A stretch of 60,520 nucleotides of DNA. It comes from Bacteroidota bacterium. Its GTDB lineage: Bacteria > Bacteroidota > Bacteroidia > Chitinophagales > Saprospiraceae. This document shows, piece after piece, positions 1 to 60,520 of the stretch. The notes under the pieces were generated by a model, which was not told the DNA's origin, made no database searches, and saw only the letters and a program-made list of their open reading frames with translations. Positions within the stretch are counted from its first letter, which is position 1. Every line of letters begins with the position of its first letter. The DNA is taken from assembly GCA_011321935.1 (NCBI GenBank), contig DROJ01000138.1:1-60520 (forward strand), in the 5' to 3' direction. The position numbers and the translations under genes were made by a program.

Positions 1-217
1 AACAATTTCCAAAATAATATAAGCTATCAAATACAACCTCCACTCTCTTGTTTTTATTTTGGTGTATTAAAAAATAAATTAGCGCTCATACTTTATTCTT
101 TTACTTTGCGCAGCATATTTATAAAAATAAAAAAAACTATAACAGCATTCACTGATATAACCCCACCGAATCTATAATTACAATTTTTTTTTAGGCTTTA
201 CCAATATTAAATTGTTT

Positions 218-659
218 GTAACTACTGCAGTGATTCGTAATTAGTTGATTAGTGATTAGTTCGTCAAATCCTTGATAATGTGGTATTTACCAAAAAATAA
301 ATAGTCCGCTAATTACGAATCGAACCACTACTCAGATGGTTCAAACTATAATTTCACTAACCCCCGGTTTCCTGCCTGCCGGTACGTCCGCATGGACAGG
401 CCGGCAACCGGGGGGCAAGCATCACACAAATCTGGGTTTTAACCCAAAAATGTTTACGTTTATTTTGGGTTAAAACACAGACCCCTTGTTGCCTACCCCC
501 GACTAAAGTCGGGGGTTAGTGAAATCATAGCCTGAACTACTTGAGTAGTGGTACAAATCGTAATTAGCTAACCATTTAGTTTTTGGTTAAATGCCACATT
601 ATCAGGGATTTGGAGGACTAATCACTAATCAACTAATTACTAATCACTGCAGTAGTTAC
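218..659. mobile_element. 442-bp MITE-like composite palindrome (GTAACT/AGTTAC termini, TAATCAC-word arms, nested inner hairpins)
   Basis: Termini gtaactactgcag (218-230) and ctgcagtagttac (647-659) are reverse complements, and pairing continues inward for over 100 nt per arm. The core has further hairpins (351-365 with 511-525; 432-480; 496-515). A perfect 8-bp direct repeat AATTGTTT flanks it (210-217 and 660-667). Confidence 0.8.
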
Positions 660-871
660 AATTGTTTTAGGCGCTAAAGTTGTCAACTTTTTAACAGTCG
701 GCAACTTTCCAAAACCACCTCCATTTCTCCTGCTCCCACCGAGTGTTTGTCCGTATTCACCGAAATATCCTGCCTGCTTTTTTTACCATTATTAATTTTG
801 CTGGAAATACAGCATTGAATGTACCCGTGGCACATTGTTTCGGGGCATTTTATGAAAAAAAATCAGGACAG

Positions 872-1438
872 ATGAATAAGTTGATTATTGCTACCGTCTT
901 AATATTTGCCTTTGGCAACATGTACGCGCAGGGCTTTCAGTTCCGTGGTTTTGAATGGGGGACAACAAAAGAAAAAATCAAAAAAAACGAGCGCGCACCC
1001 TTCGTCTTGGAAAAGGACAACCTCTTGCAGTACCGCTCTACTTTGGGCGATTATGATGCCGACCTGGAATATTATTTCAGCATTGACGGTGAACTCATGG
1101 GCGCCAGATATACCGTCCGCAAACGCTACAAAGACCTACAAGACCATTTCAAAGAATTTGATTTCTTTACCGAACTGCTGACGGAAAAATACGGGAAGCC
1201 CGTTGCCATCCAGATTGTCAAAGAAGAGGTGAACGTCAACAATGTCGGATCGCTCATCGCCAGCCTCAAATCCGGGGATTTTGCCCAAGAAATAAAATGG
1301 GACTTGCCCGATACGGCCATCCAACTGACCCTCACCGGGGAAGGGAAAGATGTCATCATGGTTATCAATTACCAGTCTAAAAAATACGGCAAAATGAACC
1401 ACCAATTGAAAAGGGAAATGGTGCTGAAAGATTTGTAG
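872..1438 (+). CDS. hypothetical secreted protein
   Basis: ORF 743-1438 trimmed to the ATG at 872. MNKLIIATVLIFAFGNMYAQ looks like a signal peptide. No domain recognised. Confidence 0.6.
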   Translation: MNKLIIATVLIFAFGNMYAQGFQFRGFEWGTTKEKIKKNERAPFVLEKDNLLQYRSTLGDYDADLEYYFSIDGELMGARYTVRKRYKDLQDHFKEFDFFTELLTEKYGKPVAIQIVKEEVNVNNVGSLIASLKSGDFAQEIKWDLPDTAIQLTLTGEGKDVIMVINYQSKKYGKMNHQLKREMVLKDL

Positions 1439-1535
1439 TGCCGGGCTGAACAGGCAAGGAGGGGCATGGGGACTAAAAAGGCATTATGGTATTATGGTAT
1501 TAAAATATCTGAATGCCTTTTTAATATCTTAGTTT

Positions 1536-1605
1536 TACTTTGACACTTTATATTTTCACTAACGCCGAGTACTCGGGGTTAGTGAAAATATAAAGTGTCA
1601 AAGTA
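1536..1605. repeat. 70-bp palindrome between convergent genes (CACTAAC-word family), likely bidirectional terminator
   Basis: tactttgacactttatattttcactaac...gttagtgaaaatataaagtgtcaaagta. The arms are reverse complements around a ccgagtactcgggg centre. It shares ttcactaac/gttagtgaa with the 351-525 hairpin. Confidence 0.75.
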
Positions 1606-1619
1606 GAATTATAGTTTAA

Positions 1620-2489
1620 TCAATAAAAAACATATTGGTAGTCTGTTAAAAACAGTAACTTCCCTTTTTCATATTCTTTGTACCTGATATAACGGCCGTT
1701 TTTATATACCTTTTCATATCGGTAATCCTTGCCCGTGGTAATGGCCTGCCATAATTTTCCGTTTTTGTATTTATATTCCGTTTTTTCTTTTTCCGCTGTT
1801 TTCAGCCAAACCGTTTCTTTGGTTTTTAATTGGTTTTCGCCGTTGTAATAATAAGTGGTTTCCTTTTCGGCTTTGCCTTTGGCATCGTAATAAGTTGATT
1901 TTATTTTCTTTTTAATAATAGGGTCAAATTGGTGGATGGTTTTGAGTTTAATAGATTTTCCATTGTCGTCAAAAGTATATTCCATCACCCCGAACAGGCT
2001 GTCAATGGCATTATAGTTCATTACTTTGCGGGTCATCAAAGCCCACCTATTATTGGTGGGTTCCCCTTTCCAAAAAGTTTTTTCTTCCAGTGTTTTTCCT
2101 TTTTTGTCAATATATTGGACAGTGCGCAGGTCAATGTCTTTTTCTTTTATTTCCGCTATTTTACGGTCGAGGTGATAAGTGTATTCTACCTTTCGGCTAT
2201 GCTTTTCATTTTTTATTTCTATTTCTTTTAAACGCTGTTTATCGTCGTAATGGTAATAATATATTTCATCATCTAAATTATTGGTCACCCATTCGTCCAA
2301 TTGCCCGTCCCGACGGAATTTATAAACCGCATCTTTGATCGTTTCCTCTGGGCCATATCCATCCGGCGGGAAGGTCGTCCATTCCGTTATTTGTTTGACG
2401 GGTTTGCTGTCTTTGGGAGCTTTGCCAAAATGTTGCGCATTGATGCAAAAGGGAAATAATAAAATAATAAGGAGGATCAGTTTTCTCAT
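1620..2489 (-). CDS. hypothetical secreted repeat protein (Tyr/Lys-rich, YwqK/MORN-like repeats possible)
   Basis: 289-aa ORF with ATG at 2487-2489 and signal peptide MRKLILLIILLFPFCINAQ. Repetitive YYY/NGK motifs. Family not assigned. Confidence 0.6.
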   Translation of the reverse strand: MRKLILLIILLFPFCINAQHFGKAPKDSKPVKQITEWTTFPPDGYGPEETIKDAVYKFRRDGQLDEWVTNNLDDEIYYYHYDDKQRLKEIEIKNEKHSRKVEYTYHLDRKIAEIKEKDIDLRTVQYIDKKGKTLEEKTFWKGEPTNNRWALMTRKVMNYNAIDSLFGVMEYTFDDNGKSIKLKTIHQFDPIIKKKIKSTYYDAKGKAEKETTYYYNGENQLKTKETVWLKTAEKEKTEYKYKNGKLWQAITTGKDYRYEKVYKNGRYIRYKEYEKGKLLFLTDYQYVFY

Positions 2490-2593
2490 TTTAAAATAGT
2501 ATTTTGAACAATTGATTTACAAAAATAATCTAAATTATAAATTTGTCAAAAGTAAGTTTAATTTAGCAAAATGAAATTCGACAATCATCAATT

Positions 2594-3847
2594 ATGAAAT
2601 ATCAACTCACCTTTTTTTTCAGCCTCCTTTTCCTTTTTGTTTTTTCTTGTAAAAACGAAAAAAAAACCGGAGCACAGCAAGATGGAACAAAAAACCATTC
2701 CACTATAAAACAACTCAAAGTACCCTCCCGGCAGGGCGGAGAACCCAACCTCGTCGCCGATAAAAACGGCGGGGTTTATCTTTCTTGGGTTGAGTATGCC
2801 GACGACACCACGGACGTGCTCGTATATTCCAAATTGACTGCAAACGGCTGGGACCAACCCGAAGAAATAGCCCGCGGCAGCGACTGGTTTGTCAACTGGG
2901 CAGACTTCCCTTCTCTGGTTATTTACGACGACGGGGCAATGGCCGCTCATTGGCTGCAAATAAGCGCAGCGGGCACCTATGACTACGACGTGATGGTTTC
3001 ACAAAAAACAAATGCCGCAAGCGGTTGGGGCAAACCATTCAAACTCAACCAAGACGGAGTGGCCGCCGAGCATGGTTTTGTGTCCATGATACCCGCCGCC
3101 GAAGGGAAAATATTCGCCGCCTGGCTCGACGGGCGCAACACCAAATCGGGCGGCGACGGAGACGGCGGGCATGGCCACGGCCACGGCGGCGCAATGACCA
3201 TCCGGGCTGCTTTTTTCGACCAAACGGGCCGCCTCTCCAACGATACCGAACTCGACAACAGAACCTGCGACTGCTGCCAAACTTCGGCAGTCGGCACTTC
3301 CGACGGTGGCGTTTTGGTGGCCTACCGCGACCGCTCCGAGGACGAAGTACGGGACATTTATTTTACAAAAATGAAAGATGGAAAATGGAGCGCACCGCAG
3401 CCCGTTTTTGCCGACAACTGGAAAATAACGGGCTGCCCCGTCAACGGCCCTTCCCTCGCCGCAACAGGCGGAAAGGCCGTAATCGCTTGGTTTACAGCCG
3501 CTAACAAATCGCCAAAAGCCAACATCGCCTTCTCCAACGACAACGGGGATACCTTTGGCCTGCCCATCCGTTTCGACGACGGCGAACCCGCCGGAAGGAT
3601 AGATGTGCTGATGCTGAACGCCAACGAAGCCCTCGTCAGTTGGCTGGAAAATACGGAGGACGGCGCCGAAATAAGGGCCAAAAAAATCAAGGGCAACGGC
3701 CAAATGGAGGCCTCCTTTTTGGTGGCCAAAACCTCCCCCTCCCGCGCAAGCGGCTTCCCGAGGATGGTAGCCGCCAATGGAAAAATAATCTTTGCCTGGA
3801 CAGGCGTGGAAGGCGACAGCACTTTCATAAAATCGGGCGCCCTTTGA
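2594..3847 (+). CDS. lipoprotein, BNR/Asp-box sialidase-like beta-propeller (tentative)
   Basis: 417-aa ORF with a lipoprotein-type signal (LFLFVFSC). One clear Asp-box (SNDNGDTF) and a propeller-like repeat pattern. Contains a Gly/His tract GGDGDGGHGHGHGG. Confidence 0.55.
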   Translation: MKYQLTFFFSLLFLFVFSCKNEKKTGAQQDGTKNHSTIKQLKVPSRQGGEPNLVADKNGGVYLSWVEYADDTTDVLVYSKLTANGWDQPEEIARGSDWFVNWADFPSLVIYDDGAMAAHWLQISAAGTYDYDVMVSQKTNAASGWGKPFKLNQDGVAAEHGFVSMIPAAEGKIFAAWLDGRNTKSGGDGDGGHGHGHGGAMTIRAAFFDQTGRLSNDTELDNRTCDCCQTSAVGTSDGGVLVAYRDRSEDEVRDIYFTKMKDGKWSAPQPVFADNWKITGCPVNGPSLAATGGKAVIAWFTAANKSPKANIAFSNDNGDTFGLPIRFDDGEPAGRIDVLMLNANEALVSWLENTEDGAEIRAKKIKGNGQMEASFLVAKTSPSRASGFPRMVAANGKIIFAWTGVEGDSTFIKSGAL

Positions 3848-3970
3848 GGCGATGCCTTTGCGCGTGGTTAAGCGGGCAGAAAGGCGTTGACTCAAAAAAC
3901 TCGGCTGGAATGGGGAACAAATTGAGTTGACGCCTTTCAAGCCGCTTTCGTGAAATCGGCAGCTTTGAGG

Positions 3971-4133
3971 TGAATTTTTTCGGATTTTTCGAGGGATTCA
4001 CATCCCTTGCCAAGAAATGCCGTCCCTGCGGGACTAGGATTTGGTGTCATCCATCCTAGTCCCGCAGGGACGGCATTTCCTAGCGAGGGATATGAATCCC
4101 TCGAAAAACCGAAAAAACTCACGAAAAAATTCA
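3971..4133. repeat. ~160-bp imperfect palindrome between convergent genes
   Basis: tgaattttttcgg...gccgtccctgcgggactaggat is mirrored by atcctagtcccgcagggacggc...cgaaaaaattca. The outermost right arm contains the stop codon (4131-4133) of the adhesin gene. Confidence 0.75.
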
Positions 4134-7100
4134 CTTCAAAATCACCACATCCCCTTCCCGAAATACCTCCTTTTCCACGCCACAAAAACGCACCCTTGCT
4201 TTCAGGTACCAGGCATAAACGCCCGGGTTCATCGTTTTGCCCTTAAACCCGCCGTCCCAACCATTTGCCGGCTGGCCGGCGAAAAAAACATGCGCCCCCC
4301 AGCGGTTGAAAACATGCAGCTCAAACGACTGAATATCAATGCCTTGCGCCGCATAAACTTGAAATTTGTCATTGACGCCGTCCCCGTTTGGCGAGAAGGC
4401 ATTGGGGATGTAAAAATAAGAATCCGGCTGCCCTTCCGCCCATTTTACGGTCGCTTCAAGCGCCTCCGTTGCGCATTCGTCGCTCACTTCAAAATGGTAA
4501 ATCCCCGCATCTTCCACGGGCATCCAAGCCTCGGACGAGCCATCCTCCCAACGCCAATTTACTGCCCCGGCATGGCTCAAAACGACGGGGCGGACGGTCG
4601 TTTGCGGGTCGTCGCAGGGCAGGGCATAGTCTTCCACCAAAACATCGAGCGGCGGTTTTTCAAGCACTTCCACGGCTTGCATTTCGGCGCAGCCGTTGGC
4701 GTCCTCCACGGCTATTTCGTAAATGCCGCTTTTCAAATTGGCAAAAACAGTTTGCGCCTGAAAGGCCCCTCCGCCGATAGCGCAACGGAAAGGCGGCGTC
4801 CCCGAAAGCGGAACCACCTCGATAGTCCCGTCCCCTTCGTCCGGGCAACTTTCGCTCGGCTGCAGCTCAAAAGACAGCGCCGGAAAAGCGGCCACACTGA
4901 TAAAAACCAGCGAATCGCAGCCCGCCTGATTGTTCAATTCCAAAACCATTTCGTCGCCGGGCAGGAGGCTAAAGCCCTGATAATCAAGGGTATCGCTTTC
5001 GCAAATATTCAATTCCAAGAAAGTGCTGTCCGCCTGCAAAATGCCTACCGACACCACCACCGTCGAATCGCAGCCCCGGAAAGAAGGCAGCACAAATTCC
5101 CTCGTTTCGCCTGCGGCAATTTCGGTGTTGTTGAACAAAATGCTCTCCCCGCCGCAAGCTTCAAATTGCAAAGTGGAAGGTTCGACAACTATCTCCTCGA
5201 CCGACACCACCACCGTCGAATCGCAGCCCAGAAAAGAGGGCAGCACAAATTCCCTCGTTTCGCCTGCGGCAATTTCGGTGTTGTTGAACAAAATATTTTC
5301 GCCGCCGCAGGCGGCAAATTGCAAAGCCGTTTCGATGGCTTGAAGGCAGGGACTATCCAGCAAAAAATCAACGACGGAAGTATCGCCGCAGCCTTCGATG
5401 GAAATATTTTCACTAAAAATAATCGGCGTATAATAGGCCGGCAGGCCGTTGAGGTCAATGCCCAATTGGTAAGCCCCGCCGGGCATTTCACCAAAAAAAT
5501 ACTGGCCGTTTTCGTTGCTGAAAGTATCGGCCAAAGCGGCCCCGTTTTCGGTCAGCAAAACAGGGATGCCGCTCAACAGGCTGTCGGCTGCGTCAACCTC
5601 CCCGTTGCCGTTGAGGTCAATCCAAACGTGGCCGCTCACCTCGCCCTGTTCGGGCAAAATGGAAATGGAGACGGCCTCCGAAACCGTTTCGCAGCCATAG
5701 ATACTGGTCAGGTGGACTTGGTAATCCCCCGTTTCGGTGGCCTCGTAATTGGCTGCGTTGCCCTCCGGCGCAGCGATGGGCGAGCCGTTCAGAAGCCATT
5801 GGTAATCAGCGACTTCGGGCAGGTCGGGCAGGCATATTTCTTTGCTTTCGCAAGCCGTGAAACAGCCCGAAACGAGGTTGCCCAAGCCCGGCGCATTGTG
5901 TATTTCTATCTCGTTGCTCTTGGCTGTGCAGCCAAAAGAATTGGTCGCCAAAACGAGGTAAGTGCCTCCGGCAAATGCACTGATCGAGGTGCCCGTTTGC
6001 CCCGTGTTCCAGAGATAATCATTTGCAGGGTCGGCATTTTCCACAAAAAAATCGGCCTCGCCGCCCGCACACAAGGGGCCCGGCGGATCGGACGAAATAG
6101 AGACCTCCGAGGGCAGGGCATGGACGGAAACCGGAAAGGGTCCGACTACCGCTGTGCAGCCCGAAACCACCTCGGTCACAGTGACCGAAAATTCGTGGTT
6201 GCCGACAGGCAGCAGGCCGCTGCCCTCCTCCGTCAGTGCCAATTGGCCGCCCGTTGTGCCGTCGGGCCACTGATAAAAATAACGCGGGTTGCCGTTCATT
6301 TCCAGATAGACCTCGTTGCCCTCGCAGGTCGAATAGCTGTTCTCGTGATAGGCGGTTGGCTGGCCAAATTCGTTGAGTTCGACTGCCCGGATGAGGGCAA
6401 CAGGGGCGGGCAAAACTTCCAATCCAACGGCAGGCGGGCTGTATTCACAACCTTTTGAATCGGTCAAAGTCACTTCGTAAATGCCTGCTTCAGAGGTAGT
6501 TATGCCCGAACCCGTTCCTCCGCTCGACCATGCCCAAGCCACTCCTCCGGGCGGTGCCTGAAAGCTGGCCTGCGTGCCTTCGCAAATGGGCGCAGGGTCG
6601 TCGGGGGTGATGTTGCCCGAGAGGTCATTGGCTTCGATGGACACGCTGGAGGTGAATGTTTGGCGGCAGCCGTAAATACTTTCGGCGGTCAGTGCCACCT
6701 CAAATTGCCCAGCAAAAGGGTAGGCGTGGTAGGTGTTTTCTTTTTGCGAAAAATTGGCGTCGCCGCTCCCTGCGTCGCCAAAATCCCAGCTAAAAACGGC
6801 CACGTCGGCGGGTGCGTCGGCCTCGAAGTGCAAGGCCGTTGCGGCGCAAAGAGCAGCGGGCGCACCGAAGCTGACCGCAGGCGGCGCATGGATGGTTATT
6901 TCTTTTGAAAATACGGCTGTGCAGCCCTCCGACGAAGTGGCCAACAGGGTGACATTATAGCTGCCCGGCGCAGAAAAAACGTGCTCGGGATGCTGCAAAC
7001 CGGAGGCATTGGCCGAGCCGCTTGCCGGGTCATCGAAGTCCCAATGCCAGCCCGAAATACTGGTGTTGGGCAGGTAATTGGAAACGTCCGTAAATCGGAC

Positions 7101-7977
7101 GGCAAGCCCGGTACAACTGCCTTCCACCTCGAATGCGGCCTGCAGGGGAACGACGATGTCGGCATGTTTTCCGATATAACAGGTTGGTGGACTGCCGTCC
7201 AAATTGGGAGTTTCGATAGCGAGAATGACTGAAAAAAAACCGGGATGGCTAAAGTTGTGGCTTGGATGTTCTTCAACGGAACTGCCATCCTGGAACTGCC
7301 ATTGCCAAGTGCCCGGAATGGCATTTACCGATAGGTTGTTGAATTGAAATTCATTGCAGGTCGTATTGTTCCACGTAAAATCCGCCGTTCCCTGCGGGTT
7401 GCAGGTGCTTGGTGAGGATACCACACATTGCCCGTTTTCACAATGCCCGCCCGCTGCTTCACAGTCAGGAATGTATATCGAATTGGATTGCCCGGTGCAG
7501 CCGTTTTCGTTGGTCACTACCACATAATAAATGCCGCTCTCATTGACGGCAAGAGTGGCTTGGCCGCTGCCCGTTTTAATGCCGTCCTTGTACCATTGGT
7601 ACAGGTAGCCGTTGCCTGTTTGCGTAGCGTAAATAGTAGCGCCTGCGCTTCCCGGGCATAAGCCTCCAACGAAAGAAGGAGCTGAAATAAAAACCTCCGG
7701 TTTCTCTTTTTCGAGGATGGTAAAATTGGTTTTGGAAGAGCAGCCGTTGCCGTCGTCGGCCTCCAGCACATAGCTCCCCGCAGTCAGTTGCGGAGCAGCT
7801 AAGTGGCTGACAACCAGTCCGTTTTGGTTCGTCCATTCATAGCTCTGGTAGCTTTGCAGGGTACTCACTTCGCTGGTTTCGCTTTCGCAAATAAAGACCG
7901 GGAAGTCAACTTCTGGCGCCTCCGGCGAACTTATGTTTACCTCAAAATCGGCCTCGCTTCCGCAGCCGTTCAGGTGG
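4131..7977 (-). CDS. C-terminal fragment of split adhesin (PKD/Ig-like repeats plus gliding-motility-associated C-terminal domain, CHU_C / T9SS type B)
   Basis: The track ORF 4131-7868 starts at a GTG. The same frame stays open to 7977 (IHLNGCGSEADFEVNISSPEAPEVDF...). The C-terminus YIPNAFSPNGDGVNDKFQV...FNRWG...WDG is the CHU_C signature. There is no signal peptide or credible start. Confidence 0.8.
5048..5327. repeat. 153-bp (51-codon) tandem duplication inside the adhesin CDS
   Basis: ccgacaccaccaccgtcgaatcgcagccc... occurs at 5048 and again at 5201. It encodes LQF(A/E)ACGGE(N/S)ILFNNTEIAAGETREFVLPSF(L/R)GCDSTVVVSV twice with very few differences. Confidence 0.85.
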
Positions 7978-8093
7978 ATAGTGGTACAAATCGTAATTAA
8001 CTAACCATTTAGTTTTTTGTTAAATGCCACATTATCAGGGATTTGGCGGACTAATCACTAGTCAACTAATTACTAATCACTGCAATAGTTGCA
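7978..8093. mobile_element. 116-bp half-copy (one arm) of the TAATCAC-word MITE, inserted in the adhesin gene
   Basis: tagtggtacaaatcgtaattaactaaccatttagttttttgttaaatgccacattatcagggatttggcggactaatcactagtcaactaattactaatcactgcaatagttgca is about 90 percent identical to the right arm at 547-659. It supplies the premature stop at 8066-8068 (read-through ...TATIAVISN*). Confidence 0.8.
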
Positions 8094-11000
8094 GTACCTG
8101 CCTGCTGCCAAAAAACCTCCACCTGCGCCGTTCCCTGCCCCCCGGTGATGGCCCCCGCCTGCGGCGGGCTGACCGACCATTCGTAATTTATATTTTCATA
8201 AAAACCGGTTTCGTAAAATGCGGAATTTTCGCGGCAAAGGGAGGCATCGCCGCTGATTTCGAGCCCGGGCAGCGGGGCGGGGTAAACGATAAACGACGGA
8301 GATTGGCAGCCCGGGCTGTTCCAGTCTTCTTGTGAGACAATGAGGGCATAAGGTGGCGAACTTGCCCATTTTACATTGATGGAGCGGCCTGTTTTTTCGT
8401 AAAAATCAATGCCGTTCCTGATGAACCAAGAATAGGTCGCATTTTCCAAATTGGAGGAAACTTGGTAGTTATAGGCCTGTCCGGGGCAGATGTTCATTTC
8501 GCCCAAAATGGTATCGAGGGGAGGGGGCAGCGCAAAGACTTCGACCTGCAGCCCCAACTCCCCGTTGCAGCTTTCCCCTGCGGGAAATGCGCGGACGGAA
8601 TAAGTGCCGGCACCGAAATCAAAGGTCGGATGGATGCCCGTAACGGGGGAGTCGGAAGCCCACATTTCCACCCCGTGCACGTCGTAAATAAACCAATCGG
8701 CTTCCACAAATGGGTAGCCCGAAACTTGGGAGTGGGTGAAGGAAGGACTGCTGCCCTCGCATATTTCTATCGGCCCGTTTATCAGCGTGGGCGGTCTCAT
8801 CTGCAGGGGCAGTTCGCCATTTCCGGCGCAGCCGAGGAAGCAGTTTTGGTAGCTTATTTTTATCAGGCCGGAGGCATTGTTGCCGTCGAAATCGCCCCAT
8901 CGGACGCTGATTTTCGGCGTGCCCTGTCCCTCCAAAATAAGCCCAAAAGAAGGCACTTCCCATTGATAATCAGCGCCTTGTACGGCTTCTATAAAATATT
9001 CCGTTTCAGTATTTGGGCAGACGATGACCTGCCCTTCGATGTCCGTTTGGTTGCTGATGATGGAGATTTTCTGCCGCACTGTTTTCGGGCAAATGTTGCC
9101 GGTGCAGGCCGATACTTGCAGGCTGACATCGCCCGAACTTCCGCCGTTCCATTGGATGGTCACGAAGTCGTCGGCCTGCCCGCCGCCGCTGATTACCGAG
9201 CCGTTCGGGCTGTTGCCCCACTCGTAATTTCCGCAAACAACATTGCTGCGGTAGGTCGCCGTATCGCCCTCGCAAACGGGGCCGAGGCAAAGGATTTCGG
9301 GTATCTCCGCATCCGATACCTCGACCCTAACGGAGGTGGTATCGCTGCAATAGCAGCCGTTGCGGGCGATGAGTTTCACTTCGTAAATGCCCGGTTCGTA
9401 AAAGGTGTGCAGCGCGTCTTTGACCAAAGAAACTGTGCCGTCGCCAAAGTCCCAAATGAAAGAACTGCTTGCCGTGCTGTTGTTGGTAAATTGGACTGTT
9501 TCGGCCTTGCAGAGATCAATGATATTATTGACAGCAGCAGGCACGGAGGTGAAAACGGCTTTTGGTTCTTTTAAAATTTCGATGCAGCGTTGGCCTTCTT
9601 GTTGGCAGTCGGGGGGGCAGGTGAGGGTGATGTATTCGGTGGTGGTTTCGCCGTTGCTGAGGTTGGTGTAGTTGATTTGGTATGGACCGGCAGGAAGTTC
9701 AGTGAATGGAACGAGGGAACCTGGCCCTTGATATTGCAGATATACCGTATCGCTTCTACTAAAACCTGTTTCTAAATTGATTAGGTTTATAAAAAATGGA
9801 TGTGACGGTGAACCACTGATAATTGGAGAAAAATCATTATTGTGGAGTCCCCGAAAAAAGATAATTCCGTCTTCTTCTCCGCATGAAGAAGGGCCGACTG
9901 AATTGGCAAAGGTTTCATAACGGGCTTCTGTGGTTATTTCAACCGAGCATGATTTGGTATTGCCCGTTGCATCCCTGATTTGATATTCATATACACCGAC
10001 ATTTAGAGAAGGTACAACATGGATCTCTCCACTATAAAACTGAGACCAGGACAAGCCGCCGTTTTCTGAAATTTCTATCCCTCCGGCATATGAGTTTCCT
10101 ATTATGAATGAGGCGCCAAGCTGATTTGTTGAATCAATGACCTGTGAAACTTGCCCACAATCCACCTGCAAATAATCCTTATCATCCAAGATAGAAACCT
10201 TGACCTCGCCGCTGCCTGCCTCGCCCCATTCCACGGTTACTTCGTTGCCATTGGCCGTGTAATCAACGCTGCCGTTTACCTCCCAAATGACGGGCATCTG
10301 CTCTGGGTTTTCCACCGAGTAGGTGACGGTGGAATTTTCGCAGACCTTTTCGCAGCTTTCGGGAGAGGAGGGGCAGAGGGAGGTGGATTGGATGGGGAGT
10401 ACAAGGTCGTTTGAAAAAATATACGGCTCGCTGTATTCCCATCCACAGGCGGCGGCATTGACGGCTATCCGAATATGTGTCCAGTTCAGTTCATCGCACC
10501 TTATTAATAAGGTATCGGAACTTGAACCCCCGACCAAGCATTCATTTTGCCCATTTTCGAGGTCAACATAGTTGGTGCCGTCGGCGGAGACCTGCCATTG
10601 GTACTCCGTTAACAAGCCTGCGGGGTCGTTGATCGGCTGCTCCAGTTCTGCGACAAATAGCATTTCTTCGCCCGGCGAAAAACAGCCGTCAAAATAAAAA
10701 TCAGAAACGTAAACATCGGTGTTGGTAAATCCGCAGTCGCAGGGGTCGGAGGCGTTTGGAATGCCGTCGTTGTCAATGTCGGAATCAATTTCATTCGCTA
10801 TTCCATCGCCGTCAAAATCACAGATAGCTCCACATGCGTCAGGGACGCAAGGTTCTAAATCATCTGGGTCAAAAAGCGGATCAGAGGCCAATACACCCGA
10901 GAAATAGCCATCGTTGTCAATGTCACCTCCGCCCGAGCAGCCCTGAGCGACAGTAAAGCAAGCACTCCCATTACAGCCCTGCGCATCCACCGTTTCGACG

Positions 11001-11236
11001 CAGTAAGTCCCCGGTGAAAAAATAGAAATAGCCCAAGGGGAAGCGCTGTTTTCAAATTCCCCGTCGGTGCTGCTCCAAGTGGTGGACGGATAGTATGTAT
11101 TCAGTCCGAGTAGCTGATAAGGGGCGTCGGGGCAGTAGCCTGTTGCTCCAATAATCACCGGGTCGCATTGCCCCACCAATAGAGCAGGCAGCCCGACCAT
11201 TGCAATCAACCAAAGAAAAAGCGCTCGTAAAACCAT
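8066..11236 (-). CDS. N-terminal fragment of split adhesin (signal peptide, thrombospondin-type-3-like Asp repeats, Ig/PKD-like modules)
   Basis: ORF 8066-11245, with ATG at 11234-11236 giving MVLRALFLWLIAMVGLPALLVGQ. Recurrent module ends of the form V.V.W...G...V.V....C. The last 9 codons and the stop are encoded by the inserted repeat. No sorting domain. Confidence 0.8.
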   Translation of the reverse strand: MVLRALFLWLIAMVGLPALLVGQCDPVIIGATGYCPDAPYQLLGLNTYYPSTTWSSTDGEFENSASPWAISIFSPGTYCVETVDAQGCNGSACFTVAQGCSGGGDIDNDGYFSGVLASDPLFDPDDLEPCVPDACGAICDFDGDGIANEIDSDIDNDGIPNASDPCDCGFTNTDVYVSDFYFDGCFSPGEEMLFVAELEQPINDPAGLLTEYQWQVSADGTNYVDLENGQNECLVGGSSSDTLLIRCDELNWTHIRIAVNAAACGWEYSEPYIFSNDLVLPIQSTSLCPSSPESCEKVCENSTVTYSVENPEQMPVIWEVNGSVDYTANGNEVTVEWGEAGSGEVKVSILDDKDYLQVDCGQVSQVIDSTNQLGASFIIGNSYAGGIEISENGGLSWSQFYSGEIHVVPSLNVGVYEYQIRDATGNTKSCSVEITTEARYETFANSVGPSSCGEEDGIIFFRGLHNNDFSPIISGSPSHPFFINLINLETGFSRSDTVYLQYQGPGSLVPFTELPAGPYQINYTNLSNGETTTEYITLTCPPDCQQEGQRCIEILKEPKAVFTSVPAAVNNIIDLCKAETVQFTNNSTASSSFIWDFGDGTVSLVKDALHTFYEPGIYEVKLIARNGCYCSDTTSVRVEVSDAEIPEILCLGPVCEGDTATYRSNVVCGNYEWGNSPNGSVISGGGQADDFVTIQWNGGSSGDVSLQVSACTGNICPKTVRQKISIISNQTDIEGQVIVCPNTETEYFIEAVQGADYQWEVPSFGLILEGQGTPKISVRWGDFDGNNASGLIKISYQNCFLGCAGNGELPLQMRPPTLINGPIEICEGSSPSFTHSQVSGYPFVEADWFIYDVHGVEMWASDSPVTGIHPTFDFGAGTYSVRAFPAGESCNGELGLQVEVFALPPPLDTILGEMNICPGQAYNYQVSSNLENATYSWFIRNGIDFYEKTGRSINVKWASSPPYALIVSQEDWNSPGCQSPSFIVYPAPLPGLEISGDASLCRENSAFYETGFYENINYEWSVSPPQAGAITGGQGTAQVEVFWQQAGTATIAVISN

Positions 11237-11452
11237 AGGAAACAAGGATTAAATATTTGTAAAAATAGAAGGGGAGGCCTCGCCTGCGGCGAGAAATAAG
11301 GGCGAGAGAAAAGGATAGTTTTTGTTGGAAAGGGAGATTGGAGGTGGCGTCAAAATCAGCACTGCCACCTTTTATATTATAAAATGGAATGTTTAACGAG
11401 GGTCAAAAAACGAGCCAGAGGGGTATCCTTAAACGTCCGGATTTTTTGGTCA

Positions 11453-11514
11453 GTCTCCTTGCCCTTCCGAAAGAGGGGGAATTAATTCCCCCTCTTTCGG
11501 AAGGGCAAGGAGAC
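11453..11514. repeat. 62-bp perfect-stem palindrome, GGGAAT family
   Basis: gtctccttgcccttccgaaagagggggaattaattccccctctttcggaagggcaaggagac. The same family occurs at 12896-12967, 13068-13107, 13207-13259, 16159-16202, 60108-60140 and 60213-60252. Confidence 0.85.
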
Positions 11515-11566
11515 GGGCTGAAATGTTCCGACTTTGGATGATTGAAATGATACCAAGAGGGGGCAT

Positions 11567-11600
11567 AAAAAAAGCGCAAGCGGAGCAGTTCCGTTTGCGC
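11567..11600 (-). terminator. rho-independent terminator after tRNA-Leu
   Basis: On the minus strand, the stem gcgcaa...ttgcgc is followed by a T7 run, directly 3' of the tRNA. Confidence 0.65.
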
Positions 11601-11605
11601 TTAGG

Positions 11606-11939
11606 TGCCCGGAGCGGGAATCGAACCCGCACGGCCATTACTGGCCACAGGATTTTCGTACCATCTACAACTTTCGCTGCCCCCGCTCCGATCGCTATCG
11701 GGATCGGGTTTGTGGTCTGGACTTTCTCTTCGCCTTGCCTTTCGGTTTAGGCGCCTCCCGTCAAGTCTCTACACCTTTCCCCCCGAGTACTCGGGGGAAC
11801 TTGGCTCGGGATTGCCATCCCGACTCAGGAGTCGGGAAAGGTTTCCCCGAATTTGAGAGGTTCTACTTCCCGGATTTCCCCGGGAGCACTCAAATTGATT
11901 GTTTAAGTCCTGCGTGTCTACCAATTCCACCACCCGGGC
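11606..11939 (-). tRNA. tRNA-Leu: tRNA-Leu(UAA), split by a group I intron (exons 11939-11905 and 11656-11606)
   Basis: The 35-nt 5' exon is GCCCGGGUGGUGGAAUUGGUAGACACGCAGGACUU. The 51-nt 3' exon is AAAAUCCUGUGGCCAGUAAUGGCCGUGCGGGUUCGAUUCCCGCUCCGGGCA. Joined, they give an 86-nt type II tRNA with anticodon loop CUUAAAA, a long variable arm, a GUUCGAUUC T-loop and a 7-bp acceptor stem. Confidence 0.9.
11657..11904 (-). ncRNA. group I intron (248 nt, no ORF) in the anticodon loop of tRNA-Leu(UAA)
   Basis: It starts AAACAAUCAAUUUGAGUG and ends GGUACG (terminal G). Exon ACUU|AAA can pair with intron UUUGAGU, giving a U.G pair at the 5' splice site. Core strings CUCAAAUUCGGGGAAACC, GGCAAUCCCGAGCCAAG, GGUGUAGAGACUUGACGGGAG, AGAGAAAGUCCA and GCAGCGAAAGUUGU match my recollection of the Anabaena tRNA-Leu intron core. 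Confidence 0.85.
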
Positions 11940-11993
11940 GGGTCGTGGTTTTGTACCGCTAAGGTAAAAAAAAAGCCCTCTCTTCAGAAGGCT

Positions 11994-12069
<76 letters not shown>

Positions 12070-12101
12070 ATTATTTTTACCGCTCTTCTTTTGAGCGGCT
12101 G

Positions 12102-12109
12102 CAAATATA
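12102..12109 (-). promoter_or_regulatory. candidate Bacteroidota -7 box (TAnnTTTG) for the tRNA-Gly/tRNA-Leu unit
   Basis: The minus strand reads TATATTTG about 33 nt upstream of the tRNA-Gly 5' end. This is a consensus match only. Confidence 0.3.
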
Positions 12110-12221
12110 CGGTTGTTTGAAATAATATGTCAAAATTTTTCGGGGTACTTTTTTTGAAAATTTTTCCACAAGCACCTGCCGTGCAAAAGGTACAAAGCAG
12201 GGGCGGGTATAGTTCCCGTTT

Positions 12222-12845
12222 TTATTTTTTTAGTTCGGCCAATACATCTTCCGAAGACAAAATGTCAGCCCCCATTTTTTTTAGTTTTATCAGGGCTTCG
12301 CCCAAATTTTGTTGGTCGGGGCCTTTGGTGGCATCTTCGATGATGGCTGTTTGATAGCCCATTTCAATTGCATCGGCGGCGGTGTTCACGAGGGCATTGC
12401 TTTCGTTGAGACCTGCGAGGTACAGCTTTTTTATTTTGTTTTTTTGAAAATGGGCGTTCAGGCCCGTATCCCGTTTTTTGTTTTTACCAAAAAAAGCAGA
12501 GTGGGGGAGGCATTGGTGGTCAGTGCCCATCAAGGCCGTAAAGTGGATTTTTTCTTGGTTCAAGTTCATCGGATGCTCTGCGCCGAAGCTGCCTTTTATG
12601 CAGAAATAATGTTTCAATAAAATCTTTTCGCCCATCAGGTCGAGTACCTGCCCGGGGCGACGCCAGGGGTAGTTGGCAACGAACATTTTGTGATTTGCCG
12701 GCAGGCTGAAATTGGCGGCGGCAAGGTGGCCGAAATGTGGCAACAGGCGGTTGATGACGGGGATTACCTTTTCGCTTTCGGGTATCTCCGCAGCACCGAG
12801 GGGCAACAGGTCAACTTGTAGGCCGATGAATAGGAGTGCTTTCAT
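12222..12845 (-). CDS. isochorismatase/nicotinamidase (PncA)-fold protein lacking the canonical catalytic residues
   Basis: ORF trimmed to ATG 12843-12845 (MKALLFIGLQVD...). It is collinear with PncA (ALL..LQ.D, PANH..F, SAFF, GL.....V..A.DA...GY), but the Asp/Lys/Cys triad positions read Gly/Met/Ala. Confidence 0.65.
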   Translation of the reverse strand: MKALLFIGLQVDLLPLGAAEIPESEKVIPVINRLLPHFGHLAAANFSLPANHKMFVANYPWRRPGQVLDLMGEKILLKHYFCIKGSFGAEHPMNLNQEKIHFTALMGTDHQCLPHSAFFGKNKKRDTGLNAHFQKNKIKKLYLAGLNESNALVNTAADAIEMGYQTAIIEDATKGPDQQNLGEALIKLKKMGADILSSEDVLAELKK

Positions 12846-12895
12846 TGGTAAGCTGTTCAAATAATAGAATGATAAAACCTTGCTCCACTTTTGAG

Positions 12896-13356
12896 CCCCC
12901 GTCTCCGTGCCCTTCCGAAAGAGGGGGAATTTATTCCCCCTCTTTCGGAAGGGCACGGAGACGGGGGCTTGGGGTTCGATATTTTTTCTAAAAAACTAAT
13001 TTCGGGTCAATTTCAAAAGCCGATCTTCGCCCCTCTCGCCGCCGATTTTTCGCGAAGCGCAGCCAGGAATAAATTCCCCCTCTTTCGGAAGGGCACGGAG
13101 ACGGGGGTTTGGATTCGGTGTTTTTTCCAAAAAAACTGATTTTTGATTAAATTCAAAAGCCGATTTTCGCCCCTCTCGCCGCCGATTTTTCGCGAAGCGC
13201 AGCCAGGAGAGAGAGGGGGAATAAATTCCCCCTCTTTCGGAAGGGCACGGAGACGGGGGTTTGGATTCGGTGTTTTTTCAAAAAAAACTGATTTTTGATT
13301 AAATTCAAAAGCCGATCTTCGCCCCTCTCGCCGCCGATTTTTCGCGAAGCGCAGCC
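12896..13356. repeat. 3-unit tandem array (140-170 bp units): GGGAAT-family hairpin + spacer + copy of the last 52 nt of ribH
   Basis: tcaaaagccgat(c/t)ttcgcccctctcgccgccgatttttcgcgaagcgcagcc occurs at 13013-13064, 13153-13204 and 13305-13356. The last copy is the real ribH 3' end. Each copy is preceded by ...ggaagggcacggagacggggg(t/c)ttgg(a/g)ttcgg.... Confidence 0.85.
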
Positions 13357-13820
13357 ATGCGGATGGCACTCACTGCGGCCTCCACGCCTTTGTTGCCGTG
13401 CTTGCCGCCTGCCCGGTCGAGTGCCTGTTGGTGGGTGTTGGGGGTGAGCAATCCAAAAATGCAGGGGATGCCCAATGCCAGTCCCAAACCGGTGAGGCCA
13501 GTGGCCACGGCATGGTTGATATACTCGTCGTGCTTGGTCTCGCCTTTGATGACTGCGCCGAGGCAGATGAGGGCGTTGAGCCTTTTGCCGGAGGCGAGTG
13601 TTTTTGCACCGAAGGGCAGTTCAAAAGCCCCCGGTACTTGGGCAACAAATATGTTTTCCTCTTTTGCGCCATGCTTGACGAGCGTTTCAAAACAGCCTTC
13701 GTAAAGGGCATGGGTGATGTCGGCGTTCCAGTCGGAAACGACAATCCCGAAGCGCATGTCTTCGGCGGAAGGGATGTTTTTTTCGTTGTAATCGGAAAGG
13801 TTTTTTAATGCGGAAGCCAT
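13305..13820 (-). CDS. ribH: 6,7-dimethyl-8-ribityllumazine synthase
   Basis: ORF trimmed to ATG 13818-13820. RFGIVVSDWNADIT, QVPGAFELP, LICLGAVIKGETKHDEYI and AGGKHGNKGVEAA are typical RibH motifs. The C-terminal 16 codons lie in the tandem repeat. Confidence 0.9.
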   Translation of the reverse strand: MASALKNLSDYNEKNIPSAEDMRFGIVVSDWNADITHALYEGCFETLVKHGAKEENIFVAQVPGAFELPFGAKTLASGKRLNALICLGAVIKGETKHDEYINHAVATGLTGLGLALGIPCIFGLLTPNTHQQALDRAGGKHGNKGVEAAVSAIRMAALREKSAARGAKIGF

Positions 13821-13823
13821 AAT

Positions 13824-13892
13824 TTGACGGTTGACGGTTGACGGTTGACGGTTGACGGTTGATCCCGAAGAACTTCGGGAACGGTTGACGGG
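13824..13892. repeat. (TTGACGG)x5 heptamer array plus small hairpin in the ribH 5' region
   Basis: Five exact ttgacgg units (13824-13858), then ttgatcccgaagaacttcgggaacggttgacggg. Confidence 0.8.
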
Positions 13893-13899
13893 CACAAAA

Positions 13900-13935
13900 A
13901 TAAAAAAAGGCAAGACGAATGGTTCATCTTGCCTT
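13900..13935 (-). terminator. rho-independent terminator after the TPR gene
   Basis: Minus strand: aggcaaga...tcttgcct stem followed by TTTTTTT, 25 nt past the stop at 13959. Confidence 0.65.
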
Positions 13936-13958
13936 TTGTATTTATTTTTTTGAAAAGC

Positions 13959-14651
13959 CTATTTCAGGCTGACAATAAACTTGGATGCTTCCCTCGCTTC
14001 GGTGGAAGAGGGGTAGTCCTTTTTGATGCGTTCCCATGCCTTGAGGGCTGCATCGGTTTTGCCCAGTTTTTCGCTGAGCATGGCCACTTTTTTCAGATAA
14101 TAAGGCGTCAGTAATTCGTTGTCTCCGGCGCTGACCGCTTTGTTGTAGAGGCTGAGGGCTTTGTCGAGGTCGCCTTTTTCGGAATAGGCATCGCCGAGCG
14201 TTCCCTGTTTCATGATGGGGAGGAGTTCGCCGTCCGCATCGAAGTCTTCGAGGTAGGAGATGGCAGCATCGTACTCACCGCGGTTGAGGGTGGAAACGCC
14301 TGCGTAGTAGAGGGCTGCATTGGCCGCATCAGTGCCGCTGTAATTTTTTACAATGTCGGCAAAACCGGGATAGCCTCCTCCGGGGTTGGCCAGTGCGAGG
14401 CCGAACGAATCGCGCTCAAACTGGTATTCTGCCTCCGACATCTGCTCTACCACTTCCATTTGGCGTGGCTTGAGAATGAAATTTTGATAGAACAAATAGC
14501 CGCCTACCAATAAAGCAATGGCAGTGGCTGCGGCCAAGATTGTTTTCTGGTTGCGCTCAAAAAAGTCTTCCGCTTGTCCGGTTACTTCGGTGAGGTCGAG
14601 GAGTATTTCATCCTCCTTTTTATTCTTTTTTCTCTTTTTACGTTTTGCCAT
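13959..14651 (-). CDS. membrane-anchored tetratricopeptide-repeat protein (YfgM/YbgF-like)
   Basis: 230 aa. Basic N-terminus, one TM helix (ILAAATAIALLVGGYLFY) and TPR-like helices (AALYYAGVSTLNRGEYDAAISYL, GDAYSEKGDLDKALSLYNKA). Confidence 0.7.
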   Translation of the reverse strand: MAKRKKRKKNKKEDEILLDLTEVTGQAEDFFERNQKTILAAATAIALLVGGYLFYQNFILKPRQMEVVEQMSEAEYQFERDSFGLALANPGGGYPGFADIVKNYSGTDAANAALYYAGVSTLNRGEYDAAISYLEDFDADGELLPIMKQGTLGDAYSEKGDLDKALSLYNKAVSAGDNELLTPYYLKKVAMLSEKLGKTDAALKAWERIKKDYPSSTEAREASKFIVSLK

Positions 14652-14893
14652 TTAAGTACCTTTTTTAATGTTGAAATTAGGGTGCAGGAAGCCAAAAAGG
14701 CGATGAGAAAATTATTCGCCAACTGGCCTCTGCCATCATTTTGCTACCACTATTACGGTAGGTTTTTTGAAAAGTGGCGCAAAAGTAAGGAAAGTTTGAA
14801 TGGTGTGGGAGAAAAAATAAACAGGCCGGAAAATGTCATGGAGTTTAGACATTCCATCCCGATCAATTCGGGATGGAAGCTAGTATCCCAAAA

Positions 14894-15982
14894 TCAATCC
14901 CTCATAAAAGGATAATCTTTCTGCATATAATTGTCGGCATAAAGTTCCGAGCCATCGGGAAAAGCCGATTCCTCCGCAAATTTCACTGCTGCCGCAATCT
15001 CCTCTTTGATCTTTGCCTTGATGGCCAATATTTCATCCTGACTGGCAATTTTATTTACAATAATATTTTTTTCGGTCACTTTTATAGGGTCGAGTTCCAT
15101 GTATGATTTCAGTTCTTCCCGTGTGCGGTAAGTGCCGGGGTCGGAGACAGAGTGTCCCTTGTAGCGGTAGGTTTTTATTTCCAAAAAATAAGGGCCTTTG
15201 CCGGAGCGGATGTGTTTTGCCGCTTTTGAAACGGCCTCGTGGACGGCTTCTGGCCTCATTCCGTCAACAGCCTCGCTGGGCATGTCATAGGCATCGCCGA
15301 GTTTATAAAGGTCTTTGATGTTGCTGGTTCGTTCCACCGAAGTGCCCATTGCGTAATGGTTGTTTTCGCAGATGTAAAGCACGGGCAGTTTCCAGGTCAT
15401 GGCCATGTTGAAAGATTCGTGCAGGGAGCCTTGCCTTGCCGCCCCGTCGCCGAACATGGTCACGCAAAGGTTGCCGGTCTCTTTGTATTTTTCGGCAAAT
15501 GCGATGCCCGTGCCGATGGGTATCTGTGCGCCGACGATGCCGTTGCCGCCGAAGTAGCGGTTCTCTTTTGAAAAGAAGTGCATTGAGCCGCCCTTGCCTT
15601 TGTTGATACCTGTTTTTTTGGCGTAGAGTTCGGCCATGCAGGCCGCCGTGCTGCAGCCCCGTCCGATGGCAATGCCGTGCTGCCGATAAGCGGTAACGAT
15701 GGCATCTTCTGGCGTGATGGCCGATTCTATGCCCGTGCCGACGGCCTCCTCACCTATATATACGTGGAGGAAACCCCTTATTTTTTGTTGACTGTAGCCC
15801 ATCAAAGCCTTCTCCTCAAAGCGGCGGATGCGGAGCATGGACTCGTACCAACTGAGGTACTGCTCTTTGCTGTATTTTGCTTTTTTTGTGGTTTTCTTTT
15901 TTGTTGCCCTTTTAGTGGGCCTTGTTTTTTCAGCTACCATTCTGCGTTGTTTTTTTAAATCCATCTCCGCCCCCCTTGCCAT
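14894..15982 (-). CDS. pdhA: pyruvate dehydrogenase E1 component alpha subunit
   Basis: RRFEEKA...YSQQKIRGFLHVYIGEEA, GKGGSMHFF, the GGNGIVGAQIP..G TPP-binding motif, and YRYKGHSVSDP. The exact start is uncertain (15982, 15964 or an internal Met). Confidence 0.85.
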   Translation of the reverse strand: MARGAEMDLKKQRRMVAEKTRPTKRATKKKTTKKAKYSKEQYLSWYESMLRIRRFEEKALMGYSQQKIRGFLHVYIGEEAVGTGIESAITPEDAIVTAYRQHGIAIGRGCSTAACMAELYAKKTGINKGKGGSMHFFSKENRYFGGNGIVGAQIPIGTGIAFAEKYKETGNLCVTMFGDGAARQGSLHESFNMAMTWKLPVLYICENNHYAMGTSVERTSNIKDLYKLGDAYDMPSEAVDGMRPEAVHEAVSKAAKHIRSGKGPYFLEIKTYRYKGHSVSDPGTYRTREELKSYMELDPIKVTEKNIIVNKIASQDEILAIKAKIKEEIAAAVKFAEESAFPDGSELYADNYMQKDYPFMRD

Positions 15983-15987
15983 TTTGC

Positions 15988-16055
15988 AAAGAACTGTTCA
16001 TGTGAGAAGTACTACTTAAAAAAGCCGCCTTCACGTGAACAGGTCTTTACAAGAT
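15988..16055. repeat. partial copy of the GTTCACGT/CTTGTAAAGA palindrome family
   Basis: aaagaactgttcatgtga...tcacgtgaacaggtctttacaagat. Related to the cores of 23390-23585 and 42488-42612. Confidence 0.65.
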
Positions 16056-16158
16056 GACAAGGGGAACGTTGCCGGGGTAGTTAATTTTTGCGTAGAAATG
16101 CAAAGGTCGGTAATTAATCTTCGTCCGTTCCGAAGGAAAGGACGATAATTTAAAGTTA

Positions 16159-16202
16159 CGTCTCCATGCCCTTCCAAAAGGGTGGGAATTTATTCCCACC
16201 CC
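16159..16202. repeat. GGGAAT-family hairpin (gggtgggaat variant) containing the stop codon of the downstream CDS
   Basis: ctccatgcccttccaaaagggtgggaatttattcccaccc (16162-16201) is identical over 40 nt to 60213-60252. The stop (16190-16192) sits in the palindrome centre. Confidence 0.85.
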
Positions 16203-19200
16203 TCAGGATCATTCCTCCCTGATCGGTCAATATGGTTGTTGCCTGCCTGCTGCGTACCGAGCATGTAAACATCCTGGATGTTGACATGTGGCGGACGCGT
16301 CGCGATGAAATAAATGGCCTCGGCCACATCGCTCGCTTTCAGCGGCTGGAAATTGTCGTAAACCTGCGCCGCTTTTTCCTTGTCGCCATCGAAGCGCACC
16401 CGCGCAAATTCCGTTTCTTCGACATGGCCGGGTGCTACTTGGCTCACCCTGATATTGTGTTTATGGAGGTCGAGGCGCATGGATTGGGTAAGCGAATCAA
16501 CGGCGGCCTTGGTGGCGCAGTAAACATTGCCGCCGGGATAGACCTCTTTGCCAGCGCTCGAAGCGATGTTGATGATGTGCCCCCGTTTGCGCTCCACCAT
16601 GTGCGGGGCAATGGCGCGGGTCATGTATAGCAGGCCTTTTACATTGGTGTCTATCATGGTGTCCCAATCGTCGGGCTTGCCCTCGTGGATGGGCGAAAGC
16701 CCTTTGGACAGGCCGGCATTATTGATGAGGATGTCAATTTCTTTCCATTCTTCGGGAAGGTTTTCGATGGCTTTTTGGGTGGCCCCGGCCTCCCTCACAT
16801 CGAAAGAAAGGGAAAGGATGTCGGCCTTGTATTCGCTGGCGTATTTTTCCGAAATGGCCTGCAAACGCTCGTCCCTCCTGCCCGTGATGATGACCCGGTA
16901 GCCGTTTTTCGCAAATATCTCGGCGGTGGCTTTTCCGATGCCCGAAGTGGCGCCGGTTATCAAAACGGTTTTTGTCTCAACTGGCGCCGTTTCTGCTTCC
17001 TCCGCTGTCGGCTCTGCTGCGGCAATGGGGGCGTTGGCAGGGGCATCCCCTTCCAGATCTGCAGCCATTAATTTCTCCAGTTCAGGGTCGTTGAGGAGGT
17101 CGTTAAAAGCGGCTTCTTTTTCTGCAACCTCCTCTGTTTCATCGGCCCTTTGGGCCAAATTCAAACTTTCCAGTTCAGGGTGGTTGAGGAGGTCGTTAAT
17201 AGCAGTTTCTTTTTCTGCAATCTCCTCTGTTTCATCGGCCCTTTGGGCCAAATCCAAACTTTCCAGTTCTGGGTCATCCGCCGGAGAAGGGGCATCGGCT
17301 GTTGCTTCCGTTCCGGCAGTTTTTTCATGGTAGCCAAAGGCGAGGTCGTTCTGTTCCGTTTTCAGTTCGGGGTTGATCTCGATGGCTTTGGCATAATGCT
17401 CGGCGGCTTTTTCCTTTTCGCCCAATTGGTGGTAAACCAGTGCGAGGTCATAGTTTGCAAAGGGGTGGTTGGGCAGCAGGACGAGGGTTTTATGGTAGTG
17501 TTTCACCGATTTTTCCGGCTCGCCCATCCGTTCGTTGAGGAGGTTGGCGAGCATGTACTGGGCATCGGAGTTGAGGCTGTTTTGCCGGATGGCTTTCCTG
17601 AAATAAGCGGCCGTCTTTTTTTCTTCTCCCTGAAAATGTTCGGCCATCAGCAGGCCGAGGCGGTAGTACACTTCGGGGTATTCAGGTTGCAGCGCAGCCA
17701 CTTGCTCGAAGCATTTTTTAGCGCCCTCGAAGTCCTGCTGGTTTTCGGCCAGTTCGGCCATGAGGAACCAGGCGTCGGGGTGTTCGTTGTCAATTTTCAG
17801 CAGTGCCTCCAATTGCGTTTTTGCCCCGCCGTAATCGGTGGCGTAACGGGCGAGGGAGTAGGCAAGGTAGTACCGCAGGGTGGTGTCGCCGGGCTTGTTT
17901 TTTACGGCTTCGCCTAAATAATCAATGCCTGCTTGGGTCTGTTTGTTGCCGAACAAATTGACGGCATGTTCCAAGGTTTCTTCGGGGGTATCGCCTGTTT
18001 CGGGCGACAGCCCGGCCTCTTCTTCGTCCAGCAAATCCAAGATCACTTCATCCTCTCCGACTGGGATGCCGTCCAGGTTTTCAACTTCGGTTTCCGCTTT
18101 CGGGACGATGTTTTCATCTTCCTCAAAAAGCGAATCGAGGTCAAAATCATCCGGGTTGTCGGGGTCGTCGCCCACAAAGTGGAACTCCTCTTTTGCTTCG
18201 TAGCCTTCAATGCCTTCCTCTGCCAGCACCTCGTCGAGGATGGACATCAGTTCTTCGTTTTCGCCGTCTATTTTTTCCATTTCTTTTGGTGAAAATTCAA
18301 TATCCTGCTGTGTTTTGTCTTCCTGCACAGGGGCAGAATGGATGCCCTCGTCTTCCTCTGAGTTGTCGTTCATTACTTGCGCCAAAAGAGAGTCGTCCGA
18401 GGAGTTGACCAAGTCTTGTTTGTCGTTTTCGTCCAATAGATCCATGCCCGGGATGCCGCTCAAAATTTCATCGGTTATTTCTTCGTCCACTTCCAGTTCT
18501 TCCTCCAATTTTTTCAGGTCATAGGTCTGGTCAATTTCTGAATTTTCAGCGATCAGTTCGTCCGAAGAGTTTTCGATCATTTCGACCAAAGAATGCTCGC
18601 TGGCCGCAGGAGCGTTTTTTTCTTCATTTGAAATGGCAGCTTCCAAAATGGCTGCCCCTTCGGGGACGGTTTCCTTTTCTTCCCCGGCCGCATCTCTTTC
18701 TTCCCCGGCTGCTTCCATTTCATTTTCCTTTTTCAAACTTTCTTTGAATGCCTCCAGATCGCTAAAGCCTGCCCCTCTTAAAAAGCGCAAAAACTCTCCA
18801 ACATCTGCCGAAATTTCTTTGGTAATGGCAATCTGTTCTTCCAGTGCCTCGTCGTCTGGTCGGTTGCGTTTTTCTTTGCGCAGGGCGAGGTATTTGTCCT
18901 GCCAGTAATTCATGTACTGGATGATGTCGCCCACCCGGTCGAAGACAGTGGACACCTCTTTTTTCGTTCCGTCCTCGTTTGTTCCCACGCCATTGGCCAC
19001 CACCGTTGCCAATTGCCCGGCACCCTCCCATTTATGCGCAGCCTGCAGGATGCCGTTCATGCAGCCGCCCGATTTCAAAAAATTGTCGGTGACCAAAAGG
19101 ACAATGGAACTGCCTGCCGGGACATCCAAATTTCCGATCTGTTCGGCCATGTCTGCGTCCGATTTTTCTATGGTTGCCGCCTCGTCCCCTGAATGCCGGA

Positions 19201-19264
19201 TGGCCGTGGCCAAGTCAGTAGCGGCTTTCTTGTTTTCAGTATTGTAAAGAATTAAGTGTTGCAT
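16190..19264 (-). CDS. multidomain fusion: TIR/SEFIR-like N-domain (tentative), acidic linker, TPR region, acidic tandem repeat, C-terminal classical SDR (YdfG-like)
   Basis: 1024-aa ORF with ATG 19262-19264. The N-terminal ~130 aa have a TIR-like pattern (HLILYNTENKKAATDLA..., IVLLVTDNFLKSGGCMNGIL). Central TPR helices. The C-terminal 250 aa carry TGATSGIG and YCATK. Confidence 0.7.
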   Translation of the reverse strand: MQHLILYNTENKKAATDLATAIRHSGDEAATIEKSDADMAEQIGNLDVPAGSSIVLLVTDNFLKSGGCMNGILQAAHKWEGAGQLATVVANGVGTNEDGTKKEVSTVFDRVGDIIQYMNYWQDKYLALRKEKRNRPDDEALEEQIAITKEISADVGEFLRFLRGAGFSDLEAFKESLKKENEMEAAGEERDAAGEEKETVPEGAAILEAAISNEEKNAPAASEHSLVEMIENSSDELIAENSEIDQTYDLKKLEEELEVDEEITDEILSGIPGMDLLDENDKQDLVNSSDDSLLAQVMNDNSEEDEGIHSAPVQEDKTQQDIEFSPKEMEKIDGENEELMSILDEVLAEEGIEGYEAKEEFHFVGDDPDNPDDFDLDSLFEEDENIVPKAETEVENLDGIPVGEDEVILDLLDEEEAGLSPETGDTPEETLEHAVNLFGNKQTQAGIDYLGEAVKNKPGDTTLRYYLAYSLARYATDYGGAKTQLEALLKIDNEHPDAWFLMAELAENQQDFEGAKKCFEQVAALQPEYPEVYYRLGLLMAEHFQGEEKKTAAYFRKAIRQNSLNSDAQYMLANLLNERMGEPEKSVKHYHKTLVLLPNHPFANYDLALVYHQLGEKEKAAEHYAKAIEINPELKTEQNDLAFGYHEKTAGTEATADAPSPADDPELESLDLAQRADETEEIAEKETAINDLLNHPELESLNLAQRADETEEVAEKEAAFNDLLNDPELEKLMAADLEGDAPANAPIAAAEPTAEEAETAPVETKTVLITGATSGIGKATAEIFAKNGYRVIITGRRDERLQAISEKYASEYKADILSLSFDVREAGATQKAIENLPEEWKEIDILINNAGLSKGLSPIHEGKPDDWDTMIDTNVKGLLYMTRAIAPHMVERKRGHIINIASSAGKEVYPGGNVYCATKAAVDSLTQSMRLDLHKHNIRVSQVAPGHVEETEFARVRFDGDKEKAAQVYDNFQPLKASDVAEAIYFIATRPPHVNIQDVYMLGTQQAGNNHIDRSGRNDPEGWE
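17073..17282. repeat. 93-bp (31-codon) in-frame tandem repeat x2.3 inside the fusion CDS
   Basis: Encodes PELESL(D/N)LAQRADETEE(I/V)AEKE(T/A)A(I/F)NDLLN twice plus a partial third unit, between the TPR region and the SDR domain. Confidence 0.85.
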
Positions 19265-19290
19265 ATTTTATAGGTTTATCGGAAAATAAC

Positions 19291-19582
19291 CAGAGTTTGA
19301 AAAACCAGAGTTTGAGAGAGTGAGAGTTTGAGAGTTTGAGAACAGTATTAAGAAGGGACTTTTTGGTACTCGTTCGAGAGGCCAATTAGGGTTTGAGAGA
19401 GTTTGAGAGAGTTTGAGAGAGTTTGAGAATTTGAGAGCAGTAACGAGAAGGGACTTTTTGGTACTCGTTCGAGAGGTCTAAAAGTCCCTTCTCGCTACTG
19501 CTCTCAAACTCTCAAACTCTCAAACTCTCACTCTCTCAAACTCTCTCAAACTCTCTCAAACTCTCACTCTCTCAAACTCTGG
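19291..19582. repeat. ~290-bp hairpin element with GAGAGTTTGAGAG word arms
   Basis: Arms of (gagagtttgagag)n at 19291-19345 and 19391-19435 face (ctctcaaactctc)n at 19499-19582. There is an internal 31-nt direct repeat agaagggactttttggtactcgttcgagagg at 19351 and 19446. The 3' end of the TlpA-like CDS lies inside. Confidence 0.8.
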
Positions 19583-20904
19583 TCTCCCATCCCCTCCACA
19601 AAAGTATCGAACTCCTGCACAAAAGCTGCGTACTCGCTCGTTGCCGGGCCATAAAAACCGGTGTGGATGCGCAGGACTTTATTGTTTCTGTCCAAAAAAA
19701 TCATGGTGGGGTAGGAGAGGATGTGGTTGAGCATGGGCAGCGCTTTGACCGCTTCTTTTTTGTCGGAAGAACCGGCGAGCACCATTTCGTAAGGCATCTT
19801 GAATTTTTCTTTATAAGTGCGGATGAGGCGGTTGGCCTGCGCCCTGTCCTTGCGTTTTTCAAAAGCAAGCGCAATGACGGCCACCTTGTCCGTTTTGTTT
19901 TTATTAAAATAATCGACCAGGAATTTTGTTTCGTCGCGGCAATTGGGGCACCAAGTGCCGAGTATTTGGATGATCTTGGCCTTGCCCCGGTACTCCGGGT
20001 TGTCGAGCGAAATGACCTTGCCGTCGGGGTTTTCAAAAGAAAAACGGAGGGCATCGTAGCCGGGCAAAAGGTAGGTCAAAGAATCGGGGTCGGTCAGTGT
20101 GGCCTGTTCGTTCCGCTTGGCCGTCCAAGTGGTGACATAGTGTTTGCCGGAGTAAAATGCGCCCGTTAACTCATTGTCGTTCAGTATTTTACCTTCAAAA
20201 AGAAAGGCGTGTGCGCCGTCGAAAACAGAGAGCCAAAATTTGTCGGCCTGAACGGTTCCCTCCAAAAAGCGGTAGTCGCCCGTCTCGGTCATGAAGGTAC
20301 CCGTCAGCCTGTTGCCCTCCTGCTTGAAATCGCCGATGGCGGGGTAGGGATCGTTTTCTTTCAGCCCAAAAGTAGTTTCCCATTTTCCGCTCAGATCAGC
20401 GGCAGGTTTTTTCTTCAAAACAGTGAAGCGGTAAGGTTTTCGGTGCTTCGCAACAAAGGGGATCGTATAGTTTTCCCTGTTCTTCACCACCCATTCCCCC
20501 TCGATGACATTGCCTGCAAAATCGGCGATGATGTAAGAATCGAAAACCGGAAACTCGATGCGGATGGTATCCCTGACCCGTTGGCGGCTGTGGCCAAAGG
20601 AGATGTTTTCGCCCGGCACAAGTATGCGCTCCTCCCCGTTTATGATTTCGATGTGGAAGGTAGTGTCGTTGTCGTAGGTCACCTCAAAATTGAAGGGCAG
20701 TTCGCCCGGCGTCACATCGTCGTATTTCATGTTCACCTTGTCGGGCAGCGGCTTTGCTTTTGGGTTGGGGCTGATGAACTCCGGGTCTATTTTTAGCACT
20801 CCCCGCCAAATGCCCGGCGGCAGTTTGCTATATTGCTCGCCGACTTCGATGCAGCCGCCCGCAAGCAGGAGGGAAAGAAAAATGGAAAGAGGAAGTTTGC
20901 TCAT
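19564..20904 (-). CDS. lipoprotein with C-terminal TlpA/thioredoxin-like domain
   Basis: 446 aa. Lipobox LLLAGGC. WCPNC redox motif in ILGTWCPNCRDE. The last 8 codons (GDQSLRE*) are encoded by the word repeat. Confidence 0.8.
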   Translation of the reverse strand: MSKLPLSIFLSLLLAGGCIEVGEQYSKLPPGIWRGVLKIDPEFISPNPKAKPLPDKVNMKYDDVTPGELPFNFEVTYDNDTTFHIEIINGEERILVPGENISFGHSRQRVRDTIRIEFPVFDSYIIADFAGNVIEGEWVVKNRENYTIPFVAKHRKPYRFTVLKKKPAADLSGKWETTFGLKENDPYPAIGDFKQEGNRLTGTFMTETGDYRFLEGTVQADKFWLSVFDGAHAFLFEGKILNDNELTGAFYSGKHYVTTWTAKRNEQATLTDPDSLTYLLPGYDALRFSFENPDGKVISLDNPEYRGKAKIIQILGTWCPNCRDETKFLVDYFNKNKTDKVAVIALAFEKRKDRAQANRLIRTYKEKFKMPYEMVLAGSSDKKEAVKALPMLNHILSYPTMIFLDRNNKVLRIHTGFYGPATSEYAAFVQEFDTFVEGMGDQSLRE

Positions 20905-20928
20905 TGTGCCAGTTGGATGGTGATTAGT

Positions 20929-20994
20929 GGATTAGTGGATTAGTGATTAGTGGATCAGTTATCAGTGATTAGTGGATTAGTGATTAGTGATTAG
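20929..20994. repeat. GTGATTAG word tandem tract
   Basis: gtgattagtggattagtggattagtgattagtggatcagttatcagtgattagtggattagtgattagtgattag. Confidence 0.8.
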
Positions 20995-21057
20995 GCCACC
21001 AAAAAAAGTCTGTTGTTGGGGCGGCCCGACACATATGAAAATTTTAAAACCCAAAAG

Positions 21058-21165
21058 TAGTAAATCGGACGGAAGTCCGATAAGTAAATCGGACGGAAGT
21101 CCGATCCCACAAGCAAACCATCCGGGAGTCTGATCCCACAAGCAAACCAGCCGGAAGTCCGATAA
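21058..21165. repeat. two short tandem duplications (taaatcggacggaagtccgat x2; cccacaagcaaacc..ccgg.agtc.gat x2)
   Basis: Direct inspection. The element ends 3 bp from the stop codon at 21169. Confidence 0.7.
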
Positions 21166-21168
21166 AGA

Positions 21169-21711
21169 TCACCTCGTCCGTTCCCCCTGAAACTGCTGCT
21201 CCTTATATTTAAACAGCACATTAAAAGAAGTCAGGCTGCCATAAATGCGGGTAATATACTGCTGCAGGTTCACCTTTTCCTCGTCCGTCAATTTACTGCT
21301 GTTGATGCGTTGTTCCATTACCCGGAGGCGGTCGCGCACCATCACTATTTTATGGAAAAAAGTTTCGATGGGGATTTCTTTGGATTTCAGTCCCTCGTCG
21401 GCAGGTTTCAGGATCATGGTGCCGCCTGTCCATTTGTCGCCCAGGTGGATGGTTTCCAAAGGGTCAGACCATGCCCGCAGCACCTTTATCAATGATTTTT
21501 CCACTTCGTTAAAAGTGATGCCCTGCGGAGCGGCAATGGCTTCGATGACCTGCCATTTGTCATATTCCTTTCCGACCATTTTGATGCCGTAGGTCATGAA
21601 GCTGACCTCGTAGGCCACTTTGTGCAAACGGATGACCACGCCGTCGCCATAAGCGGGGTGCTTCACCCGTGATCCGATGCCTAAGATTTCTTTGTTGCTT
21701 GTATCGCTCAT
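21169..21711 (-). CDS. hypothetical protein
   Basis: 180-aa ORF with ATG 21709-21711. Non-repetitive composition and no competing ORF. No family recognised. Confidence 0.6.
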   Translation of the reverse strand: MSDTSNKEILGIGSRVKHPAYGDGVVIRLHKVAYEVSFMTYGIKMVGKEYDKWQVIEAIAAPQGITFNEVEKSLIKVLRAWSDPLETIHLGDKWTGGTMILKPADEGLKSKEIPIETFFHKIVMVRDRLRVMEQRINSSKLTDEEKVNLQQYITRIYGSLTSFNVLFKYKEQQFQGERTR

Positions 21712-21877
21712 ATCTAAATTTTTTTGAATGCAATGTTCGTAAATGTGAGGTGAAATAGCAAAAAAGAATTACGCTCCTTCGCTTTCATTGTTCCAAAATC
21801 ATTTCCGCAAATGGCCGAGAAATATACCTTTGCCGCTCAACTCAAAACTCCCCAACTCAAAACTCAAAACTCCACAG

Positions 21878-23380
21878 ATGTACGACACCATTATAATAGG
21901 CAGCGGTTTTGGTGGCTCGATGGCCGCTCACCAACTGGTAAATGCCGGAAAAAAAGTTTTGCTGATCGAGCGGGGCGGATGGGTGGCACGCGGCCCCGAA
22001 AACTGGACGATGCAAGGCTCGCTCGAACTGACGCCCAATTACGACAAAAGCACTCCCCTGAAAGTGATAAAAGGCGGCCACAAAAAAGTGATGGGGCTGT
22101 ACTCCTGCGTTGGCGGGCCATCGCTTTTTTATGGCGGCGTGTCCTTCCGTTTCCGCGAGCAGGATTTTGCCGAAGGCGAAAATAGTTGGCCGATAAATTA
22201 TGGCGACCTCGAACCATTTTATACAAAAGCAGAGCAGTTGTTGAGCATTTCGGGGGAGGCGGGCATTGACCCGACGGAGCCATTTCGGAGCAGGCCATTT
22301 CCACAAGGGCCGCCGCCGCTTGCCCTTATTTCACAAAAAATAAAAAGCGCTGCGCAGCAGATCGGAATGAATCCTTTCCAGTTGCCGCTCGCCATTAATT
22401 ACGAGGACAAAAGCCGCAACGTTTGTGAAAGCTGCACTACTTGCGACACCTTCGCCTGCGCCGTCGGCGCAAAAAACGACCTCGCGACAATGATCCTCCC
22501 GAAGCTGCTGGAACAGGGGATGGAACTGAAAACGGATACCGTCGTCAGGCAACTGAAAGCCGAAAACGGCAAAATAAGCGAAGTCCTTTGTTTTGATAAA
22601 AAAACGGGCAAAGAGCTGGTTTTCAGGGGCAAACACATTGTCCTTTCTGCGGGGTCACTGGGTTCACCGCATTTGCTATTGGCTTCTGGTTTCGATAAAC
22701 TGAACCCCGGCGGCAAGGTGGTCGGCCGCTATTTGATGCGGCATGTGAACGCCATTATTTTTGGCATCTTCCCCGGCGTGGCCGACAAGGAGGGGCGTTT
22801 TCATAAGCAGCTTGCCATTTTGGATTATTATTTTGGCCACCCAAACGCGAAGCTGAAAGGCAAGCTCGGCAGCCTGCAACAAGTGCCCACCCCGCCGATG
22901 GGATTGGTGCAAAACGAGGTGCCGGGGCCGCTCGGAAAATTGTTGAGCCAGGGGGTACGGCTGCTCACCGGGCTGCTCGCTATCGCCGAGGACGAGCCGC
23001 AGTTTTCCAACTCCCTCACCATTGACCCAAAACAAAAAGACAGGTACGGCCTGCCGCAGCCCGTCATCAGCCATGCCTATTCAAAACGGGATTTGGCGGC
23101 GCTGAAAGAATTGGTGAAACCCGCCAAAAAGGTTTTGTCGAAGGCGGGGGCGCTCACTCATTACGTGCATAATATCCGCACTTTTTCCCATGCGGTAGGT
23201 ACAGTGCGGATGGGCGATGACCCCAAAACTTCGGCGCTCGACAGCAACTGCCAATTCAGGGGAGTGGACAACCTTTTTGTGCTGGATGGGAGCTTTATGC
23301 CGACCTCCGCAGCGGTCAATCCGAGCTTGACGATAGCGGCGAACGCGCTGCGGGTGGGGGAGGTGATTGCTGGTATTTGA
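21878..23380 (+). CDS. GMC-family FAD oxidoreductase
   Basis: Trimmed to ATG 21878. YDTIIIGSGFGGS is the Rossmann FAD motif. It also has SAGSLGSPHLLL, and the C-terminal HAVGTVRMG...DGSFMPTS resembles the GMC C-terminal signature. Confidence 0.85.
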   Translation: MYDTIIIGSGFGGSMAAHQLVNAGKKVLLIERGGWVARGPENWTMQGSLELTPNYDKSTPLKVIKGGHKKVMGLYSCVGGPSLFYGGVSFRFREQDFAEGENSWPINYGDLEPFYTKAEQLLSISGEAGIDPTEPFRSRPFPQGPPPLALISQKIKSAAQQIGMNPFQLPLAINYEDKSRNVCESCTTCDTFACAVGAKNDLATMILPKLLEQGMELKTDTVVRQLKAENGKISEVLCFDKKTGKELVFRGKHIVLSAGSLGSPHLLLASGFDKLNPGGKVVGRYLMRHVNAIIFGIFPGVADKEGRFHKQLAILDYYFGHPNAKLKGKLGSLQQVPTPPMGLVQNEVPGPLGKLLSQGVRLLTGLLAIAEDEPQFSNSLTIDPKQKDRYGLPQPVISHAYSKRDLAALKELVKPAKKVLSKAGALTHYVHNIRTFSHAVGTVRMGDDPKTSALDSNCQFRGVDNLFVLDGSFMPTSAAVNPSLTIAANALRVGEVIAGI

Positions 23381-23389
23381 CGCCACTTA

Positions 23390-23585
23390 CTTGTTCCCGA
23401 TTTTCGGGACAGGCTATCTTGTAAAGACCTGTTCACGTTAGAACGGCGGCTGTACAAGGCTTCACTTTTTACGTGAACGGGTCTTTACAAGATAGCCTGT
23501 CCCGAAAATCGGGAACAAGGCGGCGTGCACTTCTTACGTGAACGGGTCTTTTCAAGATAGCCTGTCCCGAAAATCGGGAACAAGG
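23390..23585. repeat. 130-bp palindrome plus an extra half-copy (CTTGTTCCCGATTTTCGGGACAGGCTATC family)
   Basis: cttgttcccgattttcgggacaggctatcttgtaaagacctgttcacgt... is mirrored at 23470-23519, and a third arm follows at 23529-23585. A near-identical element lies at 42488-42612. Confidence 0.85.
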
Positions 23586-23630
23586 CGAGTGACAAAAAAA
23601 GTGGAGAGCAGCTATAACATTTTTCAAAAA

Positions 23631-24605
23631 ATGAATTTCAAAAAAATACAAAGCGGAGAGCCGGTCCACCTTGCCTTTTTGGGCTGCGGCGGCGTTACGG
23701 TCAAGCACAGCAAAACGTTGAAAGGTTTTAAAAATGTAAAATTGTATTACGCCAGCCGCTCTGCGGAAAAGGCCAATATTTTTAATAAAAAATGGAAAGG
23801 CGAGGGGGCTTTTGGGACTTACGAGGCGGCCATTTCATCGGAAAAAATAGACCTCGTGCTGATAGCCACGCCGCCCGACAGCCATTTGGAACTGGCGCTG
23901 AAAGCCATCCGGGCGGGCAAGCACGTCATCGTCGAGAAGCCGCCTTTTATGAAATCGGGCGACTTTGACTTGATCGCAGCGGAAAGGGAAAAGGCAGGCG
24001 TGCAGGTGATGGTGGCCGAAAATTATTTTTACAAACCCCTTTTAAAAAAACTGAAACAACTGCTCGCCACTGACCTGATCGGCGAAACCCGGTTCCTCTT
24101 TTTTAATTCCACAAAAAAACAAACGACGGGCGACTGGCGCGATACAACCAATGTGGCAGGCGGCGGCTCTCTCTTTGAAGGAGGCATACATTGGATCAAC
24201 TTCATTTCCAACCTCGGCCTGACCATCCATTCGCTGACCGGTTTCAGGCCTTTTCCAAACAGAAAAACGATAGAAAGAAGCATGCAAGTAGTGGCCAAAT
24301 ACGAAGAAGGCCCCGTTGCCACTTTGCTGTATTCTTGGGAGATCAAAGCCCTGCTGAACGGGCTGCGCATCTCGCGGATATACGGCACGCGCGGCTCGAT
24401 CACCTTCGAGTCCAACGGCGTTTTTATTTTTGTGAGAGGGAAAAAATGGAAGTTCATCTTCCCCGGTTTCGCCGACATCGGCGGCTCGAAAGGGATGTTC
24501 AAAGATTTTTTCAAAGCATTGCGCAGCGGAGAAGAACCGGCGTTCAATCTGGCAATGGCCAAAAGGGACCTGGAACTGGTGGAGGAGGCGTATTTAAATG
24601 GTTAA
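23631..24605 (+). CDS. Gfo/Idh/MocA-family NAD(P)-dependent oxidoreductase
   Basis: Trimmed to ATG 23631. VHLAFLGCGGV is the Rossmann start, followed by LVLIATPPDSHLELALKAIRAGKHVIVEKP (EKP motif). The stop (24603-24605) lies in the AATGGTTAA word repeat. Confidence 0.85.
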   Translation: MNFKKIQSGEPVHLAFLGCGGVTVKHSKTLKGFKNVKLYYASRSAEKANIFNKKWKGEGAFGTYEAAISSEKIDLVLIATPPDSHLELALKAIRAGKHVIVEKPPFMKSGDFDLIAAEREKAGVQVMVAENYFYKPLLKKLKQLLATDLIGETRFLFFNSTKKQTTGDWRDTTNVAGGGSLFEGGIHWINFISNLGLTIHSLTGFRPFPNRKTIERSMQVVAKYEEGPVATLLYSWEIKALLNGLRISRIYGTRGSITFESNGVFIFVRGKKWKFIFPGFADIGGSKGMFKDFFKALRSGEEPAFNLAMAKRDLELVEEAYLNG

Positions 24606-24710
24606 ATGGTTAAATGGTTAAATGGTTTTTCCAGCACGACGAGTACGCATCGTGCGGGAAAAACCATTTAAACCATTCAACCATTTAGCCATTTAGCCAT
24701 TCAAACCCAT
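24594..24710. repeat. hairpin with AATGGTTAAATGG word arms
   Basis: (ttaaatgg)n ... loop ccagcacgacgagtacgcatcgtgcggg ... (ccatttaa/ccatttag)n. Same family and a related loop at 56466-56669. Confidence 0.85.
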
Positions 24711-24762
24711 TCATTACCTTTGCGCCCCAAAAACGGGAAAACATACAAACAGCACTAAAAAG

Positions 24763-25602
24763 ATGAACATGCAAATATTGATTGCTTTACTTACCGGCCT
24801 CTTTGCAGGCCTTCACACATCAACTTGGGGGATGTACAAAGACTCTCCGCACGAGGGTTTTGAATGGGGGAAATATTACCGGAGTACCATCGCTGCGGTA
24901 TTGTTTGCACCGCTGGTCTGGTACATAACAGGGCTTGATCTGACCACTCCGAGCGGGGTCTTTTTGTTGTTCGGCTCGATCTACGTGGCCGAGCGGGGAC
25001 TGATGGAAATCTGGAAAACATTTTTGCGGACCGAAGACCAATCCAAGTACTTCATCCCCATGCAGTTGCACGTATTGGGGCGGGTAGTGGAGAGCAAGCG
25101 CGACCGCTATATTGCGGCCTTCTTTTATGTGGGCGGCATCATTTTGATCGGTTGGGGACTGGTCATGTTGTGGGGGATGTACAAAGCGGGCGACCTGAAC
25201 TGGAGCCCATACCTCATCCTGATTTTGTTGAGCGTAGGCGGCTGGGTTTCGGCATTTGGAGGGGCATGGAAAGATGCGCCGATTGAGGGTTTTGAGACTT
25301 TTAAGTTTTTCCGAAGCCCTGCCGTTGCTTACTTCTGGGCATGGGTGGCCGCCAATCTGACCGATAATTTTGTGGTCATTACACTGTGCAGCCTCGGCTT
25401 TACCGTTGCCTGCATCGAGACTTATAAAACCTTCTTTTTCCCGAGCCGCCCGCGGGGCAAATTCCAGGGCAAGCCCATTTCGTTTCCTGAAATGTTGAAG
25501 CGGCGGCAGAACTTTATTCCAATTTTTGTGGCGGCGTGGGTCTTTGTGATAGTGGCCGGGGTGATGGCATTTTTGGGGCCGCATTCGGGGCTGATTAAAT
25601 GA
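24763..25602 (+). CDS. polytopic membrane protein of unknown family with an internally duplicated W.(M/A).KD.P.EGFE..K..RS motif
   Basis: 279 aa with about 8 hydrophobic segments. WGMYKDSPHEGFEWGKYYRS (N-terminal half) and GGAWKDAPIEGFETFKFFRS (C-terminal half). Confidence 0.7.
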   Translation: MNMQILIALLTGLFAGLHTSTWGMYKDSPHEGFEWGKYYRSTIAAVLFAPLVWYITGLDLTTPSGVFLLFGSIYVAERGLMEIWKTFLRTEDQSKYFIPMQLHVLGRVVESKRDRYIAAFFYVGGIILIGWGLVMLWGMYKAGDLNWSPYLILILLSVGGWVSAFGGAWKDAPIEGFETFKFFRSPAVAYFWAWVAANLTDNFVVITLCSLGFTVACIETYKTFFFPSRPRGKFQGKPISFPEMLKRRQNFIPIFVAAWVFVIVAGVMAFLGPHSGLIK

Positions 25603-25722
25603 AAATGAAAATAGCTTGCCCCGAAACCTCGGGGAAAATGAAAAACCCACCCACCGAAAATCAAAAACAGGCGTTTTTTTCATTTTCCCCGAGGTTTCGG
25701 GGCAAGCTATTTTCATTTTAAT
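25597..25722. repeat. 126-bp palindrome with GAAAATGAAAAT word arms
   Basis: aaatgaaaatgaaaatagcttgccccgaaacctcggggaaaatgaaaaa is mirrored by tttttcattttccccgaggtttcggggcaagctattttcatttt. It contains the stop at 25600-25602. Confidence 0.85.
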
Positions 25723-25754
25723 GATCCGAGGTGAATGCACAAAATGCTCACTCG

Positions 25755-25873
25755 ACTCCGCTGTTTTTTGTCATCCGCTTTAGCGGAACTGCGGCGTCAA
25801 GAGGGAAGCCATGAACGGCTGCACACACCAGACGTCACAGTTCCGCTAAAGCGGATGACAAAAAACAGCGGAG
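25755..25873. repeat. 119-bp hairpin element
   Basis: ctccgctgttttttgtcatccgctttagcggaactg (25755-25790) pairs with cagttccgctaaagcggatgacaaaaaacagcggag (25838-25873). Confidence 0.8.
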
Positions 25874-26055
25874 CCGAATGCCTGTCCGAGAGGCAGGAAT
25901 TTTTGTGCACTTACCCTGCCCTTATTAAAATGATACATTTTCATTTTAATTTTGGCGGTGCGTCAAATGTAATGCTGGCAAAAAGCGAAAGCCCCTGTGT
26001 TCTCTGTGTTCCCTGTGGTTCTTCGGCATTACAGATACACAGCCTTAATTTTTTT

Positions 26056-26098
26056 GTAACTGTTTAACATCACCTCAAAGGCCCTGCTAAACAGTTGC
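26056..26098. mobile_element. 43-bp minimal member of the GTAACT-terminus MITE family
   Basis: gtaactgtttaacatcacctcaaaggccctgctaaacagttgc, flanked by ATTTTTTT on both sides (26048-26055 and 26099-26106). It lies 10 bp upstream of the ATG at 26109. The TSD is low-complexity, so it is weaker evidence. Confidence 0.6.
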
Positions 26099-26108
26099 AT
26101 TTTTTTTT

Positions 26109-27326
26109 ATGAAAACATCAGCCATCATATTAAATACAGCGCATCCTTCGGCGACCACGAAAGTGTATGGCCTGTTGGTGCTGGAGCGGACTTTCCATGC
26201 GCTGGAAAGGGCGGGGGTGGAAGCGGTTTTGCTGCCGGGTGCGGAGGAGGAACGGCTGCAAGAAGTGATCGGCAGGAATGACGGCTGGAAAATAAAATTC
26301 CGGTTTGTTGACCATTTCCGCTCGGCCATTGCGGAGCAGAAAAACGGCATTTTGGTGCTGGCTGCACCGCTGGTTTTAGACCAAAAAATTCCAGAAAAAT
26401 TGATGGAGGAAGGGGCTGGCAAAACGGATGTTTTGGTGGACGACAAGGGGCTGATCGCTTACTTTCCGCAGGCATTTTTACAAAAGATAAAGAGCATCCC
26501 GAAAGAATTGAACGGCTGGCTGGAGAAGGCGGAAATTGAAGATTTTAAAATAAAAAGCCTTGATTTTCAAGGACTTGTCTGTAACACCGTATTTAGCGAA
26601 GCGGAAAAAAAATCGGTGATGAAGGCGCTCATCCGCAGCCTGACCAAGCCGACCGATGGCTGGGTGTCGCGCAATTTGAACCGGCCGGTTTCGACCCTTT
26701 TCAGCAGGGTGCTGGCCCATACTCCGGTTACGCCCAATCAGTTTACGGTGGTCGCTGGTTTGCTCGGCCTTGCGACGGGCGTTTTTTTTGCGCTGGGCGG
26801 TTATTGGAACTACCTGATCGGCGGGGCGCTGTTCCATTTTACCTCCATCATGGACGGCGTGGACGGCGAACTGGCACGGCTGAAATACAAGTCTTCGCCC
26901 TTCGGGCAATGGCTGGATACGCTGGTGGACAACCTCTCGTACCTCGCTGCTTTGGCGGGCATTATCACCGGCATATTCAGGAACGGGGCAAGCGAACCGG
27001 TGAAAATTGCGGGCATCCTTGCGGTGGTTTTTGCGGTCTTGGCTTTGGGCAGTTTGTACCTCTATTTGCTGCGCTTCAAGTCGGGCGGCACTCTGCTGAA
27101 CGTGGAATACAGCTTTCAGGGAGGCGATGGTTTTTTCGATAAATTCATGCAAGTTGCGGCGGCTTTTGGTAAGCGGGACCTGTTTGCTCTGATCTTTTTT
27201 GGGCTGGGCATCATCGGGCAAATGCCGATGGCGCTGGGTTATGTGGCGATCATGGCTTTCTTCGTTTTTGCCTTTTCGATTCAGGCACATTTTGCGGCAG
27301 CTAAAAAAAGGAGGGGGGTGGAGTGA
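26109..27326 (+). CDS. IPCT/DIPPS-architecture protein: nucleotidyltransferase-like N-domain (degenerate) fused to a CDP-alcohol phosphatidyltransferase
   Basis: 405 aa. Linker DGWVSRNLNRPVS, then TM helices and DGVDGELARLKYKSSPFGQWLDTLVD, which fits D-G-x2-A-R-x8-G-x3-D-x3-D. The N-domain reads AIILNTAHPSATTKVYGLLVLER instead of a GxGTR loop. Confidence 0.8.
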   Translation: MKTSAIILNTAHPSATTKVYGLLVLERTFHALERAGVEAVLLPGAEEERLQEVIGRNDGWKIKFRFVDHFRSAIAEQKNGILVLAAPLVLDQKIPEKLMEEGAGKTDVLVDDKGLIAYFPQAFLQKIKSIPKELNGWLEKAEIEDFKIKSLDFQGLVCNTVFSEAEKKSVMKALIRSLTKPTDGWVSRNLNRPVSTLFSRVLAHTPVTPNQFTVVAGLLGLATGVFFALGGYWNYLIGGALFHFTSIMDGVDGELARLKYKSSPFGQWLDTLVDNLSYLAALAGIITGIFRNGASEPVKIAGILAVVFAVLALGSLYLYLLRFKSGGTLLNVEYSFQGGDGFFDKFMQVAAAFGKRDLFALIFFGLGIIGQMPMALGYVAIMAFFVFAFSIQAHFAAAKKRRGVE

Positions 27327-27375
27327 TCAGTGATCAGTGATTAGAAATCAGTGATCAGTGATTAGTGATCAGTTG
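27323..27375. repeat. GTGATCAG/GTGATTAG word tract overlapping the stop codon
   Basis: gtgatcagtgatcagtgattagaaatcagtgatcagtgattagtgatcagt. The stop tga is at 27324-27326. Confidence 0.8.
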
Positions 27376-27458
27376 GGAAATGTTTGTGCGGACGGTCAGT
27401 TTTTCTCCGGAATCCTTTGATTGTCAAAGGATTGAAAAATATTGTTTTTTAAAATAAA

Positions 27459-27616
27459 CTAACTGCTCAGGTAGGCCGTGCATTGGTAGCACGGCCTTTA
27501 GGCTGTCCCGGCCAAAGACGTTTACGTCGTTGCATGGTTTGAAAATTGGCAACGACGTAAACGTCTTTGACCGGGACAGCCTAAAGGCTGTGCTACCAAC
27601 ATACCTGGGCAGTTAC
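27459..27616. mobile_element. 158-bp palindromic MITE (CTAACTG...CAGTTAC termini)
   Basis: The arms pair almost end to end (ggtagcacggcctttaggctgtcccgg..aaagacgtttacgtcgttgc). A perfect 8-bp direct repeat AAAATAAA flanks it at 27451-27458 and 27617-27624. The core is related to 36502-36638. Confidence 0.8.
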
Positions 27617-27765
27617 AAAATAAAACATCAAAATTGTTAAACCCTTAAAGTAGAACCGCAGGTTGCCGATCAATTGAAAATATTGATGGATTTTCTGCGG
27701 AACACTTGCCTGCTATCCAATTTATTGGCAGGCAAACTTTTTTTTGACACCTATATAAATTACAC

Positions 27766-28737
27766 ATGAAAAAAACATTGAAGAAGATAAAACATAAGTT
27801 GATGCCTGCCGGCCCATCTGCCGCCACGGTGCCTTTTATGGAATATATCAAGTACAACCTGTTCACCACTTTTACGCCTTCTTTTCCGCAGATTATCCAA
27901 GTGCAGACCATTTACGGCTGCAATGCGAGGTGCGTTTTCTGCCCCATGGGGCGGGAGGACAACCGGATAAAAGGACGGATGAAGGATGCCACTTTCGAGC
28001 GCATCGTGAAAGAGGCGGTGAAAAACAATTGCAAAGTGCTCAGCCCTTATTTGCAAAACGACCCTTTGGTGGACAAAAAACTGCACGAAAAAATCCAGCT
28101 CATCCGGGATGTGCGGGGCAGGAAAATGTTCCCAAAAGCCAAGATCATCACCAACGGGGGGCTGCTCACCGAGCAAAGGGCCTACGACCTCATAAATGCC
28201 GGGCTGGAACAGATCGTTTTCAGTGTGCACGGGGTGGACAAGCAGATTTACGATGACATCATGCAGGGGCCAAAATTTGAAAAAGTGGTGGAGAACATCG
28301 AAAGGTTTGTCAGGATAAAAGATGAACTGGGGGCCAAGAACCCCAAGATCGAAGTTTGGGCGGTCTTGACCAAAGAGGTGGAAGCGCAGTTGGAGGAAAC
28401 CAAAGAATTTTGGAAATCCCGGGGGATCACTTTCAAAGGCCGCCAACTCGACAACCGGGCGAATCCTGATATCATCGACACTTCCCAAATGGCGAACGAT
28501 GACCTCGAATGGAAATACGCACATTATTGTACCATCCCGTTTTGGCGGGCTTGGATTCTCCACAACGGGGACATGGTGCTGTGCTGTGTGGACTGGGAAC
28601 GGACCAATGTTTTTGGAAATATCCATGATAATACCATCAAAGAAATCTGGAACAGTGCGGGCTATAAAGAGTTCCGCAAAAGGATGAAGGAAAGGGACAT
28701 TGCGGGGACTTTGTGCGAAAATTGCCAGGGGACTTGA
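27766..28737 (+). CDS. radical SAM enzyme with C-terminal SPASM/twitch-like Cys cluster
   Basis: 323 aa. CNARCVFC is the CxxxCxxC motif. C-terminal cysteines occur in CTIPF...LCCVDW...CENCQG. Confidence 0.85.
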   Translation: MKKTLKKIKHKLMPAGPSAATVPFMEYIKYNLFTTFTPSFPQIIQVQTIYGCNARCVFCPMGREDNRIKGRMKDATFERIVKEAVKNNCKVLSPYLQNDPLVDKKLHEKIQLIRDVRGRKMFPKAKIITNGGLLTEQRAYDLINAGLEQIVFSVHGVDKQIYDDIMQGPKFEKVVENIERFVRIKDELGAKNPKIEVWAVLTKEVEAQLEETKEFWKSRGITFKGRQLDNRANPDIIDTSQMANDDLEWKYAHYCTIPFWRAWILHNGDMVLCCVDWERTNVFGNIHDNTIKEIWNSAGYKEFRKRMKERDIAGTLCENCQGT

Positions 28738-28770
28738 CCGGGGAATTGATCTCCTTTGCAGTATAGAGGG

Positions 28771-28877
28771 GCTGTTCAATAAAGTGTTTCTCACGCAAAG
28801 ACGCAAAGGCGCAAAGTGTTGAAATTCAAATCTTTGCGCCTTTGCGCCTTTGCGTGAAACCCCCTTTATTGAACACT
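28771..28877. repeat. palindrome, CACGCAAAGGCGC family
   Basis: ctgttcaataaagtgtttctcacgcaaagacgcaaaggcgcaaag ... ctttgcgcctttgcgcctttgcgtgaaaccccctttattgaacac. Related to 30029-30136. Confidence 0.8.
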
Positions 28878-28945
28878 CCCAAAATGATCCTAATTTTCAA
28901 TTTATTTAATAGCAAGAATTGCTGATCTAATAACCGCATCCAAAT

Positions 28946-29920
28946 ATGAACAAGTTTAGATGGTTGGGCATCGTCGGGATATTTTTGTTGATATATCTGG
29001 TCCACAAATTTGGGTTCGACAAAATCGTCGCCAATGTGGCTTCGCTCAGGTATTACCTGCTGCTCATTTTCATCCCCTCGGTATGTACCTTGCTGGCCTC
29101 CGGGCTGGCATTCAGGCGCTTGCTGGCGCACTTGGGGGAACAGGTTTATTATTGGACGATCATCCGTATCAAAATAATCGGCACTGCTTTCGACCGCCTT
29201 TTGCCTTTGAGCTATATTGGGGGGGACTCGGTGCAATATTTCCATTTCAAAGAAAGGATGCCCGCCATGAACTCGGCGAGCGCACTGATTATTGACCGGG
29301 CCATCAACGTATATGGCAGCCTGATAATGATGTTTTTTTCGGCTGCTTTTTTGGGCCTGAAATTCGATGTGGTCCCGCTTTGGGTGGAGATAGCGCTGCC
29401 CGCCGTTATTTTGTTGATACTGGCCGGATTTACCTTTTTGCTGTTTAAAAGCAGGAAGCGTTTTTTTGTGGCTGCCGCCAAATTTATCAACAAGGTCAAT
29501 TTTAAAAAAGAAGCCTTGCTCAAGCTGCTCGGCAAGGCCGAAAACCTGAACAACAATATTTCGGGGTTTTTCAAAACAGGAAAAAACACTTTTCTTTTTG
29601 TCCTTTCCATGCACCTCACCGGACGGCTGATGGGCATCGTTGAAATATGGCTCATCATGCTGGTCATGGGGCTGGGCAACATGCCCGAACTGGCCTTCGT
29701 CATGGCCGGGCTGACGAGCCTGCTGGTCTCCGTTTTTGTGATTATACCCGGTCAGATCGGTTTTATGGAAGCGTCTTACGGGATGGTGTTCATGCTGCTC
29801 GGCTACGATCCCGAAATAGGGGTCAGTGTGCAGTTGGTCAGGAGGCTGCGGGTCATTATCTGGATCTGCATCGGCCTGTTTTTGGTGAATTTTGGGAAGG
29901 ATGTGAAAAGGGCAACGTGA
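28946..29920 (+). CDS. flippase-like / lysylphosphatidylglycerol-synthase-TM-region (UPF0104) family membrane protein
   Basis: 324 aa with about 8 TM segments. The N-terminus KFRWLGIVGIFLLIYLVHKFGFDKI and the overall layout resemble TIGR00374-type proteins. This is a recognition-level call. Confidence 0.6.
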   Translation: MNKFRWLGIVGIFLLIYLVHKFGFDKIVANVASLRYYLLLIFIPSVCTLLASGLAFRRLLAHLGEQVYYWTIIRIKIIGTAFDRLLPLSYIGGDSVQYFHFKERMPAMNSASALIIDRAINVYGSLIMMFFSAAFLGLKFDVVPLWVEIALPAVILLILAGFTFLLFKSRKRFFVAAAKFINKVNFKKEALLKLLGKAENLNNNISGFFKTGKNTFLFVLSMHLTGRLMGIVEIWLIMLVMGLGNMPELAFVMAGLTSLLVSVFVIIPGQIGFMEASYGMVFMLLGYDPEIGVSVQLVRRLRVIIWICIGLFLVNFGKDVKRAT

Positions 29921-30028
29921 GGGGACCGAATGACCAATAAATAAGAAGAGCATTTATTTTTTTAGCTTGGCCTTGCTGCTCGGATTTTATTGTTTGTGCA
30001 ACAAAGCCGTTCCTGAGATTAAAAAAAG

Positions 30029-30136
30029 GGGTATTCGATAAAATGTGTTTCACGCAAAGGCGCTAAGACGCAAAGGTTTGATTCGCAGTACTTTGCGTCT
30101 TAGCGCCTTTGCGTGAAACACATTTTATCGAATACC
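30029..30136. repeat. 108-bp palindrome, CACGCAAAGGCGC family
   Basis: ggtattcgataaaatgtgtttcacgcaaaggcgctaagacgcaaag is mirrored by ctttgcgtcttagcgcctttgcgtgaaacacattttatcgaatacc. Confidence 0.85.
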
Positions 30137-30146
30137 AAAAAAAACT

Positions 30147-31403
30147 ATGGAGAACCAACAACTTAAAACAGTCTGGATAGACGCCCGCCACCCAATGGGC
30201 AACCAACAGCTTTGGGGATTGACCCTATTGGAAAGGAACATCCGGGAGATGGACAAGATGGGTTTTGAAGAGGCCGTCGTTTTGGCGGCAGCCGACGACA
30301 GCCCCTCGCAGCATTTTTGCCATCGGTTGCCCGATAGCATTTCCGTTTCTTTTGTGAAAGCTGGCACCGGCAATGATTACCAATCGTTGATCGGCCTTTT
30401 GGGGTCTTCTGCTGCCCCCGTTCTGGTTTTGTCCGGCAATGCACTCAACGACCGACGGGTCATTTCCGAGCTTATCAGTTTGCCGAGCCCTTATGCGGCA
30501 CTGGCGCCTTCCGGCGATTTCAAGCCTGCGGCGGCGGCCTGTTTCACTAAAAACGAAGCGGCTTTCATCGAGGCCAACAAAGGTTTGGAATTGGATGCCA
30601 TCGTCAAAAAAGGGCTGGAGGAGGGCCTGTTCCCCGGCTTTGATTTTGCTGCTTTCGACCCATATATCAAAAGCCTCAGAAGGGAAATCCCCCCTTATTT
30701 GATTAAGGTGGAAACGCAGTCAGATTACGGGGATGCCAACCGGTATTTGAAATTGACCGTCCACAAAGGCACCAATGATTTTGTCGCAAAATACATCCAC
30801 CCGCCCTTTGAATTTGGCATCACCAAACTCCTTGCGACCACTCCCGTCATCCCCAACCACGTTACTTTTTTGGGCATCGCATTGTCGGCCACCACTGTTT
30901 ATTGTTTTGCCACGGGACAGGTTTTGCTGGGGGCGGTATTGGCCGCAACCAAAGGGATACTGGACGGCGTGGACGGCAAACTGGCGAGGTTCTTATTGAA
31001 ATACAGCAAATTTGGCGACCTGCTCGACCATGTGAGCGATACCATTTTTGATGCGCTGTGGTACCTTGCTTTGGGCTGGTTTTTTTCGCAGGGAGATTGG
31101 TCGTCGCCCGCCGCCTGCTATACGATGATCCTTTTTGTTTCTTATTGGGTGGAGCGGATTGTGCCGGGCCTTTTCAAAAAAGTCCATAAATACGAAATAT
31201 ATGATTTCAGCCCTATTGATCGGTTCAGCCGCCTGATCGGCAGCCGGATGAACAACAATGTTTGGGTGCTGCTCATTGCTACCCTTTTTGGCTATGCGCA
31301 GCCTGCTTTTTATTTTATCAGTATCTGGATGTTGGTCACTGCGGCCTGGCATACCTTCCGGTTTGCTTATGTCACTTTGTTCAAGGTGGAGCGGAAGAAT
31401 TGA
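30147..31403 (+). CDS. second IPCT/DIPPS-architecture protein (degenerate nucleotidyltransferase-like domain + CDP-alcohol phosphatidyltransferase)
   Basis: 418 aa. DGVDGKLARFLLKYSKFGDLLDHVSD is the transferase motif. The N-domain reads VWIDARHPMGNQQLWGLTLLER. It is a paralog of 26109-27326. Confidence 0.8.
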   Translation: MENQQLKTVWIDARHPMGNQQLWGLTLLERNIREMDKMGFEEAVVLAAADDSPSQHFCHRLPDSISVSFVKAGTGNDYQSLIGLLGSSAAPVLVLSGNALNDRRVISELISLPSPYAALAPSGDFKPAAAACFTKNEAAFIEANKGLELDAIVKKGLEEGLFPGFDFAAFDPYIKSLRREIPPYLIKVETQSDYGDANRYLKLTVHKGTNDFVAKYIHPPFEFGITKLLATTPVIPNHVTFLGIALSATTVYCFATGQVLLGAVLAATKGILDGVDGKLARFLLKYSKFGDLLDHVSDTIFDALWYLALGWFFSQGDWSSPAACYTMILFVSYWVERIVPGLFKKVHKYEIYDFSPIDRFSRLIGSRMNNNVWVLLIATLFGYAQPAFYFISIWMLVTAAWHTFRFAYVTLFKVERKN

Positions 31404-31506
31404 AAGGCAGGGAGATGAGAGGAAGTTCAAAAAATGGTTGGGGGGAAAATAGAGCGAGCGAATTGGATTTTGATTTGCCTAATTTAATAAATGTAGTACC
31501 TTTGTA

Positions 31507-31518
31507 ATTACATGTAAT
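31507..31518. promoter_or_regulatory. 12-bp perfect palindrome ATTACATGTAAT just upstream of mazE (candidate operator)
   Basis: Perfect dyad 11 nt upstream of the ATG at 31529. MazE/AbrB-type antitoxins typically autoregulate through such dyads. This is inference only. Confidence 0.3.
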
Positions 31519-31528
31519 AATTAAACTT

Positions 31529-31774
31529 ATGGAATTGTCAGTAATAAAAATCGGAAATTCAAAAGGGTTTAGACTTAGCAAAACCTTGATTGACAAATAC
31601 AATATCAAAGACAAGGTTGAGCTTATCCTTGAAAAAGGTTACATCATATTAAAGCCTATTCCGGCACCAAGAAAAGGTTGGGAAGCGGCATTTAAAAAGA
31701 TGAATGAAAACGGCGAAGACCAACTTCTTTTCGATGACGTTTTTGATAATGAAAACCTGGAAGAATGGGTTTAA
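31529..31774 (+). CDS. mazE: AbrB/MazE/SpoVT-family antitoxin
   Basis: 81 aa. MELSVIKIGNSKGFRLSKTLIDKY is the SpoVT-AbrB swapped-hairpin motif, followed by an acidic tail. It overlaps the toxin gene by 10 nt. Confidence 0.8.
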   Translation: MELSVIKIGNSKGFRLSKTLIDKYNIKDKVELILEKGYIILKPIPAPRKGWEAAFKKMNENGEDQLLFDDVFDNENLEEWV

Positions 31775-32088
31775 ACCAATATCAAATAGTCCTCGTCAAC
31801 CTTGATCCGACAATCGGTAGTGAAATAAAAAAAACAAGGCCTTGTGTCGTTATTTCACCGGATGAAATGAATAAATATCTTCGGACAATTATAGTTGCCC
31901 CAATGACAACAACGTCAAGAAAATATCCGACAAGGATTGAAGTAAAACACGATAATAAAATAGGCTGGATTGTAATTGACCAAATCCGGACGATTGACAA
32001 ACAGCGGATTGTCAGGGTTTTAGGGAGGCTATCAGAACCTGAGATTAAAGAAGTTAAATCGGTTTTGAAAGAGACTTTTATTGATTGA
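31765..32088 (+). CDS. mazF: MazF/PemK-family endoribonuclease toxin
   Basis: 107 aa. IVLVNLDPTIGSEIKKTRPCVVIS...IIVAPMTT...IDQIRTIDKQR is the PemK signature pattern. Confidence 0.85.
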   Translation: MGLNQYQIVLVNLDPTIGSEIKKTRPCVVISPDEMNKYLRTIIVAPMTTTSRKYPTRIEVKHDNKIGWIVIDQIRTIDKQRIVRVLGRLSEPEIKEVKSVLKETFID

Positions 32089-32090
32089 TC

Positions 32091-32123
32091 AAAAAGAAAA
32101 ACGGCTGCCATTTACAGGCAGCC
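32091..32123 (-). terminator. rho-independent terminator for the minus-strand ECF operon
   Basis: Minus strand: stem ggctgcc/ggcagcc followed by GTTTTTCTTTTT, about 25 nt past the stop at 32147. Confidence 0.6.
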
Positions 32124-32146
32124 TACGATTATGCGTTACCAGAATC

Positions 32147-33073
32147 TTACCTGACAAATTTCCGCACCCCGCTAAATCCTTCCGTTTTTATTTCCAAAAA
32201 ATAAAGCCCGTGTTTTGGCAGCACCGCAGATATATTAAAATCCAATTGCTGCTCGCCCTGAGGCAAGTTTCCTTGATAAAGTTCGGCCATCAGTTGGCCT
32301 GAAATGTAGCGTACCAAAACGGTAATATTTCCTGAATTGGGCATTTCAAAATTTAATTTCAAGCGTTCAGAAACTGGGTTGGGGGCAATGCTGACCGTCA
32401 GGTTATTTTTGATCGGTTCATTGGTAGGGGACAAGATGCCGCCGTCCAATGCTTCAAAATATTCATCGGGCACCAGGTTCATTTCGAAGCTGCTGTTGTC
32501 GAACCGGAGGTTGCGCATTCCGGTGTGGTCGAAGGCCATGGTTTGTTCGTCGGGCAGCCACATATCGGTGCCCAAAGTAAGCTCGGCCATGGCGCTGTCC
32601 ATTTCTTCGACAATGGCAAAATACCCCGGCGGGGTACTCGCCCGGATGACCATGTCCACCTTGTCGTCGGTACTCAATCCCGAATTGATTACCTCGGCTA
32701 TATAGCCCGACCAGCCAAAAAAATTGGGAAATTCATTGTTCCACGCATCGTCTGCTCCCTGCGTATTTTCCCAAACCTCAAAACTGGGGTAAGGGTCGTT
32801 GGTGCCTTCGTAAACAAAGGCGATATAAGTGGGGTTGGTGAACACTTCGTCCACGCCGGAGAGGGCACAACTGCAAAAAGTATTCGGCTGCTCGGTCATT
32901 AATTTCATGTTGCCGAGCCTTATTTCAATGTCGGTAAAATCTTCGGAATATTGCAATGAAACAGTGATGACCGTATCGGGGTCAATGCAGGCATTTGCTT
33001 TATTGGTAAATGCAAATAAAGCGAAAACCAATAATGCAGAACAAGCGGTGATTTTGTAAAAATGTTTTTTCAT
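32147..33073 (-). CDS. secreted protein with T9SS type A (Por_Secre_tail) C-terminal sorting domain
   Basis: Trimmed to ATG 33071-33073. Signal peptide MKKHFYKITACSALLVFALFAFTNKANA. C-terminus IAPNPVSERLKLNFEMP...GLYFLEIKTEGFSGVRKFVR. Confidence 0.8.
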   Translation of the reverse strand: MKKHFYKITACSALLVFALFAFTNKANACIDPDTVITVSLQYSEDFTDIEIRLGNMKLMTEQPNTFCSCALSGVDEVFTNPTYIAFVYEGTNDPYPSFEVWENTQGADDAWNNEFPNFFGWSGYIAEVINSGLSTDDKVDMVIRASTPPGYFAIVEEMDSAMAELTLGTDMWLPDEQTMAFDHTGMRNLRFDNSSFEMNLVPDEYFEALDGGILSPTNEPIKNNLTVSIAPNPVSERLKLNFEMPNSGNITVLVRYISGQLMAELYQGNLPQGEQQLDFNISAVLPKHGLYFLEIKTEGFSGVRKFVR

Positions 33074-33199
33074 GATAGAGGAAATTTTATGATTAAAGAT
33101 TATGGTTTCGATATAGAAATGGCCTTTTGGCATTGGCCAATTGATAGTGTTCAAACCTTGCTTTTGCAACTATTTTTTTATGAAAAAATAAAACCCGGA

Positions 33200-34396
33200 T
33201 CAACCTTCTGGATAGGCGATCCCCCAGGTTGCCGTGCCTTCCGAAATTGTTATTTTATTTCCGTTTTCATCCCATAATTCGCAATTGAATATAAGGTCCA
33301 GTTTTTTGGTGGGCTGCCCGTTTTCGTTTTTGTCAAAATCTTGGACACCTGTTATTTGAAAAACAGAATTTGAATTTTGCGTATTCCTGTCTGACCTGAA
33401 AATATTGCCGTCTTTATCAGTGTAAATAATAATAACCGAGGATAACAAAACAGGGGCACTTGTAAATATAGTATCAATTTCAATGCTCTTTATTTCTGCC
33501 GATATTTCATAAGAAAAATCGGCGACGCAGGCGGCGGGTGTAATATTGGATGAATAAACAAGAGGGATAAATGCGGCCTCTGCCTGGCATTCGGTGTCGT
33601 CTGTTATTGTTACTCCATATCTTTGGAACGGCTGGAATGGGCCATCAATAAACTCAAGGTCGGTCAGGCCTGCCCCCCAATCGTAAATAACCTGGCCGTT
33701 GCCAAAAGCTTTGGCAGTTAAGCGGAGCAACATTGTATCCTCATATTCCGGCAATATACTGACCGAGCAAGATGGTTCATTGGGCAGTTTTATATATTGT
33801 TTTTGAAAACTAACGCAACTGTCTCCGCCAGATAAATCAGTTATGGTCAGTGAAACGGAAGTGTTCGGTGTTATGGTGTCAAAAGTAAATTCGACATTTG
33901 CTTCCGCTGTGGAAAAGCCATTTGAAAACTCCCAAAAAAACTCAGTTTGGCCGAAGCCAAAGGTTGAATTTTCAGAAGAAAATATAGCTGGGAAATGATA
34001 GGTTGTATCAAAGACCAATTCAAAATTTGTAGATTGAAGGTCGGTATAAAGGTATCTTTCTTTGGCAAGTGCTTCATCTATATTTACAGGGTTTTGTGTT
34101 GCCGCTGTGTCGTCGTAAATAATTATTGAAAAAGATTCTTTGCATTCGGGGGCACAGTCCTCCCTTTCCATTTTACCGATAAAACGGTGGATGTCTTGGG
34201 CATCTTTTTGAAAATCGGTGAACATATAAATACTGTCTATCCCCGCTTTCCAATCAATAGGTGCAACGTTGTTTTCAAACGAAACGGAAAGGGAAAAAAC
34301 GGGCGTTCCGTCCACCGGGTCGGGCAGGTCAATTTTATTGCAACCTGCCAGCAAGAGGATGAAAAACAGTGGTTTATATAAAAAATATTTTTTCAT
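33200..34396 (-). CDS. hypothetical lipoprotein
   Basis: Trimmed to ATG 34394-34396. MKKYFLYKPLFFILLLAGC is a lipobox. No domain recognised. Confidence 0.65.
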   Translation of the reverse strand: MKKYFLYKPLFFILLLAGCNKIDLPDPVDGTPVFSLSVSFENNVAPIDWKAGIDSIYMFTDFQKDAQDIHRFIGKMEREDCAPECKESFSIIIYDDTAATQNPVNIDEALAKERYLYTDLQSTNFELVFDTTYHFPAIFSSENSTFGFGQTEFFWEFSNGFSTAEANVEFTFDTITPNTSVSLTITDLSGGDSCVSFQKQYIKLPNEPSCSVSILPEYEDTMLLRLTAKAFGNGQVIYDWGAGLTDLEFIDGPFQPFQRYGVTITDDTECQAEAAFIPLVYSSNITPAACVADFSYEISAEIKSIEIDTIFTSAPVLLSSVIIIYTDKDGNIFRSDRNTQNSNSVFQITGVQDFDKNENGQPTKKLDLIFNCELWDENGNKITISEGTATWGIAYPEG

Positions 34397-34404
34397 TTTT
34401 AAAA

Positions 34405-35709
34405 TTATTTCAAAATATAAACAGCCTGCAGCCGCCAATTAAAACGGTCGTTTTCTTTTAAAATAAAATCATTTGGAGATGGCATTTCGGCCACTCTTTT
34501 CAAAGCATATTGCGCCGACAGACCAAATGATAATTGTTTATTTACGCGATAACGGTAGCCGATTGACGGCGAAATATTGAATTTGGAAAAGCCCTCTTCG
34601 ACCAGCCATCCGGTTTCTGTCGGCACAAATTCTTTGGTCGGCGGCTCGCCCGGTATCCTTTCGTAATTGCCCGATTCCCCTCTCACGCCCATTAAATAAT
34701 CCAAATATATTCCGCCTTCCAAAAGGTGGTGCCTCTTTTGCCAGCCGGCCATAATAGGTGCGGATATATAATGCAAACTTGTGGGCCGCAATAATTTATT
34801 TTCCAGTTCCAGGCCAAAACGGTAATTCCTTTTTTCAGTTGTTTTGGAGGCATTAAAATGGCCGTCCTTTCTCATGTAATTAATGCCGCTCGATAAATAG
34901 ATGTGTTTATTCAAATCATATTGAAAAACAATTCCGGCAGAAAAACCAGTAATTATATTTTCCCCGGTTTTTGGCGCAGCCTGAAATAATTGCGAAGCAG
35001 TAAAAGCAATATGGAAGGGGTCTGGTTTAAAACAATTGTTTAAATAATCTTTGTCGGGGTTTAATGGGAGTTCAATGGTTTTTTTATTTTTTAAAATAGA
35101 AATATCCAGCATTGAGATATTGCCGATTGAATATTTTGTCCGCAAATTATCTTTCCCGTTTTTAATTTCTTTTTGGGCTGCAATTTTATTGGCCGGTATA
35201 TTTTTTATTTGTTCAATGTTTTTAGTTTCATCGTTTTTGTTGTTTATTTTATTAAAATTAGAAAGAGTGGATTTGCGTGTTTTGTTTGTGTGTTTTGGGT
35301 TTGCATTTATTGGTTTTGGGATAGCCTTATTATTGCTTTCTATTGCTGGTTTTTTATTTTCTTTTTTTATTGTTTCTGTCGGTGAAGGGGTCTTTTCTAT
35401 GTTTTTTAAATCAGGTGATGAAGTATTGTTTGGCTGTTGTTCGTTTAATTTATCGGTAATTATATTTTGCTTGTTTTCCTGTTCTTTTGCAATTGGATTA
35501 TTGGTGTCCTTATTTATAAAAAACAATATTGAAATTAGGGCAAGGGCTGCTATTGCCGCAGCACCCGTCCACCAGATCAATATACCTCTTTTTTTATTTT
35601 TTTCTTGTTTATCGAGCATGGCTTCGGCCTGCTCCCAATAAGCATCCTTCATCTCAAAAGTCCTATTGTCGAGATGTTCTTTAAAATATTTGTCGAGCTT
35701 ATTTTCCAT
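34405..35709 (-). CDS. anti-sigma-like membrane protein with Asn/Lys-rich linker and C-terminal outer-membrane beta-barrel (porin-family) domain
   Basis: Preferred start is ATG 35707-35709 (MENKLDKYFKEHL...); a GTG at 35742 overlaps the sigma stop. One TM (ILIWWTGAAAIAALALISILFF). The C-terminal part has alternating beta-strand patterns. It follows an ECF sigma gene. Confidence 0.7.
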   Translation of the reverse strand: MENKLDKYFKEHLDNRTFEMKDAYWEQAEAMLDKQEKNKKRGILIWWTGAAAIAALALISILFFINKDTNNPIAKEQENKQNIITDKLNEQQPNNTSSPDLKNIEKTPSPTETIKKENKKPAIESNNKAIPKPINANPKHTNKTRKSTLSNFNKINNKNDETKNIEQIKNIPANKIAAQKEIKNGKDNLRTKYSIGNISMLDISILKNKKTIELPLNPDKDYLNNCFKPDPFHIAFTASQLFQAAPKTGENIITGFSAGIVFQYDLNKHIYLSSGINYMRKDGHFNASKTTEKRNYRFGLELENKLLRPTSLHYISAPIMAGWQKRHHLLEGGIYLDYLMGVRGESGNYERIPGEPPTKEFVPTETGWLVEEGFSKFNISPSIGYRYRVNKQLSFGLSAQYALKRVAEMPSPNDFILKENDRFNWRLQAVYILK

Positions 35710-35738
35710 AATTATTCTATTTGACAAATAAACGATTT

Positions 35739-36311
35739 TCACCTTTCCTTGCTTTTAGAATACGCTTTGATGCCTTCTTTTTCGAGCATTGTTTTCAGCT
35801 TTTGCCGTGCTGAAGACAAGTGCCATTTGGAAGTGCCGTCGCTGATGTTCAATAGTTCCCCGATTTCTTTGTGGCTGTACCCGTCTATGGCAAAAAGGTT
35901 GAATACTTTCATGCTCATGGGCGGCAGTTGGCGGATCATTGCTTCCAGTTGAGAGGCATCAAATTGCAGGTCGGCAGTATTCAGTTCCACCATTCCTTTT
36001 TGGTTTTTGTGTTCCGTAAAATCCCTGCTCTCGATCAGTTCGTTCACCTTCCTGTTTTTCCTGAAATCGTCAATCAGCGTATTTATCATGATCCGCCTGA
36101 TCCATGCGTCAAAAGGCACTTCCGGTTTGTATTTTTCCAATTTTTGGATGACCTTCAAAAAGCCTTCGTTGACCATTGCCGCGGCTTCTTCCTCCGACCT
36201 CCGATAGCGCATGCAAACGCCCATCAAGACGTTGAAACAACGTTTGTACATCAGGAACTGCGCCCGTCTGTCGCCCTGCTCGGCATCATGTAGGAGTTGT
36301 TGGTCAATCAT
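35739..36311 (-). CDS. ECF-subfamily RNA polymerase sigma-70 factor
   Basis: 190 aa. Region 2 (FDAWIRRIMINTLIDDFRK) and region 4 HTH (GYSHKEIGELLNISDGTSKWHLSSARQKL). Confidence 0.9.
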   Translation of the reverse strand: MIDQQLLHDAEQGDRRAQFLMYKRCFNVLMGVCMRYRRSEEEAAAMVNEGFLKVIQKLEKYKPEVPFDAWIRRIMINTLIDDFRKNRKVNELIESRDFTEHKNQKGMVELNTADLQFDASQLEAMIRQLPPMSMKVFNLFAIDGYSHKEIGELLNISDGTSKWHLSSARQKLKTMLEKEGIKAYSKSKER

Positions 36312-36501
36312 TCGCTTTGAGCGATAATGGTGGATTTTTTTTGAAAAAACGACCGGGAACGAAAATCCCCGGCCGCCAAGGTCTGTATCTAAAGTTTAAG
36401 ATTTAAGGATTTCGGGTCAATTATCTGCCTTTCAAGACCATTCACGGATATTTTTTGGAAATGGTTGGGCGGGAGTGATTTTTTTTTGAATTTCACTTTT
36501 T

Positions 36502-36638
36502 GTAACTCCTGAGGTCTTTTGGGTTTTGGTAGCACAGCGTTCACGCTGTCCCGGTCACAGACGTTTACGTCTGTGCAAAGGAAAACCAGAGCAACGTGAA
36601 CGTTGTGCTATCGGCGCACAAGCATCCTGGGTAGTTCC
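36502..36638. mobile_element. 137-bp MITE of the GTAACT-terminus family
   Basis: gtaactcctgaggtc...cctgggtagttcc. The core ggtagcacagcg..ctgtcccggtcacagacgtttacgtctgtg is related to 27459-27616. A perfect 8-bp direct repeat CACTTTTT flanks it at 36494-36501 and 36639-36646. Confidence 0.75.
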
Positions 36639-36696
36639 CACTTTTTAATTTTTGTGCCACCGAAACCCGGTTCGGCAGCATAAACCAAATAAATTT

Positions 36697-37971
36697 ATGA
36701 AACCACTCGCCGACCGAATGCGCCCCAAAAACCTCGACGAATACGTTGGCCAAAAGCATTTGGTCGGGCAGGGCGCCGTGCTGCGCAAGGCCATCGAAAG
36801 CGGGCGGTTGCCGTCCATGATTTTATGGGGCCCACCGGGCGTTGGCAAGACCACTCTGGCCAGTATTATTTCCAAGCAATTGGAGCGGCCCTTCCATAAA
36901 TTGAGCGCCGTCAACTCCGGCGTGAAAGACGTGCGCGAAACGATCACCAAGGCCAGGAGCCAGCATTTTTTCAATGCCCCCAACCCCATCCTTTTTATTG
37001 ATGAAATACACCGGTTCAGCAAGTCGCAGCAGGACTCGCTGTTGGGCGCAGTGGAGGACGGAACGGTCACTTTGATCGGGGCGACGACGGAAAACCCCAG
37101 CTTCGAGGTCATCTCCGCACTGCTCTCCCGGGCACAGGTCTATGTGCTGGAACATTTGTCGAAAGAGGAGCTTATCTCGCTGATAGACAGGGCTTTGGCA
37201 GAGGACGAGTATTTGTCGGAAAAAGAAATAAAGGTCGAAGAATACGATGCGCTGCTGCTATTTTCAGGGGGCGATGCACGTAAATTGCTGAACGTGCTGG
37301 AGCTGGTTTCCAACTTGCAAAAAGGGGGCGGGCCGCTCGTCATCACCAACGAGCAGGTCAAAAATTCCATCCAGCAAAACCTCGCCATTTACGACAAAAG
37401 CGGCGAGATGCACTACGACATTGCGAGCGCCTTCATCAAGTCCATGCGGGGCAGCGACCCCAACGCCGCCGTTTACTGGTTGGCGAGGATGATCGAGGGC
37501 GGGGAGGACATCAAGTTCATCGCCCGGCGGATGATCATTTTTGCCGCAGAAGACATCGGCCTCGCCAACCCCAACGCACTGCTCATGGCCACCACTTGCC
37601 ACACCGCAGCGACGACTGTCGGTTTGCCGGAGGCGAGGATCATTTTGTCGCAGGCGGTGGTCTATCTGGCCACTTCGCCCAAAAGCAATTCGACGTACAT
37701 GGCCATCAAAAAAGCGCAAAAACTGGTCAGGGAAACGGGCAACCTCCCCGTGCCGCTCCACATCCGCAACGCACCCACCAAGCTGATGAAAAACCTCGAT
37801 TACGGCAAAGGCTACGAGTATGCCCACGATTTTGAAAAGAACTTTTCGGAGCAAGAATTTTTGCCAAAAGAAATCAGCGGAACGCCCTTTTATGCCCCCT
37901 CCGAAAATGCGCCGGAAAAGAAACTCCGGCAGTGGCTGCGGGAGCGTTGGAAGGAGAAATACGGGTATTGA
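36697..37971 (+). CDS. rarA: replication-associated recombination protein A (AAA+ ATPase)
   Basis: Trimmed to ATG 36697. MKPLADRMRPKNLDEYVGQKHL, Walker A GPPGVGKTT, Walker B ILFIDEIHRF, and the MgsA C-terminal YDIASAFIKSMRGSDPNAAVYWLARM. Confidence 0.9.
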   Translation: MKPLADRMRPKNLDEYVGQKHLVGQGAVLRKAIESGRLPSMILWGPPGVGKTTLASIISKQLERPFHKLSAVNSGVKDVRETITKARSQHFFNAPNPILFIDEIHRFSKSQQDSLLGAVEDGTVTLIGATTENPSFEVISALLSRAQVYVLEHLSKEELISLIDRALAEDEYLSEKEIKVEEYDALLLFSGGDARKLLNVLELVSNLQKGGGPLVITNEQVKNSIQQNLAIYDKSGEMHYDIASAFIKSMRGSDPNAAVYWLARMIEGGEDIKFIARRMIIFAAEDIGLANPNALLMATTCHTAATTVGLPEARIILSQAVVYLATSPKSNSTYMAIKKAQKLVRETGNLPVPLHIRNAPTKLMKNLDYGKGYEYAHDFEKNFSEQEFLPKEISGTPFYAPSENAPEKKLRQWLRERWKEKYGY

Positions 37972-38277
37972 GCAGCGTGTTTTCCGACCCAATCCGGGAG
38001 CAGGGCTGCGCAATAAATGCGGCCCCCTTGCCCTGAAAGCGTTCTGTTAAAAAAAAGCAAAATGTATTGCAGCCCGCAAAAAAAGAATTGGGATAATCAT
38101 TAATTCTGCTAACTTTACTGGCACTTCAATCAAACATCCTGTTTTTTTCGTTCGCTAAATTTTAAATTGGAAACAACAAAGCCCGCAGATGGGCAAGCTA
38201 AGATTGCCCTTTTCATTTCAAGGCAAAAATTACTTTTTGAAATAAAACCCAATGCTCGCTAATTAAAATTTTACGTT

Positions 38278-41200
38278 ATGAAATCTCTAATGCTACCTCC
38301 TCTCTTCTTCCTTTTGTTTTCCGCTGTTTTTTCACAAAAAGCGTTTTCCCAGTTCGCCGCTGTCGGCCACCGGCACGAACATGCCGGCGGGCCCTTGAAT
38401 TTTATAGAAAACAAAAACCAATGGGACAAAAGCGTTTTGTTCAAAACCAATTTTGAGGGGGCCAACACCATTTTCATCCAACGGCAGGGCTTTACCTTTT
38501 TAATGGCCGACCCCGCCGATATTGAAAAAATGAACCTTGCACACAAAACTTCCGCAGGGGGGCAAAAAAACATAACCATCCACCAACATGCCTACCGGGT
38601 AGATTTTTTGGGGAGCAGCATTTCGGAAGGCAAGGGCATTGCCGAGCGATCGGTTTACCACAATTATTTTTTGGGAAACGACCCCGCCAAATGGAGCGGC
38701 CACGTCCGTCTTTTTGGCAAGGTCAGGCAGGAAAACATTTACCCCGGCATCCACCTCGAAACGTACAGCCAAAGCGGACACCTGAAATACGATTTCATTG
38801 TTTCACCGGGCAGCGACCCTTCTTTGCTGCGGTTAAAATATACGGGGGCTGAGCAATTGCAACTCGTCGCAGGAGACCTCGAAGTCCATACTTCCATCGG
38901 CAAAATCACCGAACTGAACCCAGTGGCCTACCAAGAAACCGATGGCAAAAGAGTGGCCGTTCCTTGCTATTTTCAACTAAATAATGAGGTCGTATCTTAC
39001 ACGTTCCCAGAGGGTTATGATGAAACCAAAGCGCTGGTCATTGACCCGACCCTCATCGCTTCTACCTTGACGGGCACCACGGGCAGCAGCAATTCTTATG
39101 GCAATTTTGGCCACTCGGCCACTTTCGACAACGGCGGGAATATTTATGCCGCAGGCATTTCGTTTGTCTCGACTTTCCCGGCCACTACCGGGGCATTCCA
39201 AACCTATAATGGCGGGGGCGACAACGATATTGCCATCGTCAAATACAACCCCGATGGCACCAATTTGATCTATGCCACTTACATCGGTGGCGGCGGCGCT
39301 GATTACCCGCACAGCCTCATTACTGACTTCAACCAACAGCTCTATATTTATGGCTCAACCAATTCTATGAACTACCCAGTCACTGCCAATGCTTTTCAAA
39401 AAAGCAACGCGGGAGGCCGGGAAATAGTCGTGACGATCTTGAACCAGGACGGGTCGGCTTTGGTCGGTTCGAGTTATTTTGGCGGCAGCGGCGACGATGG
39501 CTACAATGAAAATTTTTCCATGCCCACGCATAGCTACGGCGATGAGTTTCGGGGGGAGATCGTCATTGACGGGCAGAACAATGTCTATGTGGTGAGCAAT
39601 ACGCAGTCCTTTAATTTTCCGGCAACTTCAAACGCATTCGCTACTTCATTGAACAATAATGGGTTTGTCCGGCAAGATGCGGTTGTTTTTAAATCCAACA
39701 GCGACCTGTCTCTTTTGTATTGGGCAACTTATTTGGGCGGCTCCGACCTGGATTCGGGCAATGGCATCCGGGTAGATGAGAACCTCGATGTTTATGTGAC
39801 CGGAACGGCAGGCGAGGGCAACTTCCCGACTACGCCCGGAACGGTGCAGCCCAATTGGCCGGGCGGCGATGAGTCGGGTTATTTGGCGAAGCTGTCGGCA
39901 GATGGCTCGACGCTTTTGGCTTCTACTTTTTTTGGCACCAATGCCGACGACAATTCTTATTTTTTGGATATTGACGAGGACGACCAAATCCATATTTTTG
40001 GTAAAACAAAAGGCAGTATCGCGGTCAGTCCAGCGGGCACTTACTCGGGGGCGCCCGGCAGCAACCAGTTTTTGGCTGCTTTCAGCAACGACCTGACGAG
40101 TACGGTCTATCGGACAGTGGTCGGCAATGGGCCTAATTTGTTTGGATATGATTTTGTGCCGGTGGCTTTCATGGTGGACAAGTGCAACGGCATTTATTTT
40201 TCGGGCTACAGGGCTGGGCCGGGGCTGCCGACCACTGCGGGCTCTTTTCCAGACATAGCGGTTGGGCCACCTGACTTTTACCTCGGTGTGCTTACCCCGC
40301 TTGCCCAGCAACTCAAATATGCAACCTACTATGGCGAGGCCGACCATGTGGACGGGGGCACCAGCCGTTTCGACAAGGGCGGGGTCATTTATCAAGGGGT
40401 CTGCTCTTGCCAATGGCCTTCCGACCCCAACGTGCTGACCACCCTGCCCAATGCCTGGGCAACCAGCCAACAGACGGGCTGCGACCTCGGCGTTTTTAAA
40501 CTGGACCTCGAAATAGAAGCCATCAACGCCAACGGCATTGCCCTGCCTGCTACTGCGGGCTGCGCGCCCTTCGATGTTGATTTTAAATTTACCGGCACCA
40601 ATGCCACCGAGTTTGAATGGTCAATTGACCAGGCGGTTGTCAGCAACCTGCCCGACCACAGCTATACTTTCAATGAGCCGGGCGTTTACCAAGTGCAGTT
40701 GGCGGTGGCCAACCCCACGGCCTGCAACCCGAGGGATACTTTTAATTTGGAAATCGTGGTGCTGGAAGGGGAGTCCACATTGACCGATACGGCCTTCTGT
40801 GCAGGGGATGAACTGTTTTTGGATGCCACTACCCCGAATGCTGTTTATACTTGGCAAAATGGTTCGACCGCTGCATCTTTTGTGGTGCAGCAACCGGGGA
40901 CTTACTGGGTGGACATTGATATTGGCGGCTGTGCCAGAAGGGATTCTTTCGTCGTAAGCCCCAACACGGACGTGGTGCTTGACCTCGGCCCCGACACCTC
41001 TTTTTGCGATGTGAACAGCTTTGTGATAAATGCTGCCCAGCCCGGAATAGTGAGCTTTCTGTGGCAGGACGGAAGCAATGCCCCCACCTTTACCGCTACC
41101 GATGACGGCCTTTATTCCGTCTTCGGCATAGACACGAGCGGCTGTACGGTCGCCGATGAAATTGAACTGGTTTTTGGGCAAACGCCCTCCCTTGACCTCG

Positions 41201-42387
41201 GCCCTGATGAACTGTTGTGCGGCGGCGAAACATTGACCCTGAACCCTGACCTGCAGGGAAGCCAAGCCCTTTGGCAAGATGGCTCGACCAGTGCTACCTT
41301 TCAAATAAACAGCCCGGGAACGTACTGGCTTCAGTTGGACAACGACGGCTGTCTGGCCGCTGATACCATCAACATCAATTATTACCCAGACATTGAAGCC
41401 AACACTTCTGCCAGCTCGATTGTCTGTGCCAGCGACTGCAACGGAACTGTTTCCACAAACCCTTCGGGCGGTTCGGGCACGGGCTTCTCGATCCAATGGA
41501 GCAACGGGGCAACCCAACCTGAACTTGCTGGCCTTTGCCCTGGCCCCTACACTGTAACTATCACAGATTCAAATGATTGTACCGTTGAGGAGACGGCTGT
41601 CGTGAACGCACCGCCATTGCTCGAAATGGTTTTGGACTTCGACAACGTGACTTGTGCAGGAGACATGGACGGTGCTGTTCAAGCACTCGTAACAGGTGGG
41701 CTTGCCCCGTACCGTTACTCTTTCAACGGTGGTGGCTTTACCAGTCTAAACGGCATTTTCCAACTGTCGGGAGGTGTTTACGATGTCCTTGTGGTGGATA
41801 GTCTTGGCTGCTCCGTTTCCGAGTCCGTTACCATCGGCGAGCCCGGTTTTTTTTCTATAGATGCTGGGCCAGACCAATTGCTGGACCTCGGGGAATCCAC
41901 CGAGTTGAACGGGGTGGTACTGCCTTTCAACGGGCAGGTCATCGCTTGGACGCCCCCCGATTTTCTGGATTGTACCGATTGCTTGGCCCCTTCCCTTTGT
42001 CCTACGCAAACCACGCAATACCTGTTGACCGTTACGGATCCAGCTTCCGGCTGCTTTCTGACCGATTCGGTCTTAGTGACGGTGGACAAGAAAAGAAGAA
42101 TCTACATCCCGAACGCCTTTTCTCCGAACGACGACGGGGTGAACGATTTTTTCACTGTTTTTGCAGGCATCGGCGTGCTGGAAATTTCCGAATTCAAAGT
42201 TTTCGACCGATGGGGCGAACTGGTTTTTGAAAATTATAATTTCCAGCCAAACGATGTGACGCAAGGTTGGGACGGCACCTTGAAAGGGGAGGATATGAAC
42301 CCCGCCGTTTTTGTTTATTTTGTGAAAGTGCTTTTCAAGGATGAAGAAACCCTGTTTTATGAGGGGGATATTCATTTGTTGAGGTGA
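38278..42387 (+). CDS. T9SS type B cargo: SBBP beta-propeller repeats, PKD-like and SprB repeats, CHU_C-type C-terminal domain
   Basis: 1369 aa with a signal peptide. SBBP-like GG.G.D.G..I.VD....VYV.G.T....FP.T motifs. SprB-repeat cysteine modules. C-terminus IYIPNAFSPNDDGVNDFFTVF...FDRWGELVF...WDGTLKGE. Confidence 0.85.
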   Translation: MKSLMLPPLFFLLFSAVFSQKAFSQFAAVGHRHEHAGGPLNFIENKNQWDKSVLFKTNFEGANTIFIQRQGFTFLMADPADIEKMNLAHKTSAGGQKNITIHQHAYRVDFLGSSISEGKGIAERSVYHNYFLGNDPAKWSGHVRLFGKVRQENIYPGIHLETYSQSGHLKYDFIVSPGSDPSLLRLKYTGAEQLQLVAGDLEVHTSIGKITELNPVAYQETDGKRVAVPCYFQLNNEVVSYTFPEGYDETKALVIDPTLIASTLTGTTGSSNSYGNFGHSATFDNGGNIYAAGISFVSTFPATTGAFQTYNGGGDNDIAIVKYNPDGTNLIYATYIGGGGADYPHSLITDFNQQLYIYGSTNSMNYPVTANAFQKSNAGGREIVVTILNQDGSALVGSSYFGGSGDDGYNENFSMPTHSYGDEFRGEIVIDGQNNVYVVSNTQSFNFPATSNAFATSLNNNGFVRQDAVVFKSNSDLSLLYWATYLGGSDLDSGNGIRVDENLDVYVTGTAGEGNFPTTPGTVQPNWPGGDESGYLAKLSADGSTLLASTFFGTNADDNSYFLDIDEDDQIHIFGKTKGSIAVSPAGTYSGAPGSNQFLAAFSNDLTSTVYRTVVGNGPNLFGYDFVPVAFMVDKCNGIYFSGYRAGPGLPTTAGSFPDIAVGPPDFYLGVLTPLAQQLKYATYYGEADHVDGGTSRFDKGGVIYQGVCSCQWPSDPNVLTTLPNAWATSQQTGCDLGVFKLDLEIEAINANGIALPATAGCAPFDVDFKFTGTNATEFEWSIDQAVVSNLPDHSYTFNEPGVYQVQLAVANPTACNPRDTFNLEIVVLEGESTLTDTAFCAGDELFLDATTPNAVYTWQNGSTAASFVVQQPGTYWVDIDIGGCARRDSFVVSPNTDVVLDLGPDTSFCDVNSFVINAAQPGIVSFLWQDGSNAPTFTATDDGLYSVFGIDTSGCTVADEIELVFGQTPSLDLGPDELLCGGETLTLNPDLQGSQALWQDGSTSATFQINSPGTYWLQLDNDGCLAADTININYYPDIEANTSASSIVCASDCNGTVSTNPSGGSGTGFSIQWSNGATQPELAGLCPGPYTVTITDSNDCTVEETAVVNAPPLLEMVLDFDNVTCAGDMDGAVQALVTGGLAPYRYSFNGGGFTSLNGIFQLSGGVYDVLVVDSLGCSVSESVTIGEPGFFSIDAGPDQLLDLGESTELNGVVLPFNGQVIAWTPPDFLDCTDCLAPSLCPTQTTQYLLTVTDPASGCFLTDSVLVTVDKKRRIYIPNAFSPNDDGVNDFFTVFAGIGVLEISEFKVFDRWGELVFENYNFQPNDVTQGWDGTLKGEDMNPAVFVYFVKVLFKDEETLFYEGDIHLLR

Positions 42388-42487
42388 TGCCCTCGCTGTA
42401 TAAATCCCTCGCTATGAAATGTCGTCCCACGGTGTTAATTTTGATGTGATTATTCAAACACCTTCCCCAAGCCCCCGTCTCCGCTCC

Positions 42488-42612
42488 CTTGTTCCCGATT
42501 TTCGGGACAGGCTATCCTGTAAGGATCTGTTCACGTTAGAGCGGCTGCCATAGCTGCACTTCTAACGTGAACAGGTCTTTTCAAGATAGCCTGTCCCGAA
42601 AATCGGGAACAA
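42488..42612. repeat. 125-bp palindrome, CTTGTTCCCGATTTTCGGGACAGGCTATC family
   Basis: Near-identical arms to 23390-23519. It is preceded by a cccccgtctccg fragment of the GGGAAT family. Confidence 0.85.
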
Positions 42613-43400
42613 TGGTGGGGCGCATGGGCGCATTAAAAATTAATTTTATAACATTTATTTACTTGTATGCACAATATAACTTGGCATAACAATTGCCAAA
42701 AGTTTTCTGTCCTCCCAAAATTTCTCCTCCCCGTATTCTTCCCCCTTATCACAGCAAACATTTAAAGTGCCGAAATCCGACACAAAAACTTGAGCAAATT
42801 ACCGTAGATGAAGAAATTTTACTTCTCTTCCATATTTGATTCTTTTCATGCCCACAGGGCGTGTTCCCAAATCCTTTTCATATTCAATTTACAGGAACCT
42901 GAAAATAGGCCCCAAATGATGACCGCAAGGTTTATTGCCATTTAATACAGGTTCCCCAACATTCATTTTCACCCCCTTCTCACAATGACTTGACGCTCAT
43001 TGTGCGGGACTGGTTTTGCCTCAAACTCATTTGAAAAAAGTGGAAAACAGCAACAGGCGGTGATCGGAAAAAATGAGTGGTCAATACAAAGAGAGCATAT
43101 CGCAAGAGTTGGCAAGTAGGAATATTTCAAAAGCAAAATAAAATTATTACCGACTGTTTATCAGTACCGTTTTTGATTTTCATTTTGAATTTTCCTCCGA
43201 CATGCCGGCTTGTGTTATATAAAGAAATTTTGGGTTTATAGTGTTTTTTCGGGCAGTTACTTCGGCTGGGCAACATTGGTTGACCGGCCGAAATGCCCTT
43301 TTTTTCCGAAGACAATTAAGCCCGCCAGTCCCTCCCACCTTGATTTTGCAATCAAATTAATAAGTCCATATTACTTAAATCATTTAAAACAAAGAAGATT

Positions 43401-46400
43401 ATGTACAGATCCAACATTTACCCTAAACTGATACTGCTGGTATCGTTCATGGCGATGGGGTTAGGCTCGGCTTTCGCACAGCTTGAGTTCAAACTGCAGC
43501 TCATGGACGACGATACCTGGGGTGTCTATGTCAAACCGGTGGGCATAACGCCTTCCACAACCACCATTACCGGCTCGGGGCAGGTTACCCTTGTCACGCC
43601 TGATGATTTCACCTATAGTGGCCTTACTAGCCTTGCTGGCCTCTGGCAGGAAAATGCAGTGGTAACAGGTCCTATTGAAAATCCAACAAGAAAATATATT
43701 TCTTTTGGTATGCTACAGGCAGAGCCGAGTTATCCTATCCCACTACAAGCAGGAGAGGAAACTTTGCTGTTTACTATTGATCGAATTGGAGATTGTCCTG
43801 ACACTCTTCACCTGATTGATTGTGGTACGCCGACACCGACAGACCCTTTCTGTCCACCGAACTCCGAGACCTCAAACCCAGGGAACGACCTCTCGGTGAT
43901 TGACTTCGGGGCGGGTACGGCCTTTTATTATTTCACCGACATCTACGCGCCCTCTGCATGGAGCTGCCACGATTGCGATGGCGACGGCATCCTCAACGGC
44001 CTCGAAGATACCAACGGTAACGGTACCTTCGATCCCGGCATTGACAGCTCGGCGATGTGCGACCCCTGCGATCCTTACCATATACAATCGGCGACGCTGG
44101 ACTTTGTGGGCGGCGCCAATGAAATATGTGCCGGCGATGCGCTGGATACGGCTTATCTGGTCGTAACCATTACCAACGTGACCGGCCCGCCTCAATCTGA
44201 TGATCTTGGTTGGGATCCCTTTACCATACAATATACAAACGGTACGGATACTTTTACTGTCGCCAATTACGCAAGCGGCGACTCGATAGCCGTGGTGCCA
44301 ACCGCGACCGATACTTACTCTTTGGTTATGGTTACCGACTCGTTCAGTTGTGAGCCGCCAGCCGACTCGCTGATGGGCGATATTACCATTTCGGTGAACG
44401 GGCCTCTTACCATTACCACTGACCCTTCTGATGTGACGGAGTGTTCGGAAGACGGAACAACTTTCACCGCAGCTTATAATAATGCAGGCGACGGAACGGT
44501 CTCTCAACTTTGGCAGATCAGTACCGACGGAGGTGCTACTTATGTTGACCTACAAGATGGCGCCCCATATGACGACACTGACTCATTGACGATGAGCATC
44601 AACCCGACGGCAGGGCTGCACGGCATGTATTACCGGATGAAAATCTGGACGCCTGTCTGTGATACGGTCTATTCTGCCGGGGCGCAATTGCTGGTAGAAG
44701 GGCCTTTGTCCGTTACTACCGATCCCGTTGAGTATATTGTCTGCGACGGCTCAGCTGCTACTTTTTCTGCTGCTGGCGCAAATGCCGGTGCAGTAGGTAC
44801 GCTTCAGTATCAGTGGCAGGTTTCAACGGACAGTGGAAGTACCTGGTCAGATGTTTCAGCAGGCGCTGTTTACAGCAATGTGACCACGACTACGCTCACT
44901 GTCAATGCGGTGGTCGGCATGGACGGCTACCTTTATAGGATGGCCATTTATACCAATACCTGTAACCGCATTTTTACCGCTTCCGCAAATCTGGATGTAG
45001 AAGGCCCCATCACCGTGACCGACCAACCTGACGATGTATCCAATTGCTCTGGAAACGAGGTGTTCTTCATTACGACATACACCAATCCGGGAGGAGCAGT
45101 TTCCACAACCCAATGGGAAGTAAACGATGGTTCCGGTTGGGATCCGGTGACTGGAACAGGTGTTTATACTGGCATCGTTGATACTAATCTATCAGCAGTA
45201 GCAATTGATACTTTGACCATCACCAATGTAGAAGGCCTGAACGGCAACCAATACCGCTTGGCCATCAGTACGGGTACTTGTACCACCGTTTATTCAAATG
45301 CAGCCACCCTCGACGTGAGCGGTTCAGTTACTTTCACGCAGCAACCACCTTTCGATCCGATCAATGTTTGTGCTGGCTCTGATACTATTATCGTTGCTTG
45401 TGCATCTATCCCACAGGGCAGCTTCTCTTTCGCTTGGGAATATTCTACCGATGGAGGAGCAACATGGAATACACTGAACATTGCTGGTGACCCGGCTTAC
45501 GACCAAAGCTCCAACGGAGCTTCCATGTCGTCGGGTTGCGATACCCTGATTATCAATGATGCCACTGGCCTTGAATATACCTGGTACCGCGCCGTAGCCG
45601 TGGCCACTGATTGTATCAACGTTACTTCCGACGAAGCCCGATTGATCGTTGAAGGGCCGCTTTCGGTCAATACCGATCCAGTGGATGTGGTTATCTGTTC
45701 TGGTGACCCGGTTGAGTTCAGTGCAGCGATAGACAATGCAGGTGATTCGACCGCAGTAATCCAGTACCAATGGCAGGTAAGTTTGGATAATACCAACTGG
45801 TTGGACATTGGGATCAACAGTACCCAATATGGAGGTATCAACACCACTACTTTATTGGTGTCGGATGTAGCTGGCCTGCACGACAACTACTACCGGATGT
45901 CGGCTACGACCAGTGATTGTGGGTTTATTTATACCGCATCAGCCCACTTGACAGTCGAAGGGCCGATCACCATCACCCAGCAGCCATCCGATTCGACGCT
46001 TTGTTACAACGACCAAGCATCCTTCACTTCGACCGCAAATGTTGGTACAGCAGGTACCCTGAGCTACCAATGGCAAGTATCTTCTGACAATACCAACTGG
46101 ACAGATATAGGAGTGGCAACAGATGGTGGTGTTTATACGGGTTACAATACGACTACTTTGAACGTGACGGATGTAACAGGCTTGTACAACCGTTGCTACC
46201 GCATGGCCTTTACTACTGGTCAATGTTTGGAAGTATATTCTGACCCGGCATGTTTGAATATTCAAGGGCCGTTTTCTATCGATAACCAGCCGGATGATAT
46301 TACCGAATGTTCTGGTGATCCAGTTTCGTTTTATGTGGGTGTAGCAGAAAGTCCTTTAAATACCGACTATGTAACTGATACCACTCACTTTGTATATCAA

Positions 46401-49400
46401 TGGCAAGAGAACGACGGTTCCGGATGGGTTGACCTTACTAACGGGCTGCTCTCTGATGGAGGTGACGGTGTTAACGGTGTGAATACTGGGTTGTTGGATG
46501 TTTTTGAAACAGCAGGAAGGGACAACCACCAGTTCCGTGCATTGATCTGGTCCAACTACTGTGATTCCCTGACATCCACAGCGGCGACCCTGTTCATCGA
46601 GGGGCCGGTATCGTTCAGCTTACAGCCGCGTGATACTACACAATGTGAGGGCACCGGTGTATCCTTTACTGCAGCCACGTCCAACCCTGGATTGGGCACG
46701 CCATCTTACAACTGGCAGTTGAGTACCGATGACGGTGCAACTTGGGCTGACATCTCAAACGGTGGTGATTACTCCATCACGGGTGCTACCACTACTACCA
46801 TTGTTTACGATACAGTTGGTTATGCCTTGAACGGCAACCGCATCCGCCTAAAAGCATGGACTTCTGTTTGTGATACTGTTTACTCTGAATACGCAGTGTT
46901 CACTGTCGAAGGGGAAATAGGGTTTACGCAGCACCCCAGTTCTGTGACTGCATGTTCTGGTGACCCTGTTTGTTTCGAGGTGGCCACCTCAAATGCAGGT
47001 TCTGGAAATATATACTACCAGTGGGAGCTTTCATTGGATGGCAGTAGCTATGTCAATGTATCGAACAGTAGCACCTACAGTGGCGCACACACCTATTTCA
47101 TGTGCATCTCCGATATATCGGGACTTGACTCTGTTTATTACCGGGCAAGGATTTACACCGACTACTGTGCGGAAGAATGGTCGAACCCGGCCCTGTTGGT
47201 TGAGGAAGGCCCTGTAACTTTCATTGACCACCCAGACGACATCACGCAGTGTTCTGCCGAAGCGGTTGAGTTCTGTGCAGAGGCGCAGATCACCCCGGGC
47301 AACTCTGGTACGATAACCTACCAATGGCAGGCATCTAGCGACGGTATCAACTATGCCGACATCAATGACGGCGGCGGACCGGGCTATATCGGTACCGATT
47401 CTACCTGCCTGACTGTAACAAACGTAGCTGGACTTGATGAGTGGAGGTTCCGCCTCACGGCAAGGACGGGCGTCTGTTCCCGCGACTCTTCATTCTCTGC
47501 CCAATTGAACGTGGAAGGGCCTTTGTCCATCTCTGCCCAGCCATCTGGCGTACAGAATTGTGATGATGCCGAGGCATTGTTCACTGCACAAATCACCAAC
47601 CCTGCCGATCCTGCTGGATTGCAGACAGAATATGTTTGGGAGATATTGCACCCAGATTCTTCTGGTTGGTCCTATTTGACAAATGGTACTTCTTGGAACG
47701 GCATCAACACATTTGGTGGCGCCAACAGCGATACCTTATTGATAACACCTTTGTCCGGTCTCAACGGCTCCTACATCAGGATGAAAGGTTGGACTTCGAC
47801 CTGCGATACTTTGACGACCGACAGCGTACTGCTTGCAGTCGAAGGGCCTTTGACCTTTACCGATGATCCAGATGACGTGACGCTCTGTTCTACTGACCCT
47901 GTTCAGTTTACAGTGGCTATTGACAATGCAACTGGCGTAGGTACCGTACAGTACCAATGGGAGGTCTCAGCGAACGGTATCGCATGGAGCGACGTATCGA
48001 ATGTTTCTCCTTATTCAGGAGCGACCACCAACCAGTTGAGCATCAGCAACACAGCAGGCCTTTACAACTATAAGTACCGCTGCAAGATCAGGACGGGAAC
48101 TTGTAACTGGACCTACTCCACTCTTGCGCAACTGTTCGTTGAAGGGCCGATCAGCATTGACCTGCAACCGACCGACCAGACTGTTTGCGACAACAGAGAC
48201 CTCCTGATCGATACAGAAGTTTCTATTCCGGCAGCCTCTTCTGGGGCACTGACCTTCCAGTGGCAGGTCAGCAGCGATGGCGGCTCCTCTTGGGCCAACC
48301 TTTCTGATGGCGACCAAACTGGGTTCTTTGCCAACTATAATGGAGACATCGGAACGGAGACGGGTTCATACTTCGGTACTAATTCCGAAGACCTTACCAT
48401 CACCCTTGTTGTTGGCCTCGACGGATACATGTACCGCATGCTGATCAATACCTCGACCTGTTCTGCTATCACAGACGAGATTACCCTGACGGTGCAGGAT
48501 GCCTGTACTACGGGAGGTTGTGACTTCGACGGCGACGGTACGATCAACTCTTCTGACTACGACATGGACAATGACCAATTGGTGGACAGCATGGAGGTTT
48601 ACCTGACAGACTCGAACACTGTCCAGGGTTGGAACTATCTTGAACTGGACAACAGCTTGCCCACTCCTGCGGCATTTGTGCCCAACCGCTTCATTAATTA
48701 CAGCACCTGTGATATTGATTCTGATAACGACGGCCTGCAGGACAACCAAGAAGACCCTGACGGTGACCAGATCAACAACGGTGAAGAAACTGACAACGAC
48801 GGTGTCTTCGACGGTGATCCGCTCGATCCTTGTAGCCCGATCTTGGGGCCAACCTGTATCGGTGTCCAACTGGCCATAGATATTTACCTGCAAGGTGGCC
48901 ATATCGGCAACGGGCCGAGCGAGGTCTATGATATGCGCGATGATCTGAGGGAAAAAGGTTACCTGCCCGTTTTAGAGCCTTATACTGCAATCGTTGACAG
49001 CCTTGTACAGACCCAAAGGGACACACCTTTTGTCCATGTAGGCGATGGTGGGGGAGAGTACACTGGTACTTCGATACTGAGTGTCACTGGGGCTGATGCC
49101 GTTATTGACTGGGTGTTCGTGGAACTGCGGTCTTCTACCAATCTGGACAGCGTGATCACTACCCGTGCTGCACTCTTGCAGGCCGATGGAGATGTAGTTG
49201 ATGTGGACGGGGTCTCTGACCTATCGTTCACAAACGCACCTGCCGGGCCATACTATGTAGTGGTACGGCACAGAAACCACTTGGGCATCATGACTGCCGA
49301 AGCAATGGATCTTAGCCCAATCGTTTCGACGGTTGACTTTACTGACCCTGCAACGCCTACTTACGGCGAATATGGACAAGTGGAAATCAACGGCGTGAAC

Positions 49401-49697
49401 TATCTCTGGGGCGGCGATTTCAACGCCAATGGCAGGGTGGTCTATCAAGGGCCCTACAACGACATCAACTACTTGTTTGCCGATATTGTCAACGATCAGG
49501 TCGAACAAGGACAGGATGAAATCCTTGCCAACTGGATTACACTTGGATATGAAAGGTCCGATATAAACTTGGATGGCCAGGTGATCTATCAGGGACCATC
49601 CAACGACCGGGCGCTGATGCTCTTCAACACGACATTGAGCCACCCATTGAACACGGGTAATATTGCCAACTTCGTGATCGAGAGCAGTTTACCGTAA
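43401..49697 (+). CDS. 2098-aa secreted surface protein with at least 13 tandem ~95-aa Ig-like modules, thrombospondin-type-3-like Asp repeats and a distinct C-terminal region
   Basis: Signal peptide MYRSNIYPKLILLVSFMAMGLGSAFAQ. The module consensus is VEGP(L/I)(S/T).T..P.D...C.G....F.....N.G....YQWQ.S.D.G..W.D.....Y.G..T..L.(V/I)....GL....YR......C. I see no CHU_C or Por_Secre_tail motif at the C-terminus. Confidence 0.85.
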   Translation: MYRSNIYPKLILLVSFMAMGLGSAFAQLEFKLQLMDDDTWGVYVKPVGITPSTTTITGSGQVTLVTPDDFTYSGLTSLAGLWQENAVVTGPIENPTRKYISFGMLQAEPSYPIPLQAGEETLLFTIDRIGDCPDTLHLIDCGTPTPTDPFCPPNSETSNPGNDLSVIDFGAGTAFYYFTDIYAPSAWSCHDCDGDGILNGLEDTNGNGTFDPGIDSSAMCDPCDPYHIQSATLDFVGGANEICAGDALDTAYLVVTITNVTGPPQSDDLGWDPFTIQYTNGTDTFTVANYASGDSIAVVPTATDTYSLVMVTDSFSCEPPADSLMGDITISVNGPLTITTDPSDVTECSEDGTTFTAAYNNAGDGTVSQLWQISTDGGATYVDLQDGAPYDDTDSLTMSINPTAGLHGMYYRMKIWTPVCDTVYSAGAQLLVEGPLSVTTDPVEYIVCDGSAATFSAAGANAGAVGTLQYQWQVSTDSGSTWSDVSAGAVYSNVTTTTLTVNAVVGMDGYLYRMAIYTNTCNRIFTASANLDVEGPITVTDQPDDVSNCSGNEVFFITTYTNPGGAVSTTQWEVNDGSGWDPVTGTGVYTGIVDTNLSAVAIDTLTITNVEGLNGNQYRLAISTGTCTTVYSNAATLDVSGSVTFTQQPPFDPINVCAGSDTIIVACASIPQGSFSFAWEYSTDGGATWNTLNIAGDPAYDQSSNGASMSSGCDTLIINDATGLEYTWYRAVAVATDCINVTSDEARLIVEGPLSVNTDPVDVVICSGDPVEFSAAIDNAGDSTAVIQYQWQVSLDNTNWLDIGINSTQYGGINTTTLLVSDVAGLHDNYYRMSATTSDCGFIYTASAHLTVEGPITITQQPSDSTLCYNDQASFTSTANVGTAGTLSYQWQVSSDNTNWTDIGVATDGGVYTGYNTTTLNVTDVTGLYNRCYRMAFTTGQCLEVYSDPACLNIQGPFSIDNQPDDITECSGDPVSFYVGVAESPLNTDYVTDTTHFVYQWQENDGSGWVDLTNGLLSDGGDGVNGVNTGLLDVFETAGRDNHQFRALIWSNYCDSLTSTAATLFIEGPVSFSLQPRDTTQCEGTGVSFTAATSNPGLGTPSYNWQLSTDDGATWADISNGGDYSITGATTTTIVYDTVGYALNGNRIRLKAWTSVCDTVYSEYAVFTVEGEIGFTQHPSSVTACSGDPVCFEVATSNAGSGNIYYQWELSLDGSSYVNVSNSSTYSGAHTYFMCISDISGLDSVYYRARIYTDYCAEEWSNPALLVEEGPVTFIDHPDDITQCSAEAVEFCAEAQITPGNSGTITYQWQASSDGINYADINDGGGPGYIGTDSTCLTVTNVAGLDEWRFRLTARTGVCSRDSSFSAQLNVEGPLSISAQPSGVQNCDDAEALFTAQITNPADPAGLQTEYVWEILHPDSSGWSYLTNGTSWNGINTFGGANSDTLLITPLSGLNGSYIRMKGWTSTCDTLTTDSVLLAVEGPLTFTDDPDDVTLCSTDPVQFTVAIDNATGVGTVQYQWEVSANGIAWSDVSNVSPYSGATTNQLSISNTAGLYNYKYRCKIRTGTCNWTYSTLAQLFVEGPISIDLQPTDQTVCDNRDLLIDTEVSIPAASSGALTFQWQVSSDGGSSWANLSDGDQTGFFANYNGDIGTETGSYFGTNSEDLTITLVVGLDGYMYRMLINTSTCSAITDEITLTVQDACTTGGCDFDGDGTINSSDYDMDNDQLVDSMEVYLTDSNTVQGWNYLELDNSLPTPAAFVPNRFINYSTCDIDSDNDGLQDNQEDPDGDQINNGEETDNDGVFDGDPLDPCSPILGPTCIGVQLAIDIYLQGGHIGNGPSEVYDMRDDLREKGYLPVLEPYTAIVDSLVQTQRDTPFVHVGDGGGEYTGTSILSVTGADAVIDWVFVELRSSTNLDSVITTRAALLQADGDVVDVDGVSDLSFTNAPAGPYYVVVRHRNHLGIMTAEAMDLSPIVSTVDFTDPATPTYGEYGQVEINGVNYLWGGDFNANGRVVYQGPYNDINYLFADIVNDQVEQGQDEILANWITLGYERSDINLDGQVIYQGPSNDRALMLFNTTLSHPLNTGNIANFVIESSLP

Positions 49698-49788
49698 TAT
49701 GGACATGGATGTGGATGTGCCGCTTGTAAGGCAGGCATGTTCACCTCTGAAATACTATGAAACCGGACAACTCCGGGTTATGAAAATT

Positions 49789-49823
49789 TGGCCGCACCTT
49801 AATTGGTGCGGCCATTTTTTTTT
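49789..49823 (+). terminator. rho-independent terminator
   Basis: tggccgcacc ttaatt ggtgcggcca followed by a T9 run. Confidence 0.75.
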
Positions 49824-49856
49824 ATTCACCCCCGAAGTTCCGGGGCAGGCTATTCA

Positions 49857-50210
49857 TCATTCGCCATTCTTGATAATCCCCGTCTGCTCACCAAAATAAT
49901 GCACGAATTTCTGCATGTCAACGGCCAGTTCCCGGTTTTGGGTCGCCTTATAATAGGTGTCGGCCAATGAGCGGAGGGTCTGGAAAAAGAAGCGGTCCAT
50001 CTCGTTCACCTGCATATCGTTGGTCCAGAGGTCTATCTTTATGGTATCGAGGCTTTCCTTGTCAAAGAGGGACAACAGCATGGCTTTGCAGGGGGCGGGC
50101 TTGCCCGCGTTGGGGCTGTCGTCGGCTTCCCAGTCCATTTTGACGGGGACGTTTTTATCGTCGAGGCCGATGTTGATGCGGAGTTGCGAGGTCTTGGCTA
50201 TTTTTTCCAT
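49857..50210 (-). CDS. gldC: gliding motility protein GldC
   Basis: ORF trimmed to ATG 50208-50210 (117 aa). INIGLDDKNVPVKMDWEADD...KAMLLSLFDKESLDTIKIDLWTNDMQVNEMDRFFFQTLRSLADTY matches the GldC pattern as I recall it. Confidence 0.75.
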   Translation of the reverse strand: MEKIAKTSQLRINIGLDDKNVPVKMDWEADDSPNAGKPAPCKAMLLSLFDKESLDTIKIDLWTNDMQVNEMDRFFFQTLRSLADTYYKATQNRELAVDMQKFVHYFGEQTGIIKNGE

Positions 50211-50283
50211 GCAGGTATTTTTTTGTAAAATAATGGTGGTCGGCCCGTTCTTTTGTTGTTTCTCCCTGAAATCAAATAAAAGT

Positions 50284-50402
50284 CTTCGCTCCTCTGCCAT
50301 TTGCCGAAGGCGAAACAGTTCACATGAAAAATGAAGCCATGCACAGCAGCACTTTTTACTTGAATTCTTTCGCCTTCGGCAAATGGCAGAGGAGCGTTGA
50401 AG
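50284..50402. repeat. 119-bp hairpin element
   Basis: cttcgctcctctgccatttgccgaaggcgaaa pairs with tttcgccttcggcaaatggcagaggagcgttgaag. Confidence 0.8.
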
Positions 50403-50464
50403 GCTCAATGATCGGCGGCAAAGGAAAGTAAATTTTAGGAAATAAAACCAATTGAAAAGGGGCG

Positions 50465-50818
50465 GAAGGGAACGCAAGGCAGGCTTTATTTCAACGCAAG
50501 GTAGTTTTTTTTCAACGCAAGGCAAAGCTTTATTTCAACGCAAGGCCGCTAGGCCGCAAGGGAACGCAAGGCAGGCTTTATTTCAACGCAACGATGTTTT
50601 TTCAACGCAAGGCCGCTAGGCCGCAAGGGAACGCAAGGCAAAGGTTTTTAGTCCTTGCGTTCCCTTGCGGCCTAGCGGCCTTGCGTTGAAAAAACATCGT
50701 TGCGTTGAAATAAAGCCTGCCTTGCGTTCCCTTGCGGCCTAGCGGCCTTGCGTTGAAAAAACATCCTTGCGTTGAAAAAACATCCTTGCGTTGAAATAAA
50801 ATCACCCTTGCGTTGAAA
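50465..50818. repeat. ~350-bp mega-palindrome built from TTGCGTTGAAA / CCTTGCGTTCCCTTGCGGCCTAGCGGCC words
   Basis: The left half carries (tttcaacgcaa / gaacgcaagg / ggccgctaggccgcaaggg) units. The right half, from about 50650, is their reverse complement in mirrored order. Confidence 0.85.
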
Positions 50819-50858
50819 AGCAGTGCGCCCGTTATTTCGCAGGAGCGGGAAAAAAGGG

Positions 50859-52730
50859 CTACCTTTTTAAAATTTTCAGCACATCGGTTCCCGTCCCTGC
50901 TTCCCCATTTGCCGCAAGGCGAAAAATATTGAAAAAATAAATGCCTGCGGGCAGGCCCGCCATGTCGAGTACAAATTGGTTTTCGCCTGCGGCAAATGTT
51001 TTCTCTCCGGTTTTTAAAACCAGCCCCGCTGTGCTTTGCAGTTCAAACCCGATGTTTTCAGGACTGGCCAGCTCGAATGAAATGCTCGTTTGCCCATCGC
51101 AGGGGTTGGGGAAAGCCCGCAACTTGGCGGCAAAAGAAACTTCCTCGGCAGCGAGGGGCAAGGGCAGGCGCAGGTCCATTGTTTTCGGCAGGTGGTCGGA
51201 GGCGTTGCGCACGTCGAAAGGGGCGAGGCCGTACTGGTCGAGGCGCTGCTGCGACATGGCTTCTGGTTCGAGGGTAAAGGTTTTTTGTACTTCCAAAACG
51301 CTGTTGGAAATGATCTGGTAATCAATGCGGGAAGGGGGGAAACTGCTGGAACTGCTCCTCCAGGTATAGGCCATGCGCTCGTCGCTGTGCCGGCTGATGA
51401 CATCCAGCAGGCCGCTGCCGTCCCAATCGAGGTTTCCGCCTTGCCCGAAGAGGTTGGTGTTGACGACTTCGCCGGTGAGCAGGGTGGTCAGTTGTTGCCG
51501 TTGGCCGACGAGGTTGAGGTCGCCCGAGAGCAGGAAGGGCGTGCCTTCGGGGAGGTCTATCACTCCGCCCGGCGTTTTGGCATCGAGGATGAACTGGACA
51601 AAGGCATCGGCTTCTTGCTGCCTCAAAAAGTCGGCGCCGCAGCACCTCAAATGGCCGTTGATGACCAATAGGTCGGTACTTGAAAGGACTTCGGGGATGT
51701 CAATGAGCGAGGCGGTGAGCCGGTGGCCGGGGAATATCAGCCAGTTTTGGAGGATGGGAAAACGGGAAACGGTGACGTTGCCCTGGTCCAGTTTTACGGC
51801 ATTCCAGGAGGCAAAGTTTTCGAGCGGGACGGCCCCGTTCATAAAGGTGGCTACCTGCGGGGCGCTGATGTCCCAGCACTCGTTGAAAGTGATAATGTCG
51901 GGGTTCAGTATGGCAAGTACTTTTGCAAAAAATGGCTCGCGGGCAATGTCGTCCAGCCCTGTGTTGAGGGTGTTCCACGAAACCATGCGCACGAGGTTTT
52001 GGCCTTCTTTTTCCAAGTTTGTCAACTCAATGGGCGGGGTGGGGGAGTTGTCGAAAAAATAGGTGAAGGGTTCGTTGCTCTCTGGCATTTTGTCGCCGGA
52101 CGGGCCTGTTTCGTCTATCCAAAAAATGCGCACCCCATCGGCGTTGAAAAGGGGGAAACCTGCGTTGGAAAGGGCATCAAGGGGGATGGCGAGTTCAAAA
52201 ATGGAAGAGGTGACCGTGGGCTGGTGCCGGTAGCCGAGTTTGTTCAAGCTCATGGAGCCTTGCCCGCTCGGCAGTTGGTAAAACACTTCCCGCTCGCCCA
52301 GCCTCAGTTCGAGGTCAACACCGATGCCGTTGGCAAAATTGCCGGTGTTGGCGTCCAAATCGGTATCCAAAAACAGGGTGATGCGGTGGCCTTCGGTGAG
52401 GTTGATTTCTTCGGCAACTTCCAGTTGGAAAAAGAGGTGTTTTTCGTCGTTGGCCACTTCAAAGCGGAGGAAGTCAATGTTGTCGCCGTCGTTTTGGGCG
52501 TCGGTAAATTCAACTGCTTCTGCGGTCCAGTCATCGAACTGGCTGTCAATGGAAATGGGGAGGGACTGGGAAAGGGCAGGGGGGGAGAAGGTGAAAAACA
52601 GGACAGCAAAGGTGGCAAGTGATTGCTGCCAATTTATATGATTTGTTTTTTGGAATATTTCAAAAGAGGCAAATTTAAAAAAGGTGCTGCCCCTAAATGC
52701 GGAGATTGTTTTTATCAATTTTTTTTTCAT
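50859..52730 (-). CDS. endonuclease/exonuclease/phosphatase (EEP)-family protein with T9SS type A sorting domain
   Basis: Trimmed to ATG 52728-52730. EEP-like blocks (SWNTLN..., ITFNECW, LLSGDLNL, SDHLP). C-terminus LRAFPNPCDGQTSISFEL...GIYFFNI. Confidence 0.75.
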   Translation of the reverse strand: MKKKLIKTISAFRGSTFFKFASFEIFQKTNHINWQQSLATFAVLFFTFSPPALSQSLPISIDSQFDDWTAEAVEFTDAQNDGDNIDFLRFEVANDEKHLFFQLEVAEEINLTEGHRITLFLDTDLDANTGNFANGIGVDLELRLGEREVFYQLPSGQGSMSLNKLGYRHQPTVTSSIFELAIPLDALSNAGFPLFNADGVRIFWIDETGPSGDKMPESNEPFTYFFDNSPTPPIELTNLEKEGQNLVRMVSWNTLNTGLDDIAREPFFAKVLAILNPDIITFNECWDISAPQVATFMNGAVPLENFASWNAVKLDQGNVTVSRFPILQNWLIFPGHRLTASLIDIPEVLSSTDLLVINGHLRCCGADFLRQQEADAFVQFILDAKTPGGVIDLPEGTPFLLSGDLNLVGQRQQLTTLLTGEVVNTNLFGQGGNLDWDGSGLLDVISRHSDERMAYTWRSSSSSFPPSRIDYQIISNSVLEVQKTFTLEPEAMSQQRLDQYGLAPFDVRNASDHLPKTMDLRLPLPLAAEEVSFAAKLRAFPNPCDGQTSISFELASPENIGFELQSTAGLVLKTGEKTFAAGENQFVLDMAGLPAGIYFFNIFRLAANGEAGTGTDVLKILKR

Positions 52731-52782
52731 AAAAAAATAGGACATGGCTTCGCCAACTGTTGGGAAGATTTGTAGAATGGTC

Positions 52783-52933
52783 ATAACTGTTTAGCACCCC
52801 TCCTGAGGTGATGCCTTTGGGCGGGGAGTGTGGGGGGAAAGGCGTTGCCTCAATTCGATATATTGAGGCAACGCCTTTCCCCCCACACTCCCCGCCCAAA
52901 GGCATCACCTCAGGAGGCGTGGTAAGCAGTTAC
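52783..52933. mobile_element. 151-bp palindromic MITE of the GTAACT-terminus family
   Basis: ataactgtttagcacccctcctgaggtgatgcc...ggcatcacctcaggaggcgtggtaagcagttac. A perfect 8-bp direct repeat GAATGGTC flanks it at 52775-52782 and 52934-52941. Confidence 0.85.
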
Positions 52934-52994
52934 GAATGGTCTTCTTGAAAGTTTAAGTGGTTGCGGCGAAGTTAGGGATTGAAACGGAATTTGG

Positions 52995-54209
52995 TCAGTG
53001 CATCAAACCGTCGAGCAGCCAATCCGCCAAAAGTTGTCGGTTTCTTGGCACAATGATGCGCTGCTGGTCGGTGGGGTGCTTGATGTTGCCGATTTCGATG
53101 TAGGCCGAGGTGACCTTTGTTTCGCGCAGCATGTGCAGGTCGCGGGAGGTCACGCTGCCGGCGTAGCCCCTTCCTTTGCGGTATTTTTTGTAATTGGCTT
53201 CCATGCTTTTGTGCATGGCGGTGGCCAGTTTTTTCCCTTTCTTGTCGTCGGGGTGGTAGTAAAAATAGAGGTCGGTCTGTTCCCTTTTCCCGCGCGAATC
53301 AACGTGGATAACGATGAGTTTTTGGTCTTTTACGCCCTGCTTGCGGTGCTTTTCGTACAGCTCGTTGATGGCGTCGGAACGCTGGAAGAGGCGGGGCTTT
53401 TGCGGCGCAGGCACTTTGAGGTTGCCCCATGTCAGCTCGTCGGAATCGCATTTCAGGTACTCTTCGTCGCGTATGCCGTCGTTGGGGTCGCGGGTTATCA
53501 TGTAGGCTGTGGCGCCGTGGGCGATGAGGTTCCTGACCAGCCGGAGGGCCACGTCATAGGCGTACTCGTCTTCGCAAAGGGTGTGCCCTCCCTTTTTGGC
53601 CATGGCGCCGGGGTCGGGGCCGCCGTGGCCGCTTTCGATGTAGAATACCTTGCCCCTCAGCTTTTGGCTTTTGAGCGGGGTGAAGGCATATTTTTTTCCG
53701 AAAATGGGGAAGTTGCGGCCTCTGGCCGGGGCATTGGAAAGGTCTTTTGGGGGGCTGTTTTTTAGTGAAGGCTTCTCTTCAACAATAGGAATGGCTTCGG
53801 CCGGGCAATGGAGGAGGTGGTAGGGCACCCAAAGTTTTTTGTCCTTTTTGAATGGTTTTTGGCGGTAGCCGTCTTTGAGCATTTTGTCGTTGTAGGCTTC
53901 TATTTTTTTGGCAATGTTCCAGTCGTTAATGCCCACCGACGAGCGGATGGTCTTCCCGTTGAAATGATAGATGAGAATGGGCAGGGCGTAGGTTTTGCCG
54001 ACCTTTAGCTGTGCCCCGTTTTTCAGTTTGTTGAGGGCATAAAACTTCGAGTGGTTGCAGGAATAGTTGTCGAGGCCATACCGGCGCAACAGCGAGTAAA
54101 CGCCGTCGCCGGGCAGGGCGGGCACTTCGTAAAATTTGGTTTCACCAAATGAGAACGAAAAGGAAAAAAGGACTGCAAAGAATATTGCCGTTATCTTAAG
54201 TATGTTCAT
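52995..54209 (-). CDS. N-acetylmuramoyl-L-alanine amidase (Amidase_3-type) with N-terminal LysM-like segment
   Basis: Trimmed to ATG 54207-54209, with a signal peptide. IESGHGGPDPGA, EDEYAYDVALRL, IVIHVDS and AYIEIGNIKHPTDQ are typical of AmiC-type amidases. Confidence 0.8.
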   Translation of the reverse strand: MNILKITAIFFAVLFSFSFSFGETKFYEVPALPGDGVYSLLRRYGLDNYSCNHSKFYALNKLKNGAQLKVGKTYALPILIYHFNGKTIRSSVGINDWNIAKKIEAYNDKMLKDGYRQKPFKKDKKLWVPYHLLHCPAEAIPIVEEKPSLKNSPPKDLSNAPARGRNFPIFGKKYAFTPLKSQKLRGKVFYIESGHGGPDPGAMAKKGGHTLCEDEYAYDVALRLVRNLIAHGATAYMITRDPNDGIRDEEYLKCDSDELTWGNLKVPAPQKPRLFQRSDAINELYEKHRKQGVKDQKLIVIHVDSRGKREQTDLYFYYHPDDKKGKKLATAMHKSMEANYKKYRKGRGYAGSVTSRDLHMLRETKVTSAYIEIGNIKHPTDQQRIIVPRNRQLLADWLLDGLMH

Positions 54210-54295
54210 TTTATCGAGGAATTTCGGCTTTTCGATTTTCAAACCAAAGCACGAAATTATTGAAAGGCTACAATTTTGCCAAGTTTGGCCAATAA

Positions 54296-54530
54296 AAAAG
54301 AGCCGTCCGGTACATGTACCGGTACGGCTTCCAATTCTCCCTCTCATAAATCTTGCGGCACGGATGCCGCTTTTTCCTTAAAAGGAGGGAAAGAGCCGAC
54401 CGATACATGTACCGGTGCGGCTTCCAATTCTCCCTCTCATAAAATGTTTGGCAGGAGGAACTGCCTTACTCTTCCAGAGGCAGGGAAAGGGCCGACCTGT
54501 ATCGGTGCGGCTTCCGTCTCCCTCTCATAA
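54296..54530. repeat. three tandem hairpin units (each ggagggaaagagccgaccgatacatgtaccggtgcggcttccaattctccctc-like)
   Basis: Units lie at about 54296-54350, 54385-54442 and 54479-54530, each ending ctccctctcataa. A small stem gcggca/tgccgc + TTTTT sits between units 1 and 2. Confidence 0.8.
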
Positions 54531-55165
54531 TATTTTGACTGTTTTCATCAGCTTACATTTGGCATGTGCTGACATGCGGAGACGAACCACGAAATGGATT
54601 TGCTTGAACTGTGGCCATAGAAAAACCATGGCACTGTTTGACAGGTAAAACGAGCAGGTGCGGTTTTGTAAAAACAGGCTCGCCAATACTGGAGAGCAAG
54701 GCTGCAAGCGTTGCAAAGTAGTTCATAGTCCGTTCTTTTGTAAAAAATGGTCGTAAGGGGTGCCATCAATTGCAGGCGCCCACTACCATGTAGTTTTTGT
54801 TAAATCGTTGAGTGATGAAAACCAGTTGAAAACTAAGTTTTAATGTGCAATGAACCCTACTTTCTGAAAATGGAAACTTGACCTTGATAAAGGAAAAGGT
54901 GGCAGGAAAAATGCCGGGAATGGAAAGTAAAAGTGTTCGTTTGCATAGTTTGATGTTTGTTTAAACCTTAAAAAAAATGTGATACGTGATGATGTCCGCA
55001 GGTCATTTGTGGTGATCCTTGAACGGAAAATTTTAAACTTAAACGAGGGAGAAATTCAAAAGGGAGGGAATTGTAAATCGGGAAAATGATAGCCAAGAAC
55101 TGTACCAAAAAGCGTCTTACGAAAACGGGCAATGGAAAACATTTCAGGTAAAAAAGACCACCACC

Positions 55166-55206
55166 TAAAAAGCCCCGTTCTTTGGACTAATCCAAGAACG
55201 GGGCTT
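55166..55206 (-). terminator. rho-independent terminator
   Basis: Minus strand: agccccgttcttgg...ccaaagaacggggct stem followed by TTTTT, about 25 nt past the stop at 55230. Confidence 0.7.
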
Positions 55207-55229
55207 TGAAGAAAAAAGCGGAGCAGCCT

Positions 55230-56294
55230 TTATTTCATTATTTCAAATTTTTTCAAGCCCCTCACCGAGTTGGCACCGTCTTTCAGGACGAGGTAGTAAT
55301 GCCCCGGCCCGATGCTTTTCAACTCCAACCTCAACTCGTTTCCGCTCAGTTTTTTTGAAATCAAGATGCGCCCGTTAAGGTCATAAACATCGCACTGCCC
55401 ATTGACAGGTTCGGGCAGGTTAACGACGAGGTAATCTTGGGCAGGGTTGGGGAAAAGCTGGAAATCAATAGCGGGGAGGTCACTGACACTGGTTACAAAC
55501 CCTTTCAGCCAAGTTGCTTTTCTGGAGCCATCGGCAAGTGTGTATTCAAGCTGCACGATGGGGAAGGCTTTGTTGTCCTCATTGCCCCACCAATTGTAAG
55601 TGATGACGGTGTCGGGCTCAAAACTCTGGAACAAACTCCAGTTGCCTGCGGCAAGGGCAAAAAGGTCGTTTTGGGATATTTCTGTTTCAGAAGACCGCAG
55701 CGTTTCGAAAGTACCCGTCGGAGTGGTCATTTGTCCATAAGCATCTATTTTGACAGAACGCTGGACGGAGGTTACCAGCCTTACGCTGTCAAAAGAAGGG
55801 ATGTTGATTGTAGCGCCTTCTATTTGTGCGATACGCTGGAGCTGCTCGTCATAAGCATCCCCGAAGGTGGCAGGGAAGCGGATGAGGCTTTGCCCGGGCA
55901 CGAAATCCAGTTTTCCTTCCACTTCGAGGCCCTGGGTTTCGAATAAACCCTCTGCGCCTATTATTTGGATTTTATCATCGTCCATGACCATGAAGACATA
56001 AATTGAGGTGTCTTGTTTTGAGGCAAGGTTGGCCTCGGGGAAAGAGTTGGGGAATGGCGAGTTGCCCGGGGCAAGGAAGGCAAAGGTGGTAACGGCGCCC
56101 TCTGCCAGTTCGCTGAAATCCCAAGATTGGTTGCCAGTGGCCCCTTCAAGAATAGAAGCGGCAGGGTTTTCATCCACTGTTTGTTCTGCCACCACGTTTA
56201 TCGGGGTGATGTCGTCAGCCGTTATGGTTATCTGTGCATTGGCCAATGAAAAGGAGAAAAGTAAAGCGGCCAAAAAGTAAAAGGACTTTTTCAT
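55230..56294 (-). CDS. secreted protein with T9SS type A sorting domain
   Basis: 354 aa. Signal MKKSFYFLAALLFSFSLANAQ. C-terminus FQLFPNPAQDYLVVNLP...VYDLNGRIL...GHYYLVLKDG. Confidence 0.8.
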   Translation of the reverse strand: MKKSFYFLAALLFSFSLANAQITITADDITPINVVAEQTVDENPAASILEGATGNQSWDFSELAEGAVTTFAFLAPGNSPFPNSFPEANLASKQDTSIYVFMVMDDDKIQIIGAEGLFETQGLEVEGKLDFVPGQSLIRFPATFGDAYDEQLQRIAQIEGATINIPSFDSVRLVTSVQRSVKIDAYGQMTTPTGTFETLRSSETEISQNDLFALAAGNWSLFQSFEPDTVITYNWWGNEDNKAFPIVQLEYTLADGSRKATWLKGFVTSVSDLPAIDFQLFPNPAQDYLVVNLPEPVNGQCDVYDLNGRILISKKLSGNELRLELKSIGPGHYYLVLKDGANSVRGLKKFEIMK

Positions 56295-56465
56295 AAAAGA
56301 TTTTTTTTGTGATGATAAATTGCTGATTGAAAGATTTTATTGGATGTGCCGTGAAAATTTGAAAGGGCAAAGGTGTGTATCATTGAACACAAATGTAGAG
56401 CATTTTCCAATTTGGTTTTCATATGCCCAGAAAAGGAATTAAAAACTGCCCGACATTTTTCTTGA

Positions 56466-56669
56466 AATGGTTAAATGGCTGAATGGCTGAATGGTTAAAT
56501 GGTTAAATGGCTGAATGGTTAAATGGCTAAATGGCTAAATGGTTAAATGGTTAAATGGCCCTTCCCGCACGTGGACAACTCGTTCGGAAAAACCATTTAG
56601 CCATTCAGCCATTTAACCATTTAACCATTTAACCATTTAACCATTCAGCCATTCAGCCATTAAACCATA
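56466..56669. repeat. ~200-bp hairpin with AATGG(T/C)T(A/G)AATGG word arms
   Basis: There are 11 or more word units on the left and their complements on the right. The loop cccttcccgcacgtggacaactcgttcggaaaaacc is related to the 24594-24710 loop. Confidence 0.85.
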
Positions 56670-56710
56670 AGTTTGCGTTTCATCAAAAAAAGGAAGTTGG
56701 TACAGTTTGC

Positions 56711-57808
56711 ATGAACGAGTCGATCACTATAAATCCCGGTTTGAATTTCCGGCCTGTTTTTTTTGCCCGCTACCCAGTGGAGCGGCTCAGCCCTGCTCAG
56801 GTTGATGCGCTTTTGGCCAATGGTTGGTTTCGGACGGGCCTGCACGTTCAGAGTACGCTCGGGAGGTTCGTGGACCAATCTTGGAAGCCATGCCTCATGC
56901 TCCGCATTTCATTGAAAACACTAAGTTGGAAAAAGAAACTGCGGAAAATCATGCGGAGGAACGGGGAAATGTTTGAAGTGAAGATAAGGCCATTTGCCCC
57001 CAGTGCCGAGGTGGAGCGCCTATGGCAGGACTTCAAAACGGGGGTGCATAAATGGAAAAATGTCCCGAACCTGTCTCTCCACTTATTTCGGGGAAGGGAA
57101 CCTTCGGCTTTTAATTCGTGGGAAGTGTGCATTTACAAAAATGGGAAACTTGTTGCTTTTAGTGTTTTTGACAAAGGCGGGCGTTCGATAGCAGGCCTCG
57201 AAGCGGCCTATGATGTGGCCTACCGGAAATACAGCTTGGGCATTTATACGATGCTTGTCGAAATGGAACTGGGCATGGAGGAAGGGCTGTCCTATTACTA
57301 TCCCGGTTTTTATCCAAAAGACAGCCCCATGTTCGGGTATAAAATGCGGACGGGCAATGTCGAATTTTACAGGTTGCGGGAAAATACTTGGCTGCCCTGG
57401 GAGGAACACCGGGCAGCCGATTGGCTGCTCGATGAAGTGTTCGATCAATTGAAAGCACTGGGCAGCAGATTTGCGCGGGACAAGCACAGTGCAACCGTCA
57501 AGGTTTTTCAAAAGAACAACTATCCGGGCCAGCAGGTTAAATTGTCCGATTTTAATTTCCTTTTGGTGGTCAAAGAAGTGGTCAGTAATGGTATGCCGAA
57601 GGTCGTTCAGGTAGCATGGTGCCCCCTCCGCAAGAAATATTACCTGTTTTCACATGTCCCTCCAGGGGAGCATATTTTGAAAAACGGGAACGGGGCTTGG
57701 TTCGGTGTCAATTTGATTTCTTCCCCGTTCCGGCTTGCCGGTGCTTATGGGGATATAAAATCAGTTGAGGCGGCGGCAAAAAAAATGCTGGCAGGTTTCA
57801 GTTTTTAA
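56711..57808 (+). CDS. ATE1/Bpt-like aminoacyl-tRNA-protein transferase family protein with extra C-terminal region (tentative)
   Basis: 365 aa. LLANGWFRTG and YRKYSLGIYTMLVEMELGMEEGLSYYYPGFYPKDSPMFGYKMRTGNVEFY resemble the ATE/Bpt core (SLG...YYYLGY...M.YK..F.P.E). The N-terminal Cys motif is absent. Confidence 0.5.
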   Translation: MNESITINPGLNFRPVFFARYPVERLSPAQVDALLANGWFRTGLHVQSTLGRFVDQSWKPCLMLRISLKTLSWKKKLRKIMRRNGEMFEVKIRPFAPSAEVERLWQDFKTGVHKWKNVPNLSLHLFRGREPSAFNSWEVCIYKNGKLVAFSVFDKGGRSIAGLEAAYDVAYRKYSLGIYTMLVEMELGMEEGLSYYYPGFYPKDSPMFGYKMRTGNVEFYRLRENTWLPWEEHRAADWLLDEVFDQLKALGSRFARDKHSATVKVFQKNNYPGQQVKLSDFNFLLVVKEVVSNGMPKVVQVAWCPLRKKYYLFSHVPPGEHILKNGNGAWFGVNLISSPFRLAGAYGDIKSVEAAAKKMLAGFSF

Positions 57809-57826
57809 AAACTGAAACCTGCCAGC
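57787..57826. repeat. perfect 40-bp palindrome spanning the stop codon (possible terminator)
   Basis: gctggcaggtttcagttttt / aaaaactgaaacctgccagc. The stop taa (57806-57808) is at the dyad centre. No T-run follows. Confidence 0.7.
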
Positions 57827-58526
57827 ATCTCGCTCCGCATTCAGCGGGTTTTGTTAAAAATGTTTGTTTTCAAAAAAAAATGTTTGGCGTAATCAGGGCG
57901 GATGGGAGTTGGAAAATTTCCGTTTTTCAGGGTAGAAGGCATTTTTTTTAGTGCAGGTGCTGGTGTTTTGATACATGTCTTTGTTTGATTATTAACATTA
58001 AAAAATAGTGTACGTGATGTTCCTGTCGCAGGTCATGATGCGCCAAAGCCCTGGCCGGCAGCGCTTATTGTTTTAAGTAAAAATTTGGTGGAAATGAAAA
58101 GGAGAAAACAAAATTGGGAAGTAGCCCGCTAAGGCCAAAAACCATTCCATTCTTCGGGGATTCGGTAAAATGTTCCAACAGTGGCATAGGCGGGCCGACC
58201 GCCACAAGTTTTATGGAATAAAAAAACAAGATGCTCTTTTATACCGGTTGCCGTAAACTTACCTGAATCAAAGCTGTTGGTAATTGGATAGGCACTCTTG
58301 CTGAAGTTTTTTGAAGCAAAGTGTAAATTATACCCATTTGAACAGAACTAATTTTTAAATTTTACGTTGTTTTAAGTATGCATCAAAGAAATAACACTGT
58401 GCTTATTCCCACCTTATTTTTTTCTGAACTACATGAACTTCGATTTACTGAACTTTACCCAAGTCAACTTATGGGCAGGAGGTGTTGGATGTATAAAAAA
58501 GTCAACTGAAATCATTAATTAAAATA

Positions 58527-58883
58527 TTGCAAATGGAACAGGAATACTTTGAAAAAGCAATTGATTGGGCGAGGAAGAGGGGCTTTTCAAACATCAAGGC
58601 AAACCACGAAGATTATGAAGTGCCCGCACATTTTACTAAACCGGGAGAAGACGAACTGGTAATCCCAGACATTACCGGACTGAAAACAGGAGGGAAAAGC
58701 TACATCGAAATAGCTACAAAAACCGACCTGATCCATGACAAAATATCGAAATGGAAACTGCTGAGTTTGCTGGCAGCCAGAAAAGGTGGAAAACTTTTCC
58801 TGCTTGCACCGAGGGGCCACAAGCGTTTTGCAGAAGACATCGTGAAAGTCCACAATCTCAATGCGGAGATCAAAAGTATTTAG
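58527..58883 (+). CDS. hypothetical protein
   Basis: 118-aa ORF (TTG 58527, or ATG 58533). Balanced composition. No family recognised. Confidence 0.5.
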   Translation: MQMEQEYFEKAIDWARKRGFSNIKANHEDYEVPAHFTKPGEDELVIPDITGLKTGGKSYIEIATKTDLIHDKISKWKLLSLLAARKGGKLFLLAPRGHKRFAEDIVKVHNLNAEIKSI

Positions 58884-58987
58884 TGCAGGGATTAGTAAAT
58901 AAGTGAATAGTTGCCAGTCCACCAAACTCTTGATAGCCAAGTGAACGAACTAATCACTAGTTACTTTTTTACTAATCACTCCAATAG
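58882..58987. repeat. degenerate copy of the TAATCAC-word MITE arm
   Basis: tagtgcaggg...gaacgaactaatcactagttacttttttactaatcactccaatag aligns with ...ggcggactaatcactagtcaactaattactaatcactgcaatag of 7978-8093. It begins at the stop codon tag of the upstream CDS. Confidence 0.55.
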
Positions 58988-59109
58988 ATTTTCAATTTTT
59001 TAACCTCCTTTCTAAGGAAATTCATTGTGTATTGCAGTTTTAATATTTTTTTCGCTACATTGCGCCGCTTTTTGAAACACTAATACACAAAGGATACTTA
59101 AATTAAGAA

Positions 59110-59976
59110 ATGAGAGCTTTAATCATTACTCAGTCCATCACCCGGCGGGACGCTAAATCGCTGGAAAAATACATGACGGAAGTCAGCCGTTATGACCTGC
59201 TTACACCTGAACAGGAAGTTGATTTGTTTCGCAAGTATAAATCCGGGAGTGAAGACGCATTTCAGACTATTGTCAATGCCAACCTCCGATTCGTTATTTC
59301 CGTTGCCAAACAATACCAACACTGTGGGCTGTCTTTGGGAGACCTTATCAACGAAGGGAACCTGGGGCTATTGAAAGCAGCACAACGTTTCGATGAGACT
59401 AAGGGCTTTAAGTTCATTTCCTATGCCGTTTGGTGGATCCGTCAAAGCATCCTTCAGGCAGTGGGTGAAAAATCACGTAAAATACGTGTCCCTTTCAACC
59501 ACCAGTCTAACTTGATGAAGGTGCTTCGCAAAAGGGACCACCTGCTCCAACATCTTGAGCGTGAGCCAAGTATCAAGGAGATTGCCAAGGAAGTAGAAAT
59601 GACCGAAGAAGCCGTAGAAAGGTGCCTGTCAACCAATAACCACTGCGGTTCATTGGATGCTCCGGTTCAAGACGGAGAAGACACCAGCCTTACTTATTTC
59701 CTCGAAGATCAAGGCGTTCCCCGCCCTGATACGAAGGTTGCACAAACCGAATCCTTGCAAAAAGAGATACAAATGCTGCTCAACGGCCTCCAGCCAAATG
59801 AAGCAGAAGTTCTCTCCATGTATTATGGAATAGGCAGGGAACGGCCATGCGGCCTCGAAGAAATCAGCGAACTGATGGGCGTGGGCAAAGAACGCGTCCG
59901 CCAGATCAAGTACAAAGGATTAAAAAAGTTGCAGGCAAAGATCCAGAGCAAAGGATTGCACTTTAGCCTGAACTAA
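59110..59976 (+). CDS. rpoD: primary RNA polymerase sigma factor (Bacteroidota sigma-A type)
   Basis: 288 aa. NLRFVISVAKQY, LINEGNLGLLKAAQRFD, FISYAVWWIRQ and the region 4 GLEEISELMGVGKERVRQIKYKGLKKL. Confidence 0.9.
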   Translation: MRALIITQSITRRDAKSLEKYMTEVSRYDLLTPEQEVDLFRKYKSGSEDAFQTIVNANLRFVISVAKQYQHCGLSLGDLINEGNLGLLKAAQRFDETKGFKFISYAVWWIRQSILQAVGEKSRKIRVPFNHQSNLMKVLRKRDHLLQHLEREPSIKEIAKEVEMTEEAVERCLSTNNHCGSLDAPVQDGEDTSLTYFLEDQGVPRPDTKVAQTESLQKEIQMLLNGLQPNEAEVLSMYYGIGRERPCGLEEISELMGVGKERVRQIKYKGLKKLQAKIQSKGLHFSLN

Positions 59977-60003
59977 ATACCGGATTTTATTTCGGTCAAT
60001 ATA

Positions 60004-60038
60004 AAGTTGGCTTCTCGGAAGGGAAGCCAACTTTTTTT
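60004..60038 (+). terminator. rho-independent terminator after rpoD
   Basis: aagttggcttc ... gaagccaactt stem followed by a T7 run. Confidence 0.8.
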
Positions 60039-60077
60039 GTTTAGCCCAATCGGTACAATGGTCTTTGGATTTTATTT

Positions 60078-60291
60078 GTAACTGCTTAGCACCCCTCGAA
60101 ATCTCAGGGAGGGGGAATAAATTCCCCCTCTTTTAGAAAGGCTTGTAGTCCTGCTCTCTATTGAGAAAAACGATCATAAAAATTTTTGATATTTACGACT
60201 TCTTTTATCTTACTCCATGCCCTTCCAAAAGGGTGGGAATTTATTCCCACCCTATAGACCTCCAGGATTTCGAGTGGTGCTAAGCAGTTAC
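60078..60291. mobile_element. 214-bp GTAACT-terminus element carrying two GGGAAT-family hairpins as cargo
   Basis: gtaactgcttagcacccctcgaaatc (60078-60103) is the reverse complement of gatttcgagtggtgctaagcagttac (60266-60291). The interior holds gagggggaataaattccccctc and the 40-nt ctccatgccc...cccaccc copy. The flanks TTTTATTT and CTTTTAAT are not a clean TSD. Confidence 0.7.
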
Positions 60292-60312
60292 CTTTTAATT
60301 TAAAAAAAATTC

Positions 60313-60520
60313 AATGCACACCAACATTAAAGTTTTCAAATTTGGCGGGTCAATGATAAACGGCGCAGATGGCCTGAAAAGCATCCTTCCTATTTTACAA
60401 AAAAATAAAAATGAGCCGCTCGTGGTCGTGGTTTCAGCGCTGGAGGGGGCAACAAAAAAATTGGAAGGAATAGTGGAAGCCTACACAAAGCAGACGGGCG
60501 GGGCCATGCAGTTGTTTGAA
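60313..60520 (+). CDS. aspartate kinase / amino-acid-kinase family, 5' fragment running off the window
   Basis: ATG 60313. MHTNIKVFKFGGSMINGADGLKSILPIL...PLVVVVSALEGATKKL is the typical N-terminal KFGG(S/T)S...VVSA pattern. The frame is open to the window end. Confidence 0.65.

Follow-up and report, generated by a model that had tools for sequence, protein, structure and literature searches.

The seven-gene locus described here is a mosaic of two modules with different histories and not a single conserved seven-gene unit. The locus lies in a 60,520-nucleotide stretch of DNA (the window) from a bacterium under Saprospiraceae (contig DROJ01000138.1). Module A consists of g1 to g4 and module B consists of g5 to g7. 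The locus may make a cyclitol- or polyol-phosphate membrane lipid, tailor it by redox steps, and flip it, a prediction from gene families and their neighbours on which we stand evenly divided. The most likely headgroup would be of the inositol type. A BtrN-like radical-SAM enzyme paired with a CDP-alcohol phosphotransferase (CDP-AP) is an uncharacterised combination, and it recurs beside lipid-export genes. The initial annotation, made from the window alone, knew of no characterised pathway with this gene set, and a literature search also gave no description of it.

Gene content of the locus

All seven open reading frames (ORFs) were confirmed on the forward strand, as first annotated (Table 1). 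Pfam and NCBIfam profile matches confirmed the families of six genes, and all the families that had been named were borne out. The exception is g3, described at first as a novel membrane protein with a duplicated motif, which indeed acquired no match in Pfam or NCBIfam. The genes 5' of the cluster are on the reverse strand and the cluster is followed by a MazEF-like pair and further reverse-strand genes, so the seven genes form a bounded unit. The ORF of g2 opens at GTG 23538 within a repeat copy, and its true start is likely ATG 23631 because the homologues are 325-327 aa long. The window contains no genes for MIPS, a functional cytidylyltransferase, PIP phosphatase, MMPL, or MlaC, so both substrate supply and export must depend on genes located elsewhere. 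Genes for PAP2 IPC synthase and HAD hydrolase are also absent from the window.

Table 1 Genes and intergenic palindromes of the locus, numbered from the first letter of the window.
Feature	Position	Strand	Remarks
g1, GMC-family FAD oxidoreductase, cytoplasmic	21878..23380	+	500 aa; from ATG 21878; ORF opens at TTG 21788
Palindrome g1/g2	23390..23584		54-nt arms and a third arm copy; -102 kcal/mol, z -18
g2, Gfo/Idh/MocA NAD(P)-dependent oxidoreductase	23631..24605	+	324 aa; from ATG 23631
Palindrome g2/g3	24593..24705		TTAAATGG repeats
g3, polytopic membrane protein, highly conserved, uncharacterised	24763..25602	+	duplicated motif
Two palindromes in the 507-nt g3/g4 gap	25599..25880		25599-25722 and 25749-25880; -77 kcal/mol, z -14.6
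g4, type-A CDP-AP with degenerate N-terminal cytidylyltransferase-like domain, AF2299/DIPPS-like	26109..27326	+	CDP-OH_P_transf
Palindrome g4/g5	27483..27599		module A/module B junction; -99 kcal/mol, z -17
g5, BtrN-like radical-SAM enzyme with C-terminal auxiliary-cluster (twitch/SPASM) domain	27766..28737	+	Radical_SAM, SPASM
Palindrome g5/g6	28768..28880		-69 kcal/mol, z -12.5
g6, MprF-flippase-domain-like (LPG_synthase_TM / UPF0104) membrane protein without synthase domain	28946..29920	+	
Palindrome g6/g7	30030..30136		46-nt arms, 100% complementary; -86 kcal/mol, z -18.7
g7, type-B CDP-AP with degenerate N-terminal domain, ancient paralogue of g4	30147..31403	+	CDP-OH_P_transf

The transferases g4 and g7

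Both transferases matched PF01066 (47.5 bits for g4 and 48.5 bits for g7) and keep the full signature D-x2-D-G-x2-A-R-x8-G-x3-D-x3-D, which spans residues 249-274 in g4. Their TM domain is about 200 aa. The NCBIfam profiles ranked in the same order for both proteins, from IPCT/DIPPS through archaetidylinositol-phosphate synthase (67 bits for g7) to PIP synthase, with PgsA and PssA far lower. The window genes missed all NCBIfam equivalog cutoffs for inositol enzymes by a wide margin. Orthology to IPCT/DIPPS was rejected (93.5 bits for g4 and 69 bits for g7, cutoff 580), and so was orthology to BT_1523 (27 and 18 bits against 350).

IPCT/DIPPS (A. fulgidus AF0263, PDB 4MND) and AF2299 (PDB 4O6M) exhibit the same fusion of a cytosolic cytidylyltransferase-like N-domain with a six-TM phosphotransferase that carries the full signature. 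The alignment of g4 to AF2299 (E 5.7e-26, residues 48-311) covers both domains. NTP-transferase-like N-domains had been assigned to both window proteins. This alignment upholds the assignment for g4, but Pfam NTP_transferase matched neither protein, and the N-domain of g7 is recognisable solely via its similarity to g4 (26% identity, E 4e-17, N-domain included). The AAGxGxRL nucleotide loop is absent from both g4 and g7, as had been noted, and is kept in KSB1 and Scalindua homologues. The DGWVSR..NR..S linker that had been attributed to both fusions is found in g4 (DGWVSR..NRP.S) but not in g7, which carries the subtype-specific linker NDFVAKYIHPPFE with RREIPPY just before it. The g7 protein belongs to a separate, type-B subfamily. 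Its closest relatives are KSB1 and Calditrichota proteins encoded beside radical-SAM genes (44-50% identity).

The window proteins differ from IPCT/DIPPS and AF2299 in the missing nucleotide loop. They also differ from IPCT/DIPPS in being two divergent paralogues, in their mesophilic Bacteroidota hosts (IPCT/DIPPS are from hyperthermophiles), and in a context that is related to lipids and not to solutes. AF2299 and AfDIPPS are the closest solved relatives and do not process lipids (PMC4634129), an observation that counts against a lipid reading.

The radical-SAM enzyme g5 and the flippase-like protein g6

The g5 protein matched Radical_SAM (59 bits) and SPASM (55 bits) in Pfam. It contains a CxxxCxxC motif (C52/C56/C59) and the invariant cysteines C255, C273, C274, C317, and C320. 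In a profile search of PDB, BtrN came first (E 1.4e-24), its twitch cysteines in register with those of g5, and MoaA second (2e-6), and a fold search also ranked BtrN best (E 1e-14, TMt 0.73). These matches indicate that g5 is a specific distant homologue of the cyclitol dehydrogenase BtrN (2-deoxy-scyllo-inosamine dehydrogenase of butirosin biosynthesis, PDB 4M7T). Both share the CxxxCxxC core and the C-terminal auxiliary-cluster domain. However, g5 has about 20% identity to BtrN, about 40 more N-terminal residues, an additional CC pair, and a context of phosphotransferases and cytidylyltransferases instead of aminoglycoside genes. The identity between g5 and its copies from other phyla is 62-80%.

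The g6 protein matched PF03706 (98.6 bits, residues 8-304 of 324) and the TIGR00374 'flippase-like domain' (50.9 bits, over the cutoff of 43.2), which agrees with its first description as a UPF0104 flippase-like protein. It resembles HpnL of hopanoid export (91.5 bits, under the cutoff of 195.65).

The radical-SAM/CDP-AP core across phyla

Loci that pair the radical-SAM enzyme with a transferase span about ten phyla. CDP-AP is present in 34 of the 41 clade-A radical-SAM loci, is adjacent in 30, and has two copies in 19. In other phyla the type-A gene immediately precedes the radical-SAM gene, just as g4 precedes g5. IPCT-like cytidylyltransferases, stand-alone or fused, are present in 25 loci, and MIPS is close to the radical-SAM gene in just 1 of 78. 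A sister radical-SAM clade is located beside an NTP transferase with a TagF-like CDP-glycerol transferase, or beside DedA.

The neighbours at the clade-A loci are MMPL (22), MlaC (20), OEP (15), and MOP flippase (12). The lipid-export neighbours in other phyla consist of an HpnN/BstA-like RND pump, MlaC or MlaC-DUF3047, LptD-N-like and TolC-like proteins, and flippases of the MOP or DedA type. The Arenicellales loci also contain Spt-like, reductase, and OlsC-like lipid genes. The likeness to hopanoid/sterol lipid export (HpnN/HpnL; BstA/B/C) extends to the pumps and periplasmic lipid carriers, but cyclase and hopanoid genes are absent, HpnL and HpnN scores are under their cutoffs, and a phospholipid or sphingolipid is the predicted cargo. 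In KSB1 and Nitrospirales the radical-SAM gene adjoins aldehyde dehydrogenases, which could point to a non-cyclitol alcohol.

The oxidoreductases g1 and g2 and the membrane protein g3

The g1 protein matched GMC_oxred_N (61 bits) and GMC_oxred_C (84 bits) in Pfam and has no hydrophobic segment. It is below every NCBIfam equivalog cutoff, with cholesterol oxidase as the top match (79 bits against 850). The g2 protein matched GFO_IDH_MocA (62 bits) and its C3 domain (43 bits) in Pfam, and scored 61 bits against the NCBIfam cutoff of 355 for inositol 2-dehydrogenase IolG.

The g3 protein is multi-pass and carries the consensus W-x-KD-x-P-x-EGF...(Y/F)(Y/F)RS twice, as TWGMYKDSPHEGF..YYRS and GAWKDAPIEGF..FFRS. 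None of its 2554 homologues has a name, and an alignment of 22 sequences has 79 invariant columns. Its AF2 model (pLDDT 83, pTM 0.85) consists entirely of helices, nine in number, and matched no PDB fold (best E 0.36). Natural fusions of g3 to DedA/VTT and to DUF3047 were identified.

The GMC-Gfo-g3 trio is widespread in Bacteroidota and usually adjoins a flippase-type protein. In a set of 50 loci, g3 occurs with Gfo in 41 and with GMC in 39, and the partners 3' of the trio are LPG_synthase_TM (8 loci), DedA/VTT (10), and type-A CDP-AP (12). MIPS is close to the trio in only 2 of the 50. In Ferruginibacter (L087) and in L103, the trio directly adjoins a BT_1522-1527-type inositol-lipid cluster that consists of MIPS, BT_1523-type PIP synthase, PAP2, and PgpA, and the L087 PIP synthase exceeds the BT_1523 equivalog cutoff.

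The Bacteroides inositol-lipid clusters (BT_1521-1527, and the B. vulgatus 'alternative' with NTP-transferase, CDP-AP, and HAD) are likewise from Bacteroidota and combine a CDP-AP with an LPG-synthase-TM-like neighbour, which has been reported at both (Heaver et al., 2022, PMC9246714). The window differs in lacking MIPS, PIP phosphatase, PAP2 IPC synthase, and HAD hydrolase, and its radical-SAM, GMC, Gfo, and g3 genes are outside the described pathways.

History of the two modules

Conserved synteny was found across genomes, and the objection foreseen in the initial annotation, a lack of synteny elsewhere, falls away. The seven genes are adjacent, as had been described, but they form two modules, and all seven occur together in only one further genome, the sister L005. 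Module A is vertically inherited and ancestral in Saprospiraceae and Lewinellaceae, where a GT4 glycosyltransferase follows it (after g4 in L083, L084, L089, L091, and L092). Module B was inserted after g4 and replaced the GT4 gene, a remnant of which lies between g4 and g5 in L005 in place of the palindrome. At third codon positions, g1-g4 are 37-49% identical to their L005 counterparts, against 69-77% for g5-g7.

Proposed function and alternatives

The first reading, an uncharacterised pathway that builds, tailors, and translocates an inositol-type phospho-alcohol headgroup, gains support from the transferase scores, synteny, the BtrN-like g5, and the inositol-lipid neighbours. It had left the product as a lipid or a solute; the lipid is now favoured because of the neighbours in other phyla, and the solute is disfavoured. 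Against the proposed lipid pathway stand the genes missing from the window, the rarity of MIPS near the radical-SAM gene and near the trio, the equivalog cutoffs missed for inositol enzymes, the low identity of g5 to BtrN, and the aldehyde dehydrogenase neighbours.

Both g4 and g7 would be catalytically intact six-TM-class enzymes with dead cytidylyltransferase domains of their own. Each would join a CDP-activated donor (CDP-diacylglycerol, or a CDP-alcohol from elsewhere in the genome) to a soluble cyclitol or polyol phosphate at the cytoplasmic face. The product would be a phosphodiester-linked headgroup, to which the other transferase may attach a further phospho-alcohol. The g5 enzyme would abstract a hydrogen atom and convert a secondary cyclitol hydroxyl to a ketone without oxygen, like BtrN. 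FAD-dependent g1 and NAD(P)-dependent g2 may perform more oxidation and then re-reduction, and the outcome could be a keto headgroup or an epimerisation like that of DprE1/DprE2, the mycobacterial FAD oxidase and NADH reductase that epimerise lipid-linked ribose. That likeness is one of logic only, a flavin oxidase and a nicotinamide-dependent reductase beside lipid-headgroup genes, as the families are unrelated (VAO-type and SDR against GMC and Gfo/Idh/MocA). The g6 protein would move the finished lipid to the outer leaflet, and g3, a new membrane protein, may act with the flippase step.

A rather unlikely alternative is the phospho-alcohol decoration of a cell-surface glycan (teichoic-acid-like polymer, capsule, or LPS-type polymer) instead of a phospholipid. 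In this case g4 and g7 would place cyclitol- or polyol-phosphate on a polysaccharide that is lipid-linked or nascent, and g6 would translocate the lipid-linked intermediate. The Gemmatimonadota loci lie among several GT4 glycosyltransferases and near Wzi, neighbours that a glycan target fits equally. MOP/Wzx-type flippases in at least 12 loci, the GT4 gene after g4 in most Saprospiraceae, and the tie between inositol and the Bacteroides capsule (Heaver et al., 2022, PMC9246714) agree with this, as does the location of the sister radical-SAM clade beside GT4 genes and the TagF-like CDP-glycerol glycerophosphotransferase. However, the most frequent neighbours are lipid carriers (HpnN-like RND, MlaC, and LptD-N-like) and not polysaccharide exporters, the Arenicellales loci have sphingolipid-type genes, the window cluster has no glycosyltransferase, and GT4 beside a PI-type synthase is no less characteristic of glycolipids, e.g., mycobacterial PIMs. 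Glycan modification is also not known from class I CDP-alcohol phosphotransferases.

It is unlikely that no single pathway exists and that modules A and B are functionally independent, placed side by side through insertion, with the trio acting, for example, on another lipid or sugar, and the radical-SAM module having an unrelated role. Their differing histories, the strong hairpins between all seven genes, the trio without any CDP-AP in 36 of the 50 loci, and the radical-SAM module without the trio in all other phyla save one Gemmatimonadota locus would fit such independence. That one locus (L017), however, unites CDP-AP, radical-SAM, CDP-AP, Gfo (40%), and GMC (41%), and g4-type transferases belong to the radical-SAM module in other phyla in the same g4-g5 order. 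Both modules also recruit flippase-type partners and share a DUF3047 link, and the insertion lies exactly after g4, where it displaced a headgroup-modifying GT4 gene.

It is improbable that the product is a compatible solute, a soluble phosphodiester (di-myo-inositol-phosphate, glycerophospho-inositol, or diglycerol-phosphate type) made as by IPCT/DIPPS and presumably AF2299. These two best solved or curated relatives use soluble substrates (PMC4634129), the TM domain size fits the six-TM class with soluble acceptors, and the homologue from KSB1 has the complete NTP-transferase/CDP-AP fusion. Against a solute stand the loop missing from both N-domains, the equivalog scores far under the cutoff, the window without MIPS or phosphatase genes, and the module's repeated location beside lipid transport and flippase genes. 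The known DIP-type solutes come from hyperthermophiles, whereas the hosts here are MAGs of phyla without hyperthermophily.

Intergenic palindromes

The intergenic hairpins first noted are real, but they represent a genome-wide element. Co-transcription is uncertain because of the seven very stable hairpins. The g3/g4 gap is 87 nt in L005, and the g1/g2 palindrome is absent from the syntenic site in L005 and L083. The palindromes g5/g6 and g6/g7 belong to one family, and the family of the g1/g2 palindrome has a further copy at 42481-42620.

Gene content of the cluster and its flanks

Seven open reading frames (g1 to g7) lie head-to-tail on the forward strand at 21878-31403. The first four are referred to as module A and the last three as module B. 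The gene families proposed in the initial annotation were borne out by Pfam and NCBIfam searches. The genes and other features of the window are listed in the following table.

Features of the cluster, its flanks and the rest of the window
Feature	Position	Strand	Match or location
g1	21878-23380	+	GMC_oxred_N and GMC_oxred_C
g2	23631-24605	+	GFO_IDH_MocA and C3 domain
g3	24763-25602	+	No Pfam or NCBIfam match
g4	26109-27326	+	CDP-OH_P_transf
g5	27766-28737	+	Radical_SAM and SPASM
g6	28946-29920	+	LPG_synthase_TM; above TIGR00374 "flippase-like" cutoff
g7	30147-31403	+	CDP-OH_P_transf
TPR-SDR fusion	16190-19264	-	5' flank of cluster
AhpC/redoxin-like protein	19564-20904	-	5' flank of cluster
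180-aa protein	21169-21711	-	5' flank of cluster; no Pfam match
MazE/MazF (PemK) toxin-antitoxin-like pair	31529-32088	+	Directly 3' of g7
T9SS-tail protein, OMP beta-barrel protein, ECF sigma factor	32147-36311	-	After MazEF-like pair
MgsA-like AAA+ gene	36652-37971		
Antisense ORF over g5	27760-28806	-	
Antisense ORF over g6	28826-29953	-	
Antisense ORF over g3	24820-25740	-	
110-aa ORF	25735-26067		Inside palindromic elements
2098-aa ORF	43401-49697	+	No Pfam domain at E <= 1e-5
Large T9SS cargo proteins	38278-42387, 4131-7868, 8066-11245		Near 2098-aa ORF
Palindromes outside cluster (examples)	50530-50761, 56467-56668, 52781-52935, 3976-4117, 42481-42620, 19405-19533, 11425-11542, 12894-12969		
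Short tandem repeats	21052-21163, 24594-24625, 27322-27379		Gene boundaries

The GMC oxidoreductase g1 was matched by PF00732 (61 bits) and PF05199 (84 bits), and its N-terminus (MYDTIIIGSGFGGS) carries the GxGxxG FAD motif. None of the NCBIfam equivalog cutoffs was reached by g1. The g2 protein belongs to the Gfo/Idh/MocA family (PF01408, 62 bits; PF22725, 43 bits) and scored 60.9 bits against the cutoff of 355 for inositol 2-dehydrogenase IolG (TIGR04380). The reading frame of g2 opens with GTG at 23538; the ATG at 23631 is the likelier start because its homologues are 325-327 aa long. The g6 protein belongs to the MprF flippase domain/LPG_synthase_TM family (PF03706, 98.6 bits against 33.4; TIGR00374, 50.9 against 43.2). 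It scored 91.5 bits for HpnL (TIGR03476), under the cutoff of 195.65, and has no C-terminal synthase domain, the Pfam match covering residues 8-304 of 324.

The order of the three upstream flanking genes is the same in L005 (Saprospiraceae OFTM40) and in two other relative loci, L083 and L084. An SDR, as in the upstream TPR-SDR fusion, is also found repeatedly close to the radical-SAM module of KSB1 loci. The MgsA-like gene directly follows g7 in L005, therefore about 5 kb has apparently been inserted 3' of g7 in the window. Elsewhere the window shows the usual content of a Bacteroidota chromosome, including T9SS cargo proteins and housekeeping genes, and the source names of the closest homologues point to Saprospiraceae/Lewinellaceae. 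Because of its position within palindromic elements and its absence from L005, the 110-aa ORF was rejected as a gene. The three antisense ORFs (306-375 aa) exceed the real genes they overlap and misled naive longest-ORF calling, which calls for caution in automated annotation of this genome.

The tblastn probes for MIPS, PIPS, PAP2, and PgpA returned a single match in the 60-kb window, a weak CDP-alcohol phosphotransferase match on g4. MIPS is also rare in the related loci. The window thus differs from the Bacteroides BT-type inositol-lipid cluster, which has MIPS, PIP synthase, PIP phosphatase, and PAP2 IPC synthase (Heaver et al., 2022, PMC9246714).

The CDP-alcohol phosphotransferases g4 and g7

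Both g4 and g7 are class I CDP-alcohol phosphotransferases (PF01066; 47.5 and 48.5 bits, respectively, against a threshold of 22). The complete signature D-x2-D-G-x2-A-R-x7-9-G-x3-D-x3-D is found at residues 249-274 of g4 and 273-298 of g7, and both proteins have a transmembrane domain of about 200 aa. The g4 protein aligned with AF2299 (PDB 4O6M) over both the cytosolic cytidylyltransferase-like and transmembrane domains (E 5.7e-26, query 48-311 against chain 51-301), and g7 over the transmembrane part alone (3e-8). The N-domain of g7 is homologous to that of g4, and both proteins are of the AF2299-like type with a cytidylyltransferase-like extramembrane domain. They share 26% identity (E 4e-17, N-domain included) and are ancient paralogues.

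The curated models ranked in the same order for both proteins, with IPCT/DIPPS first, archaetidylinositol-phosphate synthase second, PIP synthase third, and PgsA/PssA far lower. All scores are far under the equivalog cutoffs. For g4 and g7, respectively, these are 93.5 and 69 bits for IPCT/DIPPS (NF041135, cutoff 580; partial matches), 41.9 and 51.7 bits for the mycobacterial PIP synthase (NF045883, cutoff 170), and 27.3 and 17.7 bits for the Bacteroides BT_1523 PIP synthase (NF052561, cutoff 350). As a positive control, the last cutoff was exceeded by the neighbouring phosphotransferase of the Ferruginibacter locus L087 (389.6 bits). Ordinary PgsA/PssA housekeeping synthases were rejected, as the pgsA/pssA scores (16-24 bits) are well under those of the inositol-type models.

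The initial annotation held that both fusions had lost the GxGTR loop, and this was right because the AAGxGxRL loop and NTP_transferase Pfam matches are kept in the type-A proteins of KSB1 (AAGNGSRL), Cytophagia (AAGNGRRL), and Scalindua (AAGQGTRL), and not in g4 and g7. The same position (alignment A3) reads NTAHPSATTKVYGL in g4 and DARHPMGNQQLWGL in g7, which lack the (A/G)AGxGxR(L/M) loop of a functional cytidylyltransferase required for IPCT/DIPPS, and no NTP_transferase Pfam model matched either protein. True IPCT/DIPPS orthologues were rejected on this lost loop and on the low scores. The claim that both fusions carry the same linker holds for g4 and fails for g7. Alignment with homologues from other phyla separated two subtypes, type A including g4 (linker DGxxSRxxNRPxS) and type B including g7 (linker NDFxAKYIHPxxE, preceded by an RRxxPPY/RPYW segment).

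The radical-SAM enzyme g5

The g5 protein belongs to the radical SAM superfamily (PF04055, 58.9 bits against 29.5), and its CxxxCxxC motif (C52/C56/C59) is invariant in 18 family sequences. PF13186 (SPASM) also matched with 55 bits. Only five C-terminal cysteines are invariant in the family (C255, C273, C274, C317, and C320), against the seven of a SPASM domain, and these five align with the C-terminal cysteines of BtrN. BtrN ends in a "twitch" domain with one cluster, which makes one auxiliary cluster the likelier number for g5. The SPASM match is most likely a BtrN-like twitch domain.

The family profile (A1) matched BtrN best in the PDB (E 1.4e-24, residues 44-164 and 248-321), spanning the core and the cysteine-rich C-terminal domain, and MoaA was next (2.2e-6). 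The AlphaFold model of g5 (pLDDT 81) had 4m7t as its best Foldseek match (E 9.7e-15, TMt 0.73), followed by SuiB, MoaA, BlsE, anSME, DesII, and EpeE. The 4m7t structure is BtrN with AdoMet and substrate bound, and BtrN is the radical-SAM 2-deoxy-scyllo-inosamine dehydrogenase. The g5 protein is therefore specifically homologous to BtrN over the core and auxiliary domains, and is predicted to be of the cyclitol-dehydrogenase type. A RiPP maturase role was set aside, since the constant partners are cytidylyltransferases and phosphotransferases and the best structural relatives (BtrN, BlsE, DesII, and MoaA) act on small molecules.

Distribution of the radical-SAM module

The scan for g5 relatives (one genome per species) identified 78 loci. 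The close clade (identity at least about 43%) comprises 41 loci besides the window, from KSB1, Calditrichota, Cytophagia, Gemmatimonadota, Arenicellales, Entotheonella, Rokubacteria, Latescibacterota, Myxococcota, and Acidobacteriota. Phosphotransferases of the g4/g7 type are present in 34 of these 41 loci, adjacent in 30 and in two copies in 19. Across phyla the radical-SAM enzyme is 62-80% identical, against 24-37% for the type-A transferase.

Recurring partners were identified by de novo clustering of neighbours followed by Pfam/NCBIfam annotation. They are HpnN/BstA-like MMPL pumps (22 loci), MlaC or MlaC-DUF3047 (20 loci), TolC-like OEP (15 loci), MOP/Wzx-like flippases (12 loci), aldehyde dehydrogenases (seven loci), and an LptD-N-like protein (Arenicellales loci). 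Cytidylyltransferases, stand-alone or fused, with the IPCT half of IPCT/DIPPS as best match, occur in 25 loci. A hopanoid link through HpnL/HpnN similarity was rejected, as the scores are under cutoff and no hopanoid genes are present.

The Arenicellales loci also hold a serine-palmitoyltransferase-like enzyme (547 bits against a cutoff of 640), an HpnA/OleD-like reductase, and an OlsC-like acyl hydroxylase, and the surroundings of the module there are sphingolipid-like. In these gammaproteobacterial loci (L024-L028, L030, L032, and L046) the three genes stand with an unannotated 368-aa protein, an HpnN-like pump, two type-B phosphotransferases, a MOP flippase, the radical-SAM enzyme, and the LptD-N-like protein. 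The loci come from uncultured MAGs and look like a candidate phospho-sphingolipid pathway.

No CDP-alcohol phosphotransferase stands beside the distant radical-SAM clade (Aquificota, Nitrospirales, and others). Several of its loci place the enzyme beside an NTP transferase and a TagF-like CDP-glycerol phosphotransferase, or are followed by a DedA/VTT protein. Enzymes that produce and consume CDP-alcohols thus accompany the radical-SAM enzyme regardless of the transferase fold. Its partners argue for a predicted role in making or modifying the alcohol moiety. Distant-clade loci are L051, L052, L055, L056, L057, and L080 (Aquificota/Deferribacteres) and L048-L050, L053, L054, and L082; GT4 also occurs with the NTP transferase and TagF-like protein, and TetR, OEP, and HlyD with DedA/VTT at other loci.

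The g3 family and the GMC-Gfo-g3 trio

At least 2554 proteins make up the g3 family; none of them has a name or a Pfam domain, and an alignment of 22 diverse members shows 79 invariant columns. The g3 model is of high confidence (pLDDT 83, pTM 0.85) and all-helical, and a PDB fold search with it gave no match. Natural fusions of g3 to DedA/VTT and to DUF3047 (P0361, P0363, and P0364) were found in the representative library; MlaC, too, is fused to DUF3047 in the neighbourhood of the radical-SAM module. For the C-terminal extensions of several further fusions (500-577 aa; P0362, P0393, P0457, and P0460), neither Pfam nor BLAST gave an identity.

The metagenome scan with g3 identified 80 further loci, and counts were taken over 50 loci with a length of 6 kb or more. 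Of these, 41 have Gfo and 39 have GMC together with g3, 12 have a g4-type phosphotransferase, and five have a GT4 gene. The gene after the trio is often LPG_synthase_TM (eight loci) or a DedA/VTT protein (10 loci). The order in L087 is GMC-Gfo-g3-LPG_synthase_TM, directly followed by PAP2, FA hydroxylase, DUF4833, the phosphotransferase above the BT_1523 cutoff, a CarboxypepD_reg protein, GtrA, PgpA, and MIPS. The genes from PAP2 to MIPS are the Bacteroides inositol-lipid cluster. The arrangement of L103 is similar. An LPG-synthase-like neighbour was noted at both Bacteroides inositol-lipid clusters (Heaver et al., 2022, PMC9246714).

Mosaic origin of the cluster

Other Saprospiraceae/Lewinellaceae loci exhibit the same reverse-strand flanks and the order GMC-Gfo-g3-g4, with a GT4 glycosyltransferase after g4 in L083, L084, L089, L091, and L092. 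All seven genes occur together only in the window and L005, which are also the only carriers of the radical-SAM/g6/g7 set among the 50 g3 loci. L005 retains a 41-codon GT4 remnant (9716-9838) between g4 and the radical-SAM gene, corresponding to residues 20-60 and 66% identical to the intact L083 gene (E 8e-12). This remnant marks the insertion scar of module B. At third codon positions, g1-g4 of the window and of L005 are 37-49% identical and g5-g7 are 69-77% identical, therefore module B was common to both lineages far more recently than the split of module A. Taken with the GT4 gene of the other loci and the remnant, these identities indicate that module B replaced GT4. The locus is a clear example of one module taking the place of another within a lipid-headgroup cluster, here radical-SAM/flippase/transferase in place of GT4. 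The Gemmatimonadota locus L017 holds CDP-alcohol phosphotransferase, radical-SAM, phosphotransferase, Gfo (40%), and GMC (41%) together, thus the two modules joined more than once.

Proposed function of the cluster

We put at about an even chance the reading that the cluster builds, redox-tailors, and flips a membrane lipid with a cyclitol- or polyol-phosphate headgroup. At the cytoplasmic face, g4 and g7 would join a CDP-activated donor to a soluble cyclitol or polyol phosphate. The donor is probably CDP-diacylglycerol because the cytidylyltransferase domains of g4 and g7 are degenerate and there is no other one in the window. A ring hydroxyl would be oxidised by g5 through BtrN-like radical chemistry, and g1 (FAD) and g2 (NAD(P)) could carry out further oxidation or reduction, possibly a net epimerisation. 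The product would be flipped by g6, and g3 may help at the membrane. Inositol is the leading candidate for the alcohol.

Decoration of a surface glycan is an unlikely alternative, with real support from the GT4, Wzi, MOP flippase, and TagF-like contexts. That g1-g4 and g5-g7 are simply two independent modules is rather improbable. A soluble DIP-like solute is very unlikely, as only the nearest solved relatives favour it: AF2299 and AfDIPPS both carry a cytidylyltransferase-like extramembrane domain and neither processes lipids, while six-TM phosphotransferases use a soluble acceptor regardless of the donor (Clarke et al., 2015, PMC4634129).

A joint reading extends the lipid pathway beyond the window, and we offer it tentatively, as somewhat improbable in its entirety. 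CDP-alcohol phosphotransferases paired with a BtrN-like radical-SAM enzyme would mark an unrecognised class of bacterial envelope lipid, with a radical-SAM-modified cyclitol or polyol phosphate as headgroup and a glycerolipid or sphingolipid anchor. Its production would span at least ten phyla (Bacteroidota, KSB1, Calditrichota, Gemmatimonadota, Arenicellales, Entotheonella, Latescibacterota, Rokubacteria, Myxococcota, and Acidobacteriota), and a dedicated route consisting of the HpnN-like pump, MlaC-DUF3047, and the TolC-like protein would take it to the outer membrane. Separately, g3 would be the founder of a new membrane protein family working with lipid flippases across Bacteroidota.

The superfamilies of the parts and the logic of headgroup attachment by CDP-alcohol phosphotransferases followed by flipping are known already. 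What has yet to be characterised is the tailoring chemistry, together with the type-B subfamily of transferases, the g3 family, and the module shared across phyla. The literature searches turned up no account of CDP-alcohol phosphotransferases paired with a radical-SAM enzyme, nor of the GMC-Gfo-g3 trio. Bacterial inositol-type lipids were long considered rare and have been tied to Bacteroidota fitness and host interaction only recently. The locus points to a further branch of these lipids, with an aminocyclitol-dehydrogenase-related radical-SAM enzyme and two other oxidoreductases in the headgroup chemistry, and its core module occurs in many poorly studied phyla beside outer-membrane lipid-export genes. 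It offers testable candidates for a new envelope lipid class, for the part played by AF2299-like proteins whose cytidylyltransferase domain is dead, and for the function of more than 2500 conserved membrane proteins (the g3 family) without a Pfam model or structural relative.

Palindromes and repeats

Every intergenic gap of the cluster holds a palindrome with arms of 36-56 nt, and the five that were folded gave -69 to -102 kcal/mol (z -12 to -19). The window has 16 long near-perfect intergenic palindromes in total (1530-56668, arms 37-109 nt), of which the 9.6-kb cluster holds seven. Two or more sequence families are represented more than once: the element at 23390-23519 is similar to that at 42481-42620, and the one at 28768-28880 to that at 30030-30136. 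No palindromes are present at the syntenic intergenic sites of L005 and L083, and the Rfam search returned only sub-threshold miRNA-hairpin look-alikes. A cluster-specific regulatory device was rejected on the window-wide distribution, the recurrence of families outside the cluster, and the bare sites of L005 and L083. The palindromes are a lineage-specific genome-wide element and not a part of the pathway. They look like a REP/MITE-like element and may break or process the transcript between the cluster genes.

The sigma-70 promoter scan, which does not cover Bacteroidota promoters, gave 14 sites against 12.5 expected. Short tandem repeats occur at gene boundaries, with a unit of about 29 nt in four copies upstream of g1, four copies of TTAAATGG across the stop codon of g2, and heptamers of the AGTGATC type across that of g4.
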